From Rhynchopus sp. YZ270_cl-10 (lineage: Eukaryota), in contig OZ037844.1 of the NCBI GenBank assembly GCA_964035575.1, forward strand, positions 1,364,001 through 1,428,000: DNA of 64,000 bases. The letters run 5' to 3'. Within the stretch, counting starts at the first letter, position 1; every line of letters begins with the position of its first letter. A model generated the notes under the pieces. The model was not told the DNA's origin and made no database searches. It saw nothing but the letters and a program-made list of their open reading frames with translations. The position numbers and the translations under genes were made by a program. Shown one piece after another: positions 1-64,000 of the stretch.

Positions 1-452
1 ACTGCAAAAAAAAAAAAAAAAAATACCAATGTTTTGGCGTCAGCCCCATATTCCCATAATGCCACCTGATTTTGGCCCGGTAGCAACTTCCGCCCAACAC
101 CACCAAGCTAGGGTCAAGATCAGGTGGTAAAGATAATACGATTCACATGCATTATATGTCTCTGGAGCGGGAGTAGTGCATCAGTTTTTTTTAAAGTGCT
201 CCAACAGCCAATAATAAAGTCAGATAAACAAAAAAGCCACTACACCCCTTCTTGCCTTCTCTCGCTCTGTCTTTTGATCCCCCCCTACTCCCTCATTCTA
301 AAACTTCTCGTAGCTTCACACTTTGAAGTACTCAATCATCCACACAACAGGACATCACATAGAATAGGGTAGGTTGGGGTTGTACAAAAAAAGCTGCGCC
401 TCTCAACTGAGGTGTACCAACTTTTTTTTTTTTATACCTAAAGCGTAGCTTA

Positions 453-958
453 CTGGGGGGGGCCGAATAGTGGACCCCCCCTGAATAGTAGACCCCCCTT
501 GAATAGTAGACCCCCCCTGGGAATTCTGGGTTTTTTTAAATTTTTTTTCCTTTGAATAGTGGACCCCCCCTGAGAAATTCCGGGGAAATTTTTTTTTTCC
601 GTTGAATAGTGGACCCCCCCCCCCAGGTTTTCGTTTTTTTTGACTTTTTGCGGAAGTCACGGAAAAATTTTAGAGGGGATCAACTACAAATTTCAAATTG
701 ATTTTTCTTTCTTTGGATAGATTTTGTGACAAATCTTTCCAAAGAAGCAAAAATCAGTATATTTTGACACACCCTATCAGCCTCATCGACAGGAGGGGTT
801 TAGTAGAAATACAGGAAAAAAATTTTGGGGGGGTCTACTATTTAGGGGGGGTCTACTATTCAACTTGGGAAAAAAAATTTTTTTTTCTGAGACCCCCGAT
901 TTATACCCGTCGGTTCGCCTAATAGTGGACCCGGGGTCTACTATTCGGCCCCCCCCAG
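453..958. mobile_element. Non-autonomous Tc1/mariner(pogo)-like MITE
   Basis: 26-bp TIR CTGGGGGGGGCCGAATAGT(G/A)GACCCC with 1 mismatch, TA on both flanks (451-452, 959-960), and several internal copies of GAATAGTRGACCCCCC in both orientations. Confidence 0.85.
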
Positions 959-1130
959 TAAAGGAGAAATAGTTCCTCAGATACGGTCGCCAATCACCCC
1001 TCCGACAGGGTAATTGTGCAATCAACGAAAAAACCTTTTTTTCCCTTTTACTTACCTATCAGAGTTACTATTTCTCATTCATCTGCGTGCCACAGTGCCT
1101 ACACAGTAAGCAACAATACGGTGTACGACT

Positions 1131-3527
1131 ATGCGGGCCCGTATGAGTACCAATGCAAATCACGCACGCCACAAGGCGTACCTCGTGAGTGACTCAGATG
1201 CACGCACACAGGTAGAGGACATTGACGGGCCGGAGGATGATGCCTTTCACGTTAGCATGGTCGACAACCACAACCATGCTCACAACCATATCGACCGTAC
1301 CGAACCCACAGTGCGGCAGGACATCCGACGACGTTTTACCCTGAGTCCTGGGTTGCAGAAGACCCAGACAGCACAGACAACACCACAGACCCGCCCCCTC
1401 CGCCAGCGCGCACAACAAACCCTTAAGGCACGCTTTGACACAAGCCCTTCCGCACGCCCCCTTCTCTTGCAACGCGCACGCAGCGTCAGCGGCGGCAGCG
1501 ACACACAAGACGCGGAAGCACGCTACTATGAAGAACTAGCACGCGTCAAAGCTCACAACAGCACACTAGAGCACTTCCTTGATGTCTTTGAAGAGAGCCT
1601 AGGGCTACCACGCGACGCACTAGAGATGATGGGCCCCTACGATCTCTACCTGCAGCAACGCAAGCTGTACATGAAGGAGAAGCTGCGTGCCGTACGGCAG
1701 GGCCACAGCGCTCGGGGCGACCCTGCGAACAACACTACCCTGGACGGGGCAGAGGGCGCACCTCGTAGTGTCATGGACGTCTTCCTCGAGGTCAAGAAAG
1801 TCGGCCCAGGGGGGCACGCCAAAGCGCTCTCAGCATGGAGCCTGGACGACTTCAAGACTGCGATGTCCTTAAAGGAACGAAACCGTAAGCACACCAAACA
1901 CCGTTACCTCGAAAGCCTCTTTACGCCCACAAAGAAACAACCCACCGCCAAACCTATAGCCAAGCATACCCCACGCTATGCCAACTCTAGTGAGGCGCTG
2001 CGGGATATTACACAGAGCCTGTCACCTATGGCGCAGAATACGTTCCCATCGGACACACCGTACGATACCTTGCAGATCCAACACCAACCGCAATGCGATC
2101 CTCAAGTCACCGCTTTGCTTGCCTCCAAACGAGCCCCTCTCGGCTGCGCCCACATCTTCACCACCCTCCCCACTCCAGGAGCGCGACCCACCAGGAATAC
2201 CCCCGAAAAAACAGCTCCCCCATCCAACACAGTACCCCCCATCGCTCCTGCACCTTCCGGACGGTATAAAGCAACGAAAATTAAGTACGGATTCGAACAG
2301 TGCTCTTTAATGGCCGCTGCAGGGAAGGCATTGTATTTACTGTCATCCCGAAGAGGGAGGTCTGCGGCTGACCAACACAAGACTCCAATGTTGTGGGAGG
2401 TCGATCCGGCAAAAGACAAACCATCTCTTCTATTACCTTGCCCTGCACAGTTTAATCAGGCGCAAAGCATATGCGGTGCGAACGAACGACTGTATCTCAT
2501 TACCGGATCCGCCTTTGGCCTCTCTGGAGATGGCGCTGTTTGGGAATACAATGTCAACACAAAAACAGCACGAATTCTCCCCTCCACCCCAAAACTCCCC
2601 TACGGGGTTCTCATCGCCGCGAACCCTACCACACTCTTTACCCTCTGTGGGTCCTATGGGGTGAAAGGTAACCATTCTCCCACTACACCATGTGGATGTG
2701 GTACTGTCTTTAGCATATCATTAGAGCAGAAGGGGCAGACCAGGCCTTTACCATTGGATGTGTATAATTTGGATAGTGCGCAGGCAATGGTGGCGGTGGG
2801 GCATAGCTATCATACGAGGCTTTATATTGTGTTTGGAAATGCGCTGGGGCTATCGGGGGAGGGGAGGTTGGTGGAGTATACGGTGGTGTCGGGGGTGCGG
2901 AGGGTGATTGTGTCAAATGCTTTGCGTGGTGCGGTGTTGTTGACACCTCTCTCCGCTAACAGGCTGCTTGCAATAGATTCAGATGCCGCGATAGTATATG
3001 AAATTGACATCAACGCGGTAACCCCTGATACATCCGAAGACCAACCTCAGGTTGCAACCTGTATCAAAGCGCGTACCCTAGCAGAAGGGTCGATGCTATA
3101 CAGTCAAGCCCTTGCGGTGCTACATGGTAGAATATTTGTTGTGCACGGTGCCACCCGGTACACTTTCGCAGCTAGGCTTGGCATTGATACCATCCCCGAT
3201 GAAGATGACAGTACGCACGCATCAATCGCTCGGCCGTCCAGTGTTGGGTTGGGTGGGGGTATAGGGAACCCAGGGGGTGGTCCACCTATCGATACAACGG
3301 ACTTCGGTCTCTGGGAGTACGCCTTAGTGAAGAAGACGGAATGTGGTCGTGGGGAGAAGGTGCCCTGTCTCAGCTTCGAAGACTACTGTACAATACAGGG
3401 GGTGTTCAGTAAGTACGGTGCTGAGCAGCTGACAGCGGAGCAGATGAAGGCAGCGTGCCATCAGGTGCAGGTATGTTTGCAAGAAGGACTGGGGTTGTGT
3501 TCTAGTGAATCAGGATGGGCCAAATAG
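1131..3527 (+). CDS. Hypothetical protein, 798 aa: low-complexity/coiled N-terminus and a probable beta-propeller (repeated LY..G..G.G.(V/L)WEY segments) in the C-terminal half
   Basis: Long ORF with coding-like composition, repeated beta-blade-like motifs, and CACAG acceptor candidates just upstream. Confidence 0.75.
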   Translation: MRARMSTNANHARHKAYLVSDSDARTQVEDIDGPEDDAFHVSMVDNHNHAHNHIDRTEPTVRQDIRRRFTLSPGLQKTQTAQTTPQTRPLRQRAQQTLKARFDTSPSARPLLLQRARSVSGGSDTQDAEARYYEELARVKAHNSTLEHFLDVFEESLGLPRDALEMMGPYDLYLQQRKLYMKEKLRAVRQGHSARGDPANNTTLDGAEGAPRSVMDVFLEVKKVGPGGHAKALSAWSLDDFKTAMSLKERNRKHTKHRYLESLFTPTKKQPTAKPIAKHTPRYANSSEALRDITQSLSPMAQNTFPSDTPYDTLQIQHQPQCDPQVTALLASKRAPLGCAHIFTTLPTPGARPTRNTPEKTAPPSNTVPPIAPAPSGRYKATKIKYGFEQCSLMAAAGKALYLLSSRRGRSAADQHKTPMLWEVDPAKDKPSLLLPCPAQFNQAQSICGANERLYLITGSAFGLSGDGAVWEYNVNTKTARILPSTPKLPYGVLIAANPTTLFTLCGSYGVKGNHSPTTPCGCGTVFSISLEQKGQTRPLPLDVYNLDSAQAMVAVGHSYHTRLYIVFGNALGLSGEGRLVEYTVVSGVRRVIVSNALRGAVLLTPLSANRLLAIDSDAAIVYEIDINAVTPDTSEDQPQVATCIKARTLAEGSMLYSQALAVLHGRIFVVHGATRYTFAARLGIDTIPDEDDSTHASIARPSSVGLGGGIGNPGGGPPIDTTDFGLWEYALVKKTECGRGEKVPCLSFEDYCTIQGVFSKYGAEQLTAEQMKAACHQVQVCLQEGLGLCSSESGWAK

Positions 3528-3942
3528 GTTAATGGCTTTGAGTTTCCCGCAGAATTTTTTTTTTGGGGGGTCAGAAGAGGTTATGTCTTATTTGCTTAGC
3601 ATCACGGTGAGTGCTGTTGTTTTTTGGGATCTTTTTTATTCCTACGAAGCTTGCTTTAAAGGAGAAAATAGTATTTTACCGATACGGTCGCCAAATCATC
3701 CCTCAAACAGGAGGATGGTGCAAATCAACGAAAACAACTTTACTTACCCTATTTTGTTCTCCATTCTTCTACGGTACGGACCACTCACGTCTTCACCCTT
3801 TGCATGGCTATGTCTGACTATGCGTTTCACGATTACTCTTTTTATTTTGAAAAAGTGTATACTATTTGCACTGTACACTCTCTCCAATACCACCTTCTCT
3901 CAGACACGCCTTCACCTCCCGCAAAGCAAGATCGATGTAGCG

Positions 3943-4464
3943 ATGTTGATCGAACGCGAGCGGAGCCGCTCTGCGTCTGACGTGCTGATGTTGCTTCGCG
4001 TCGCGTATGACCACCTGCTGTTTAGTGATGTGCGCGCCGCATGGCGGGTCCACGACGAGGGGCGGCGGCACAACGGGAACGGCAACCACCACTGGGGTGG
4101 GTGGCGGGGGACGTGCAGTGCTGAGCATGCAGCAGAGGTGGAGCGTTTGTTTGCCTTTTTGGGGGGGACTGCTGGGGGGCGGGTCACAGCTGAGAGTGTC
4201 GCGCGGGTGTTGCCACCGAACGGCGTGCTGTCGCACACAGACCTTGAGGAAGTGGTCTGTGCCTCAGCAGGTGGTCTCACCATCGACGATGTTGCTGCCC
4301 TCTTTACCGACAACAGCACCGACAAAGACCCCGTCCGCCCCTCACTCTTTTTCCAAAGTTTCGTCCCCCATGCCGCCTCGCAAGGCAGTGCTGTGACCCT
4401 CAGCAAACACCTCGACCGGCTTCTTGAATGTGAAACATACGCTTCCTTTGGAGTAAAGCATTAA
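3943..4464 (+). CDS. Hypothetical protein (~173 aa), possibly degenerate EF-hand/calmodulin-like
   Basis: GC-rich part of ORF 3505-4464 starting at ATG 3943 after a pyrimidine tract and AG (3902-3903); EVERLFAFLGGTAGGRVTAESVARVL and LTIDDVAALF resemble degenerate EF-hand pairs. Confidence 0.5.
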   Translation: MLIERERSRSASDVLMLLRVAYDHLLFSDVRAAWRVHDEGRRHNGNGNHHWGGWRGTCSAEHAAEVERLFAFLGGTAGGRVTAESVARVLPPNGVLSHTDLEEVVCASAGGLTIDDVAALFTDNSTDKDPVRPSLFFQSFVPHAASQGSAVTLSKHLDRLLECETYASFGVKH

Positions 4465-4739
4465 GCAAAGAGATACCGAAGTCGCAAAAAAGGCTGGTCA
4501 ACATGGACCCCTTTAAAAAAAAATCTGCAGAATGAGTACTACAGTAGGCTTCTTATTCGTGGCTTGATAGCATAGAACAACAGAGTCTGTACACTATGAC
4601 ACACTGTACGGAATGTGGCGAAAAAGCAAAAAGAGGAAAAGGGACGAAAGAGAAATATTGGGGAACAAACGAACCGATCTTGTGTGCATGGGGGGGCATA
4701 TCAGCACCATCATGGGCAACTCTGTACGATGATTTGTGA

Positions 4740-4849
4740 CTAAGGCTGCCTCATTTTGCCTGCAATTTTTTGGTGGAGTTTGGGGGTTAAAAAAATACCA
4801 CCAAACCCCAAATTTCAGGCAAAATCAGGTGGCAAGGGAGGTCGCCTTA
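4740..4849. repeat. Short palindromic MITE-like repeat (TGCCACCTGATTTT family)
   Basis: Imperfect palindrome; related copies at 60-130, 11627-11680 and about 46590-46650, in both orientations. Confidence 0.5.
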
Positions 4850-5216
4850 TGTTTATTTCGTTGCTTGTATTACTGTAAGCGATAGTGGAGGGTAGGGTGG
4901 GGCGAGGGTGTGTTGTGTGTCCGTAGCAAGGGATGATTTTGCAAAGTGTTTTCCAGCACTTCTCTCGAAGCAAAGATGCCCCTATTTATTTGTCGTTTTG
5001 TTTTGTTTAGATACGGCGCTGTGGCGTTGCAAGGCGTTTCGATACGTTGTAAAAAAAAAAAAGAATATGGATTTACCTAGCGAGAGGGGCACATGCTCAT
5101 GCCATGTCACTTTGTCACGTGTTGAGAGTAGCATCCTTCTTTGTCCCTCCTCCCCACCTGAAAACCCACGCATAAAAAGGAAAACCACAACACACATTAA
5201 CGAGAAGTTCAAAACC

Positions 5217-6968
5217 ATGTCGAAGCGACACGCAGACAGCACACCTGACGAGAAGGCACCAAAGAGAAGAAAGCTTTCAGACTCGGTCTTGGTGGAAGCT
5301 GCCAGGAACGGCGACACGACTGCCGTGCGGGTGGAACTTGACAATTTCAGCCCAGACACAGTCAGCAAAAGGGTTGCCTTCGATGCTGTGCACGAGGCAT
5401 GCAGAGGGAACCACGATGAATGCCTCGCACTGCTTCTTCCATATGTTGAGACAACGCAGATGGGCTTCGGGATGCTGCTGAGTGAGTGCGTCCACGCAGA
5501 CCACACTGCGTGCACGGAGGTCCTCTTGCAGCATTGGAAGTCAGTCTGCAGCAACGTTGCGTTTGTCCCTCACGGGCAGGAGGCAGACAACGAAAGTCAG
5601 ACACCTCGTCCCTGTCCAGCCATGTGGGCGGACCCTGCAGTGTGTCAGGTGCTCATTGATGCAGGGGCAGACATCGAGACAAAGGATGAGGATGGACTTT
5701 CACCTCTTCTCAGGGCGAGCATTTCAGGCAAGTCCGCAGTTGTGAAGATGTTGGTTGAAGCAGGTGCGGGAGTGTGTGTCACAGACAACAAAGGCGACAC
5801 ATGTCTTATCCTTGCTGTCCCAGATGCTTCGTCACGTTTTGGACACACCGAGACTGTGCGCTATCTTGTGGGCTTGAAGGATGTGGACGTGAATCACGCA
5901 GATGATGAAGGCTTCACTGCGTTGCACTGCGCAGTGCTAGAAGGATATCCAGATGTGGTGCAGGTGCTTATTGATGCAGGTGCAGACATCGAGGCGAAGG
6001 ACGAGAAGGGACGTTCACCTCTGCACGTGGCTTGCCTCTCCGGATCCCTCGCAGTTGTGAAGGTGTTGGTTGGAGAAGGTGCGGGAGTGTGTGTCTCAGA
6101 CGACGAAAGACCCACATGTCTTACGCTTGCGGCATGGAATGGGCACACCGAGATTGTGCGCTATCTTGTGGACTTGCCAGAGGGGGACGTGAATCACGCA
6201 TATGGCTTCGCAGCAACTGCGTTGCACTGCGCAGCACGTCAGAAGCATCCCGATGTGGTGAAGGTGCTCATTGATGCAGGGGCAGACATCGAGGCACAGG
6301 ACAACGACGGATATTCACCTCTATTCTTGCCAAGCATTTCAGGGGGAGTCGATACTGTGAAGGTGTTGCTGAGAGCAGGTGCAGACGTACGTGCCACAGA
6401 CACCACAGGTAACACATGTCTTATGTTTGCAGCACATCATGGCCACATCGAGACCGTGCGCACTCTTCTGTGCATGCCTGAGGTGGGTTTAGATAACCCA
6501 GGAGAACACGGCTCCACTGCGTTGCACGACGCAGCATGTCAGGGACATCCCGATGTGCTGCAGGCACTGCTTGATGCAGGGGCAGACACCGAGGCAAAGG
6601 ACGCGGAGGGGAGGTCGGTGCTACTCGTGGCAAGCAGCACACATGAAGTTAAATCTGTGAAGGTGTTGGTCGAAGCAGGTGCGGAAGTGCGTGCCACAGA
6701 CGACGAAGGAAACACGTGTCTTATCATTGCGGCATATTTTGGATACACCGAGATTGTGCGCTATCTTTTGTGCTTGTCGGATGTGCATGACAGAGACGCT
6801 GAAGGAGACACTGCGTTACACTTAGCTGCACATCAAAAGCTTCCGGATGTGGTGAAGCTTCTGTTGGAGCACGGTGCGGATAAGTCGTTGTGCAATGAGG
6901 CAGGAGAGACGGCACTTGATAATGCAGCAGCAGGTGGGTGTCGTGAGTGTTGTCGGCTCTTGAGCTGA
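5217..6968 (+). CDS. Ankyrin-repeat protein, paralog 1 (583 aa)
   Basis: Repeated G.T(A/C)LH.A...GH.(E/D).V..L...GAD ankyrin consensus; start set at MSKRH, the ATG shared by all five paralogs. Confidence 0.92.
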   Translation: MSKRHADSTPDEKAPKRRKLSDSVLVEAARNGDTTAVRVELDNFSPDTVSKRVAFDAVHEACRGNHDECLALLLPYVETTQMGFGMLLSECVHADHTACTEVLLQHWKSVCSNVAFVPHGQEADNESQTPRPCPAMWADPAVCQVLIDAGADIETKDEDGLSPLLRASISGKSAVVKMLVEAGAGVCVTDNKGDTCLILAVPDASSRFGHTETVRYLVGLKDVDVNHADDEGFTALHCAVLEGYPDVVQVLIDAGADIEAKDEKGRSPLHVACLSGSLAVVKVLVGEGAGVCVSDDERPTCLTLAAWNGHTEIVRYLVDLPEGDVNHAYGFAATALHCAARQKHPDVVKVLIDAGADIEAQDNDGYSPLFLPSISGGVDTVKVLLRAGADVRATDTTGNTCLMFAAHHGHIETVRTLLCMPEVGLDNPGEHGSTALHDAACQGHPDVLQALLDAGADTEAKDAEGRSVLLVASSTHEVKSVKVLVEAGAEVRATDDEGNTCLIIAAYFGYTEIVRYLLCLSDVHDRDAEGDTALHLAAHQKLPDVVKLLLEHGADKSLCNEAGETALDNAAAGGCRECCRLLS

Positions 6969-7095
6969 ACCATTTGGGTTTCTTTATCCATCTGCCTGCG
7001 ACGAGAACTATCTAACCATCTGCAAGCAGCGCCGATGCACTCTGAGTTTGCACTTTCAACTTCTCTTTGTTATGTCTTTGCTCACTGTGCCTCCT

Positions 7096-7263
7096 TATCT
7101 TGCGGGCTTGAAGGAGGTGGATGTGCATCACGCAGCTAATGGGGGCGAGACTGCGTTGCACGTCACATCACGTAGACATGGACATCGTGTGGTGCAGATT
7201 CTTCTCGAGCACTATACGAACGCGTCTGAGGTGACCGCAGTAATAAGAATACAGCCGTCCTGA
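7096..7263 (+). pseudogene. Orphan ankyrin-repeat fragment downstream of paralog 1
   Basis: YLAGLKEVDVHHAANGGETALHV...VVQILLEH lies after the paralog 1 stop; near-identical copy at about 32108-32272. Confidence 0.6.
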
Positions 7264-8295
7264 TTGTGGCTCTTGAGTTGAAACATTGTCCTCTTTGAAA
7301 TCACCCTCCTTTTATTTGTGGTTTTTGTTTATATTTTTTTGGTTGTGTTATTACGTGCTCGCCATTTCCCCCTCACGAGGTGTGACCCAGATCGCAAAAG
7401 CAAAGCTTTGCACTGTTGAGCACAAGCAAAGACACAAAGCTTGGATCTGGTGAGTGCAGGTGGCTCCGTGCCAGACCACAGAGTTCCGCACTGTTCATGA
7501 TGCCTCTCAAGCAAAGCACCCAAAGTATTTATTGGGAGAACCAGTGCCTGCGTCCGCCGACGAACGGTGAGGCGTTTGCACTTTCAACTTCTCTTTTTTG
7601 ATGGTCAATACAATGCACATCAGCCATAGAAAGAAAGAGGGAAAAAGCTGTTCATTTGTGTTACATCCAAATCACCTCATTTCCCATAACCTTCTTTCAC
7701 CTCCATCCTCACCACCACCACGTATGCACTCCTGAACACTCTGAAAGTACTTACTACTCGCTTCTGTCTGGGAACAGTGATTGCAACTGGGCCCTTATTG
7801 CGGAACAGAACTCCAAGCACCACAGATATTTTCAGAAACGCCAACATAGTCATTGCATCGTTGCGGCTGTGTCGTTTTGCATTGTCTCTGGCTTGTCGTC
7901 GCAACCTCCATTGTGATGTCTCCCGTGAGCCTCGTGTCCTTCGTCTTAGAGGTTGGCGCCTCGAAGGGTCTCACGATGAACACCTTCTTGCCGGCGGCGG
8001 CCCCCACCGCAACCGTATGCATCAACTGCAGCGAGGTCTAGACCAGAAGGAGCAGACCTTTGCACATCCTATAGGCGGCACCCGGCTGTGCACAACACCC
8101 GCAGCACCAATGTCAAAGTCCTTCGACTTCCCCAAGAAGGCACGTGAAATGCACATTATGTCATGTACGTTCGTGTCATTGATGTGCACTTTGTCACGTG
8201 CTGAGAGTAGCATCCTTCTTTGTCCCTCCTCCCCACCTCACAACCCATGCAAAAAAAGGAAAACCACAACACACATTAACGAGAAGTTCAAAACC

Positions 8296-10935
8296 ATGTC
8301 GAAGCGACACACAGACAGCACACCTGACGAGAAGGAACCAAAGAGAAGAAAGCTTTCAGACTCGGTCTTGGTGGAGGCTGCCAGGAACGGCGACACGACT
8401 GCCGTGCGGGTGGGACTTGAGAAGCTCAGCCCAGACACAGACAGCAAAACGGTTGCCTTCGATGCTGTGCACGAGGCATGCAGAGGGAACCACGATGAAT
8501 GCCTCGCACTGCTTCTTCCGTATGTTGAGACAACGCAGATGGGCTTTGGGATGCTGCTGAGTGAGTGCATCCACGCAGACCACACTGCGTGCACGGAGGT
8601 CCTCTTGCAGCATTGGAAGTCAGTCTGCAGCAACGTTGCGTTTGTCCCACACGGACAGGAGGCAGACATCCAAAGTAAGAAACCTCGTCCCTGTCCAGCC
8701 ATGTGGGCGGACCCTGCAGTGTTTCAGGTGCTCATTGATGCAGGGGCAGACATCGAGACAAAGGATGAGAAGGGATTTTTACCTATTCTGTTGACAAGCC
8801 TTTCAGGCAAGATTGCAGTTGTGAAGATGTTGGTTGAAGCAGGTGCGGGAGTGTGTGTCACAGACAACGAAAGACGGACATGTCTTACCCTTGCGGCATG
8901 TTGTGGACACACTGAGACCGTGCGCTATCTTGTGGGTTTGAAGGTTGTGGATGTGAATCACACTGATAGCTACGGCCGCACTGCTTTGCACTGGGCAATA
9001 CAGGAAGGATATCGCGATGTGATGCAGGTGCTCATTGATGCAGGTGCGGGAGTGTGTGTCACAGACAACGAAAGCTACACGTGTCTCACCCTTGCGTCTG
9101 TTTATGGACACACCGAGATTGTGCGCTATCTTGTGGGTTTGAAGGAGATGGATGTGCATCACGCAGATAACAACGGCTGCACTGCGTTGCACTGGGCAGT
9201 GCAGGAGGGACCTCCCGATGTGGTGCAGGTGCTCATTGATGCAGGGGCAGACATGGAAGCGAAGGATAATAGAGGACGCTCTGCTCTTCTCAGGGCTAGC
9301 ATTGCAGGCAAGATCGCAGCTGTGAAGATGTTGGTCGAAGCAGGTGCGGGAGTGCGTTTCACAGACACCAAAGGAGCCACATGTTTTACCCTTGCGGCAA
9401 ACTTTGGCCACACCGAGACTGTGCGCTATCTTGTGGGTTTGAAGGATGTGGACGTGAATCACTCACAGAACAATGGACGCACTGCGTTGCACCACGTAAT
9501 CCACGAAGGACATCGCGATGTGATGCAGGTGCTCATTGATGCAGGGGCAGACATCGAGGCTAAGGATAAGAAGGGATTTTCACCTCTGCTCAGGGCAAGC
9601 ATTTTAGGAAAGTTCGCAATTGTGAAGATGTTGGTCGAAGCAGGTGCGGACGTGCGTGTCACAAACAACAGAGGAGACACGTGTCTTATCCTTGCGGCAA
9701 TCTCTGGACATACCGAGACTGTGCGCTACCTTGCGGGCTTGAAGGATGTGGATGTGAATCACGCACTGAACAACGGCCACACTGCGTTGCACTGGGCAGT
9801 GCACGAAGGACCTCCCGATGTGGTGCAGGTGCTCATTGATGCAGGTGCAGACATGGAGGCGAAGGATGATAGAGGACGTTCTGCTCTTCTCAGGGCTAGC
9901 ATTTCAGGCAAGATCGCAGCTGTGAAGATGTTGGTCGAAGCAGGTGCGGGAGTGCGTTTCACAGACACCAAAGGAGCCACATGTTTTACCCTTGCTGCAT
10001 TCTTTGGCCACACCGAGACTGTGCGCTATCTTGTAGGTTTGAAGGATGTGGACGTGAGTCACTCACAAAACAATGGACTCACTGCGTTGCACCACGTAGC
10101 ACACGAAGGACATCGCGATGTGACGCAGGTGCTCATTGATGCCGGGGCAGACATCGAGGCAAAGGATGGGCTGGGATTTTCACCTCTGCTCAGGGCAAGC
10201 ATTTTAGGAAAGTTCGCAATTGTGAAGATGTTGGTCGAAGCAGGTGCGGACGTGCGTGTCACAGACAACGAAGGAAACACGTGTCTTATCCTTGCGGAAA
10301 ACTCTGGACACATCGAGACTGTGCGCTACCTTGCGGGCTTGAAGGATGTGGACGTGAATCACGCAGTGAACAACGGCTGCACTGCGGTTCACTACGCAAC
10401 CAGTGTCGATGTGCTGCGGGTACTCGCCACTGCTGGAGCAGTCATTACGGCAAGACCAAACAACCCGAGTAGTTCGGCTCTTGTCACTAGCGAGAAAGGG
10501 AATAATACAGCAAAGGTGAAGACGTGGATCGAAGCAGTTGCGGTCGCCACAGACAGCGAAGGTGACACATCCCCCCCTTTTACGTCAGGTTCAGGACAGG
10601 ACAGCACGTCGCCACACACCTGCGAAATGGGAAGAGCTGAGCGCGAGTCTGCTTCTGCATCGGCAGTGGGGGCAGGTGAGAGTACGGCACGACTGCGTGA
10701 GGGGGGAGAGGAGGATGAAGACAACGAAGATACCGAGGAAGAGGATGAAGCTGCAGACGAAGAGGACGACACCTGCGAGGGCTATGAGCTGGTCAATGTG
10801 GACCGCCGCGGTGAGGGTGAGAGCGACGCAAGTCCAGAAGGAAGTGGAGGGAGCAGTGGTGGTGGTGATGAAGACTCTGATGGCGACAGCTTCGTGAATA
10901 TCTCCTCGATCCAATCGGGGTTGGTAGTTATTTAA
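8296..10935 (+). CDS. Ankyrin-repeat protein, paralog 2 (879 aa) with acidic C-terminal tail
   Basis: Same constant N-terminus; 300-bp repeat units (GTGCTCATTGATGC at about 9229, 9529, 9829, 10129); unique Asp/Glu-rich tail. Confidence 0.92.
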   Translation: MSKRHTDSTPDEKEPKRRKLSDSVLVEAARNGDTTAVRVGLEKLSPDTDSKTVAFDAVHEACRGNHDECLALLLPYVETTQMGFGMLLSECIHADHTACTEVLLQHWKSVCSNVAFVPHGQEADIQSKKPRPCPAMWADPAVFQVLIDAGADIETKDEKGFLPILLTSLSGKIAVVKMLVEAGAGVCVTDNERRTCLTLAACCGHTETVRYLVGLKVVDVNHTDSYGRTALHWAIQEGYRDVMQVLIDAGAGVCVTDNESYTCLTLASVYGHTEIVRYLVGLKEMDVHHADNNGCTALHWAVQEGPPDVVQVLIDAGADMEAKDNRGRSALLRASIAGKIAAVKMLVEAGAGVRFTDTKGATCFTLAANFGHTETVRYLVGLKDVDVNHSQNNGRTALHHVIHEGHRDVMQVLIDAGADIEAKDKKGFSPLLRASILGKFAIVKMLVEAGADVRVTNNRGDTCLILAAISGHTETVRYLAGLKDVDVNHALNNGHTALHWAVHEGPPDVVQVLIDAGADMEAKDDRGRSALLRASISGKIAAVKMLVEAGAGVRFTDTKGATCFTLAAFFGHTETVRYLVGLKDVDVSHSQNNGLTALHHVAHEGHRDVTQVLIDAGADIEAKDGLGFSPLLRASILGKFAIVKMLVEAGADVRVTDNEGNTCLILAENSGHIETVRYLAGLKDVDVNHAVNNGCTAVHYATSVDVLRVLATAGAVITARPNNPSSSALVTSEKGNNTAKVKTWIEAVAVATDSEGDTSPPFTSGSGQDSTSPHTCEMGRAERESASASAVGAGESTARLREGGEEDEDNEDTEEEDEAADEEDDTCEGYELVNVDRRGEGESDASPEGSGGSSGGGDEDSDGDSFVNISSIQSGLVVI

Positions 10936-11063
10936 AAAATAGACTCCAAGGGGCTGGCGGGGTTTTGGTAAACTTAGGTCAAAAAACAGATTTACCCACG
11001 AAACCCACCCAAAACCCAATTCCAAGTGGGGGTTTTTTTTTACCTCGACATTATTTCATCTAT

Positions 11064-11163
11064 CTTCTACTCGGACTTTTTGCTCGATTTTTCCTCCTGT
11101 GACCTCGGAAACGTCATTCTGAGTTCAAAGGAGCAAAAATCGAGCAAAAAGTCCGAGTGGAAG
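11064..11163. repeat. 100-bp near-perfect palindrome (foldback/MITE-like)
   Basis: CTTCTACTCGGACTTTTTGCTCGATTTTT ... AAAAATCGAGCAAAAAGTCCGAGTGGAAG. Confidence 0.7.
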
Positions 11164-12076
11164 TTATCTCGTGTGCAAAATATTCAAAAGATGCCACCTT
11201 TTAGGAGGGGGTTTTTATGGACTGCGCCATGTGTAAAACAAAAGCCAGCTTCTCTTTTTTTCTCTCTCACCCCCCTTTTTTTTTCTCTCACACCCCCCTT
11301 TTTTTTTCTCTCTCACTGTCCATAAGTTGCTAGCTTAAAATCCCCCTTTTAAAAGTGATGCTAATATTCCTTAGTTTATAAGATGGACCTAAGCACGAGA
11401 GGCGTAGGTTCATCTTATTCACCTTGTTTTATTCCTTCAAAATAGTGCTGACCTTCCAGATGACCCAAAATTAGTATCTTTTTTTTTTCCCCCTATAGGA
11501 GTGCATGTATGCATGCTTTGTTTTTGTATCGTTTTCATTGTGTAGGTTTTGGTTGTAGTACAAAACAAATCAGGAACCTCGCCCTTTTTTGAAAGTGGCT
11601 AAGCACGAGAGTACCTAGGTTCACCTTGCCACCTGATTTTTCCTGAAATTTGATGGAGTTTGGTGGTATTTACCCCAAGCTCCATAACTCCCCCAAAATT
11701 TTCCTTTACCAATAAAATGTCCCTGGCTGACATGCGTTCGGAACAATGTGTGCGTTTCACCACAACCTCTCCCATAGGTTTTATCGTGTGATGAGTGTTA
11801 AGTTTCTATTTCTTTTTTCTTTGCGTTTCTAAACGATTTTTCTTTCCTTCTTGCCGTACCCCCAATTGCCACCAATCTCAATACTCTCCCCACCACCATA
11901 CCACTCTGTTATAAAGGGAGGTATGAGGTTTACAGTTTGCAGTTTTGTTTGCAGTCTTGACGAGACGTGTCAGAGTTTTACACTGTCCGTAAGTTGTTCC
12001 TTGCCCTTTTTTGATTGAGTGCCTACATCCATAGAGTCGTAGACATTTTTTTTTTTTTTTTTTGTTGGTGTTCATC

Positions 12077-13080
12077 CAGGGTATTAGGGTGAAAATCCAT
12101 TTTTTTTTTTTTTTGGGGGGGGGGGGTGCAAAAATATTTTTTGCACCCCCCGACTTTTCGTTTTTTTTTTTTTTTTTGGGTGCAAAAAAATTTTTTTGCA
12201 CCCCCTTGAGGCAGGGCTATTTCTAAAAACCTGTCCCTGTCCCTGATTTTTGGAAAATGAAAGTTGTCAAAAAATTTGCACGGGGCTTATATACAGGGCT
12301 GCCAAAACATTTGCACGTACTACAGTACTTACAGAGAGGGGGGGGATGGGCTTTCTGCTTGAAGAAAGTTGCCGATTTTTTTTGTGTCGGAAAGTTTTCT
12401 TCCAGATTGTGCAAGACACGGGGTTTTTGATATTTTCTGAAAAAACAGAGAGGGCGCACCAGGCCGCATGCCGGAGGTGCTATGAGGGAGTTTCTTAGAA
12501 AACTTGTTCTCTACACTAACATCACACTGGCACCGTACTCATTTTAACAAAAACCAAGAACTTGCCCAATTCTGCAAATTGACCCCACCACAGAACGGAC
12601 GGATTCCGGAAATGCAAATGCCGGTGTTTTCGCGCATTTTCATGTTTCAGCATCTGGGAGAGAAAATCTGGGTTGTGGGATTTACCTTGGCCCCTTTACC
12701 TTACACTCATTTTGACCAAAACCAAGAACTTGGCCATTTCTGCAAATTGACCCCACCACAGTGCGGACAGATTCCGGAAATGCCAATCGCAGTATGTTTT
12801 GGGGCTGAAAAATTTTCAGGGTAAAATTTTTTTGAGCAGCATTTTTTGGCCGAAAATGGGCCCCACGTATAAGCAACCGGGCTCATATTTTCAAAAATTT
12901 AAGTGGTCAAAAAATTGTCCAATTTTCGAGATTGACCCCACCACTGCACGGGTGGAGCCCAAAAATGCAAATAAGGACGTTTTTGGCACAAAATAAATCT
13001 GCCAAAAAATTTGTGTCCCGGATTGGATTTTGGACCCCCCGGACCCCATATTTAGAAATAGCCCTGCCTTGAGGACCCTG
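12077..13080. mobile_element. Short TIR element (CAGGGT...ACCCTG) with a 6-bp direct repeat, hosting a nested hAT element
   Basis: TTCATC at 12071-12076 and 13081-13086; CAGGGT/ACCCTG ends; internal GGGTGCAAAA/TTTTGCACCC repeats. Confidence 0.55.
12212..13066. mobile_element. Non-autonomous hAT-like element
   Basis: 16-bp TIR CAGGGCTATTTCTAAA and 8-bp TSD CCTTGAGG (12204-12211, 13067-13074); inverted partial copy at 24039-24385. Confidence 0.9.
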
Positions 13081-14850
13081 TTCATCAGGCTCTCCGCTAG
13101 GATTTCCGATTTTGAAAATGTTCTGTTGATGGTCCACGTGGTGGGGTACATGCTTGCGCCGCAGGCGCACGGTACGCAACTTTTTTTTTTTTTCAACGCC
13201 CGATTTTGACTTTTTTGGGACGTTTGAGCACTCACCTCTCCATATCTTCTTCTCCTGAGCTTTTTTGACAGGTAGAACGGGTCTGAACCACTCAGCAGAA
13301 CTTTTTTTTTTTTTTTTTCCCCCCCCCATTTTCAGGGTGTTTCCTAATTTGCTTCCGCTTCCGGGGATTTGGAAAAAATTGGCCAGGGAAAAAATTTGCG
13401 GGAAAAAATTAGGGACGTATTTAAAGTGCTTATTTTTTGGTGTTTTCCCGAAAAAAGTATGTTCGCTGTTCTGGTTAATCCATGATCTGCTCAGTATTTT
13501 TTGACCAACTCTTGGCATGGTGGAAAGATTTTTTGGCCCATCTTTCCAAAGAAGCAAGAATCGAAGGTTTTAGAAATAATTGCTACGTGTCAGATGGTGG
13601 CGCCCCCAAGCCGATTTTCAGGAAATCGGGAAAAAGTAGGTTTTTTTACGGGTTTTGCTTTTTCACCTCGCAAGTGAGTTAGATATCTTCCAAGTGGTAT
13701 TTTTCAAAAAAGTTTGGGCGCCGTTAAAAGATTTTTTTGCAAATCTATCAAATAACGCCATTTTCGAGTGAAAAAATGAGATGAGTTGTGCAGAAAACGA
13801 GATAAGGTTGTTTTGGGGGTGGTCTGCCAAAGTAGGAAAGTCACCACCGGCCAATAATTTTAGAAAAAAATATTTCTGGAACTGATTTCGCATTGCGTTG
13901 CATTCCGGCAGTTTCGCGCATTTAACGACGCCCAAAGTTTTCGAAAACGGACACTGTGAAGTCAATTTACTCACTTGACCCCCTAACATACCCTACTTTT
14001 TTCTACTATTCCCTAGTAAAAGTGCCATTTTTAGACATGTTGCCCGCCGAAATTTTGGAAAATATGAAAAATTGACCCAAAAAAATGCACTTTTGATAAC
14101 CCAAAAACTGAAAAACGACCCAAAAAAAAAAGTGCAGCAGTCTTCGGACAGGTGAGTAGCGACACCTCCCTTGCCAGCTGACAGAAGCCAAGTCGCAAAT
14201 GTTTTTATACGTTTGGTTTTGTGGTTTTGAGTTCTAAGAAAAGACAAGTAGACCATGGAAAACTGTTTGATAATAGCAACAGTGGCTTAATCTCTTTACA
14301 TCACGGAGGGTCTTGCACTGACGATGTCCCCCTCTGTTACGACCAATGTATGCAGTTAGGACTGAAACATGATGTACTGAAATTTTTGCCAACTACTTTA
14401 TTTTCTTCACGTGACCCCTTTTAACCCACCCCCTTACTCTAAAACTTTGAAGATGCAACTTTTGTGTATAAAACAGCACTTTGAATGCAAATCAACAAAT
14501 AAAAGCTACTTTCTAGGGTTGAGGATGGCCTCCGTCCATACCGATTAAGTACAAAGCCTTAGGGCGACATTGTGTACAGATCCTACCTCGGTAGGTGATT
14601 GTCGATACAACAAAAAACCCACCTCTTCCCTCCCACGGTTAACACCACCTAGTCTAAACTCCTCGATTTTTTTTTTATTGGATTCCTTTTTGTGCAAATC
14701 TATCAATTGCGTCGGTTTACGGGTCCGGGAAAAAATTATGATCAACTTCCACAGCTTCGTGCACCCACTCTGAAAAACATTTTTTTTCAGAGTGGGGCCC
14801 CAGTCTCCCTCAAAAATTTCAAAGGTAAAAAAATCTTGCTTCTTTAGATT

Positions 14851-15209
14851 CATGGATTACAAAAGATCTTAATTAAGATATGAGCGAAAAACACCGTTTT
14901 TTTAAGATCTTAGTGTTTTCTTAAAATTAAGTAAGATCTTAGTGTTTTGTGTTGAATATCTTAGTTTTTTTTTGTTAAGATCTTAGTTTCCACCAAAAAA
15001 AACTAAGATCTTAAAAACAAAACTAAGATCTTAAAAATAAAGTGGCTACGATCTTAGAAAAAAAAACTAAGATCTTAGAAAAAAAACTAAGATCTTAGTT
15101 TTTTGGTGTTTTTTTCCACTAAGATCTTAGTGGAAAAAAAAAAACTAAGAAGATATCAAAACCCCGCTCAAAAAAAATTTCCTCTTACTAAGATCTTTTG
15201 TTTTCCATG
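14851..15209. mobile_element. MITE with many AAGATCTT subterminal repeats
   Basis: 21-bp TIR CATGGA(TT/AA)ACAAAAGATCTTA flanked by TAGATT on both sides (14845-14850, 15210-15215). Confidence 0.8.
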
Positions 15210-15806
15210 TAGATTCAGATGATAAAAAATCTTTCAATTCCGCCCCTCGACTTTGGTTTTTGTTCATGTGGGGCCACATTACCTACCTTCCTCTGTGAGG
15301 ACCACGATTTTTTACCTTAAAGTCGGCCCACCTTGGTCCCCAAAGGTGTCTTTTCACCGTCCCTCCCCTCCTGCTTTCTGCAAAGCAAAAAGCAAAAATA
15401 GCAAATAGGGCAACAGCATTGGAGTGCACCATTAGTAAGCAATGTCATTTCAATGATGAACAGGTGAGTGACGACACCTCCCCTTTTTTTTGCCAATTGT
15501 GTGCACGTTTAGGAAGGCATTGCCGACTCCATTTTCTTGGAGCTTCCAGGACCGTACATGCTCCGTTCCCTAAAAGGAATGGGAAAAAAGTTTTCAAAAA
15601 AAAAAAAAAAAAAAAAAAAACAACAACCAACGTAGACCGCGAATGGAGGTAAGCTGGCGGAGGGTGGACGTGGAGTGGATATATTTTGTTGCTACGCGTG
15701 ATTTTTCCAAGTTTTCAAAAAAAATTATAGTGGAGTTCATCCTCGGGTGTCTACACTAATACAACCAAGTTTTCAAAAAAAAAAAAAAAAGGGGGGGGAA
15801 CGAATC

Positions 15807-18489
15807 CAGGGTAGATCCTTAGCGAAAGTGAAAATAAGGATTCGAGATTTTTTATTTTTTTTTCCTTTTTTTTTTTCCTTTTTTCTCTGGCCCATTTTTT
15901 TGGTTACCTACTAATTTCCAGCCACAGAGTGGCACCACCACGGTCCGCAATCGATCCGGAAAGTCAAAATAAGGGGGAAACCAGGGGTGTCGCTAATTTT
16001 GGGGAAAATTTTGAAAAATCTGAAATCGGGGTGCAATTTTTTTTTTTTACGTGGGGATTTTTTTTCCATTACCAGGGGGCGAAAAAACAGTGTTTTGTGG
16101 CATTTCCGAGCCAATCCCAGGCTGTGGTGGGGGATATACGGAAAAATGGACAAACTTTTAGTGACTTAAATTTTCACAAAATATGAACCCATACTCTTAA
16201 ACATGGGTCATTTTCAGGTCTGAAAACCCAAATTCAGATGAAATTGTGGTGTTTTTGACATTACTGAGAACAGTAGGTAGCGCCGCAGGCGCACGGTACC
16301 CAACTTTTGTCTTTTTCTTTTTCCCTTTTCTCTGCGTTCTTTTGATTGTGCGAGCCGATTGCTCTCCACGGTGGGGTCACATGTGTGCGCTAAAATACGC
16401 CAAAGTACCCTTACTATGAAGTATGAGATTCTCTGGTTTTAGCAAGGAAACCCTTGCAAGCATGTTCCCAGATCACGAAAAAAGGGGAGGCGTTTTTGTT
16501 GATTGCATCGTCCGATGCGGTGCAATTGCAGAAAGTGATGGGGTCATTTTGGAAAAATGGACGAGTTTTCGGTATTTAAGTTTTGACCATTTTTTTATTC
16601 CTGTGCACTTTTCGAGACTGCCAATTCTCGTAAACAAGGGTCATGTTCAAGTCTGAAAACACAGCTTCAGATGAAATTGTGGTGTTCTTGACTGAGAACG
16701 GTAGCGCCGCAGGCGCACGGTACCCAGCTTTTGTCTTTTTGTCTTTTCCTTTTTCTCTGCGTTCTTTTGATTGCGCGAGCCGATTGCTCTCCACGGTGGG
16801 GTCACATGTGTGCGCAAAACCACGCTATGGTACCTTTACTAAGGAAACCCTGGTCTGCAAAAAAAAAGGGTAAGGCAGGGTAAGGAAATCCCACCCAAAA
16901 AAATAAATCTTCGCGGGGTGAGGGCGGCACCTGGTGATTTTCCCTGACCCCCAAAAACCTCGTTTTTGGAACGTTCTGACACAACCGAGTTCACGGTGGC
17001 CTCTCACTTAAAAAAAGAACAAGTTGTTAACACATTAAACCCACCCTGTATTAGGTGCAAATTTTTTTTTTCCTACACAGATTTTACTAGGGGTGCAAAT
17101 TTTTTTTTTGGTTTTGAAAAAGTCGGGACCCTGGACCCGAATTAGCGACACCCCTGGGGGAAACCAAAAGGAAAAAAAATAAAAGTTCGCTACCGTTTTT
17201 TTGGCTGGCCTTCGGCCCGCCAATGCCCCTTTAATATTTGTCTTCACTTCATAAGACAAGGACCAATGAGTGTCAATTCTCAGTGTCACCTTGCATAAGA
17301 CAATTTTGAAGCATAACCTTGAAGAACACAATTACTATGTCCGCAAACCCGCAAAGCGGACCATTGTAAAAGGGGTGGTGCTGAGGGTGGAGGTTTCGAA
17401 GAAGTGCGGGTGTGTTAAAGGTCGGGTATGGGTCACCTGTACGGAGTATGAGATCCAATAATAAAGACTTCAACCGGACCAAGGCAGAAACACAACACTG
17501 TTCGGCCAAAATCCAAAAACCCATAGGGCCCCAGTATTGTTGTCGAAAATCCCCACTTAATTTTTGATGGGATTTTGAACTTTGCCCAAAAACTGCGAAA
17601 AAAAAATTTCCGCTCGCTGCGCTCGCGGAGGTTCACCCAATGCGGTCTCGCCTACCCAAACTGCTGGTGCATCGGCACTACCTATTTAATTTTGAAAATT
17701 TTCTTGCTAATGCCGGGTACTACCACTTTTTTTCAGAATATTTCTAGAAAGTATTCCCCTTGTCAGAGGGCGCAGTGTCCGACAAGGGTCACTGCCGGAA
17801 TGCGATTTAATTGGTCAAACGCCGAAGGAAAAGGAAGCATGCGAAAGAAAAAAAGTAGCGTACCGTGCCTGCGGCGCAAGATTGCAACCCACCCTTCCCA
17901 TGACTAGTTTTGGCAGTAAAAATGTGCAATTTTGAGCGCAATTTTTAGAAATGTTGCGTACCGTGGCTTCGCTTGGGTGCCACGACCGCCGTTTCTTTTT
18001 GTAAATATACTGAGGTCACTGCGTGTGCCTGGTGCAAATATCAATGCAGTGCCGAACTCCGCAGTAGGATAACCGAGGAATTCTCACATTCCGCTGGAGG
18101 CCCTAACGAGCTGGGTTGGGCTCGACCGAGTTTCAGCGAAAACCCCCAAAACCTATATTATCCCCTGGGGTTTAGTTCTACGACAGATGAGATGTGTAAA
18201 AAAACACCACAATTCTGCCTCAGTACAGTACCAACCTGCTTGTTGGATTTTTTTTAGATCGTCACTCAATTTTCCCGCTCGCTGCGCTCGCGGAGGTACA
18301 CCTTATATATTTTTTTTCGCTCGCTTCGCTCGCGGACAAACCATCAACACCCCATGATTTCCCAAAAACCTGAAAGTTAGCGTCAGGCCTGCGCCGAAAA
18401 ATTTCAAAAACGGGAGAGAAAAAAAAGGAAAAAAACGAAAATAAATCTGGGATTTTTAGCGTTTTTAGCGAAAATAAGGATCTACCCTG
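15807..18489. mobile_element. Non-autonomous hAT-like element (family A, copy 1), containing a nested insertion
   Basis: 15-bp TIR CAGGGTAGATCCTTA, 8-bp TSD AACGAATC; collinear with 49400-50932. Confidence 0.92.
15982..17156. mobile_element. Nested non-autonomous hAT-like element
   Basis: 17-bp TIR CAGGGGTGTCGCTAATT, 8-bp TSD GGGGAAAC; the empty site is visible in the second family A copy near 49567-49574. Confidence 0.92.
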
Positions 18490-18810
18490 AACGAATCTGC
18501 TTTGTCAGGATTGAGAGTTTGCCAGAAATTTGCTTATGTAACACACCCTCAAGTGCTCGATGCTTACGGAACTGTCGTTATGCATTGTCAACCTCGCTGT
18601 GCATGTGGCAGCTACCTCACACCTTTATTGTTTGTGACAGCAACCCACAGTAAGAAGTCACGTGAAATGCACATCATATCATGTAGATTCGTGTCATTGA
18701 TGTGCACTTTGTCACGTGCTGAGAGTAGCATCCTTCTTTGTCTTCCCCACCTCACAACCCATGCATAAAAAAGGAAAACTACAACACACATTAACGAGAA
18801 GTTCAAAACC

Positions 18811-21741
18811 ATGTCGAAGCGACACACAGACAGCACACCTGACGAGAAGGCACCAAAAATAAAGAATATTTCAGACTCGGTCTTGGTGGAGGCTGCCAGG
18901 AACGGCGACACGACTGCCGTGCGGGTGGGACTTGAGAAGCTCATCCCAGACACAGACAGCAAAAGGGTTGCCTTCGATGCTGTGCACGAGGCATGCAGAG
19001 GGAACCACGATGAATGCCTCGCACTGCTTCTTCCGTATGTTGAGACAACGCAGATGGGCTTCGGGATGCTGCTGAGTGAGTGCATCCACGCAGACCACAC
19101 TGCGTGCACGGAGGTCCTCTTGCAGCATTGGAAGTCAGTCTGCAGCAACGTTGCGTTTGTCCCACACGGGCACAAGGTAGGCATCGACGATAAGACACCT
19201 CGTCCCTGTCCAGCCATGTGGGCGGACCCTGCAGTGTGTCAGGTGCTCATTGATGCAGGGGCAGACATCGAGGTGAAAGATGAGGATGGACGTTCACCTC
19301 TGCTCAGGGCAAGCATTTCAGGCAAGCCCGCAGTTGTGAAGATGTTGGTCGAAGCAGGTGCGGGAGTGTGTGCGACTGACAACTATGGAACGACGTGTCT
19401 TATCCTTGCTTCACGTTTTGGACACACCGAGATTGTGCGCCAGCTTGTGGGTTTGAAGGATGTGGAAGTAAATCACTCAGACAACGAAGGCTGCACTGCG
19501 CTGCACTGCGCAATACTGAATGGACATCCCGATGTGGTGCAGGTGCTCATTGATGCAGGGGCAGACATCGAGACAAAGGATGAGGATGGTTGTTCACCTC
19601 TGCTCTTGGCAAGCACTTCAGAGCATTTCGCTATTGTGAAGATGTTGGTGGAAGCAGGTGCGGGAGTGTGTGCCACAGACAACAACGGACTCACATGTCT
19701 TATCTTTGCGGCATATTGTGGACACACCGATACTGTGCGCTATCTTGTGGGCTTGAAGGAGGTGGACGTGCATCGTGAACAGAACAAGGGCTGCACTGCG
19801 TTGCACTTCGCAGTGCACGAAGGACATTGCGATGTGGTGCAGGTGCTCATTGATGCAGGTGCAGACAGAGAAGCGAAGGACGAGGATGGACGTTCACCTC
19901 TGCTCAGGGCGAGCATTTCGGGTAAGTTCGCACTTGTGAAGATGTTAGTCGAAGCAGGTGCACACGTGTGTGTCACAGACAACGAAGGTAACACATGTCT
20001 TATGCTTGCGTCACATTTTGGACACACCGAGACTGTGCGCTATCTTGTTGGCTTGAAGGTGGGTGTGAATCATGAAAAGAGCAACGGCTGCACTGCGTTG
20101 CACTTCGCAGTGCAGGAAGGACATCACGATGTGGTGGAGGTGCTCATTGATGCAGGGGCAGACATGGAGGCGTATAACAAAGATGGTCGTTCACCTCTGC
20201 TTTTGGCAAGTCTTTCGGGCACGTCCGCTATTGTGAAGATGTTGGTCGAAGGAGGTGCGGGAGTGTGTACCACAGACAACAAAGGAAACACGTGTCTTAT
20301 CTTTGCGGCATATGGTGGACACACCGAGACTGTGCGCTATCTTGTTGGTTTGAAGGATGTGGATGTGAATCATGCAGACGGCGACGGCAGTACTGCGTTG
20401 CACCACGCAGTGCTACATAAACACCGTGAAGTAGTGCAGGTGCTCATCGATGCTGGAGCAGATATCGAGAGAACGGATAAAAAGGGGCGTTCGCCTCTGC
20501 TCTTGGCGAGCTGGTTAGGAGAACTTGCTGTTGTGAAGATGTTGGTCAAAGCAGGTGCGGACGTGCGCATCACAGCTCAAGGTATAACATGTCTGATCAC
20601 TGTGTCGGGTGCTGGACACACCGAGACTGTGCGCTATTTCGTGGGCTTGAAGGACGTGGATCTGGATCAGGCAGACGGCGGCGGTTTCACTGCGTTGCAC
20701 CACGCAGTGCTACATAAACACCGTGAAGTAGTGCAGGTGCTCATCGATGCTGGAGCAGATATCGAGAGAACGGATAAAAAGGGGCGTTCGCCTCTGCTCT
20801 TGGCGAGCTTGTCAGGAGAACTTGCTGTTGTGAAGAGTCTTGTCAAAGCTGGTAGAACGGGTGATACAGCCGGAGGGTTCACGTGTCTTATTCTTGCGTC
20901 AGGCGCAGGACACACCGAGACTGTGCGCTATCTTGTGGGCTTGAAAGAGGTGGACGTGAATCACCGAGACACCAATGGCTTCACTGCGTTGGACCGTGCA
21001 GTGCTGCAAAATCATCCCGATGTGGTGAAGGTACTATGCGATGCAGGAGCAGACCTGGAAGCAAAGGATGACTTTGGTAGTACGCCTCTGCTCTTGGCCA
21101 GCCGTTCAGGATATCTCGGTGTTGTGAAGACGTTGGTCGAAGCAGGTGCGGGAGTATGTGTCACAGATGAGCAAGGATTTACATGTCTTATACTTGCGAC
21201 GGGTGCTGGACATACTGCAACTGTGCGGTATCTCGTGGGTTTGAAGGAGGTGGACGTGAATCACGTAGGACACGGGAAAACTGCGTTGCATTTGGCTACA
21301 CAGCAAAAACATGTGGGGGTAGTGCAGGTGCTTATTGATGCAGGAGCAGACATCGACACAAAGAACGACTTGGGACGTACACCTCTGCTCGCGGCTAGCG
21401 GTACTGGGAAACTCGGCATGGTGAAAATGTTGGTCGAAGCAGGTGCGGGAGTGTGTGTCACAGACAACAATGGAAACACGTGTCTTCTACTTGCTGCGAA
21501 TGGTGGACACACCGAGACTGCGCGCTATCTTGTGGGTTTGAAGGAGGTGGACCTGAATAACGCAGACTGTAACGGCAGTACTGCGTTGCACTTCGCAGTG
21601 AAGCAACATCATGCAGATGTGGTGCAGCTTCTTCTCGAGCACGGTGCGGACAAGTCTTTGTGCAATGGGGGAGGGGAGACAGCACTGGACTGTGCGTTTA
21701 GCCTTGGCTGTGCTGAGTGCTGTCTCCTGTTGACTTGTTAA
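18811..21741 (+). CDS. Ankyrin-repeat protein, paralog 3 (976 aa)
   Basis: Constant N-terminus plus about 8 triple-ankyrin units; ends LGCAECCLLLTC. Confidence 0.93.
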   Translation: MSKRHTDSTPDEKAPKIKNISDSVLVEAARNGDTTAVRVGLEKLIPDTDSKRVAFDAVHEACRGNHDECLALLLPYVETTQMGFGMLLSECIHADHTACTEVLLQHWKSVCSNVAFVPHGHKVGIDDKTPRPCPAMWADPAVCQVLIDAGADIEVKDEDGRSPLLRASISGKPAVVKMLVEAGAGVCATDNYGTTCLILASRFGHTEIVRQLVGLKDVEVNHSDNEGCTALHCAILNGHPDVVQVLIDAGADIETKDEDGCSPLLLASTSEHFAIVKMLVEAGAGVCATDNNGLTCLIFAAYCGHTDTVRYLVGLKEVDVHREQNKGCTALHFAVHEGHCDVVQVLIDAGADREAKDEDGRSPLLRASISGKFALVKMLVEAGAHVCVTDNEGNTCLMLASHFGHTETVRYLVGLKVGVNHEKSNGCTALHFAVQEGHHDVVEVLIDAGADMEAYNKDGRSPLLLASLSGTSAIVKMLVEGGAGVCTTDNKGNTCLIFAAYGGHTETVRYLVGLKDVDVNHADGDGSTALHHAVLHKHREVVQVLIDAGADIERTDKKGRSPLLLASWLGELAVVKMLVKAGADVRITAQGITCLITVSGAGHTETVRYFVGLKDVDLDQADGGGFTALHHAVLHKHREVVQVLIDAGADIERTDKKGRSPLLLASLSGELAVVKSLVKAGRTGDTAGGFTCLILASGAGHTETVRYLVGLKEVDVNHRDTNGFTALDRAVLQNHPDVVKVLCDAGADLEAKDDFGSTPLLLASRSGYLGVVKTLVEAGAGVCVTDEQGFTCLILATGAGHTATVRYLVGLKEVDVNHVGHGKTALHLATQQKHVGVVQVLIDAGADIDTKNDLGRTPLLAASGTGKLGMVKMLVEAGAGVCVTDNNGNTCLLLAANGGHTETARYLVGLKEVDLNNADCNGSTALHFAVKQHHADVVQLLLEHGADKSLCNGGGETALDCAFSLGCAECCLLLTC

Positions 21742-24038
21742 GCTGAGCAATGTTTCTTCCACTTGCAGACAGTTGCTGCTGTCGAGCGGGCGGCTCTCCG
21801 CTAAAATGCCGGTGTTTTTGGACGATGCATATTTTCCGGCTAAAAAACCTACCACAAATTATAAAGTGTGTCAAGGACCTGTCAGGGGCCTGTCAATATA
21901 GGCCCCCTCCGGAGCACCACCCTCCCTTTTTTTCTTGTTTCCGAAGGAGCGTTAGCCAAAAGAGACAGAAGGTAGTAAGTCGAGATACTCAGCACAGTTT
22001 AAAGCAATATTGCTTGTCCTTATCTTTTGCAGTTAACACCAAACTAAAATGCTTTTTTCGGCAAAACAACAAAAGCCAAAGCAATACAGAGAGAACCAAC
22101 TATTTTTCGTTTCACTACTTTTTCTATGACTAGTAAGGAGGTACCCTAACTGTTCGGTCCAATTCGGTGTAATTCGGTCCATTTCGTTTTTTTTTTTTTT
22201 TCGCAAAGGGAAATTTCCCCTTGTACCAGAAAAACCGAAAAAAACGAAATGAAAACCGAAAAAAACCGAAATGTTAGGGTACCTTTTTTGGTCGATTTCG
22301 TTTTTTTTCCAAAGGGGGGAGGGACCCTTTGGTCGCCGAAATTCCCCAGCCAAAATTGGTCGCAAAATCGGCCGATTTTTCAAAAATCTCAAAAAAAACA
22401 TAGGGTGAAAACGATCGTTTTTTTTTTTTTTTTTTTTTTACGAATCTGGGAAAAAGTGATCGGTCTTTTTTTTTTTTTTTTTTTTCACGATCGTGAAGAA
22501 AAAAAAACGATCGTTTTTTTTTTTTTTTTTTCTTCACGATCGTGAAAAAAAAGCACCTTTTTCTTCACGATCGTGAAGGAAAAAAAAAACGATCGTTTTT
22601 TTTTTCCCATATTATGTCGTTGATCGCTGGCCCACACCAGGGAGGGAGCCCCCACAGGTGCCCACAACCCCCCTGAAATCGGCCGAGAGTAACTTTTAGC
22701 GGTGTTTTGACGTAAAATGTCACCTTTTTTGCCATTTTTGGGGTGTACTTTTCTGGAACAAAATTCGCAAAACCCGAAATACGAATCGTAAAAAATCGCG
22801 ACATTCTATGACATGCGTATACCATGAAGCAGCACGTCACGGCATGGCATGTAACATGCACATGTAATATCGCCAAAAACCTAGTCGTAGTAACATCATC
22901 ACTGTGCAAACCCCTGTCCATCCAATACAATTCACACTCTTTGTGGGTGGTCTTGCTGCCTTTTTGCCACAGTAATTTTTGGCCCGGCAGGCATGCTCTT
23001 GAAGCATGGCAATTTAGTGTGTATGGGGCAGGGTGTTGTTTTGTTCTGAATTCCCTTTGTTACAATATCTATCCAATCGCGAGTGGTTGTATGTGTATCG
23101 TGAGACACTCTTTTTAACCCTTTACGGACCAAGAGGACATTTATGCCCATTGTGGCGGGGGATGCGGCGTTCAACACCAGGCCAAGTTGGCCAAAAGCCC
23201 AACTTTTGTACTGTCCAACCTCTGTACAATTACGGTATATTTCGTTGGCTGGTGGTCTGAAGAGTGATCTGACCATATTCTCCAGGTATAACAAATGCCC
23301 AAATAATGCATTGGCGAAGGAATTTTGCACTTTTGACCATCACACATTACTTGTATTTTTACCGGTTTTTTAATGAGTACAACCTATGTCAGAGCACGCT
23401 GTCCCACAGATTTTAGAATTTGGGGGGGTCACGCAACAGGGATTACGCAGCTCCCCATACTTATCGCTAAATATGCCGTTTTCCCCGAAAAATTTTAGAA
23501 TTCCACGCCCAATTTCTTTCTTTTTGGCAAAAAAAAATTTTTCGCGCTTCGCGCGAAAAAGGTCCTCAGAAGCTCAATTCCGGAAACAAATACGGGGGGA
23601 GCGACGTTTTCCAACTCCTCCGCCATCAGCAGGAACACCTCCGTTTTCTCTTGAATCTGGGACGCTTGTTGCTGAGAAACAGGGCAACAGCGCGTTCAAG
23701 CATATTCCCCATCTTTTCAGTGTTAAACTCGTGGCGAAGCCACGGTACGCAACATTTCTAAAAATTGCGCTTAAAATTGCCTACTATGTCGCGGGAAGGG
23801 TGGGTTGAAAGCTCGCGCCGCAGTGCATCTTCCTTTTCCGGTAAAATAGAAGAAAATTGTCTTCTAAAAATAGAATTCTGTGGGGGGTAGGTGAGAGGTG
23901 GGCGGAGCCCCCACTCCTCCACCCCAGCCTCAATCCAAAACCCTGTATTTTTTTTTTTTTGGTATTTTTTGAGCTGAGATTTTCAAAAAATACCAAAAAT
24001 ACCAGGGTCAACCGCTGTGATGCTCATTGTTTAGAACA

Positions 24039-24385
24039 CAGGGCTATTTCTAAATATGGGGTCCGGAGTCCAAAATCCAATCCGGGACACAATTTTGGCA
24101 GATTTATTTTGGGCCAAAAACGTCTTTATTTACATTTTTGGGATTCGCCCGTGCAGTGGTGGGGTCAATCTCGAAAATTGGATTTTTTGACCACTTAAAT
24201 TTTGAGAAATATGAGCCCGGTCACTTATACGTGGGCCCATTTTCGGCTAAAATTTTCCTCAAAATCCGGGTTTGTAAAATTGACCCTTCTGTGAAGGAAG
24301 GTTGTGGAAAAGGGTCCTTATTTGCATTTTTGGAAGCCGCCCGTGCAGTGGTGGGGTCAATTTGCAGAATTGGGCAAGTTCTTGC
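24039..24385 (-). mobile_element. Partial inverted copy of the 12212-13066 hAT-like element
   Basis: Starts CAGGGCTATTTCTAAATATGGGGTCCGG, the reverse complement of the 13066 end. Confidence 0.75.
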
Positions 24386-24492
24386 AAGACAACGGGTAAT
24401 GTTTGTTAGCTCTAAGGAGGGAAGGGGAGCGTTTGTAGCTCACACAGCACCCCAAACCCTGGCCTCTCTGTCCACAGCACACAGCTCTTCCC

Positions 24493-24720
24493 CTGAGTTC
24501 CATTTGTGCCTCAACATGCTGAGCGCATCTTCAGTACGATGGGTGGATGAGCGAGAAGAGGCGCAACTGGCTAGTTGCACCAAAGCTGCACAAGCTTGTG
24601 GTCGTAGCACGCAGTTTGCGCGAGAGCAAGCCGCCACAAGAGAATGGTTGGTGGGATGAGGAGAAGCTGGTGCAGGAGGAGAAGGAGCGTGCGGGAGCTA
24701 TATTGACTGCGACGCGACAG
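24493..24720 (+). pseudogene. Frameshifted remnant of a hAT transposase C-terminal dimerisation domain
   Basis: Across two frameshifts it reads LSSICAST/AERIFSTMG/WMSEKRRNWLVAPKLHKLVVV, matching the hAT S..ER.FS..G....KRNRL....EKL motif. Confidence 0.6.
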
Positions 24721-25890
24721 CTGAGGACCCCAAGGTTGATGATGATGCTGAGCATCACGACTCTGACATCAGTGAAGGCTCTTGGGACTAAACGCATACA
24801 GTCTTGTCCGTACCCATTTCTCCCACACAAGTCACCACCCCCTTGTGACTTGCCTGTAACAGTGGAAACGTTTCCCTCCCAGCCGCAAACCCGTTCAGTG
24901 TATCGTGAGCCACTGCAGTGACCCACTCACGCTCGACCCTGTCCCTCCTTGTAAACAGTTCGCCTTCTCCTACGTTGTGCTAAGGAAAACCAAAAAACAT
25001 GCTCAAAAATGATGGGCACGGGGGTCAGACTCCACTTCTGACCACTTAAAATTAGGTCATACACGTGTTATACCCCAAACTGACCAAGAAATTTTCCCAG
25101 TGTTCGATGGTGATCGAATTAAATCGGTGGTAAAAAGTGAAAAATGGGGCATGCCAGGCCCACGTCAATCAGCCTAAAAATGTTGCAACTTTAAACGCGC
25201 GTCTCTCCCGTACACCAATATACACTTTTTAACACATACAGTACAGCAAGGGAAAACCAAGGGATTTTACCCTGTGTTCTCCTTGTTACTGGCTGCACTA
25301 ACCTAATCATCAAAACTGCTCGATTTTGGCTTTATCTAAAAGATCGACATCAATTCTTACGAAATATAATTTATTTTACGATTTTGAGTAGAATTCTGTT
25401 TGCAGGGCGAAGTCACGAGGCAGGGGGTGATTTTGGGGGTGAGCGCCAAAAAAAGTCCTTTTCCTAGGGTTGACCCACCTCCCTCCAGCATCCAACGATA
25501 TGACATTTTCACGAAAGTTGTCGATTCTTGCCTTATTATTGTCACACAGAAAAAAAATGTTTTTACGAAAATGAGTAGAACCCCATTACCCCTACCAACG
25601 TGTGGCATTCGTGCGCCACTATAGTGGCACTTGCCATGGGTAAAAACGGTTTTCTGGTTTTAGTGCCTCGCTGGCGACATCCGTTGGGGGGGATTCTGGT
25701 GTGAGAATGTTCTCGATTTTTGCTTTATTTGAAAGATTCGCCACAAAATCGTTTCAAGGAAAAGAGTCGGTCAAAAATTCCAAGTAGAACCCAGAAACTC
25801 TCCCTTGCCACCCATTTCACGCCCATGCCCCTTGTACTACTAGGGGAAAAAAAAAAAACGATCGTGAAAAAAAAAAACGATCGTGAAAAA

Positions 25891-27549
25891 ATAACTAATT
25901 ATTAGCGTGAAATAAAGTGCACTTTTTTTCACGCCCACGTAATTTTGGCTCACGAGTGAGAGTTTATTGCCCGAGCCGCAGGCGAGGGCAATAATAGAGC
26001 ACGAGTGAGACAAAATACGTGGAAGTGAAAAAACGCACTTTATTTCAAACTAATACGTAGTTTTGTTTTACAAGTGAAAATGATATTTTTGCTGGGATCC
26101 TTCACAAACGAGACGTAAAATAGAGTGATTTTATGAACAAAATGTGGGTACCTGTAAGTGAGAGTGTGAATGAGAGTAGGGGAACATGTGAACATCAATC
26201 AAAAGCAGGGAAGGGGTTACTTTTTTTGATATATGCCTCCTATGACTGGTACTAATTACAAGATGTCACCACTCATCTCGCCTGTAGGGGGGGGGCAGGT
26301 GTATAGAGCATCACAGAAGGGGGGTTTTTTTTTTTGCACTCATGATCATGGTTTGTTCTGTTGCACATTGATGTTAATCTTGACTTCTTGTGGCGTCTGA
26401 GTTGGGGGACTGTTGTTCTGTGTCAACAGCTGTGACATCGCAACTTGACCGGCCTGTGTGACTTCGGTGTACCTTTGTGGCATTGCCTGACTGACCCACC
26501 CATAGTGGCGTTGCATCTGTACAATAGATGCTCCTGCCTCAGCGGCTTGAGTCGCAGAAGACCTGCGGAAGCTGTGCCCAGTGTACGAACCGTCCAGCGC
26601 AAGCACCCTCGCGACTTCTGCAGGTATGCCGTACATTTTGTTGATGCCAAGAGGTTGCACACGAAAGGTCCCAGTAGTAGTTCTGTCAGCTGTCGTCTTA
26701 GTTCCAGTGATGAAGAAGCGACCCTCCTGTGAAACTGGTGAGCGCCGGTTCAGGTACTCCTCCACCACACAAAAGTAGATGCTGTCTCTTGGTACCACAA
26801 ACCTCCCACGCTCCATGTCGGCCTTTTTCACCTTAGCACAGTGCTGGTACGTGAAGAGGTATCCCACTGGTGATTCCTGATAATTTGTCATCTCAAGCAT
26901 CAGTGCTTCTGTGCATCTCATTCCCGACAGAAAACACACCGCGACGTAAGCCTTGCGGACACACCAGTAGCAGTCGCTCAACTCGCTCATCTTGAGAAAC
27001 ATCTCCACTTCTCCCTTCGAAAACGTCTTGCTCTTCTTCGTCGATTCGTCACTTCCCCAGGTCTTCAGCAACAGCCCGATGCGGTGGTACTCCTTTAGTG
27101 AAAAGTCGAACTCCGTCTTGAACATAAAGTTGAGCTTAGAGTAGCACGACCATAATGAGCTGGCTTTGTAGCTGCGTTCTTCGCGCAGGTGTGTCAAGTA
27201 AGAGACCACATGTTCTTCTCTTGGCTGCTTCCGCCCCGTGATTTTATTGTGTTGTAAAAACTTATTCCACTCCGTTTTGTATGCAGTGCTTGACTTCAAC
27301 CCTGCCAGAAGCTCGGTCTCATACAGATCCTCCATAGCCTCCTTCTTCTTGGTCCTTGGCATGATTTGTAGGGTGGAGTGTGTGGTTTTGTGACTGACAG
27401 AAAACAGTGAAACTTTTTTTCACGCCAGTGAAACTTTTTTTCACGCCTCCAGCGAAATTACTAAGAGCAAGCGTGAAAAAAAGCTCACTTTATTTCACGC
27501 CCCGTTTGTGAAGGATCCCAGCAAAAAGTCATTTTCACATGTGATATAA
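25891..27549 (-). mobile_element. Crypton-like tyrosine-recombinase DNA transposon (CryptonI-like), apparently intact
   Basis: Single YR ORF, no reverse transcriptase; ATAA direct repeat at 25891-25894 and 27546-27549; interrupts the subterminal repeat array of the host element; subterminal inverted repeats and a long hairpin. Confidence 0.8.
26346..27362 (-). CDS. Tyrosine recombinase (phage-integrase family), 338 aa
   Basis: Catalytic signature R (LSGMR), K (AKVKK), HxxR (YTGHSFRRSSAT), W (RHYGW), Y (PQRY); YKASSLWSCYS, KKSKTFSK and PLGIN resemble CryptonI-type recombinases as recalled, not searched. Confidence 0.92.
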   Translation of the reverse strand: MPRTKKKEAMEDLYETELLAGLKSSTAYKTEWNKFLQHNKITGRKQPREEHVVSYLTHLREERSYKASSLWSCYSKLNFMFKTEFDFSLKEYHRIGLLLKTWGSDESTKKSKTFSKGEVEMFLKMSELSDCYWCVRKAYVAVCFLSGMRCTEALMLEMTNYQESPVGYLFTYQHCAKVKKADMERGRFVVPRDSIYFCVVEEYLNRRSPVSQEGRFFITGTKTTADRTTTGTFRVQPLGINKMYGIPAEVARVLALDGSYTGHSFRRSSATQAAEAGASIVQMQRHYGWVSQAMPQRYTEVTQAGQVAMSQLLTQNNSPPTQTPQEVKININVQQNKP

Positions 27550-28849
27550 AAAAAAAAAATGTCAAGATCTTGAAAAAAAGTTCAAGATCTTGAAAAAAAC
27601 CGTCACGATCGTTCTCACACTATGAAAAAAAAATTTTTTTTTTTTTTTCACAAGTGTTTTTGAGGCCTGCTCACTACACCCTAGGCACCCTTCTGAGACC
27701 AAAAAGTCAAAAAAAGCATGAATTGGGCTGTTTTGAGCATCTAGAGTTTATTCCCCAGCCATTTTCTGTACCACCAGTGCATTTTGTATGGGCCAGCGCC
27801 TTGTCGAAAAATCGAAAAATCTCAAAAAAAAAAAAAATTTTTTTTCGGGAAAATTTCGACCACTGAGGTGGGTCTTTGGGCACCAAAAAATGCAAAAAAA
27901 ATGCAAAAATCGGGTGTTTTGACCATCTGTGGTTACACAAAACACACTTCTGTGTACAAGCCTACACCAATACAGTGGTAATACAAGGCGATTTTTGACC
28001 AAAAAAAAAATTTTTTTTTCGCCCAAAATCGGGCGTGGTACGTCATAAAATGGCCCAAAAAATCCAAGGAAAACCTTCGATTGGGCAAATTATGAAAAAA
28101 TTTCAAGTCAAATTTTCAACCAAAATACGGTCATTTTGTTCACACAGTGATTCTACGTCATGCTAGCTTCCTGTGCAGAACTCCAGCAATTCACTAATGC
28201 CGGCATCTATCTTTCCATTATCGCCATTGCACTTCGTTCACGCCATTGCACTTCGGTCATTTTGTGCATACCCTGTGACTGTGGTGGCTAGAGAACACGC
28301 ACATGCAGACCCGTTCCTTGCAATTTCCAGTGTTGTGTTTATCAATGCATGCATCCAGAGGACCTCTGGTTTACGAAATCGTAGGCACTCCTGTGCAAAA
28401 ATGAAGTCGGTTTTTGACCCAAAATCGGGGTGGGTGGGCCATAATTTGCTCCAAATTTGGCCGAAAATTGGGATTTTTCTGAAAATTTTCATTGTGCCCA
28501 GCAAAAATCCTTGATTTTTTGAAGAATTTTCCAAAAAATATGCTATACCCCCTATGACTGGACCCAACTCCCCTCACCCTTTTTTTCCCCTAAAAAAGCC
28601 CCCAAAATTCCTACCATTTTTACCATTTTTGACCAATTTAGGGTACCTCCTAACGCCTCTCTTTTTTTCCAATGTCAACAGAGTTCACTGTTTGCTTCTT
28701 CGCCAACCTCTGTACGTCTAATCTAGATCACAAGGTAATTCTTTCATTTGTGGTGAGACTTCCCTCCCAGGCTTCGCGCTAACTTTTGGAAAAAAATCTG
28801 AAAAATCGTGTTTCGGGACCAAAAAAACGCACCTCAAATAGTTGTGCGT

Positions 28850-29230
28850 CAGGGGGTGGAAAACAGTGTTTTGTGGCATTTCCGAGCCAATCCCGCGTTG
28901 TGGTGGGGCATATTCGGAAAAATGGACAAAATTTTAGTGACTTAAATTTTCACAAAATATGAACCCATACTCTTAACAAGGGGCATTTTCAGGTCTGAAA
29001 ACCCAAATTCAGATGAAATTGTGGTGTTTTGACTGGGAACAGGTAGCGCCGCAGGCGCACGGTACCCAACTTTTGTCTTTTTATTTTTTCCTCTTCTCTG
29101 CTTTCTTTTGATTGCACGAGCCGAATGCTCTCCACGGTGGGGTCACATGTGTGCGCAAAAACACTCTAAAGTACTCTTACTCTGAACTATGAGATTCCTC
29201 TGGTTTTAGTAAGGAAACCCCTGTTTGCAA
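28850..29230 (+). repeat. Internal fragment of the 15982-17156 hAT-like element
   Basis: Collinear with about 16072-16460. Confidence 0.75.
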
Positions 29231-30234
29231 AAAGTGCGTAAATTTCGTGTGGCTTTTTCCCGCCAAGAGGTCGTTTTGTTGCATTTCCGAACCAATCCCG
29301 GATTGGGATGTACGGAAAAATGGACAAAAATGCAGCGACTTAAAATTTGACAAAACATGAGCCCATATTCGTAAACAAGGGTTATTTTCAGGTCTGAAAA
29401 CCCAACGTACTGAAGATCCCGCTAAAAGGCGTTGAATAAATAGTTATTTTTTTTTGTTCGTGTCTGTTTCTGTGTTCGCCACGTTTTGCCACCAAGATGT
29501 GCCAAGCATAGGTGACCCGTTTTCCCCTTTCCCCCCTCACGAGGTGTGACCCAGATCGCAAAGCAAAACTTTGCACTGTTGAGCACAAGCAAAGACACAA
29601 AGCTTGGATCTGGTGAGTGCAGGTGGCTCCGTGCCAGACCACAGAGTTCCGCACTGTTCATGATGCCTCTCAAGCAAAGCACCCAAAGTATTTATTGGGA
29701 GAACCAGTGCCTGCGTCCGCCGACGAACGGTGAGGCGTTTGCACTTTCAACTTCTCTTTATTGATGGTCAATACAATGCACATCAGCCATAGGAAGAAAG
29801 AGGGGAAAAGCTGTTCATTTGTGTTACTAGGCTAGTTGACGTCACGGACATTCGGGTTTGGGAGGGTATGGGACGGTATGGGAGTGGTATGGGAGGATTT
29901 TTGGAGGTTTGGGAGTGGTTTGGGGGTCGTGCATGTACTTAGGGTAGCTCGACTTTTTTTTCGTTTCCCGCTCGCTGACCCTGAAAAAAAATTCCGCGCG
30001 CGCGCAAAAAAAAAAATTTTTCCTGAAAAAAAGTTGACAAAAAAGTTGTGGGAACAGGGTGATCCTGTGGGTTTTTTATATAAAATCGCCTCAGGGACCC
30101 CAAAAACGGGTGACCCAAAACACAGTTTTTTGTCACGTGAAGACAGCAGCAGCCTTCTTTGTCCCTCCTCCCCACCTCACAACCCACGCATAAAAAGGAA
30201 AACCACAACACACATCAACGAGAAGTTCAAAACC

Positions 30235-31980
30235 ATGTCGAAGCGACACACAGACAGCACACCTGACGAGAAGGCACCAAAGAGAAGAAAGCTTTCAGAC
30301 TCGGTCTTGGTGGAGGCTGCCAGGAACGGCGACACGACTGCCGTGCGGGTGGGACTTGAGAAGCTCAGCCCGGACACAGACAGCAAAACGGTTGCCTTCG
30401 ATGCTGTGCACGAGGCATGCAGAGGGAACCACGATGAATGCCTCGCACTGCTTCTTCCGTATGTTGAGACAACGCAGATGGGCTTCGGGATGCTGCTGAG
30501 TGAGTGCATCCACGCAGACCACACTGCGTGCACGGAGGTCCTCTTGCAGCATTGGAAGTCAGTCTGCAGCAACGTTGCGTTTGTCCCACACGGGAGCAAC
30601 ACGAAAGGAAAGAAACCTCGTCCCTGTCCAGCCATGTGGGAGGACCCTGCAGTGTGTCAGGTGCTCATTGATGCAGGGGCAGACATCGAGACAAAGGACG
30701 AGAGGGGATGTTCACCTCTGCTCAGGGCAAGCATTTCAGGCAAGTCCGCCATTGTGAAGATGTTGGTGGAAGCAGGTGCGGACGTGTGTGTTACAGACAG
30801 CAAAGGACTCACGTGTCTTATGCTTGCTCTCATTGCTTCACGTTTTGGACACACCGAGACTGTGCGCTATCTTGTGGGCTTGAAGGAGGTGGACGTGAAT
30901 CATGAACACATCAACGGCTACACTGCGTTGCACTTCGAAGTGCAGAACGGACATTGCCATGTGGTGCAGGTGCTCATTGATGCAGGGGCAGACATCGAGG
31001 CAAAGGACGAGGAGGGACGTTCTGCTGTGTTCAGGGCGAGCATTTCAGGCAAGTGCGCTGTTGTGAAGATGTTGGTCGAAGCAGGTGCGGACGTGCGTGT
31101 CACAGACAACAAGGGAAACACGTGTCTTCACTTTGCAGCACGTTTTGGACACACCGAGATTGTGCGCTATCTTGTGGACTTGCCAGAGGTGGATGTGAAT
31201 CACGCAGATGACGTCACATCAACTGCGTTGCACTGCGCAGCACGTCAGAAGCATCCCGATGTGGTGAAGGTGCTGATTGATGCAGGGGCAGACATCGAGG
31301 CACAGGACGACGACGGATATTCACCTCTATTCTTGCCGAGCATTTCAGGGGGAGTCGATACTGTGAAGGTGTTGCTGAGAGCAGGCGCAGACGTACGTGT
31401 CACAGACGACACAGGTAACACATGTCTTATGTTTGCAGCACATCATGGCCACATCGAGACCGTGCGCACTCTTCTGTGCATGCCTGAGGTGGGTTTAGAT
31501 AACCCAGGAGAACACGGCTCCACTGCGTTGCACGACGCAGCATGTCAGGGACATCCCGATGTGCTGCAGGCACTGCTTGATGCAGGGGCAGACATCGAGG
31601 CAAAGGACGCGGAGGGGAGGTCGGCGCTACTCGTGGCGAGCAGCGTAGGTGAAGTTAAATCTGCGAAGGTGTTGGTCGAAGCAGGTGCAGAAGTGTGTGC
31701 CACAGACGACGAAGGAAACACGTGTCTTATCATTGCGGCAGTGTTTGGACAGATCGATATTGTGCGCTATCTTTTGAGCTTGCCAGATGTGGATGTGCAT
31801 GACAGAGACGCTGAAGGAGACACTGCGTTACACTTAGCTGCACATCACAAGCTTCCGGATATGGTGAAGCTTCTGTTGGAGCACGGTGCGGATAAGTCGT
31901 TGTGCAATGAGGCAGGGGAGACGGCACTTGATAATGCAGCAGCAGGTGGGTGTCGTGAGTGTTGTCGGCTCTTGAGCTGA
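30235..31980 (+). CDS. Ankyrin-repeat protein, paralog 4 (581 aa)
   Basis: Constant N-terminus; 3' half and downstream region nearly identical to paralog 1. Confidence 0.92.
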   Translation: MSKRHTDSTPDEKAPKRRKLSDSVLVEAARNGDTTAVRVGLEKLSPDTDSKTVAFDAVHEACRGNHDECLALLLPYVETTQMGFGMLLSECIHADHTACTEVLLQHWKSVCSNVAFVPHGSNTKGKKPRPCPAMWEDPAVCQVLIDAGADIETKDERGCSPLLRASISGKSAIVKMLVEAGADVCVTDSKGLTCLMLALIASRFGHTETVRYLVGLKEVDVNHEHINGYTALHFEVQNGHCHVVQVLIDAGADIEAKDEEGRSAVFRASISGKCAVVKMLVEAGADVRVTDNKGNTCLHFAARFGHTEIVRYLVDLPEVDVNHADDVTSTALHCAARQKHPDVVKVLIDAGADIEAQDDDGYSPLFLPSISGGVDTVKVLLRAGADVRVTDDTGNTCLMFAAHHGHIETVRTLLCMPEVGLDNPGEHGSTALHDAACQGHPDVLQALLDAGADIEAKDAEGRSALLVASSVGEVKSAKVLVEAGAEVCATDDEGNTCLIIAAVFGQIDIVRYLLSLPDVDVHDRDAEGDTALHLAAHHKLPDMVKLLLEHGADKSLCNEAGETALDNAAAGGCRECCRLLS

Positions 31981-32107
31981 ACCATTTGGGTTTCTTTATC
32001 CATCTGCCTGTGACGAGAACTATCTAACCATCTACAAGCAGCGCCGATGCACTCTGAGTTTGCACTTTCAACTTCTCTTTGTTATGTCTTTGCTCACTGT
32101 GCCTCCT

Positions 32108-32272
32108 TCTCTTGCGGGCTTGAAGGATGTGGATGTGCATCACGCAGCTAATGGGGGCGAGACTGCGTTGCACGTCGCATCACGCAGACATGGACATCGT
32201 GTGGCGCAGATTCTTCTCGAGCACTATACGAACGCGTCTGAGGTGACCGCAGTGGCAAGACAGCCGTCCTGA
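32108..32272 (+). pseudogene. Orphan ankyrin-repeat fragment downstream of paralog 4
   Basis: Duplicate of 7096-7263. Confidence 0.6.
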
Positions 32273-33183
32273 TTGTCTGTGGCTCTTGAGCAAAGACACA
32301 AAGCTTGGATCTGGTGAATGCAGGTGGCTCCGTGCCAGACCACAGAGTTCCGCACTGTTCATGATGCCTCTCAAGCAAAGCACCCAAAGTATTTATTGGG
32401 AGAACCAGTGCCTGCGTCCGCCGACGAACGGTGAGGCGTTTGCACTTTCAACTTCTCTTTTTTGATGGTCAATACAATGCACATCAGCCATAGGAAGAAA
32501 GAGGGGAAAAGCTGTTCATTTGTGTTACATCCAAATCACCTCATTTCCCATAACCTTCTTTCACCTCCATCCTCACCACTCTCACCACCACCATCACCAC
32601 GTATGCACTCGCGCCAATGTATGGGTCGCGGCACTTCTTTCGCACCCACACACATTTGTTGTGCAGAGGTGTTCTCAACCCTCGTGTATGGCCAGCCTCT
32701 CCAGAATCCTCTCCTTCGCAATCCTCGTCTACGCCCTTCTCTTTGGCAGGTGTAATGAGTTCCTGCGTCGCTGTCGTCTTTCTCTGGTACATAGTACTTA
32801 CTACTCGCTTCTGTCTGGGAACAGTGATTGCAACTGGGCCCTTATTGCGGAACAGAACTCCAAGCACCACAGATATTTTCACAAACCCCAACATAGTCAT
32901 TGTATCGTTGTGGCTGTGTCGTTTTGCATTGTCAACCTCGCTGTGCATGTGGCAGCTACCTCACACCTTTATTGTTTGTGACAGCAACCCACTTTAATAA
33001 GGCACGTGAAATGCACATCATATCATGTACGTTCAGCATTACATCATGTAGATTCGTGTCATTGATGTGCACTTTGGTACACGTGCTGATAGCAGCAGCC
33101 TTCTTTGTCCCTCGTCCCCACACACCTCACAACCCCCGCATAAAAGGAAAACCACAACACACATTAACGAGAAGTTCAAAACC

Positions 33184-43288: not shown

Positions 43289-45856
43289 ATGTCGGCACCT
43301 TTTGACCGAACCTCATTTTCAACAGAGTTGCGCCCAACTCATGTTGCGCTGACTGCTGTGCCGCTATGCATATTAGGTGTGGTGTTGATTTTCGCCTGCA
43401 TATGGCGTGCCATGCAACGCACCTTTCGACTGGCTGTTGTGTTGATTGTATTGGTCGCTGCGGCGTTGCTGTGTGTAGGGCTTGTTGTGTGGTGTGTCAC
43501 TTACATTTCATCGCGCGATAGCATTCAGGACGCCAAAATCGAACATCTCACCTCCCAGGCTGGTGAAGCTGTGGAGAAACTTCATCGCGAACTACATCCG
43601 GGTGTTGCCTTTGTCGACACGATGCACGAAATGATGGAAGCAGGCGCCGTCGACCCCACCAACACCACATACCCCGAAGCACATCTCTTCATCGACCGCC
43701 TCGCCCTCAGCTTCATTGTCCCCCTCTCCCGCTCGGTCCGCTCCGTCTACTACGGCACGAAGGACGGCCACTACCTCGGAGGCCACATCGCAAAACCTAT
43801 TGGCACCACCGTCCGCCTCTCTGGAACAGGCGAAACCTTCCCTTCCTGGAGCAACTGCCCATACGAACTGTCCCCGCAAGACTGCAGCAACCACATCACC
43901 TCCGGAAACTGCGGGGACAACTCAACCACCGACGCACTCTGTTCCAAAGCATGCGGCAAAGGAGTCTCTTACACTTGGACCGTCTACATGGAACGCGACA
44001 CTAACACTTTCGACGGAGGCCATGTCAGCAGGGGATACAAACAAGGTGACACCAGTGGCGAATGCGACGTTTACTTCTTCGACCCACGGACCCGCCCATG
44101 GTATAAAGTAAAGGACCTAACGTGGTCCGTAGTGTACGCATACGAGAGCCTCCTCCCTACTGTCGGCATTACAGTCTCCCGAGGCTTCTTTTCTCCCGAT
44201 GGTACTCAGCTTGCGACGATTGCTACCGACTATGATATGACGTCCTTGGCGCCTCTAATGCAAGAGATGCTGCCATCAGAACATTCCGTTGCAGTCCTAC
44301 TGCAAGCGGATGCGACAGTAATCGCAGTCAGCCTTGATGCTGCAGAGCTTCATGAGGATATGGGGCGTGTGAAAATCCTGAACGAGATCCTTAATGTACA
44401 GACCACGGAGAATTGGAGGGAAGATTCTCGTATTAAAGAGACGGTGCGGAGGCTGTATGACCGGTATGGGAGTCTTGCGGGGTTGATGGACATTCGTGCG
44501 TTGCTTCTTCATGAGGATGATGTGGTGATGACGGTGCCGCTCCGTATTAGAGGTGGGCTCGATATGGTCTTAGTCGTGACAGTACCGTATGAGGATATCA
44601 TGGGGGAGGCGGACGATGCGTCGGCGTTGGCCCTTTGTCTGGCGATAGGCATTATTTTTGTTTCTTCTGCGTTTGTTCTGGGCATGGTGACCCTCATATT
44701 GCTCCCAATCACCCGACTTCAATCAGATATGTACAGAGTTGCGCATATGGATTTGGACCGCATAACCGATGTCACCACAGCAAGCAGCATCTCAGAGATG
44801 GCGGTCATGCAGAAGTCCTTTCATAGCATGGTGCTGCGGCTTGCGGAGTACCGCAACTACATCCCGTTAAGTGTACTCCCAACCATGGAGGAAGGCGATT
44901 CAACAGAAAGCCACGAACCTAGTATAGGCGTCCCCGGGAGGGATAAGGAGAGCAGTACAAACAAGGGGTCGGCAAACCATTCGTTGCATCACAGCGGGGC
45001 CAACCCTGCGACCGTTATGTCGCAGACGTTACGGACACAGCGGGTCACCCTGGTGGTGGGGAACATACGAGAATTTGGTGTGTTGGTTAAGACAAAGTCT
45101 TCTGCAGACCTGCAGCAGTTGCATGAGCTGTATATCGAGGTTCTCCATACGTTGTCGCAGAAGCTTCGTGGTATAGTAGAGGAATTCTGTGGTGACCGTG
45201 TGACTGTGTCGTTTAATGGTGCGTTCCAGTGTGTACAGCATGACGTAAATGGTTTGAGGTTTTGTCGTAGCGTTCTCGCAAGAGACAGCCCCATGCCAAA
45301 GGAGCTGAAGGTCAACACCGCAGCGACCTGTGGTAAGCTGCTGTGCGGATCTATGGGGTGCCGTGGGCTGAAGAGGTTTACGTATGTAGGACGGCCGCTC
45401 AACTGTGTGTACACGATTGAAAGGTACGGCGCTTCGTGGGGGGTGCCGATGCTGGTGGGGCAGGGCTTCAATGACGATATGTCGCATACCAGCACGCTCT
45501 TCGAGATGCGCAGAATCGCGAGAATCGAGGTCGGAGCGACGGTCGACTATATGTGTGAAGTGCTCGGTGAACTCTCATATGAACACGGCGAATGGATGTA
45601 CCAGCTTGAAAACAATGACAGTGGGTATCGGGCATACAATGCGGTGGTCGAAGCTTTGTATGAAGGCGACTACGACACAGCGGAGGCAAAAATTGAGGAA
45701 ACACGTGAAAAGCGGACGAATGTGAGGCATCTTCCCAAATGGCTTGCGCAGTGCCGCCGTGAAGGCAAACCGAAGCCCCTCAACCCGCAAGACCGCTGTA
45801 CATCAGAGGAGGTTGCGACCATGAATATGCAGGCCACAATATGCGACATTGAGTGA
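43289..45856 (+). CDS. Receptor-type protein: TM helices, Cache-like sensor domain, TM, HAMP-like linker, degenerate class III nucleotide cyclase domain (855 aa)
   Basis: FDPRTRPWY Cache motif; PITRLQSDMYRVAHM..EMAVMQKSFHSM HAMP-like; VTLVVGNIREF, GIVEEFCGD and YVGRPLN cyclase-like motifs; acceptor CAG at 43251-43253. Confidence 0.85.
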   Translation: MSAPFDRTSFSTELRPTHVALTAVPLCILGVVLIFACIWRAMQRTFRLAVVLIVLVAAALLCVGLVVWCVTYISSRDSIQDAKIEHLTSQAGEAVEKLHRELHPGVAFVDTMHEMMEAGAVDPTNTTYPEAHLFIDRLALSFIVPLSRSVRSVYYGTKDGHYLGGHIAKPIGTTVRLSGTGETFPSWSNCPYELSPQDCSNHITSGNCGDNSTTDALCSKACGKGVSYTWTVYMERDTNTFDGGHVSRGYKQGDTSGECDVYFFDPRTRPWYKVKDLTWSVVYAYESLLPTVGITVSRGFFSPDGTQLATIATDYDMTSLAPLMQEMLPSEHSVAVLLQADATVIAVSLDAAELHEDMGRVKILNEILNVQTTENWREDSRIKETVRRLYDRYGSLAGLMDIRALLLHEDDVVMTVPLRIRGGLDMVLVVTVPYEDIMGEADDASALALCLAIGIIFVSSAFVLGMVTLILLPITRLQSDMYRVAHMDLDRITDVTTASSISEMAVMQKSFHSMVLRLAEYRNYIPLSVLPTMEEGDSTESHEPSIGVPGRDKESSTNKGSANHSLHHSGANPATVMSQTLRTQRVTLVVGNIREFGVLVKTKSSADLQQLHELYIEVLHTLSQKLRGIVEEFCGDRVTVSFNGAFQCVQHDVNGLRFCRSVLARDSPMPKELKVNTAATCGKLLCGSMGCRGLKRFTYVGRPLNCVYTIERYGASWGVPMLVGQGFNDDMSHTSTLFEMRRIARIEVGATVDYMCEVLGELSYEHGEWMYQLENNDSGYRAYNAVVEALYEGDYDTAEAKIEETREKRTNVRHLPKWLAQCRREGKPKPLNPQDRCTSEEVATMNMQATICDIE

Positions 45857-48065
45857 AAAACAAACAAACAAAAAAAAAAATACATAGTGAAGCTCATCCT
45901 ACTAATACAAGCCAAGTTTTCAGAAAAAAAAATAGTTGAGGTAGTGTGTTGGACCATGGTTCCTGCATGCCTCATCTCTGTTGTGGTTGAGGTGCCTTCA
46001 GCCATGTTTGTTACGTTGTGCGCGCTTCTTGAAAGGTGCATGTGTGTGTGCGGTCACACCATGTTGTCATGTCGTATTCTTTCTACACAAGGGATTGAGT
46101 GAACCCTTGAAAAAAAAGGGGGGAGACGGGTCTAGAAATGTAGAACTGTTCACGTTTCTGTGCACCAGGAACATTTTTTTTAAAAGATGACTAAGCACGA
46201 GAGGCTTAGTTAGGGTCAGCTTATAAACTTTTCTTTCTTTTCTATGCCACGATATCTACCCTTTTTTGAAATGCTGCTGTATAATTCTTAACAATTGGCT
46301 CGTATCGCTCCCTTGTTATTTTTATTTTTATTGCATTGACAGAAACTGTTCGTTTGTTTTTTGCATTATGTTCTTTCCTTCTTAACCCTTGTTCATAGTC
46401 TCAACCAATGATGGATCGTGCATTTTGTTTTTTTTCTCTCTCTTCTTTTTAGTTTTTTCCCCTCTCCCTTTTTGTTTGTTTTGCGCACGTCCACTTCATC
46501 GATTCAAAAATGTGTAAAAAAAGCTTAACAACTTCTCCCGAAAAAGGCTAGAGAATCCACCCGATTTTTTCCTCTTGTGGGTGGTTTAAATACCACCCTT
46601 TAACTCCACTAAAACTGCACCAAAATTTCAGGAAAAAAATTAGGTGGAAAATTCATGGAGCATTTTATCGTTCTATGTCGGGAGATATAATCGTTTTGTG
46701 ACATTCGGCTTAACTTACTTAACAACTTCACCCCAATGTGACCCCAAGGCTGGAACATGCATGAGCAAAAGAAGGCCTTATAATTGATCGCATCGCCATG
46801 TGGTGAAGGGGTGCAACAAAACTACATATGACGGAAAGAAGCGGAACCACATCCCCAGGATGTCCTCACTATCCACCGCCCATAGTAGAAGGTGGATCGC
46901 GTTTCCTTTACACTCTACTGTTGTAGGCCGCAGGGTGGGCTGGCATCGTGCGTGGGTCAGTCGGAGGTGCCTGCATCAGCCACAGTTTTTTTTTGAGACA
47001 ACTGCCTTGCAAAGGTTGTAGGGGAGGAAATGAAAACATATCTGAGTGTGCCCGAATTTTTGGTGTGAGCAATGTAAACACGACACAACTTATCCACAGA
47101 AAAGTTTTTGATTTTGTCCCTACACACTCACACACAAAAAATCCGGTGCGATCAACGAAAAACTCTTTTTCTGATTTCGTTTCTTTCTTTATCAGACTAG
47201 CTTAAACTCAGATAACAGTTTTTATTTTTTGCATCACAAATAGGTTGCCAGTGTTGTCTCTGTGCGTGAATTTTTAGAAATCAGTTTTTTTTTTCAGGAC
47301 ACGGCTTCGTGTGGAATGATGTGTCCTTGTGTATGTGTGTTTGGACATACGGGTCTTCACGTGTTACAACACGTGCAAATTTTGCATACTTCTGCAGACC
47401 CGGTCACACATTGCAAAGTACTTACGCTTTTTATTTTGTTTTCCCCCCCCTCTTTGTTTTTTCAAGAACTTTGTTGTCAGACCGGCCCTGCCGCCACATC
47501 CTTGTAGGGAGTTGTGCTGTCTGTATACTACTTTGGGATACTCATGTTGTGCTTAATGTTTATTTTGTTATTTTCCTTTTCTTTGTAATTTTATTCTCCT
47601 GGTACGGGTCATCTGGGCAAGCGTCGCTCAACCAATGCTACGTGGACGCCGTTTTTTGTTACGCCAGATACAAGATAGAATATCTCGTTTACATTTTATT
47701 TTCAGCTGATTTTTTTCTAGTGTTTTTCGTCCAGTGGATGTTTCACGGTAACTGATCACTACGTGAACTCACCACGACTCCTTGGTCCCTATAAATGTTG
47801 GTTCTCGGACCTCGTATTTTTTAGGGCTACATGTATTATATACTGCTTGTATGTATCTATGTATACTCTAAATGGACTTTGACTACCCGATGTTTACATC
47901 TTTTCTTTTACTTTTAATCCTACCTTTTAGCGAAAAACACTCCCACCCTCCCCAATACAGAAATCTGTTTTTGTCCCCAGACTGCCCCCCTGTTTTGGAT
48001 ACGGAGTGCCCTTTGTTTTAAATAAGGAGAATTTTATTTTCCTACCTATTTAAAAAAATATATAT

Positions 48066-49196
48066 CAGTCAATAATTGAGCCACCGGGACTTTTTTCCGT
48101 TTTTGTACAGAAAAAGTTTTAATTTCTACTCGTCAAAAAAAATTGTCCGACCCCGCAATTAAAAGATATCGACTCGGAAACCCATCCCCGCTGGGTTTTG
48201 AAAAATTTTGATGTCGTTGGTTCACCTCAGATGTGTGAGGGCCTCGACCAAAATCAGTTTTTCCAGTTTTCGGGTATAAGCCTGGGCGGTAGTATTTTAC
48301 AAAAAAATTCTCAAAATTCAAAAAAAACTGTTCGAATGGATTCAGATCGTGCAAAACAGTCAAAATATCACTTTTGACAAAGAAAAAAAAGTGATCCTCA
48401 CTGTTACGCAGCCACCTTCCTGACCCCCCTGGAACCTGGTTTTTGTGTGGGGGGCTCCCTGTACAAAGTCCTAAGGGAAGTCTGAAGGGGTACTGGTTGG
48501 TGGCCATTTTTTGCCTACAAAAAATCGGGAAAAAAAATTTTTTTTTTTCGGTTTTTCGGAGTCTGTGCGTGCTGTGATGGCGTCACTTTGCGCTCAGAAA
48601 TGAGTATTTTTGACCTAAAATGCATGTGTCAGTTTAGACTGGCTGTACGCCGTTTTCCACGGTGTACAGCCACAACTACCCATGTACAGAAGAATTTTTA
48701 ACTTCTACTCATTTCCAGAAATCGTGCGACCCCGCAATTAAAAGATATCGACTCGGAAATCCATCCCCGCAGGGTTTTAATTTTTTTTTTAAATTTCGGT
48801 GGGTCGCATTCATGCAATTCATTTTCGACTTTTTGGGATTCACCAATCTGGAGTTCAAAAATTTTTTTTTTTGTGTTATCAAGCATTGACGAATAGAAAT
48901 GGAAAACGACGGATGGTGCGTGCCCGCTTTAGCGTATTGTTTTTCCACTAACATCACTCACATTCATCAGTGAAAAACACAATCCTTTTGCGGTGCGATA
49001 AACGAAAAAGTGTTTTCTTTATTTCATTTAACTGTCATATCCTGAAGTCGTTTTCTATTTTATATTTATATTTATATTTCTTTGCATTCCGCTGCTCAAA
49101 ATCTTTCAATTGCGGGGTCGGACAATTTTTTTTGACGATCAGTTTTTTGTTCAACGAACCTTGGGAGAAAAGTCCCGGTGGTTCAGTTATTGACTG
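48066..49196. mobile_element. Non-autonomous TIR transposon (Tc1/mariner-like, or 4-bp ATAT TSD type)
   Basis: 29-bp TIR CAGTCAATAAYTGARCCACCGGGACTTTT inserted in an (AT)n run. Confidence 0.85.
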
Positions 49197-49399
49197 ATAT
49201 ATATAAAACCCCTCTCTTTGTTTTTGTGTGTTTGTGTTTTTTTTTTTTTTCAAAATTTTGCAAAAAAAAAATTTGGTGCAGTCGCACCCCACCCCACTCC
49301 CGTTGGGTGGTACGGGGTTGTCCTGAAACTTTTTGCCGCTAACGAAAATGCTTTTCCCTCCCGGCAAAAAAAAAAAAAAAAAAAAAAAACTAAAACCAG

Positions 49400-50932
49400 C
49401 AGGGTAGATCCTTAGCGAAAGTGAAAATAAGGATTCGAGATTTTTTATTTTTTTTTCCTTTTTTTTTTTCCTTTTTTCTCTGGCCCATTTTTTTGGTTAC
49501 CTACTAATTTCCAGCCACAGAGTGGCACCACCACGGTCCGCGATCGATCCGGAAAGTCAAAATAAGGGGGAAACCAAAAGGAAAAAAAAAGTAAAAGTTC
49601 GCTACCGTTTTTTTGGCTGGCCTTCGGCCCGCCAATGCCCCTTTAATATTTGTCTTCACTTCATAAGACAAGTACCAACGAGTGTCAATTCTCAGTGTCA
49701 CCTTGCATAAGACAATTTTGAAGCATATTTTTGAAGAACACAATTACTATGTCCACAAACCCGCAAAGCGGACCATTGTAAAAGGGTTGGTGCTGAGGGT
49801 GGAGGTTTCGAAGAAGTGTGTGTGTTAAAGGTCGGGTATGAGTCACCTGTACGGAGTATGAGATCCAATAATAAAGACTTCAAAAACCCATAAGGCCCCA
49901 GTATTGTTGTCGAAAATCCCCACTTAATTTTTGGTGGGATTTTGAACTTTGCCCAAAAACTGCGAAAAAAATTTCCGCTCGCTGCGCTCGCGGAGGTCAC
50001 CCAATGCGGTCTCGCCTACCCAAACTGCCGGTGCATCGGCACTACCTATTTAATTTTGAAATTTTTCTTTCTAATACCGGGCACTACCACTTTTTTTCAG
50101 AATGTTTCTAGAAAGTATTACCCTTGTCAGAGGGCGCAGTGTCCGACAAGGGTCACAGCCAGAATGCGATATAATTGGTCAAATGCCGAAGGAAAAGGAA
50201 GCATGCGAAAGGAGAAAAGTAGCGTACCGTGCCTGCGGCGCAAGATTGCAACCCACCCTTCCCATGACTAGTTTGGCAGTAAAAATGTGCAATTTTGAGC
50301 GCAATTTTTTGAAATGTTGCGTACCGTGGCTTCGCCAGAAACTTTCGTTTCAGCAAAATCTGGAAGTAAAATTTACGGTAACTGTTGATAATTACCAACT
50401 ACAGTGCCGTTTTATGGCAGCATTTTCAGAAATGTTGCGTACCGTGGCTTCGCCATGGGTGCCACGACCGCCGTTTCTTTTTGTAAATATACTGAGGTCA
50501 CTGCGTGTGCCTGGTGCAAATATCAATACAGTGCCGAACTCCGCAGTGGGATAACCGAGGAATTCTCACATTCCGCCGGAGGCCCTAACGAGCTGGGTTG
50601 GGCTCGACCGAGTTTCAGCAAAAAACCCCAAAACCTATATTATCCCCTGGGGTTTAGTTCTACGACAGATGAGATGTGTAAAAAAAACACCACTATTATG
50701 CCTCAGTACAGTACCAACCTGCTTGTTGGATTTTTTTTTAGACTGTCACTCAATTTTTCCGCTCGCTGCGCTCGCGGACAAACCATCAACCCCCACGATT
50801 TCCCAAAAACCTGAAAGTTAGCGTCAGGCCTGCGCGGAAAATTTTCAAAAATGGGAGAGAAAAAAAAAGGAAAAAAAACGAAAATAAATCTGGGATTTTT
50901 AGCGTTTTTAGCGAAAATAAGGATCTACCCTG
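49400..50932. mobile_element. Non-autonomous hAT-like element (family A, copy 2)
   Basis: TIR CAGGGTAGATCCTTA, 8-bp TSD AAAACCAG. Confidence 0.92.
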
Positions 50933-51098
50933 AAAACCAGACCAAAACAGAGAGAATCAACCATTTCCCCCGATTTGCTACACCTACTTTTAACACCACC
51001 CCCGTTGGGTGTTATTCTAACGCATTTTTATTTATTTATGTATCTGTGGAGAACGTCCATTTGTACTTTCTCTTCATTGATTTAGAAGAACAACGTAC

Positions 51099-51271
51099 TA
51101 TGCATACAGCCCGAGCCGGGCAGAAAAAATACTCCCGAATAAATAAAATACTCCAGACTGAGTCCAGGCTGAGTCTGGACTGACTCACTCAGCCTCGCCT
51201 TAGCCTGGACTCAGTCCGGTAGATATAACTCAGGCTGAGTCGGCCCGACTCGGCCCATATGGATAGCATAG
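51099..51271. repeat. Foldback element with CTGAGTC/GACTCAG internal repeats
   Basis: CTATGC...GCATAG ends, CCGAGCCGGGC/GCCCGACTCGG arms. Confidence 0.5.
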
Positions 51272-53568
51272 AATATGAACGCAATTCATGCGAAATGCAG
51301 CTGTATTGATACATGGTAATAAAAGCACATCAGAACACACCACACCCTTTTGTGAGGCACCACAAAATTAAAAAGGAGCAAAGACGTGAGTTAACAATGC
51401 AGGCCCGCATTCTCCCCTTGAGGTGTTATTCGTAACCACGATAAAATAGCCAACGTTTTTTTTTTAAATATCCTCTTTCAGAGGGAAGCAAAGAAAAAAT
51501 GGGGGGATGGGGCAGTACATGTTACACCCTTGCATGCAGTAGTAAGTATACGAATTTGTTTTCAAATGATCTAGCTATTTTCCCTCCAATTTTTCCCCCT
51601 ATTTTCTTGAGGGTACTTATTTTTTTTAGTACCCTCTAATGCCTTCTTTTCGTAAAAGTATATGAAATAATTTCCATTTTTTTTTTTTTTTTTTATTTAT
51701 TTTCCCAAAAAATCACCTTTTTTTTTTTTTTTTTTTGCGCCAAATCATTCCACAACTTATTGGGCTGCGTTCAACGAAACATAATCTTTTATTCCCCCCC
51801 CCTTTTTTTTTCTGCCAAGTATCACAGATTAATTGGCTGGTGTTAAGAGAGTCCGGAGGGGTTTTTTTAAAGCCTCCAGGACTGTAGGGTGAATTTCCAT
51901 CAATGTGCGGGGGGAGGGCACGAACCCTTCCCTTAAAAGCACAGCAAGGGGATGAACCCAAAATGCCCCTTTTGCAACCCCCCTTTTACAGTGGAGATTG
52001 CACAAAACTATGGCAACACAACCGAGGCAACTACACTACAACAATTTATCAAAAAAAAAGAATCATCCTAAAAGTTGCTCTTAAGGGTTCAGGACGAACG
52101 ACGTTTATACCTTCTGTAGTACAAAAGGCTTCGGCCAACATTGAGTACAGACCCGAATTCTCCCACCTGGTGGGATTACTCGGCGATTGTCGACACAACA
52201 AAAAAGTGTGCAGGATAAAATGCGCATCCCCTATCATTTCCATTTTTTTTTTTTACTCCAAAGTGAACTACAGGCCACTGTGAGGTGAAGGTTTATCTTA
52301 CTAGAAACAAATTTTTACTTTTACTTTTGTTTTGCTTACCTCTAACTACCTCTTACGGTACCGACCCACCCCACCCCTTTGCATGAGACAATACGATCTG
52401 TTGTAGCACTGTTTCAACTACTCTTTGCTTTGCGAAAAGTTTTTTTTTTCTTTCTATCATTCTTTGGAATGTTTTGCAAAACATTCCAAAAAAAAAGCAA
52501 GGGTACATTTGTCGCACCTTCTTTGCATTCTTTTCGTTTCATTTAAGAAAAGAAAGTATATGAAATAATTTTTTCTTTCTATCGTTCTTTCGTTTCTCTA
52601 CCCACAACACTTAACGAACAAACGACATAACCGAAAAGATGGTGAACTATGCCTGAATAGATCGAAGCCAGAGGGGAAACACTGGTGGACTCTCATAGTG
52701 TTGGCGTGCAAATCACTCAAGCTGGGTATAGGGGCGAAAGACCCATCGAACCCTCCTGGTTTTTTTTTTTTTTTCCTTTTCACTCCGAAGTTTCCCCTCA
52801 GGATAGCTGGAACCACAAGAAAGGAGTGCTAGGTACGGGAAAAAAATGGGGAAAATCGCTTTTCCTCTACCTTCCTAGTCTTCTCCTTTTATTTGAGTGA
52901 GATATTTTTGGCTGTATTTGGCTGGGGGGGAAAGGTTCGCTATGTAGCACAACACAACAGAAGCAAAGAGACAGTACCATGTGTCAGGTAGATTAGTAAA
53001 AAGACAGATCAGTTGTGGTGTTGTGGTGTTGTGGTATTCTTTCAGTTTTGTCTCTTTTTCTTCCAATCTGACTCGCCTCCCCCCCCTTTCCTGCAAAAAG
53101 AAATAGCAACTCTCAAAAACTGGCGGCTTTAAGTTGTCTTTTACGAAAAAAAAGTAATTTCTTTGGGTTTGAGGATGATCTGCATCTATACCTATACCTT
53201 TGAAATTCATTAGCCTTCGGGCGACTTTGTGTACAGAACCCGTCCTCGGACGTCGAAACTACAAAAAAATCTTTCTTCCAGATGTGCACAACAGAGGCAC
53301 ATTATTACCCGTCTTTTCTCAATTGTCATTTGTTCTTTCCAGTAAACAGCAAAAAGTCGTGCCCATGAAAAGAATTGCCATCGACTTCCGACCTGCCCTT
53401 CTGTTAGTGGAGCTTTTGCTGCGTACTGTATCCGAGATGTGTGCGCAAGAGTCATATTCATCTTACAAAGCTTTCTTTTTAGTGCCCTGCGTCCGCGCCG
53501 GTAAAACGGTAAAAAGACATTTTGCACATTTTTCAACTCTCTTTTATATGAGGTACACAGTCAGTGTA

Positions 53569-54224
53569 CAGGGTTGTTTCTAGGGGGGTCGGGGGGGGTC
53601 ACTGACCCCCCCCCAGATTCTGGGGGGTCAAATTGACCCCCCCCGGGGGGGGGTCAATTTTTCCCCCAGAATCTGGCACGGTGCGCTGGTCAGCCTCACC
53701 CCCCTGTAAAAAATTACATATTTTCCCCCGAACTACACGTTTTCCACCCACCACCAGTGTTGGCACTGGTGAAGAGCGACAACACCCGCACCGACTACAC
53801 TACGTGGAACGGTGATGGGAGTGGGAAAAAATATTTGGCGAAAAGAATAAAAGTAGCGTACCGTGCGCCTGCGGCGCAAGCTTACATCACACCCTTCCCA
53901 TGACATAGTTTGGCTGTACAATAGCGCAATTTTAAGCGCAATTTTAGTAATGTTGCGTACCGTGGCTTCGCCAGGAACCTTTGGGTGCCATGGCCACCGT
54001 TTCTTTACCTGTTTCATACCCTCACAGAAGCTACATACCACCATGATATTCTGAAGCTTTGGGGTATGGGGTTTTCTTGGTGAGATCGAGGCTTCGTCGA
54101 GAAAGCTCGGAATACACCCAGAAACCCTTGAAAGACCATTTTTTCCCGGCGGAAAAAAAATTTTTTTTGGGAAAAAAATTGACCCCCCCCGAGAAAAAAA
54201 AACGAGATCCTAGAAACAACCCTG
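53569..54224. mobile_element. Non-autonomous hAT-like element
   Basis: 16-bp TIR CAGGGTTGTTTCTAGG, 8-bp TSD TCAGTGTA. Confidence 0.9.
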
Positions 54225-54455
54225 TCAGTGTATTTCAAAAAAAAAAATTTATTGTTTAAAATAGTTTCGCTCACCCGAAACCTTTCCCAGCTCCCTCCCC
54301 CCCGCATTTCCTGCAACACGACAGAGTAGTCAGGGGGTACTAGTGGAACTACAATCATAACGAGTGGTTACCAACTCTATGAATGAGATTGGAAAAAAAA
54401 AACAACTAGTTGTAAAACACTAGTCGTTTGGAGTAGTAGCACTACTAGTAGCCCC

Positions 54456-54592
54456 TAATGGTGGCAGTATTGTGATGGGAGCCCATTGGAATACGCAAAA
54501 TACATCAAAAATACATCACAATACACATTGTGATGCATTTTGATGTATTTTGCGCATTCCAATGGGCTCCCATCACAATACTACCGCCATTA
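54456..54592. mobile_element. 137-bp palindromic MITE, 8-bp TSD
   Basis: Arms TAATGGYGGYAGTATTGTGATGGGAGCCCATTGGAAT..., TSD GTAGCCCC. Confidence 0.88.
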
Positions 54593-57247
54593 GTAGCCCC
54601 CCCCCCCCTATGACTGGTCCGTGTTTTTTGAGGTATGTTTTGTTCACATTTTCTAATCACACTGATTTACAGCCATTTATACATATTCGAATTTGTTTCT
54701 TTTTTCTGTACAAAGACGAGGCCTGTAAGTGTAAGAAATATGTCAAAAAAAACATCCTTTTGTAGAGAAGGGGGTTTACTTAACTGCTAAAGGTGTGCGT
54801 GAGCGCATGAGAAGCATCGTCAAGGTGAATCAAGCCTGCCGGAGAGGGCTTAGAGTCGTCATGGCAATTTTTTTTTCTTCTTTCTTTTTTCAAGCTTTCC
54901 TCCTATCGTGTTGTGCGGTTTTGCACATTTTTAACGGTTCTTTTGTTTTCAAGGTTTTTAAAAGGCAGATAAAGTGGAGATTTGCACAAACTGTGGCAAC
55001 ACAACCGAGGCAACTACACTACTCCAACAATATTATCAAAGAAAAAAAAAATATCGAAATACCTGTGGTGTATGTATGCGCCCGGTAACACTCATTCAAA
55101 AAGAACCCACCATACCACTAGAGTTACTGTTCCCAGCACACTACTCACAACAACACTAGGGCATTTATTTGCACTTTCAACTTTTCTTCGTTTTGCTTTT
55201 GTTTTGTTTTTGTTGAATGGATGGCTGTTCCAGAAGGCGTTTGCACTGTCAAGCATCACTTTCTGTCCGATGGTGCACCATCTTTCAAAAATATTAAATC
55301 AAGTTCAGGCAGAGGTGACTGAGCACCGAGGCTGTTGGACGATCATTTTTACGAAGAAAAAAAAAACGTGGATTGGACCGTTCGCGGGGGAATCCACGTT
55401 GTCAACGTTTTCAAAAAAAAAAAAAAATCAAAAATTTATTTCATCCACCCTTTCCCGCACAGCCTTGATTTCATCTCGCTATTTACAGTTCACTAATTCC
55501 TCAGCCCCTTAGCCTCGCTTGGAGGCTGACTTCGCGTCTACAACATTACTAATCAAAATAAAACAGAGCACAAAGCACTTTGCAAAATAAATTTAAAAAA
55601 ACCATTTTCAAATTTCTCGGAGGCTCCCCTCACAAGAACAGCGACAGTGAAGTGCAAATCAACTGCAACGTGCAAAACCTTACGTTTGCACGACAGACCA
55701 CATGCTCCAAGCCTGGGCAATGTACGGTCCACTCAAAGGACAGCTTGCCCACACCTTTCAAATGCCCCAGAACAGAATCAACAACTGTCTATGCAACCAA
55801 AGCGTCCCCCTAGCTCCCCACGACGTCTTTTATGAGTCTCGTAGAAGGTGCTATTTCAACAATTTATCAAAAAAAAAATAAGAGAGAAAGAAAGAGTGGA
55901 TGATCTGCATCTATACCTTTGAAATTCATTAGCCTTCGGGTGACTTTGTTGTACAAAAACTCGTCCTCGAACAGGATTGTCGATGCTACAAAAAAAAACA
56001 AAAAAAAAAGCATGGAGCAATTCGGGCATTACCTTGAAGCGTATAGTGGAGTTCATCTTTGGGTGTCTATACTAAAACAAATAAAAAAGCTTGATGAATA
56101 ATGAACACTAAAAATAATCAAAAAAAAAGTTACAACTGCAAACCCTCTCAATCAGCCTACACTAAAACAACCAAGTTTTCAAAAAAAAAAAAAATAACAA
56201 CGCCGAAGCCAAGCCTATCCCACACAGGGACGTCCTTGAGTCTCTCCGTTGTTCCGTCCCCGTTAGTTTCTTGACTCGTGTCTTGCTCAGCGTCAGGGGA
56301 CGAACAGCAGAGACGACAAATTGGGGATAGGCAAAAGCAATCGGTTGTATGGGGGAACAGTTGTTTGCTACTTCCACAACAAAACCAAACGTTTTTTTTT
56401 TTTTTTTTGTTGTTGTTGTTTCAGGGCTTTAGCTAGGATTTTTATTTTTTGAGCCTAGGGGGGTACATGGAATCTATAATGTGCTTCAGCAGAAGAGACT
56501 TAGCTTAGTATCGTTTTATCTACTTTTTCTTCAAGGTTTTTCTTGTCTTATTTTTGCTTGGCATATTTCTTCGCTTCATATTATATTGGTACACTGTCAC
56601 GAGAGGGCTTTGTATTTCAAGACACCTTTTTTATCCCCCCCTTTTTTAACACCGATTTTAGAAATTTTGTGTTTTTTGGCAGTAAATCAACTTCCACTCC
56701 ACTAATCTAATCGAGTAAAAATATGGTGGATTCAGCGGAGGTCAGTCCCGGCGGGGAAAATGCAGAAATCAGCACAATAGTGCCTTTGTGAGATGCTCAA
56801 ATGCAAAAATGGACCCCATTTTTGGGTGTATTTTTTAGGGGTCCCACGGAGGACGTGATTTTGAAGTGAAAATTTTTGTCAAAAAAAATGTGAAAAATTA
56901 CTATGTCGAGCTTTTGTGTAAAATAAAGCCAATGCAGAAATTTTTGAGTGTTTTTGACCATCTGTGGGTAGCGCATATTTTTTCTAGCAAAAGTGGATTT
57001 TTTGGGAATTTTGCACTTTTGTCGGAAATGGAAAAATAATACGACAGTGAAGTTATGGGTGGAGGATTTTTTTCGGGTTTTGTATTTAAACGATCTGGTG
57101 CAAATGAAGTGAATGCCTGAAATTTTGACGACTTTCGAGACAATTTTTCGAACTCAGAAAAAAATTGTCGGCGGGGGGATTTTGGGGATTTTTGACCGAG
57201 ATCTGACTTTTTTGTAAGGTGGACTTGAAGAAAACCTTGAAAAATTT

Positions 57248-57572
57248 TCCGCTCGCTTCGCTCGCGGATCTAATTTTTTACTAATGCTTGGTATTACACA
57301 ATATTCCCGCGCGCGAAGCGCGCGGGGAAAAAATTTTACGTGTAGTTTTTATGAGTAGTTTTTCCGCGAGCGGAAAAAGTAAATTCCCGCGCGCGAAGCG
57401 CGCGGGAATTTACTTTTACGGGTAGTTGTTCCACGAGCGAAGCGAGCGGGAAAAATTTTTAGGGGCAGTTTTTCTGCGAGCGAAGCGAGCGAGGAAAAAC
57501 TTTTACGGGTAGTTTTTTCGCGAGCGAAGCGAGCGGGAAAAGTATATTCCCGCGCGCGAAGCGCGCGGGAAA
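57248..57572. repeat. Cluster of GCGAAGC-type mini-hairpin repeats
   Basis: Three copies of TTCCCGCGCGCGAAGCGCGCGGG and several of CGAGCGAAGCGAGCG. Confidence 0.8.
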
Positions 57573-57636
57573 AATTTTTTCGAGTAGTTTGGGGTGTCCC
57601 GGCGGTACCACACTAACACCCACTTACGCACACTTT

Positions 57637-57752
57637 CACCCCATTTCACCCCATTTCACCGAATTACACCCACTTTCACCCCATTACACCCCATTACACC
57701 CCATTACACCCACTTACACCCCATTACGCCCCATTACACCCCATTACACATG
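57637..57752. repeat. 10-bp minisatellite (CACCCCATTA)n, about 11 copies
   Basis: Read directly from the sequence. Confidence 0.85.
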
Positions 57753-57985
57753 AATTACAACGCCTTGGTGTTTTGGTCTTTACTAAAGGGATGTGCGGAC
57801 GACACCAAAAAAATTGAAATTTTTCGCGATATTTTGGTGCTCCAAAAATTTGCCGGAACCGAAAATCGTGTAGTTTGGGGGTATTGAGGCCAGAAAAAAT
57901 TTGTGTGAATACATGAAAATATTCCTGATAGGGTGGCATTCGGCCAAAACATCAGCTGTTTTGGTCATTTTTGCCTTGTACAGTG

Positions 57986-58496
57986 CTGTGTACTGTGTAC
58001 TGTGTACTGTGTACTGTGTACTGTGTACTGTGTACTGTGTACTGTGTACTGTGTACTGTGTACTGTGTACTGTGTACTGTGTACTGTGTACTGTGTACTG
58101 TGTACTGTGTACTGTGTACTGTGTACTGTGTACTGTGTACTGTGTACTGTGTACTGTGTACTGTGTACTGTGTACTGTGTACTGTGTACTGTGTACTGTG
58201 TACTGTGTACTGTGTACTGTGTACTGTGTACTGTGTACTGTGTACTGTGTACTGTGTACTGTGTACTGTGTACTGTGTACTGTGTACTGTGTACTGTGTA
58301 CTGTGTACTGTGTACTGTGTACTGTGTACTGTGTACTGTGTACTGTGTACTGTGTACTGTGTACTGTGTACTGTGTACTGTGTACTGTGTACTGTGTACT
58401 GTGTACTGTGTACTGTGTACTGTGTACTGTGTACTGTGTACTGTGTACTGTGTACTGTGTACTGTGTACTGTGTACTGTGTACTGTGTACTGTGTA
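57986..58496. repeat. Perfect 7-bp tandem repeat (CTGTGTA)x73
   Basis: 511 bp with no interruptions seen. Confidence 0.97.
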
Positions 58497-60200
58497 AAAA
58501 CCATAGGGGGGACCCTATGGATTTTTGGATTTTGAACTGAAAATTTTGGAGCATAAATTTGGAGAACAAAATTACTATGTCCGAGTTTGAGGCCCAAAAA
58601 TTCCATTAAAGCAAGAATTTTTAACTTTTGAGTATCTGTGGTACTCTCATATTTTTTCCTAACTCGCACAAAATTTCTAAAAACGGTGTAAAAAAAATGC
58701 TTTGATATCTGTACCAGGTTGTTTTTTTTTTTGTGTTTTTTTGTGGCGTCAAATCAGGTGAACTCTTTTTAATTTGGTTATGGGTCTTCCACTGTTGCAA
58801 TGGTGCGTATATGACAGACTTCACAACCTTTTCACAAACTATGTGGGTGTGCATACACCATGCAATGGCTATTAATTTCCCTGATGCGACCAAATACCAA
58901 TGCGTTACCCGTCTTGCTTCTCCCTTTCCTTCTCTCCCACCTACCGCTGGAGAGAAATAGAGGAACCGAAACAAAACGCAAAACAGAACGCTCTTGTCTA
59001 GAATGTGGTAATTTATTATTTTTATACCTTTCCCCCCCCATCCTCTCTCTCTCTCTCTCTCTTTTCTTGTATTTCCACTTCTTTTCACTTTGCGATTGTA
59101 AAGGGGTTTTCCCCTTTTCATTTACTACAACACTATTAAGCAAAATTAAACAGAGCACAAAGCACTTTCAAAAAAACAAACAAAAAATAGCTATTTTTTT
59201 ACCGACCAGAAAAGTTGTTTTCTTGATGAGTGTTTTCTGAGTGCACAAAAAGAAAAGTCGGCTACTCGACCAGAAAAGTAGCTGGAAAAAAGTTCAGAAA
59301 AGCCAGAAAATTTCAACAAAACATTTTCAAACCCCCTTTCGTTTCTGTAGACGTCATAGTGACGTACTATTCATTTAGAGGTCACTTACGGAGAACTCCA
59401 TCTGAGACGGCGCTTTTGGTACTCCAGAAATAAAAAATACCAAGTACGCAACAACTACGCACTAAGTACGCAACAAGTACGCAACAAGTACGCAATATAG
59501 GGTATTCCTGTATTTTTTTTTTCGTGCACAAAGTGCGCAACAAGTACGCAAAATGGAGTTATCAGGAGTACCAGCTTTTTAAAAAAATCCTCTCCTTTTT
59601 CTTAGGAAAGGATGTGTGTGTGTATCGGGAAGCACGCTCATCCTTGATTTTTTCCCCCCCAATTTTTTTTGCATTGCATCCCCTGATTGGGCTTCCAGGT
59701 AGTTTATTTTTGACACCTGCCGTACGCCCATACAACCACTGCTCTCATTTTTCTTTCTCTGTCTCGCTTTCCCTTTCTATTTCTCTTTAGCTTTTCTTTC
59801 TTTCTCACTCTCTTCCACAGCCGATCCCTCCCAGACCCCTTCAGCTCCATCCCCACAAAAAAGTGTTAGCTGACTTATAATCCAAAAAGGCTTCGGCCGA
59901 CATTGAGTACAGACCTTACCAGTTAGTGTACAGTGATTGTCGAGGGGTGGAGACAAAAAAATAGTGGAGTTCATCCTCGGGTGTCTACACTACTACAACC
60001 AAGTTTTCAAAAAAAAAAAAAAAAGTGCACGAGAGAGGATGTCTCCTAAATGCCATATGTCATTTTCAGGCGTGTGTGCGAGACTATAGTACCGTATCGG
60101 TAACATAATTTGTGTCATATGACTTTGATCACAAAATGCTGAAGGTCCATTTAGAACAGATTCTTTCCTCCTCCTTCTTCCTTTCCTGCCCTTTTTTTTA

Positions 60201-60574
60201 CAGTACGACAACAAACATCGGAGGGGTAAAAACATAGGTGGGGTAAAAACACCGGAGGGGTAAAAACTAAGGTGGATTTTGGGATTTCAAAATTCTAAGG
60301 AGGGTTTTTACCCCTCCGATGTTTTTACCCCACCGGTGTTTTTACCCTGGGCATGAGAATTTTGATGGCAATCCCCGCCCTTTTCCCCAATATCTCACCT
60401 CATTTCCCCATATTTTCCATGTTGCCCCAAAGTATCATGTCCACTGGTATAAACACCGGTGGGGTAGGAACATAGGTGGGGTAAAAACACCGGAGGGGTA
60501 AAAACTAAGGTGGATTTTGGGATTTCAAAACTCTAAGGAGGGTTTTTACCCCACCGATGTTTGTTGTCATACTG
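60201..60574. mobile_element. Tc1/mariner(pogo)-like MITE
   Basis: TIR CAGTAYGACAACAAACATCGG, TA on both flanks, internal GGGGTAAAAAC repeats. Confidence 0.88.
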
Positions 60575-61621
60575 TATTTTTTGAAACATTTTTTTTCTCT
60601 TTTGCGATAACGAATGTGATCCGCACGAAGGTGACTAAGCTCAGAGAGGCTTAGAGGTTCATCTTACAAACTTTTTTCTTCTTTTTTTCTTCATAATTTG
60701 TTGGGTGAGTGCAGCTGCCACGCAAGCAGTCTGCACTGTCTATTTTTGATCCGTATACCTGTACTTTCAATTCATTGAATGGATAAGGTATACTACCCTT
60801 TGTTGTATACAAGCATTTGGCAAGAGGAATACAGAGTTGGGTAGTCTAATGGAGTATTTGAGTGTTCTCGTAACTCCCCTTTGCTTGAAAGGTTATTTGG
60901 TGTGGCTGAAAGGGGGTGCTATTTTTCTGCTATTCTGGGCATCTGGATTTTTTTTGGTGCGGCTGAAGGGAGGAGCTATTTTTGTGCTACTTTCTGCTAT
61001 TTTTGGGGTCGTCGGCCACACCATGAAACGATATTTAAAGTGCGAAGCACTGAGGCGCTTCTGACAACAATGTTTGATTCTGTAAGATGGGAACATTTTT
61101 TTTTTTTGGGTGGCTAAGCATGAGAGGCTTAGGTTCATCTTATGAACATTTTCTTTATTTTTTTTTTGTTGATCGCTATGGGTATGACCTCTCTGCTTTC
61201 AATTTATTGAAAAAAAAAATAATGTTGAAATAATTTGATTGTGATCAAGGTCGGTATGATAGGTGGTCTTTACAACGATTCTCTCTCTCTCTCTTTTTAT
61301 TAATATTGCGTTTGTTTTGTGATCAAAGGTGACTAAGCAAAGGTTTAGGTTCATCTTCTAATTTTTTTTTTTCTTCTATTGTTGGTATTTGCAACGAAGA
61401 GGGGGTTTTGCACCTGTAACGCTGTCTTTGTCTTTTTTTTGAAAGATGTAAAAATATAAATTCATCTTTCAAAAAGAAAAAAAAAAATAATATTTTCTGG
61501 TTCTGTCCTGTTGTGATTATTCCTGGGGCAGGCCAAAGTATGTTCAACGTCTTAAAAAAGGCCCAAAATTATACCTCCCCGTAGTGAAATTCAGGGGAGG
61601 GGTTTTTTACGCATTCACCCA

Positions 61622-61757
61622 CATGGTAGTCTGGTTGACCGTGCCAGACTCAAGCGACTCATTTTTTTTTTTTTCCCCTCGACTTTTTCTTGACTTCTGA
61701 AAGTCAAGAGAAGTTCACTATTTTCACAAGTCTGGCAGAGTCGGCCAGACTACCATG
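61622..61757. mobile_element. Short MITE with CATGGTAGTCTGG termini
   Basis: Imperfect ~29-bp TIR; no TSD evident. Confidence 0.6.
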
Positions 61758-62325
61758 TATGAAATTATCAACAAAAAAAATATCAAAATCCGCAAACTTA
61801 CGAATGTATCCGAAGGTGACTTAGCACGAGATGAATACCTGATGAATAAACCAAAGAATAATCTAATCAGACTAAGCACGAGAGGCTTAGGGTCATCTTA
61901 TTAACTTTTCTTATTTAGGATCCTTGAAGCTAAGCCATTTGGTAGACTATTACTAGCAATGTCGAAGCGAAATGCTGACAAAGTCCTTTCCGGATGAACG
62001 ATTTTTTTTTTGTTGTTGTTTTATTTCGGTTGCATGCGTCCGACGGCATCCGATATATAGTTTTGCACTTCCAACTTCTTGTTCAGGTACACAGCCACGA
62101 GAGGGCTTTGTATTTTTCAAGTCAACGTTTATTTTGTTCTCTTTTTTTCGCTTATTTCCCTTCATATCCACAAAACGATATTTTTTCCACCATTTTTTTT
62201 GCACACAAATCACGCATTAAAAAAAAAAAATGCTCGTCGGGGTTGAGGACGAACAGCATTTATACCTTCTGTAGTACAAAAAAGGGCTTCAGCTTCATTG
62301 AGTACACACAGCGGACTAGTCAGGG

Positions 62326-62445
62326 TAATGGTGGCAGTATTGTGATGGGAGCCCATTGGAATACACAAAATACATCAAAGTACACGATGTATTTTTGATG
62401 TATTTTGCGTATTCCAATGGGCTCCTATCATAATACTGACCATTA
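62326..62445. mobile_element. Second copy of the 54456-54592 palindromic MITE
   Basis: Same arms, 8-bp TSD AGTCAGGG. Confidence 0.85.
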
Positions 62446-63634
62446 AGTCAGGGGGGCGCTACTGGGAGTGCTAGTAATCCACATGGCTAGTGTTTTTTAC
62501 GACTGGTATTACACTAGTGTAACACTACTCGTTTTAAAAATTGTGGAGTGCATCTTCGGGTGGGTCTGCACTAATACTAACTAAGTTTTTCATCAGGGGG
62601 GGAAAAACCCCCCAAAAACCCTTCTTCCCTCTCTTTTGGCAATGGTGGTTGTCATAAGTCACAAACTAATACTAAATTGCATCATCACTGTTTTAACGCA
62701 ACACCGACACAACACACACACACACAAAAATCAACAAACGAACAAAGGGTAATATTCCGCTTTGTCGGGAGAACCACCCCCCAAATACACAGAACAATGA
62801 AAAAATGATAAATCAAAACAAAAGCATCTCACCTTCCCCATTTTTTTCCCCCCACACGCGCTGCTAACCTCGGGGCTACGTCGTCCCTTCAGTGAAACAA
62901 ACAAAGCTAACTCCAATGCTCACTCCGCTCCGCTGTGGCCCCAGCCCTGATAGGCTATAGTAGACACCCTGTGCCCTGTCCGCCAGGACACGAGGCTTTT
63001 TTGACTTATTTGCGTGATAAAATACCCCTCCCATCCCTTTCTGGTTGGGGCAATGGTGTTCCTGCTTACAACACTCTGTGCATACCAATGAAGTGCTCTC
63101 TGGGGTTCGATAGCAATGGGGTAACTGCTCTGTGTCCGATGAACGGTGAGGCGGTTTGCACTTTCAACTTCTCTTTTTTTAAAAGCGGGAGTAGCACATA
63201 TCAGATGTAAACCACGAAATGGATTGTAGGACTGCATGGTTGGGTGTCCACCCCACGGTACAGCCGCGTCATGCACTAAGATACTCTATCACGAGAGGGC
63301 TTTTGTATTTCAACTCTACTTTATATCAATGCCAAAAAGCTCTTGGCATATCCACCTCCTCCCTCACCTCCACACCACATCCACCCAAAACAGCATCTCA
63401 TCCATCTTCTGTTTCCCCCCCCCCCCCCCTTTTTTATATCTTCACGGTGACTAAGCTCAAAGCGGCTTAGGTTCATCTATTACAAACTTATCCTTTTTTT
63501 TCCTTCCTTCTTTTCTCCTTTCCCTCCCCCCTCAGGGGGTTTCCCTTTAAGGGAGCGATTCTTTTCTCCGCTTTCCTTGGGAAATACACATTATTTTACA
63601 CATCTCCTTCTTCTTCTTTTCCATTTCTTTTTAA

Positions 63635-64000
63635 ATGGAAATTCTTCTCATAGACCCTACTACTGGGCATCAAACCTTTGTTGATTTGTCGGAGGAAGAG
63701 ACGTACGCAAACTTACGAGATGCAGCAGCAGAAGCATTTCACCAACCGGCAGATCACATCTCTCTTACATATCATGGCAGCCCGCTTCGCAACGACGCTG
63801 ACTGCAGGGCTTTGGAACATCAAGCCGAGGTTTGTGCCAGCGTTTCGTCACAGTCCTATTACATTGCGCGGATCAAGGCTGGATACAAATTAGAATCGAT
63901 GCCGGAGTGGGTCCGCGGGGATTACGAATGCTGTGTATCAGCTGTCGAAACGTCTGCAGAACAGGTCGTCTATTGCAGCGATGAGATGAAGGCAAATCGT
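63635..64000 (+). CDS. 5' part of a ubiquitin-like domain plus DUF4116-like repeat protein, truncated by the window end and absent from the ORF track
   Basis: Open frame MEILLIDPTTGHQTFVDLSEEETYANLRDAAAEAFHQPADHISLTYHGSPL (ubiquitin-fold pattern), then PEWVRGDYECCVSAV...YCSDEMKANR; pyrimidine tract and AG at 63534-63535. Confidence 0.65.
   Translation, partial: MEILLIDPTTGHQTFVDLSEEETYANLRDAAAEAFHQPADHISLTYHGSPLRNDADCRALEHQAEVCASVSSQSYYIARIKAGYKLESMPEWVRGDYECCVSAVETSAEQVVYCSDEMKANR

Follow-up and report, generated by a model that had tools for sequence, protein, structure and literature searches.

Cryptons were first described as lacking terminal inverted repeats and long direct repeats, the exceptions being two listed CryptonF families; a terminal direct repeat of 4-6 bp has been reported for CryptonF and CryptonS and was not found in CryptonA and CryptonI. 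According to the standing model, a Crypton is cut out as a duplex circle; yet in the only Cryptons observed to be active, clean excision went together with an increase in copy number (PMC9977147). The usual recombinase site consists of two arms flanking a spacer of 6-8 bp (PMC3212892). In the literature outside Repbase reports and most subscription papers, where an earlier description is possible, we found no account of hairpin or internal-mirror ends in Cryptons.

Recombination on a folded single strand is described for the attC sites of integrons, which in this form undergo replicative, single-exchange recombination (PMC3458562) and whose active strand has a purine skew and GAA loops (PMC5027507). 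The I2 domain of IntI reads extrahelical bases there, while the CTX phage uses unmodified XerCD, devoid of an I2 domain, on a stem that mimics a duplex (PMC4792948). A eukaryotic precedent for a single-stranded route with a tyrosine recombinase is DIRS-1, which follows it via reverse transcription and for which a single-stranded intermediate has been shown (PMC7192593).

The locus described here lies in a 64,000-nucleotide stretch of DNA, which was analysed as a whole and is referred to below as the window. It contains a long hairpin that forms the left end of a Crypton-type transposon present in multiple copies. On balance, we believe that this hairpin probably makes up one half of a recombination site folded from a single strand, which would be cut by the element's own recombinase.

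Extent, insertion sites and recombinase of the element

The element, its gene and its flanks are as follows:

25888..27551, minus strand: Crypton-type element (recombinase-only DNA transposon) of ~1.66 kb; left and right flanks diverge
26346..27362, minus strand: tyrosine recombinase of 338 aa, PF00589 above cut-off, predicted Cre-like two-domain fold
25841..25885, plus strand: left flank outside the element, part of the host CGATCG-array repeat that received the insertion, with a relative at 22399-22612
27552..27622, plus strand: right flank, remainder of the same host CGATCG-array repeat

The left end of the element is at about 25888, the base of the hairpin, as the flanks from other sequencing runs diverge there: among three left flanks (window, X1 and X2), that of run X1 departs at 25886 and that of X2 at 25888. 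The initial annotation had called the hairpin terminal, and so it is. Six right flanks (window, X1 twice, X2 twice and X9) diverge within 27551-27559, the departures following 27551 (X2), 27552 and 27553 (X1), 27553 (X2) and 27557 (X9). These junctions allow either of two readings of the right end, i.e. position 27544 with TATAAAA as a strict target, or position 27547 with an AAAA overlap. The former is favoured by contigs of X1 and X2 that join the CGATC array directly to 27541 onward and look like an empty paralogous site; in addition, 27544/25888 was the sole junction among seven tried that is colinear with the internal copy described below and gapless near the crossover (score 62.5, runner-up 62.0). 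In favour of the latter, TAT (27545-47) is found in 6/6 right junctions, and the X1 left flank has paralogues in the window that pass into plain A tracts. AAAA is present at 9/9 junctions, which is compatible with a terminal direct repeat as well as with a TATAAAA target. Wider boundaries (25841-27622), which would make the hairpin subterminal, were dropped, since the contig flanks show both of these ends to be host repeat.

The recombinase of the window (P0003) occurs as the same protein on 37 ENA contigs, possibly from more than one assembly, and its cluster holds six more variants. Half or more of the sampled element words were found in nine runs of five studies, one of which runs may have supplied the window itself. 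The hairpin and the recombinase gene are carried together on single contigs with differing flanks, and single contigs of X1 and X4 span both repeats. No substitution was found in the hairpin on contigs of X1, X2, X4, X8 and X9 (X9 covers part of it), the hairpin not being covered in X10. Neither circle junctions nor inverted isomers or strand-change joints were found among the contigs of six runs, from which rare forms are dropped. The ORFs are intron-free; a neighbouring dCMP deaminase has its best named identity (64%) with Diplonema papillatum and is 66-75% identical to proteins of EukProt protists.

The recombinase is the only ORF of at least 120 aa in the element and appears to be intact, all the catalytic residues (R149, K177, H263, R266, W289 and Y298) being present. 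Most of the downstream protein searches were carried out with P0002, which is one residue off P0003. The sequence profile matched Cre (E 1e-12) better than IntI4 (8e-5). Foldseek placed the predicted structure (mean pLDDT 89.4) closest to Cre (PDB 3crx and 5u91, TM 0.70-0.72), and structure alignment gave Z 22.3 for Cre over 299 residues at 15% identity versus Z 16.5 for IntI; the fold is closer to Cre than to 2a3v. The IntI family model TIGR02249 scored 31.5 bits against a cut-off of 265. Judged by the predicted structure, the enzyme is Cre-like, not IntI-like. Cre is a duplex recombinase acting on symmetric loxP sites; a common fold does not reveal what type of substrate the enzyme uses. Among 40 alignment members, PF00589 (38/40) and PF13495 (6/40) were the sole domain matches, with no C-terminal accessory domain, DUF3504 or GCR1_C.

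Terminal hairpin and its counterparts in distant loci

The hairpin comprises the following features:

25888..26067, plus strand: terminal hairpin with 68 pairs and 19 mismatches, 13 of them G.A on this strand
25977..25981, plus strand: c-GCA-g triloop apex, read in the sequence
25973-74 with 25984-85, plus strand: apical tandem GA/GA in a C-GA-G context, three pairs beneath the loop
25954..26004, plus strand: second tandem GA/GA (25954-55 with 26003-04)
within 25954..26004, plus strand: 5x5 loop AGAGT/TAGAG with four G.A oppositions, adjoining the second tandem

The 154-nt palindrome first noticed is present at 25901-26054, and its pairing reaches 25886-26069. Its c-GCA-g apex and two tandem GA/GA loops are in the sequence just as described, and the minus (mRNA) strand has the T.C mismatches and the TGC loop ascribed to it. 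The interruptions, first described as regular mismatches of 1-2 nt, also include the 5x5 loop, one 2-nt bulge and one 1-nt bulge. In an arm-against-arm alignment, in which every mismatch type was scored alike, the 19 mismatches of the plus strand comprised 13 G.A, 2 T.T, 2 C.T, 2 A.C and 0 G.T, with purines at 28 of the 38 mismatched bases, an asymmetry wider than originally claimed.

Both strands, folded with DNA parameters as the initial annotation had advised, form very stable structures (-46.8 kcal/mol for the plus and -45.5 kcal/mol for the minus strand; z = -11.4 and -10.8), and none of 200 shuffled sequences folded as well. The energy gap between the strands is 1.0-1.4 kcal/mol with nearest-neighbour parameters for DNA or RNA; a gap of ~1 kcal/mol is of the same order as the mean strand difference of attC sites (2.1 kcal/mol), but is not proof. 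The evidence for strand asymmetry is the mismatch spectrum, not the nearest-neighbour energy, whose tables may set the value of sheared tandems too low.

Long palindromes are common in the window (16 hits), their mismatches being mainly transition-type or mixed. With two tandem-repeat rows omitted, G.A and C.T pooled account for 15/19 mismatches in the hairpin versus 40/140 in 13 other window palindromes (p 3e-5, computed with 141). The combination of GA/GA and a GNA apex has seven further copies in the window, in short GCGAGC-GNA-GCGAGC units of repeats without a visible recombinase gene, and c-GNA-g mini-hairpins with stems of at least 4 are enriched throughout the window (24 versus 5.4 in shuffled sequence). 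Because of these extra copies, the apex design marks a folded DNA strand, not recombinase binding. Y-GA-R is a context for sheared G.A pairs in DNA. Such pairs together with the GNA loop would make the single strand resemble a duplex while the genomic palindrome stays imperfect. The stability of d(GNA) loops with a C:G closure has been described for DNA (PMC3201870).

As closely related contigs show no hairpin substitutions, covariation was sought in distant loci by design, not by column alignment. A full HMMER search returned 1732 proteins at E 0.001 or better (top identity 40%). With an 11-sequence alignment as the query, 16 metagenome loci of 23-41% identity were listed; the same query found no match in viral contigs. 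Locus scans with a single protein found no match in viral and bacterial collections, and a word-index protein search recovered only the protein's own cluster. For each listed locus we took the top-scoring local inverted repeat that lay outside the gene but no more than 1100 bases away from it, provided that its score was at least 60. This rule picked a hairpin in 12/16 of the listed loci, while L002, L006, L015 and L016 had none scoring at least 60 (the flanks of L002 and L006 are short; L015 and L016 have a long flank on at least one side). Several of the hairpins start with AATAGT-like sequences at the predicted ends. The relatives' hairpins do not align with each other.

The strand to be tested was set by position, not content, as the one whose 5' end lies on the hairpin side (end-first strand). 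On this strand, G.A minus C.T was +3, +3, +7, +10, +9, +2, +5 and +9 in eight of the 12 hairpins among the listed loci, -1 in three and 0 in one, and the same sum is reached by 14/2048 strand flips. In a set of 12 hairpins (that of the window and 11 picked by eye in relatives, with L004 left out), 16/16 isolated tandem mismatches were 5'-GA/5'-GA on the end-first strand, with Y-GA-R on the outer arm, and 0/16 were of AG type or on the other strand. The loop was c-GNA-g in 7/12, c-GGTA-g in 1/12 and another sequence in 4/12, and GA steps keep compensating flanks of unlike sequence. The strict apex motif was present in 4/16 listed loci against a shuffle mean of 0.025. The mismatch identities are thus conserved in their design among unrelated sequences, as the initial annotation had expected of a selected structure. 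Individual hairpins differ, L011 being G.T-biased, L009 a perfect palindrome and L014 having a TCT loop. In a quick, unfinished tree without reference proteins, the hairpin label was not clustered. Two weak bacterial loci, too few as a control, had no G.A-biased hairpin (3 G.A and 3 C.T in L017, none in L018).

The initial annotation had proposed that the structure is selected as DNA on the template strand. The one-strand design stands, both in the mismatch spectrum and in the relatives; 'template', on the other hand, is not the rule, as the gene's sense strand is the G.A strand in L003, L005, L007, L008 and L010, whereas in L012, L014 and the window it is the antisense strand. We regard a function of the strand-specific folded DNA as quite probable. 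Since distant relatives share the one-strand design, it would seem likely that these elements move as a folded single strand of DNA.

Internal copy of the joined ends, proposed route and alternatives

The hairpin is adjoined by a second complementary segment, with the following features:

25981..26128, plus strand: internal complementary region (inner arm and next 60 bases), a reverse copy of the right end joined to the left
27485..27551, plus strand: far end, complementary to 26061-26128, 58/68 columns pairing
26061..26069, plus strand: T-rich spacer TTTTGTTTT, loosely paired, with both ends opposite; predicted crossover region
27407..27500, plus strand: TTT(T/A)TTTCACGC motif repeats upstream of the start codon; candidate duplex binding sites

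The ends of the element are not inverted copies of each other; instead, a 68-bp inverted repeat ties the right end to a subterminal segment. As the inner arm pairs with the near end and the next 60 bases pair with the far end, the segment 25981-26128 repeats the two ends, joined together, in reverse. The complementarity of these 60 bases to the far end had been overlooked in the initial annotation. In the window, the far-end match beside the inner arm was equalled in 0/300 shuffles. Since the hairpin is half of a larger fold that captures the far end, it is probably not, contrary to what had first been supposed, the site on its own. Among the listed relatives, a far-end mirror abutting the inner arm was found in 3/10 testable loci (L003 and L010, 0/300 shuffles each; L012, 1/300). 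It was weak in L011 (17/300), absent by the shuffle test from L001, L005, L008, L009, L013 and L014, and L007 was too short. Control probes placed on the outer side and further in gave two flagged hits in the relatives, a direct repeat in L011 and one hit in L013.

The far-end stem serves as an internal control for the G.A bias of the hairpin. Depending on gap placement, 0 or 1 of its 9 mismatches is G.A, most being transition-type, against 13/19 in the hairpin (Fisher p 0.0008-0.013). In a fold of the whole element, pairing reached 25893-26062 at the left end (p 0.52) and 27542-26070 at the right end (p 0.82), leaving a loose spacer (26063-26069) where the ends meet. This fold was given by both strands, the energy of the minus strand being lower (-272.7 versus -261.9 for the plus strand). 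Motifs are shared between the hairpin and the far end, where a 30-bp palindrome among the TTT(T/A)TTTCACGC repeats (27471-27500) is 93% like 25905-25934. A promoter/terminator scan gave results at chance level.

Based on these observations, we suggest the following route. The plus strand, once exposed by replication or cruciform extrusion, would fold into a rod that places the two ends of the element next to each other on a T-rich spacer of 7-9 nt between two duplex arms, an arrangement with the geometry of the core site of a tyrosine recombinase. Through one pair of strand exchanges, a single-stranded circle would then be freed and the other strand would remain as a template; as this unexcised strand is left behind, copy number could rise. 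Cryptons that excise yet gain copies are known from a group different from that of the window element (PMC9977147). A single exchange would then suffice to insert the folded circle into an A-rich duplex target, with resolution by replication in the way of integron cassettes and CTX phage. That the recombinase itself acts on the folded strand is the reading to which we incline, with some reserve; the lack of G.A bias in the far-end stem and the lower energy of the minus strand in the whole-element fold count against it. More tentatively, it is quite conceivable, although we do not go so far as to expect it, that widespread recombinase-only transposons, from protists to insects, use a folded strand and its internal mirror as the site from which a Cre-like enzyme excises a single-stranded circle, which it then inserts by one exchange.

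A folded-strand site would offer a concrete transposition route for Cryptons, with named bases. If true, it would be a route undescribed for DNA transposons with a tyrosine recombinase, and eukaryotes would have a self-contained equivalent of the recombination known from integrons and CTX phage. The window copy is a good test case, having 1.66 kb, an intron-free gene, all catalytic residues, mapped ends and many near-identical copies. The end rule (a hairpin at one end and, adjoining it, a mirror of the other) would help to delimit Crypton families listed without terminal repeats, and a structure-guided single-strand integrase active in eukaryotic cells would be an attractive tool.

The explanation that competes best with this route, which we nonetheless regard as unlikely, is that the fold serves end-joining or second-strand priming, while the recombinase integrates an ordinary double-stranded circle. 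The layout is that of the DIRS-1 internal complementary region (ICR), for which such a role has been proposed: the ICR is the complement of both termini and is required once the cDNA has been made, in a model that finishes with a duplex circle (PMC7192593). A Cre-like enzyme without an IntI family match would suit such a role, and the strand-bias results fit it equally well. However, the element, with its one ORF of at least 120 aa, has no reverse transcriptase, HUH nuclease or polymerase with which to make or close a single strand; moreover, its ends meet on a spacer of the size found in recombinase sites, and the G.A strand is independent of the direction of transcription.

Somewhat less likely again is that only duplex DNA is involved, the internal copy being a second, inverted recombinase site or binding array, for which the FRT repeats of the 2-micron plasmid are a parallel, and the G.A mismatches having escaped repair in occasional cruciforms. 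A repair filter of this kind would neither make the polarity follow the end of the element (p = 14/2048) nor select c-GNA-g loops on one strand, and the GA steps retain compensating flanks of differing sequence. The TTT(T/A)TTTCACGC repeats and the 30-bp palindrome found at both ends do resemble duplex binding sites, and the far-end inverted repeat has mostly transition-type mismatches. Inversion would also account for the varying orientation of the gene relative to the hairpin among relatives, but the contigs of six runs, with rare forms dropped, hold no strand-change joints, and single contigs of X1 and X4 span both repeats.

We consider it very improbable that the hairpin is an RNA structure of the 3' untranslated region or of an antisense transcript. 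It is located ~280 bases past the recombinase stop codon and its RNA fold is strong (-82.5 and -81.1 kcal/mol), but it is the mRNA strand that bears the T.C mismatches and the TGC loop, the stability of GNA triloops is described for DNA (PMC3201870), and Rfam gave no match at the hairpin (one unrelated sub-threshold hit lay outside the element). Moreover, five relatives have their G.A strand in sense orientation, and two relatives and the window have it in antisense orientation, which argues against an RNA role. Finally, a palindromic miniature element with no relation to the gene, or a neutral inverted duplication, that just happens to lie next to it, as might be supposed in a window so rich in long palindromic repeats and c-GNA-g mini-hairpins, is largely refuted by the joint presence of hairpin and gene on contigs with different flanks, the recurrence of hairpin motifs at the far end and the relatives, which at 23-41% identity keep the design in different sequence.

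Comparison with known systems

The element has the core features of a Crypton, i.e. an R-H-R-Y tyrosine recombinase as the only mobilising enzyme and an interspersed, multi-copy distribution with defined ends. Assigned without a reference tree, it appears nearest to CryptonI. It shares with this group a single tyrosine-recombinase ORF, the lack of an extra C-terminal domain and a length of ~1.6 kb (1657 bp in CryptonI-1_RPro; PMC3212892), and its distant named relatives are insect proteins (5/10 looked up). In contrast to the element, with its hairpin and internal copy of the joined ends, no terminal repeats were found in CryptonI by Kojima and Jurka (2011, PMC3212892), who propose a circular intermediate without folding. 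Furthermore, CryptonI hosts are insects, whereas the host of the element is likely a euglenozoan protist.

With DIRS-1 the element has in common a tyrosine recombinase and a segment in its interior that is the complement of the two termini (Malicki et al. 2020, PMC7192593). Unlike DIRS, it has no gag, reverse transcriptase, RNase H or long inverted LTRs (1.66 kb, one ORF), and its internal copy abuts one end, forming a triloop hairpin.

The initial annotation had likened the hairpin to attC sites recombined by IntI. The imperfect palindrome, purine-rich unpaired bases on one strand, a GNA-type apex, a strand gap of ~1-2 kcal/mol and a tyrosine recombinase are indeed shared (PMC5027507, PMC3458562). 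In the strict sense the comparison fails, since the hairpin lacks an RYYYAAC/GTTRRRY core and the recombinase resembles Cre. At the hairpin base AAC does pair with GTT (25893-95 with 26060-62), but the flanking R-box consensus is missing, and the relatives lack the triplet. The element also has no cassette array and no IntI-family enzyme, and its predicted site consists of both ends and the internal copy, whereas attC is one self-contained hairpin per cassette.

As the enzyme is Cre-like, not IntI-like, the CTX phage is a closer analogue than the integron. CTX phage single strands come from the phage's own rolling-circle replication. Its attP is a folded strand that mimics a duplex and serves an unspecialised recombinase devoid of I2 (PMC4792948), a pattern that suits the predicted site and Cre-like enzyme of the element better than that of attC. 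The phage differs in that it borrows the host XerCD and uses the fixed dif site, while the element brings its own recombinase and has been inserted at many A-rich sites. Cre itself (PDB 3crx, 5u91) is the best match in both sequence and fold, but acts on a symmetric duplex, loxP. The element is neither an integron nor a DIRS element; it resembles parts of both.

Host repeat around the element

The recombinase element, which is of the Crypton type and carries a terminal hairpin, is inserted within one copy of a CGATCG-array repeat. The CGATCG and CAAGATCTTG arrays constitute one repeat family, with A and T tracts between arrays. In X2, another sequencing run whose contigs carry copies of the element, the flank at 25842 is different.

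22399-22612, 25841-25885, 27552-27622: CGATCG / CAAGATCTTG array family

Neighbouring genes

Five related long, intron-free ORFs contain 300-bp repeat units and have the 5' part in common (93-98% alike); the one that was scanned encodes an ankyrin-repeat protein. For the ORFs of 805, 338, 430 and 227 aa, no Pfam match was obtained at E 0.01. Judged by the dCMP deaminase gene, the host is probably close to the diplonemids.

4896-6968, 7690-10935, 18769-21741, 29836-31980, 33052-35208: five related ORFs
1110-3527 (805 aa), 3448-4464 (338 aa), 36456-37748 (430 aa), 39854-40537 (227 aa): long ORFs
38132-38860: dCMP deaminase gene

Mini-hairpins, palindromes and tandem arrays

Short repeats in the window bear GCGAGC-GNA-GCGAGC and GCGCGCGAAGCGCGCG mini-hairpins, which combine tandem G.A mismatches (GA/GA) with an apical GNA triloop (c-GNA-g), as does the element hairpin; no recombinase gene was seen near them. 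In another repeat family of the window, a GNA mini-hairpin is followed by ACGGTAC, and the loop class is constant whereas the stem is variable (GCGCC-GCA-GGCGC versus GTGGC-GAA-GCCAC). The mismatches in the further long palindromic repeats are mostly of the transition type, and the palindromes at 54455 and 62326 belong to a single family.

17621, 18286, 18328, 49986, 50770, 57260, 57525, also 57300-57580: GA/GA plus GNA mini-hairpins in short repeats
13161, 16285, 16709, 23736, 29051, 50331, 50449, 53870, 53967: GNA mini-hairpin plus ACGGTAC
11061-11166, 42826-43002, 54455-54593, 60224-60347, 62326-62445: further long palindromic repeats
57601-57760: 10-bp repeat array, neighbouring the next
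57857-58500: 7-bp-period unit repeated perfectly in tandem at 14-bp spacing, ~600 bases

A distant relative

At L011, a metagenome locus of a distant relative, the recombinase element is flanked by an exact 55-bp direct repeat (1-55 and 1541-1595), which may represent either a copy in tandem or an overlap in the assembly. Its 199-nt hairpin has a c-GCA-g loop, yet contains 11 G.T pairs on one strand.
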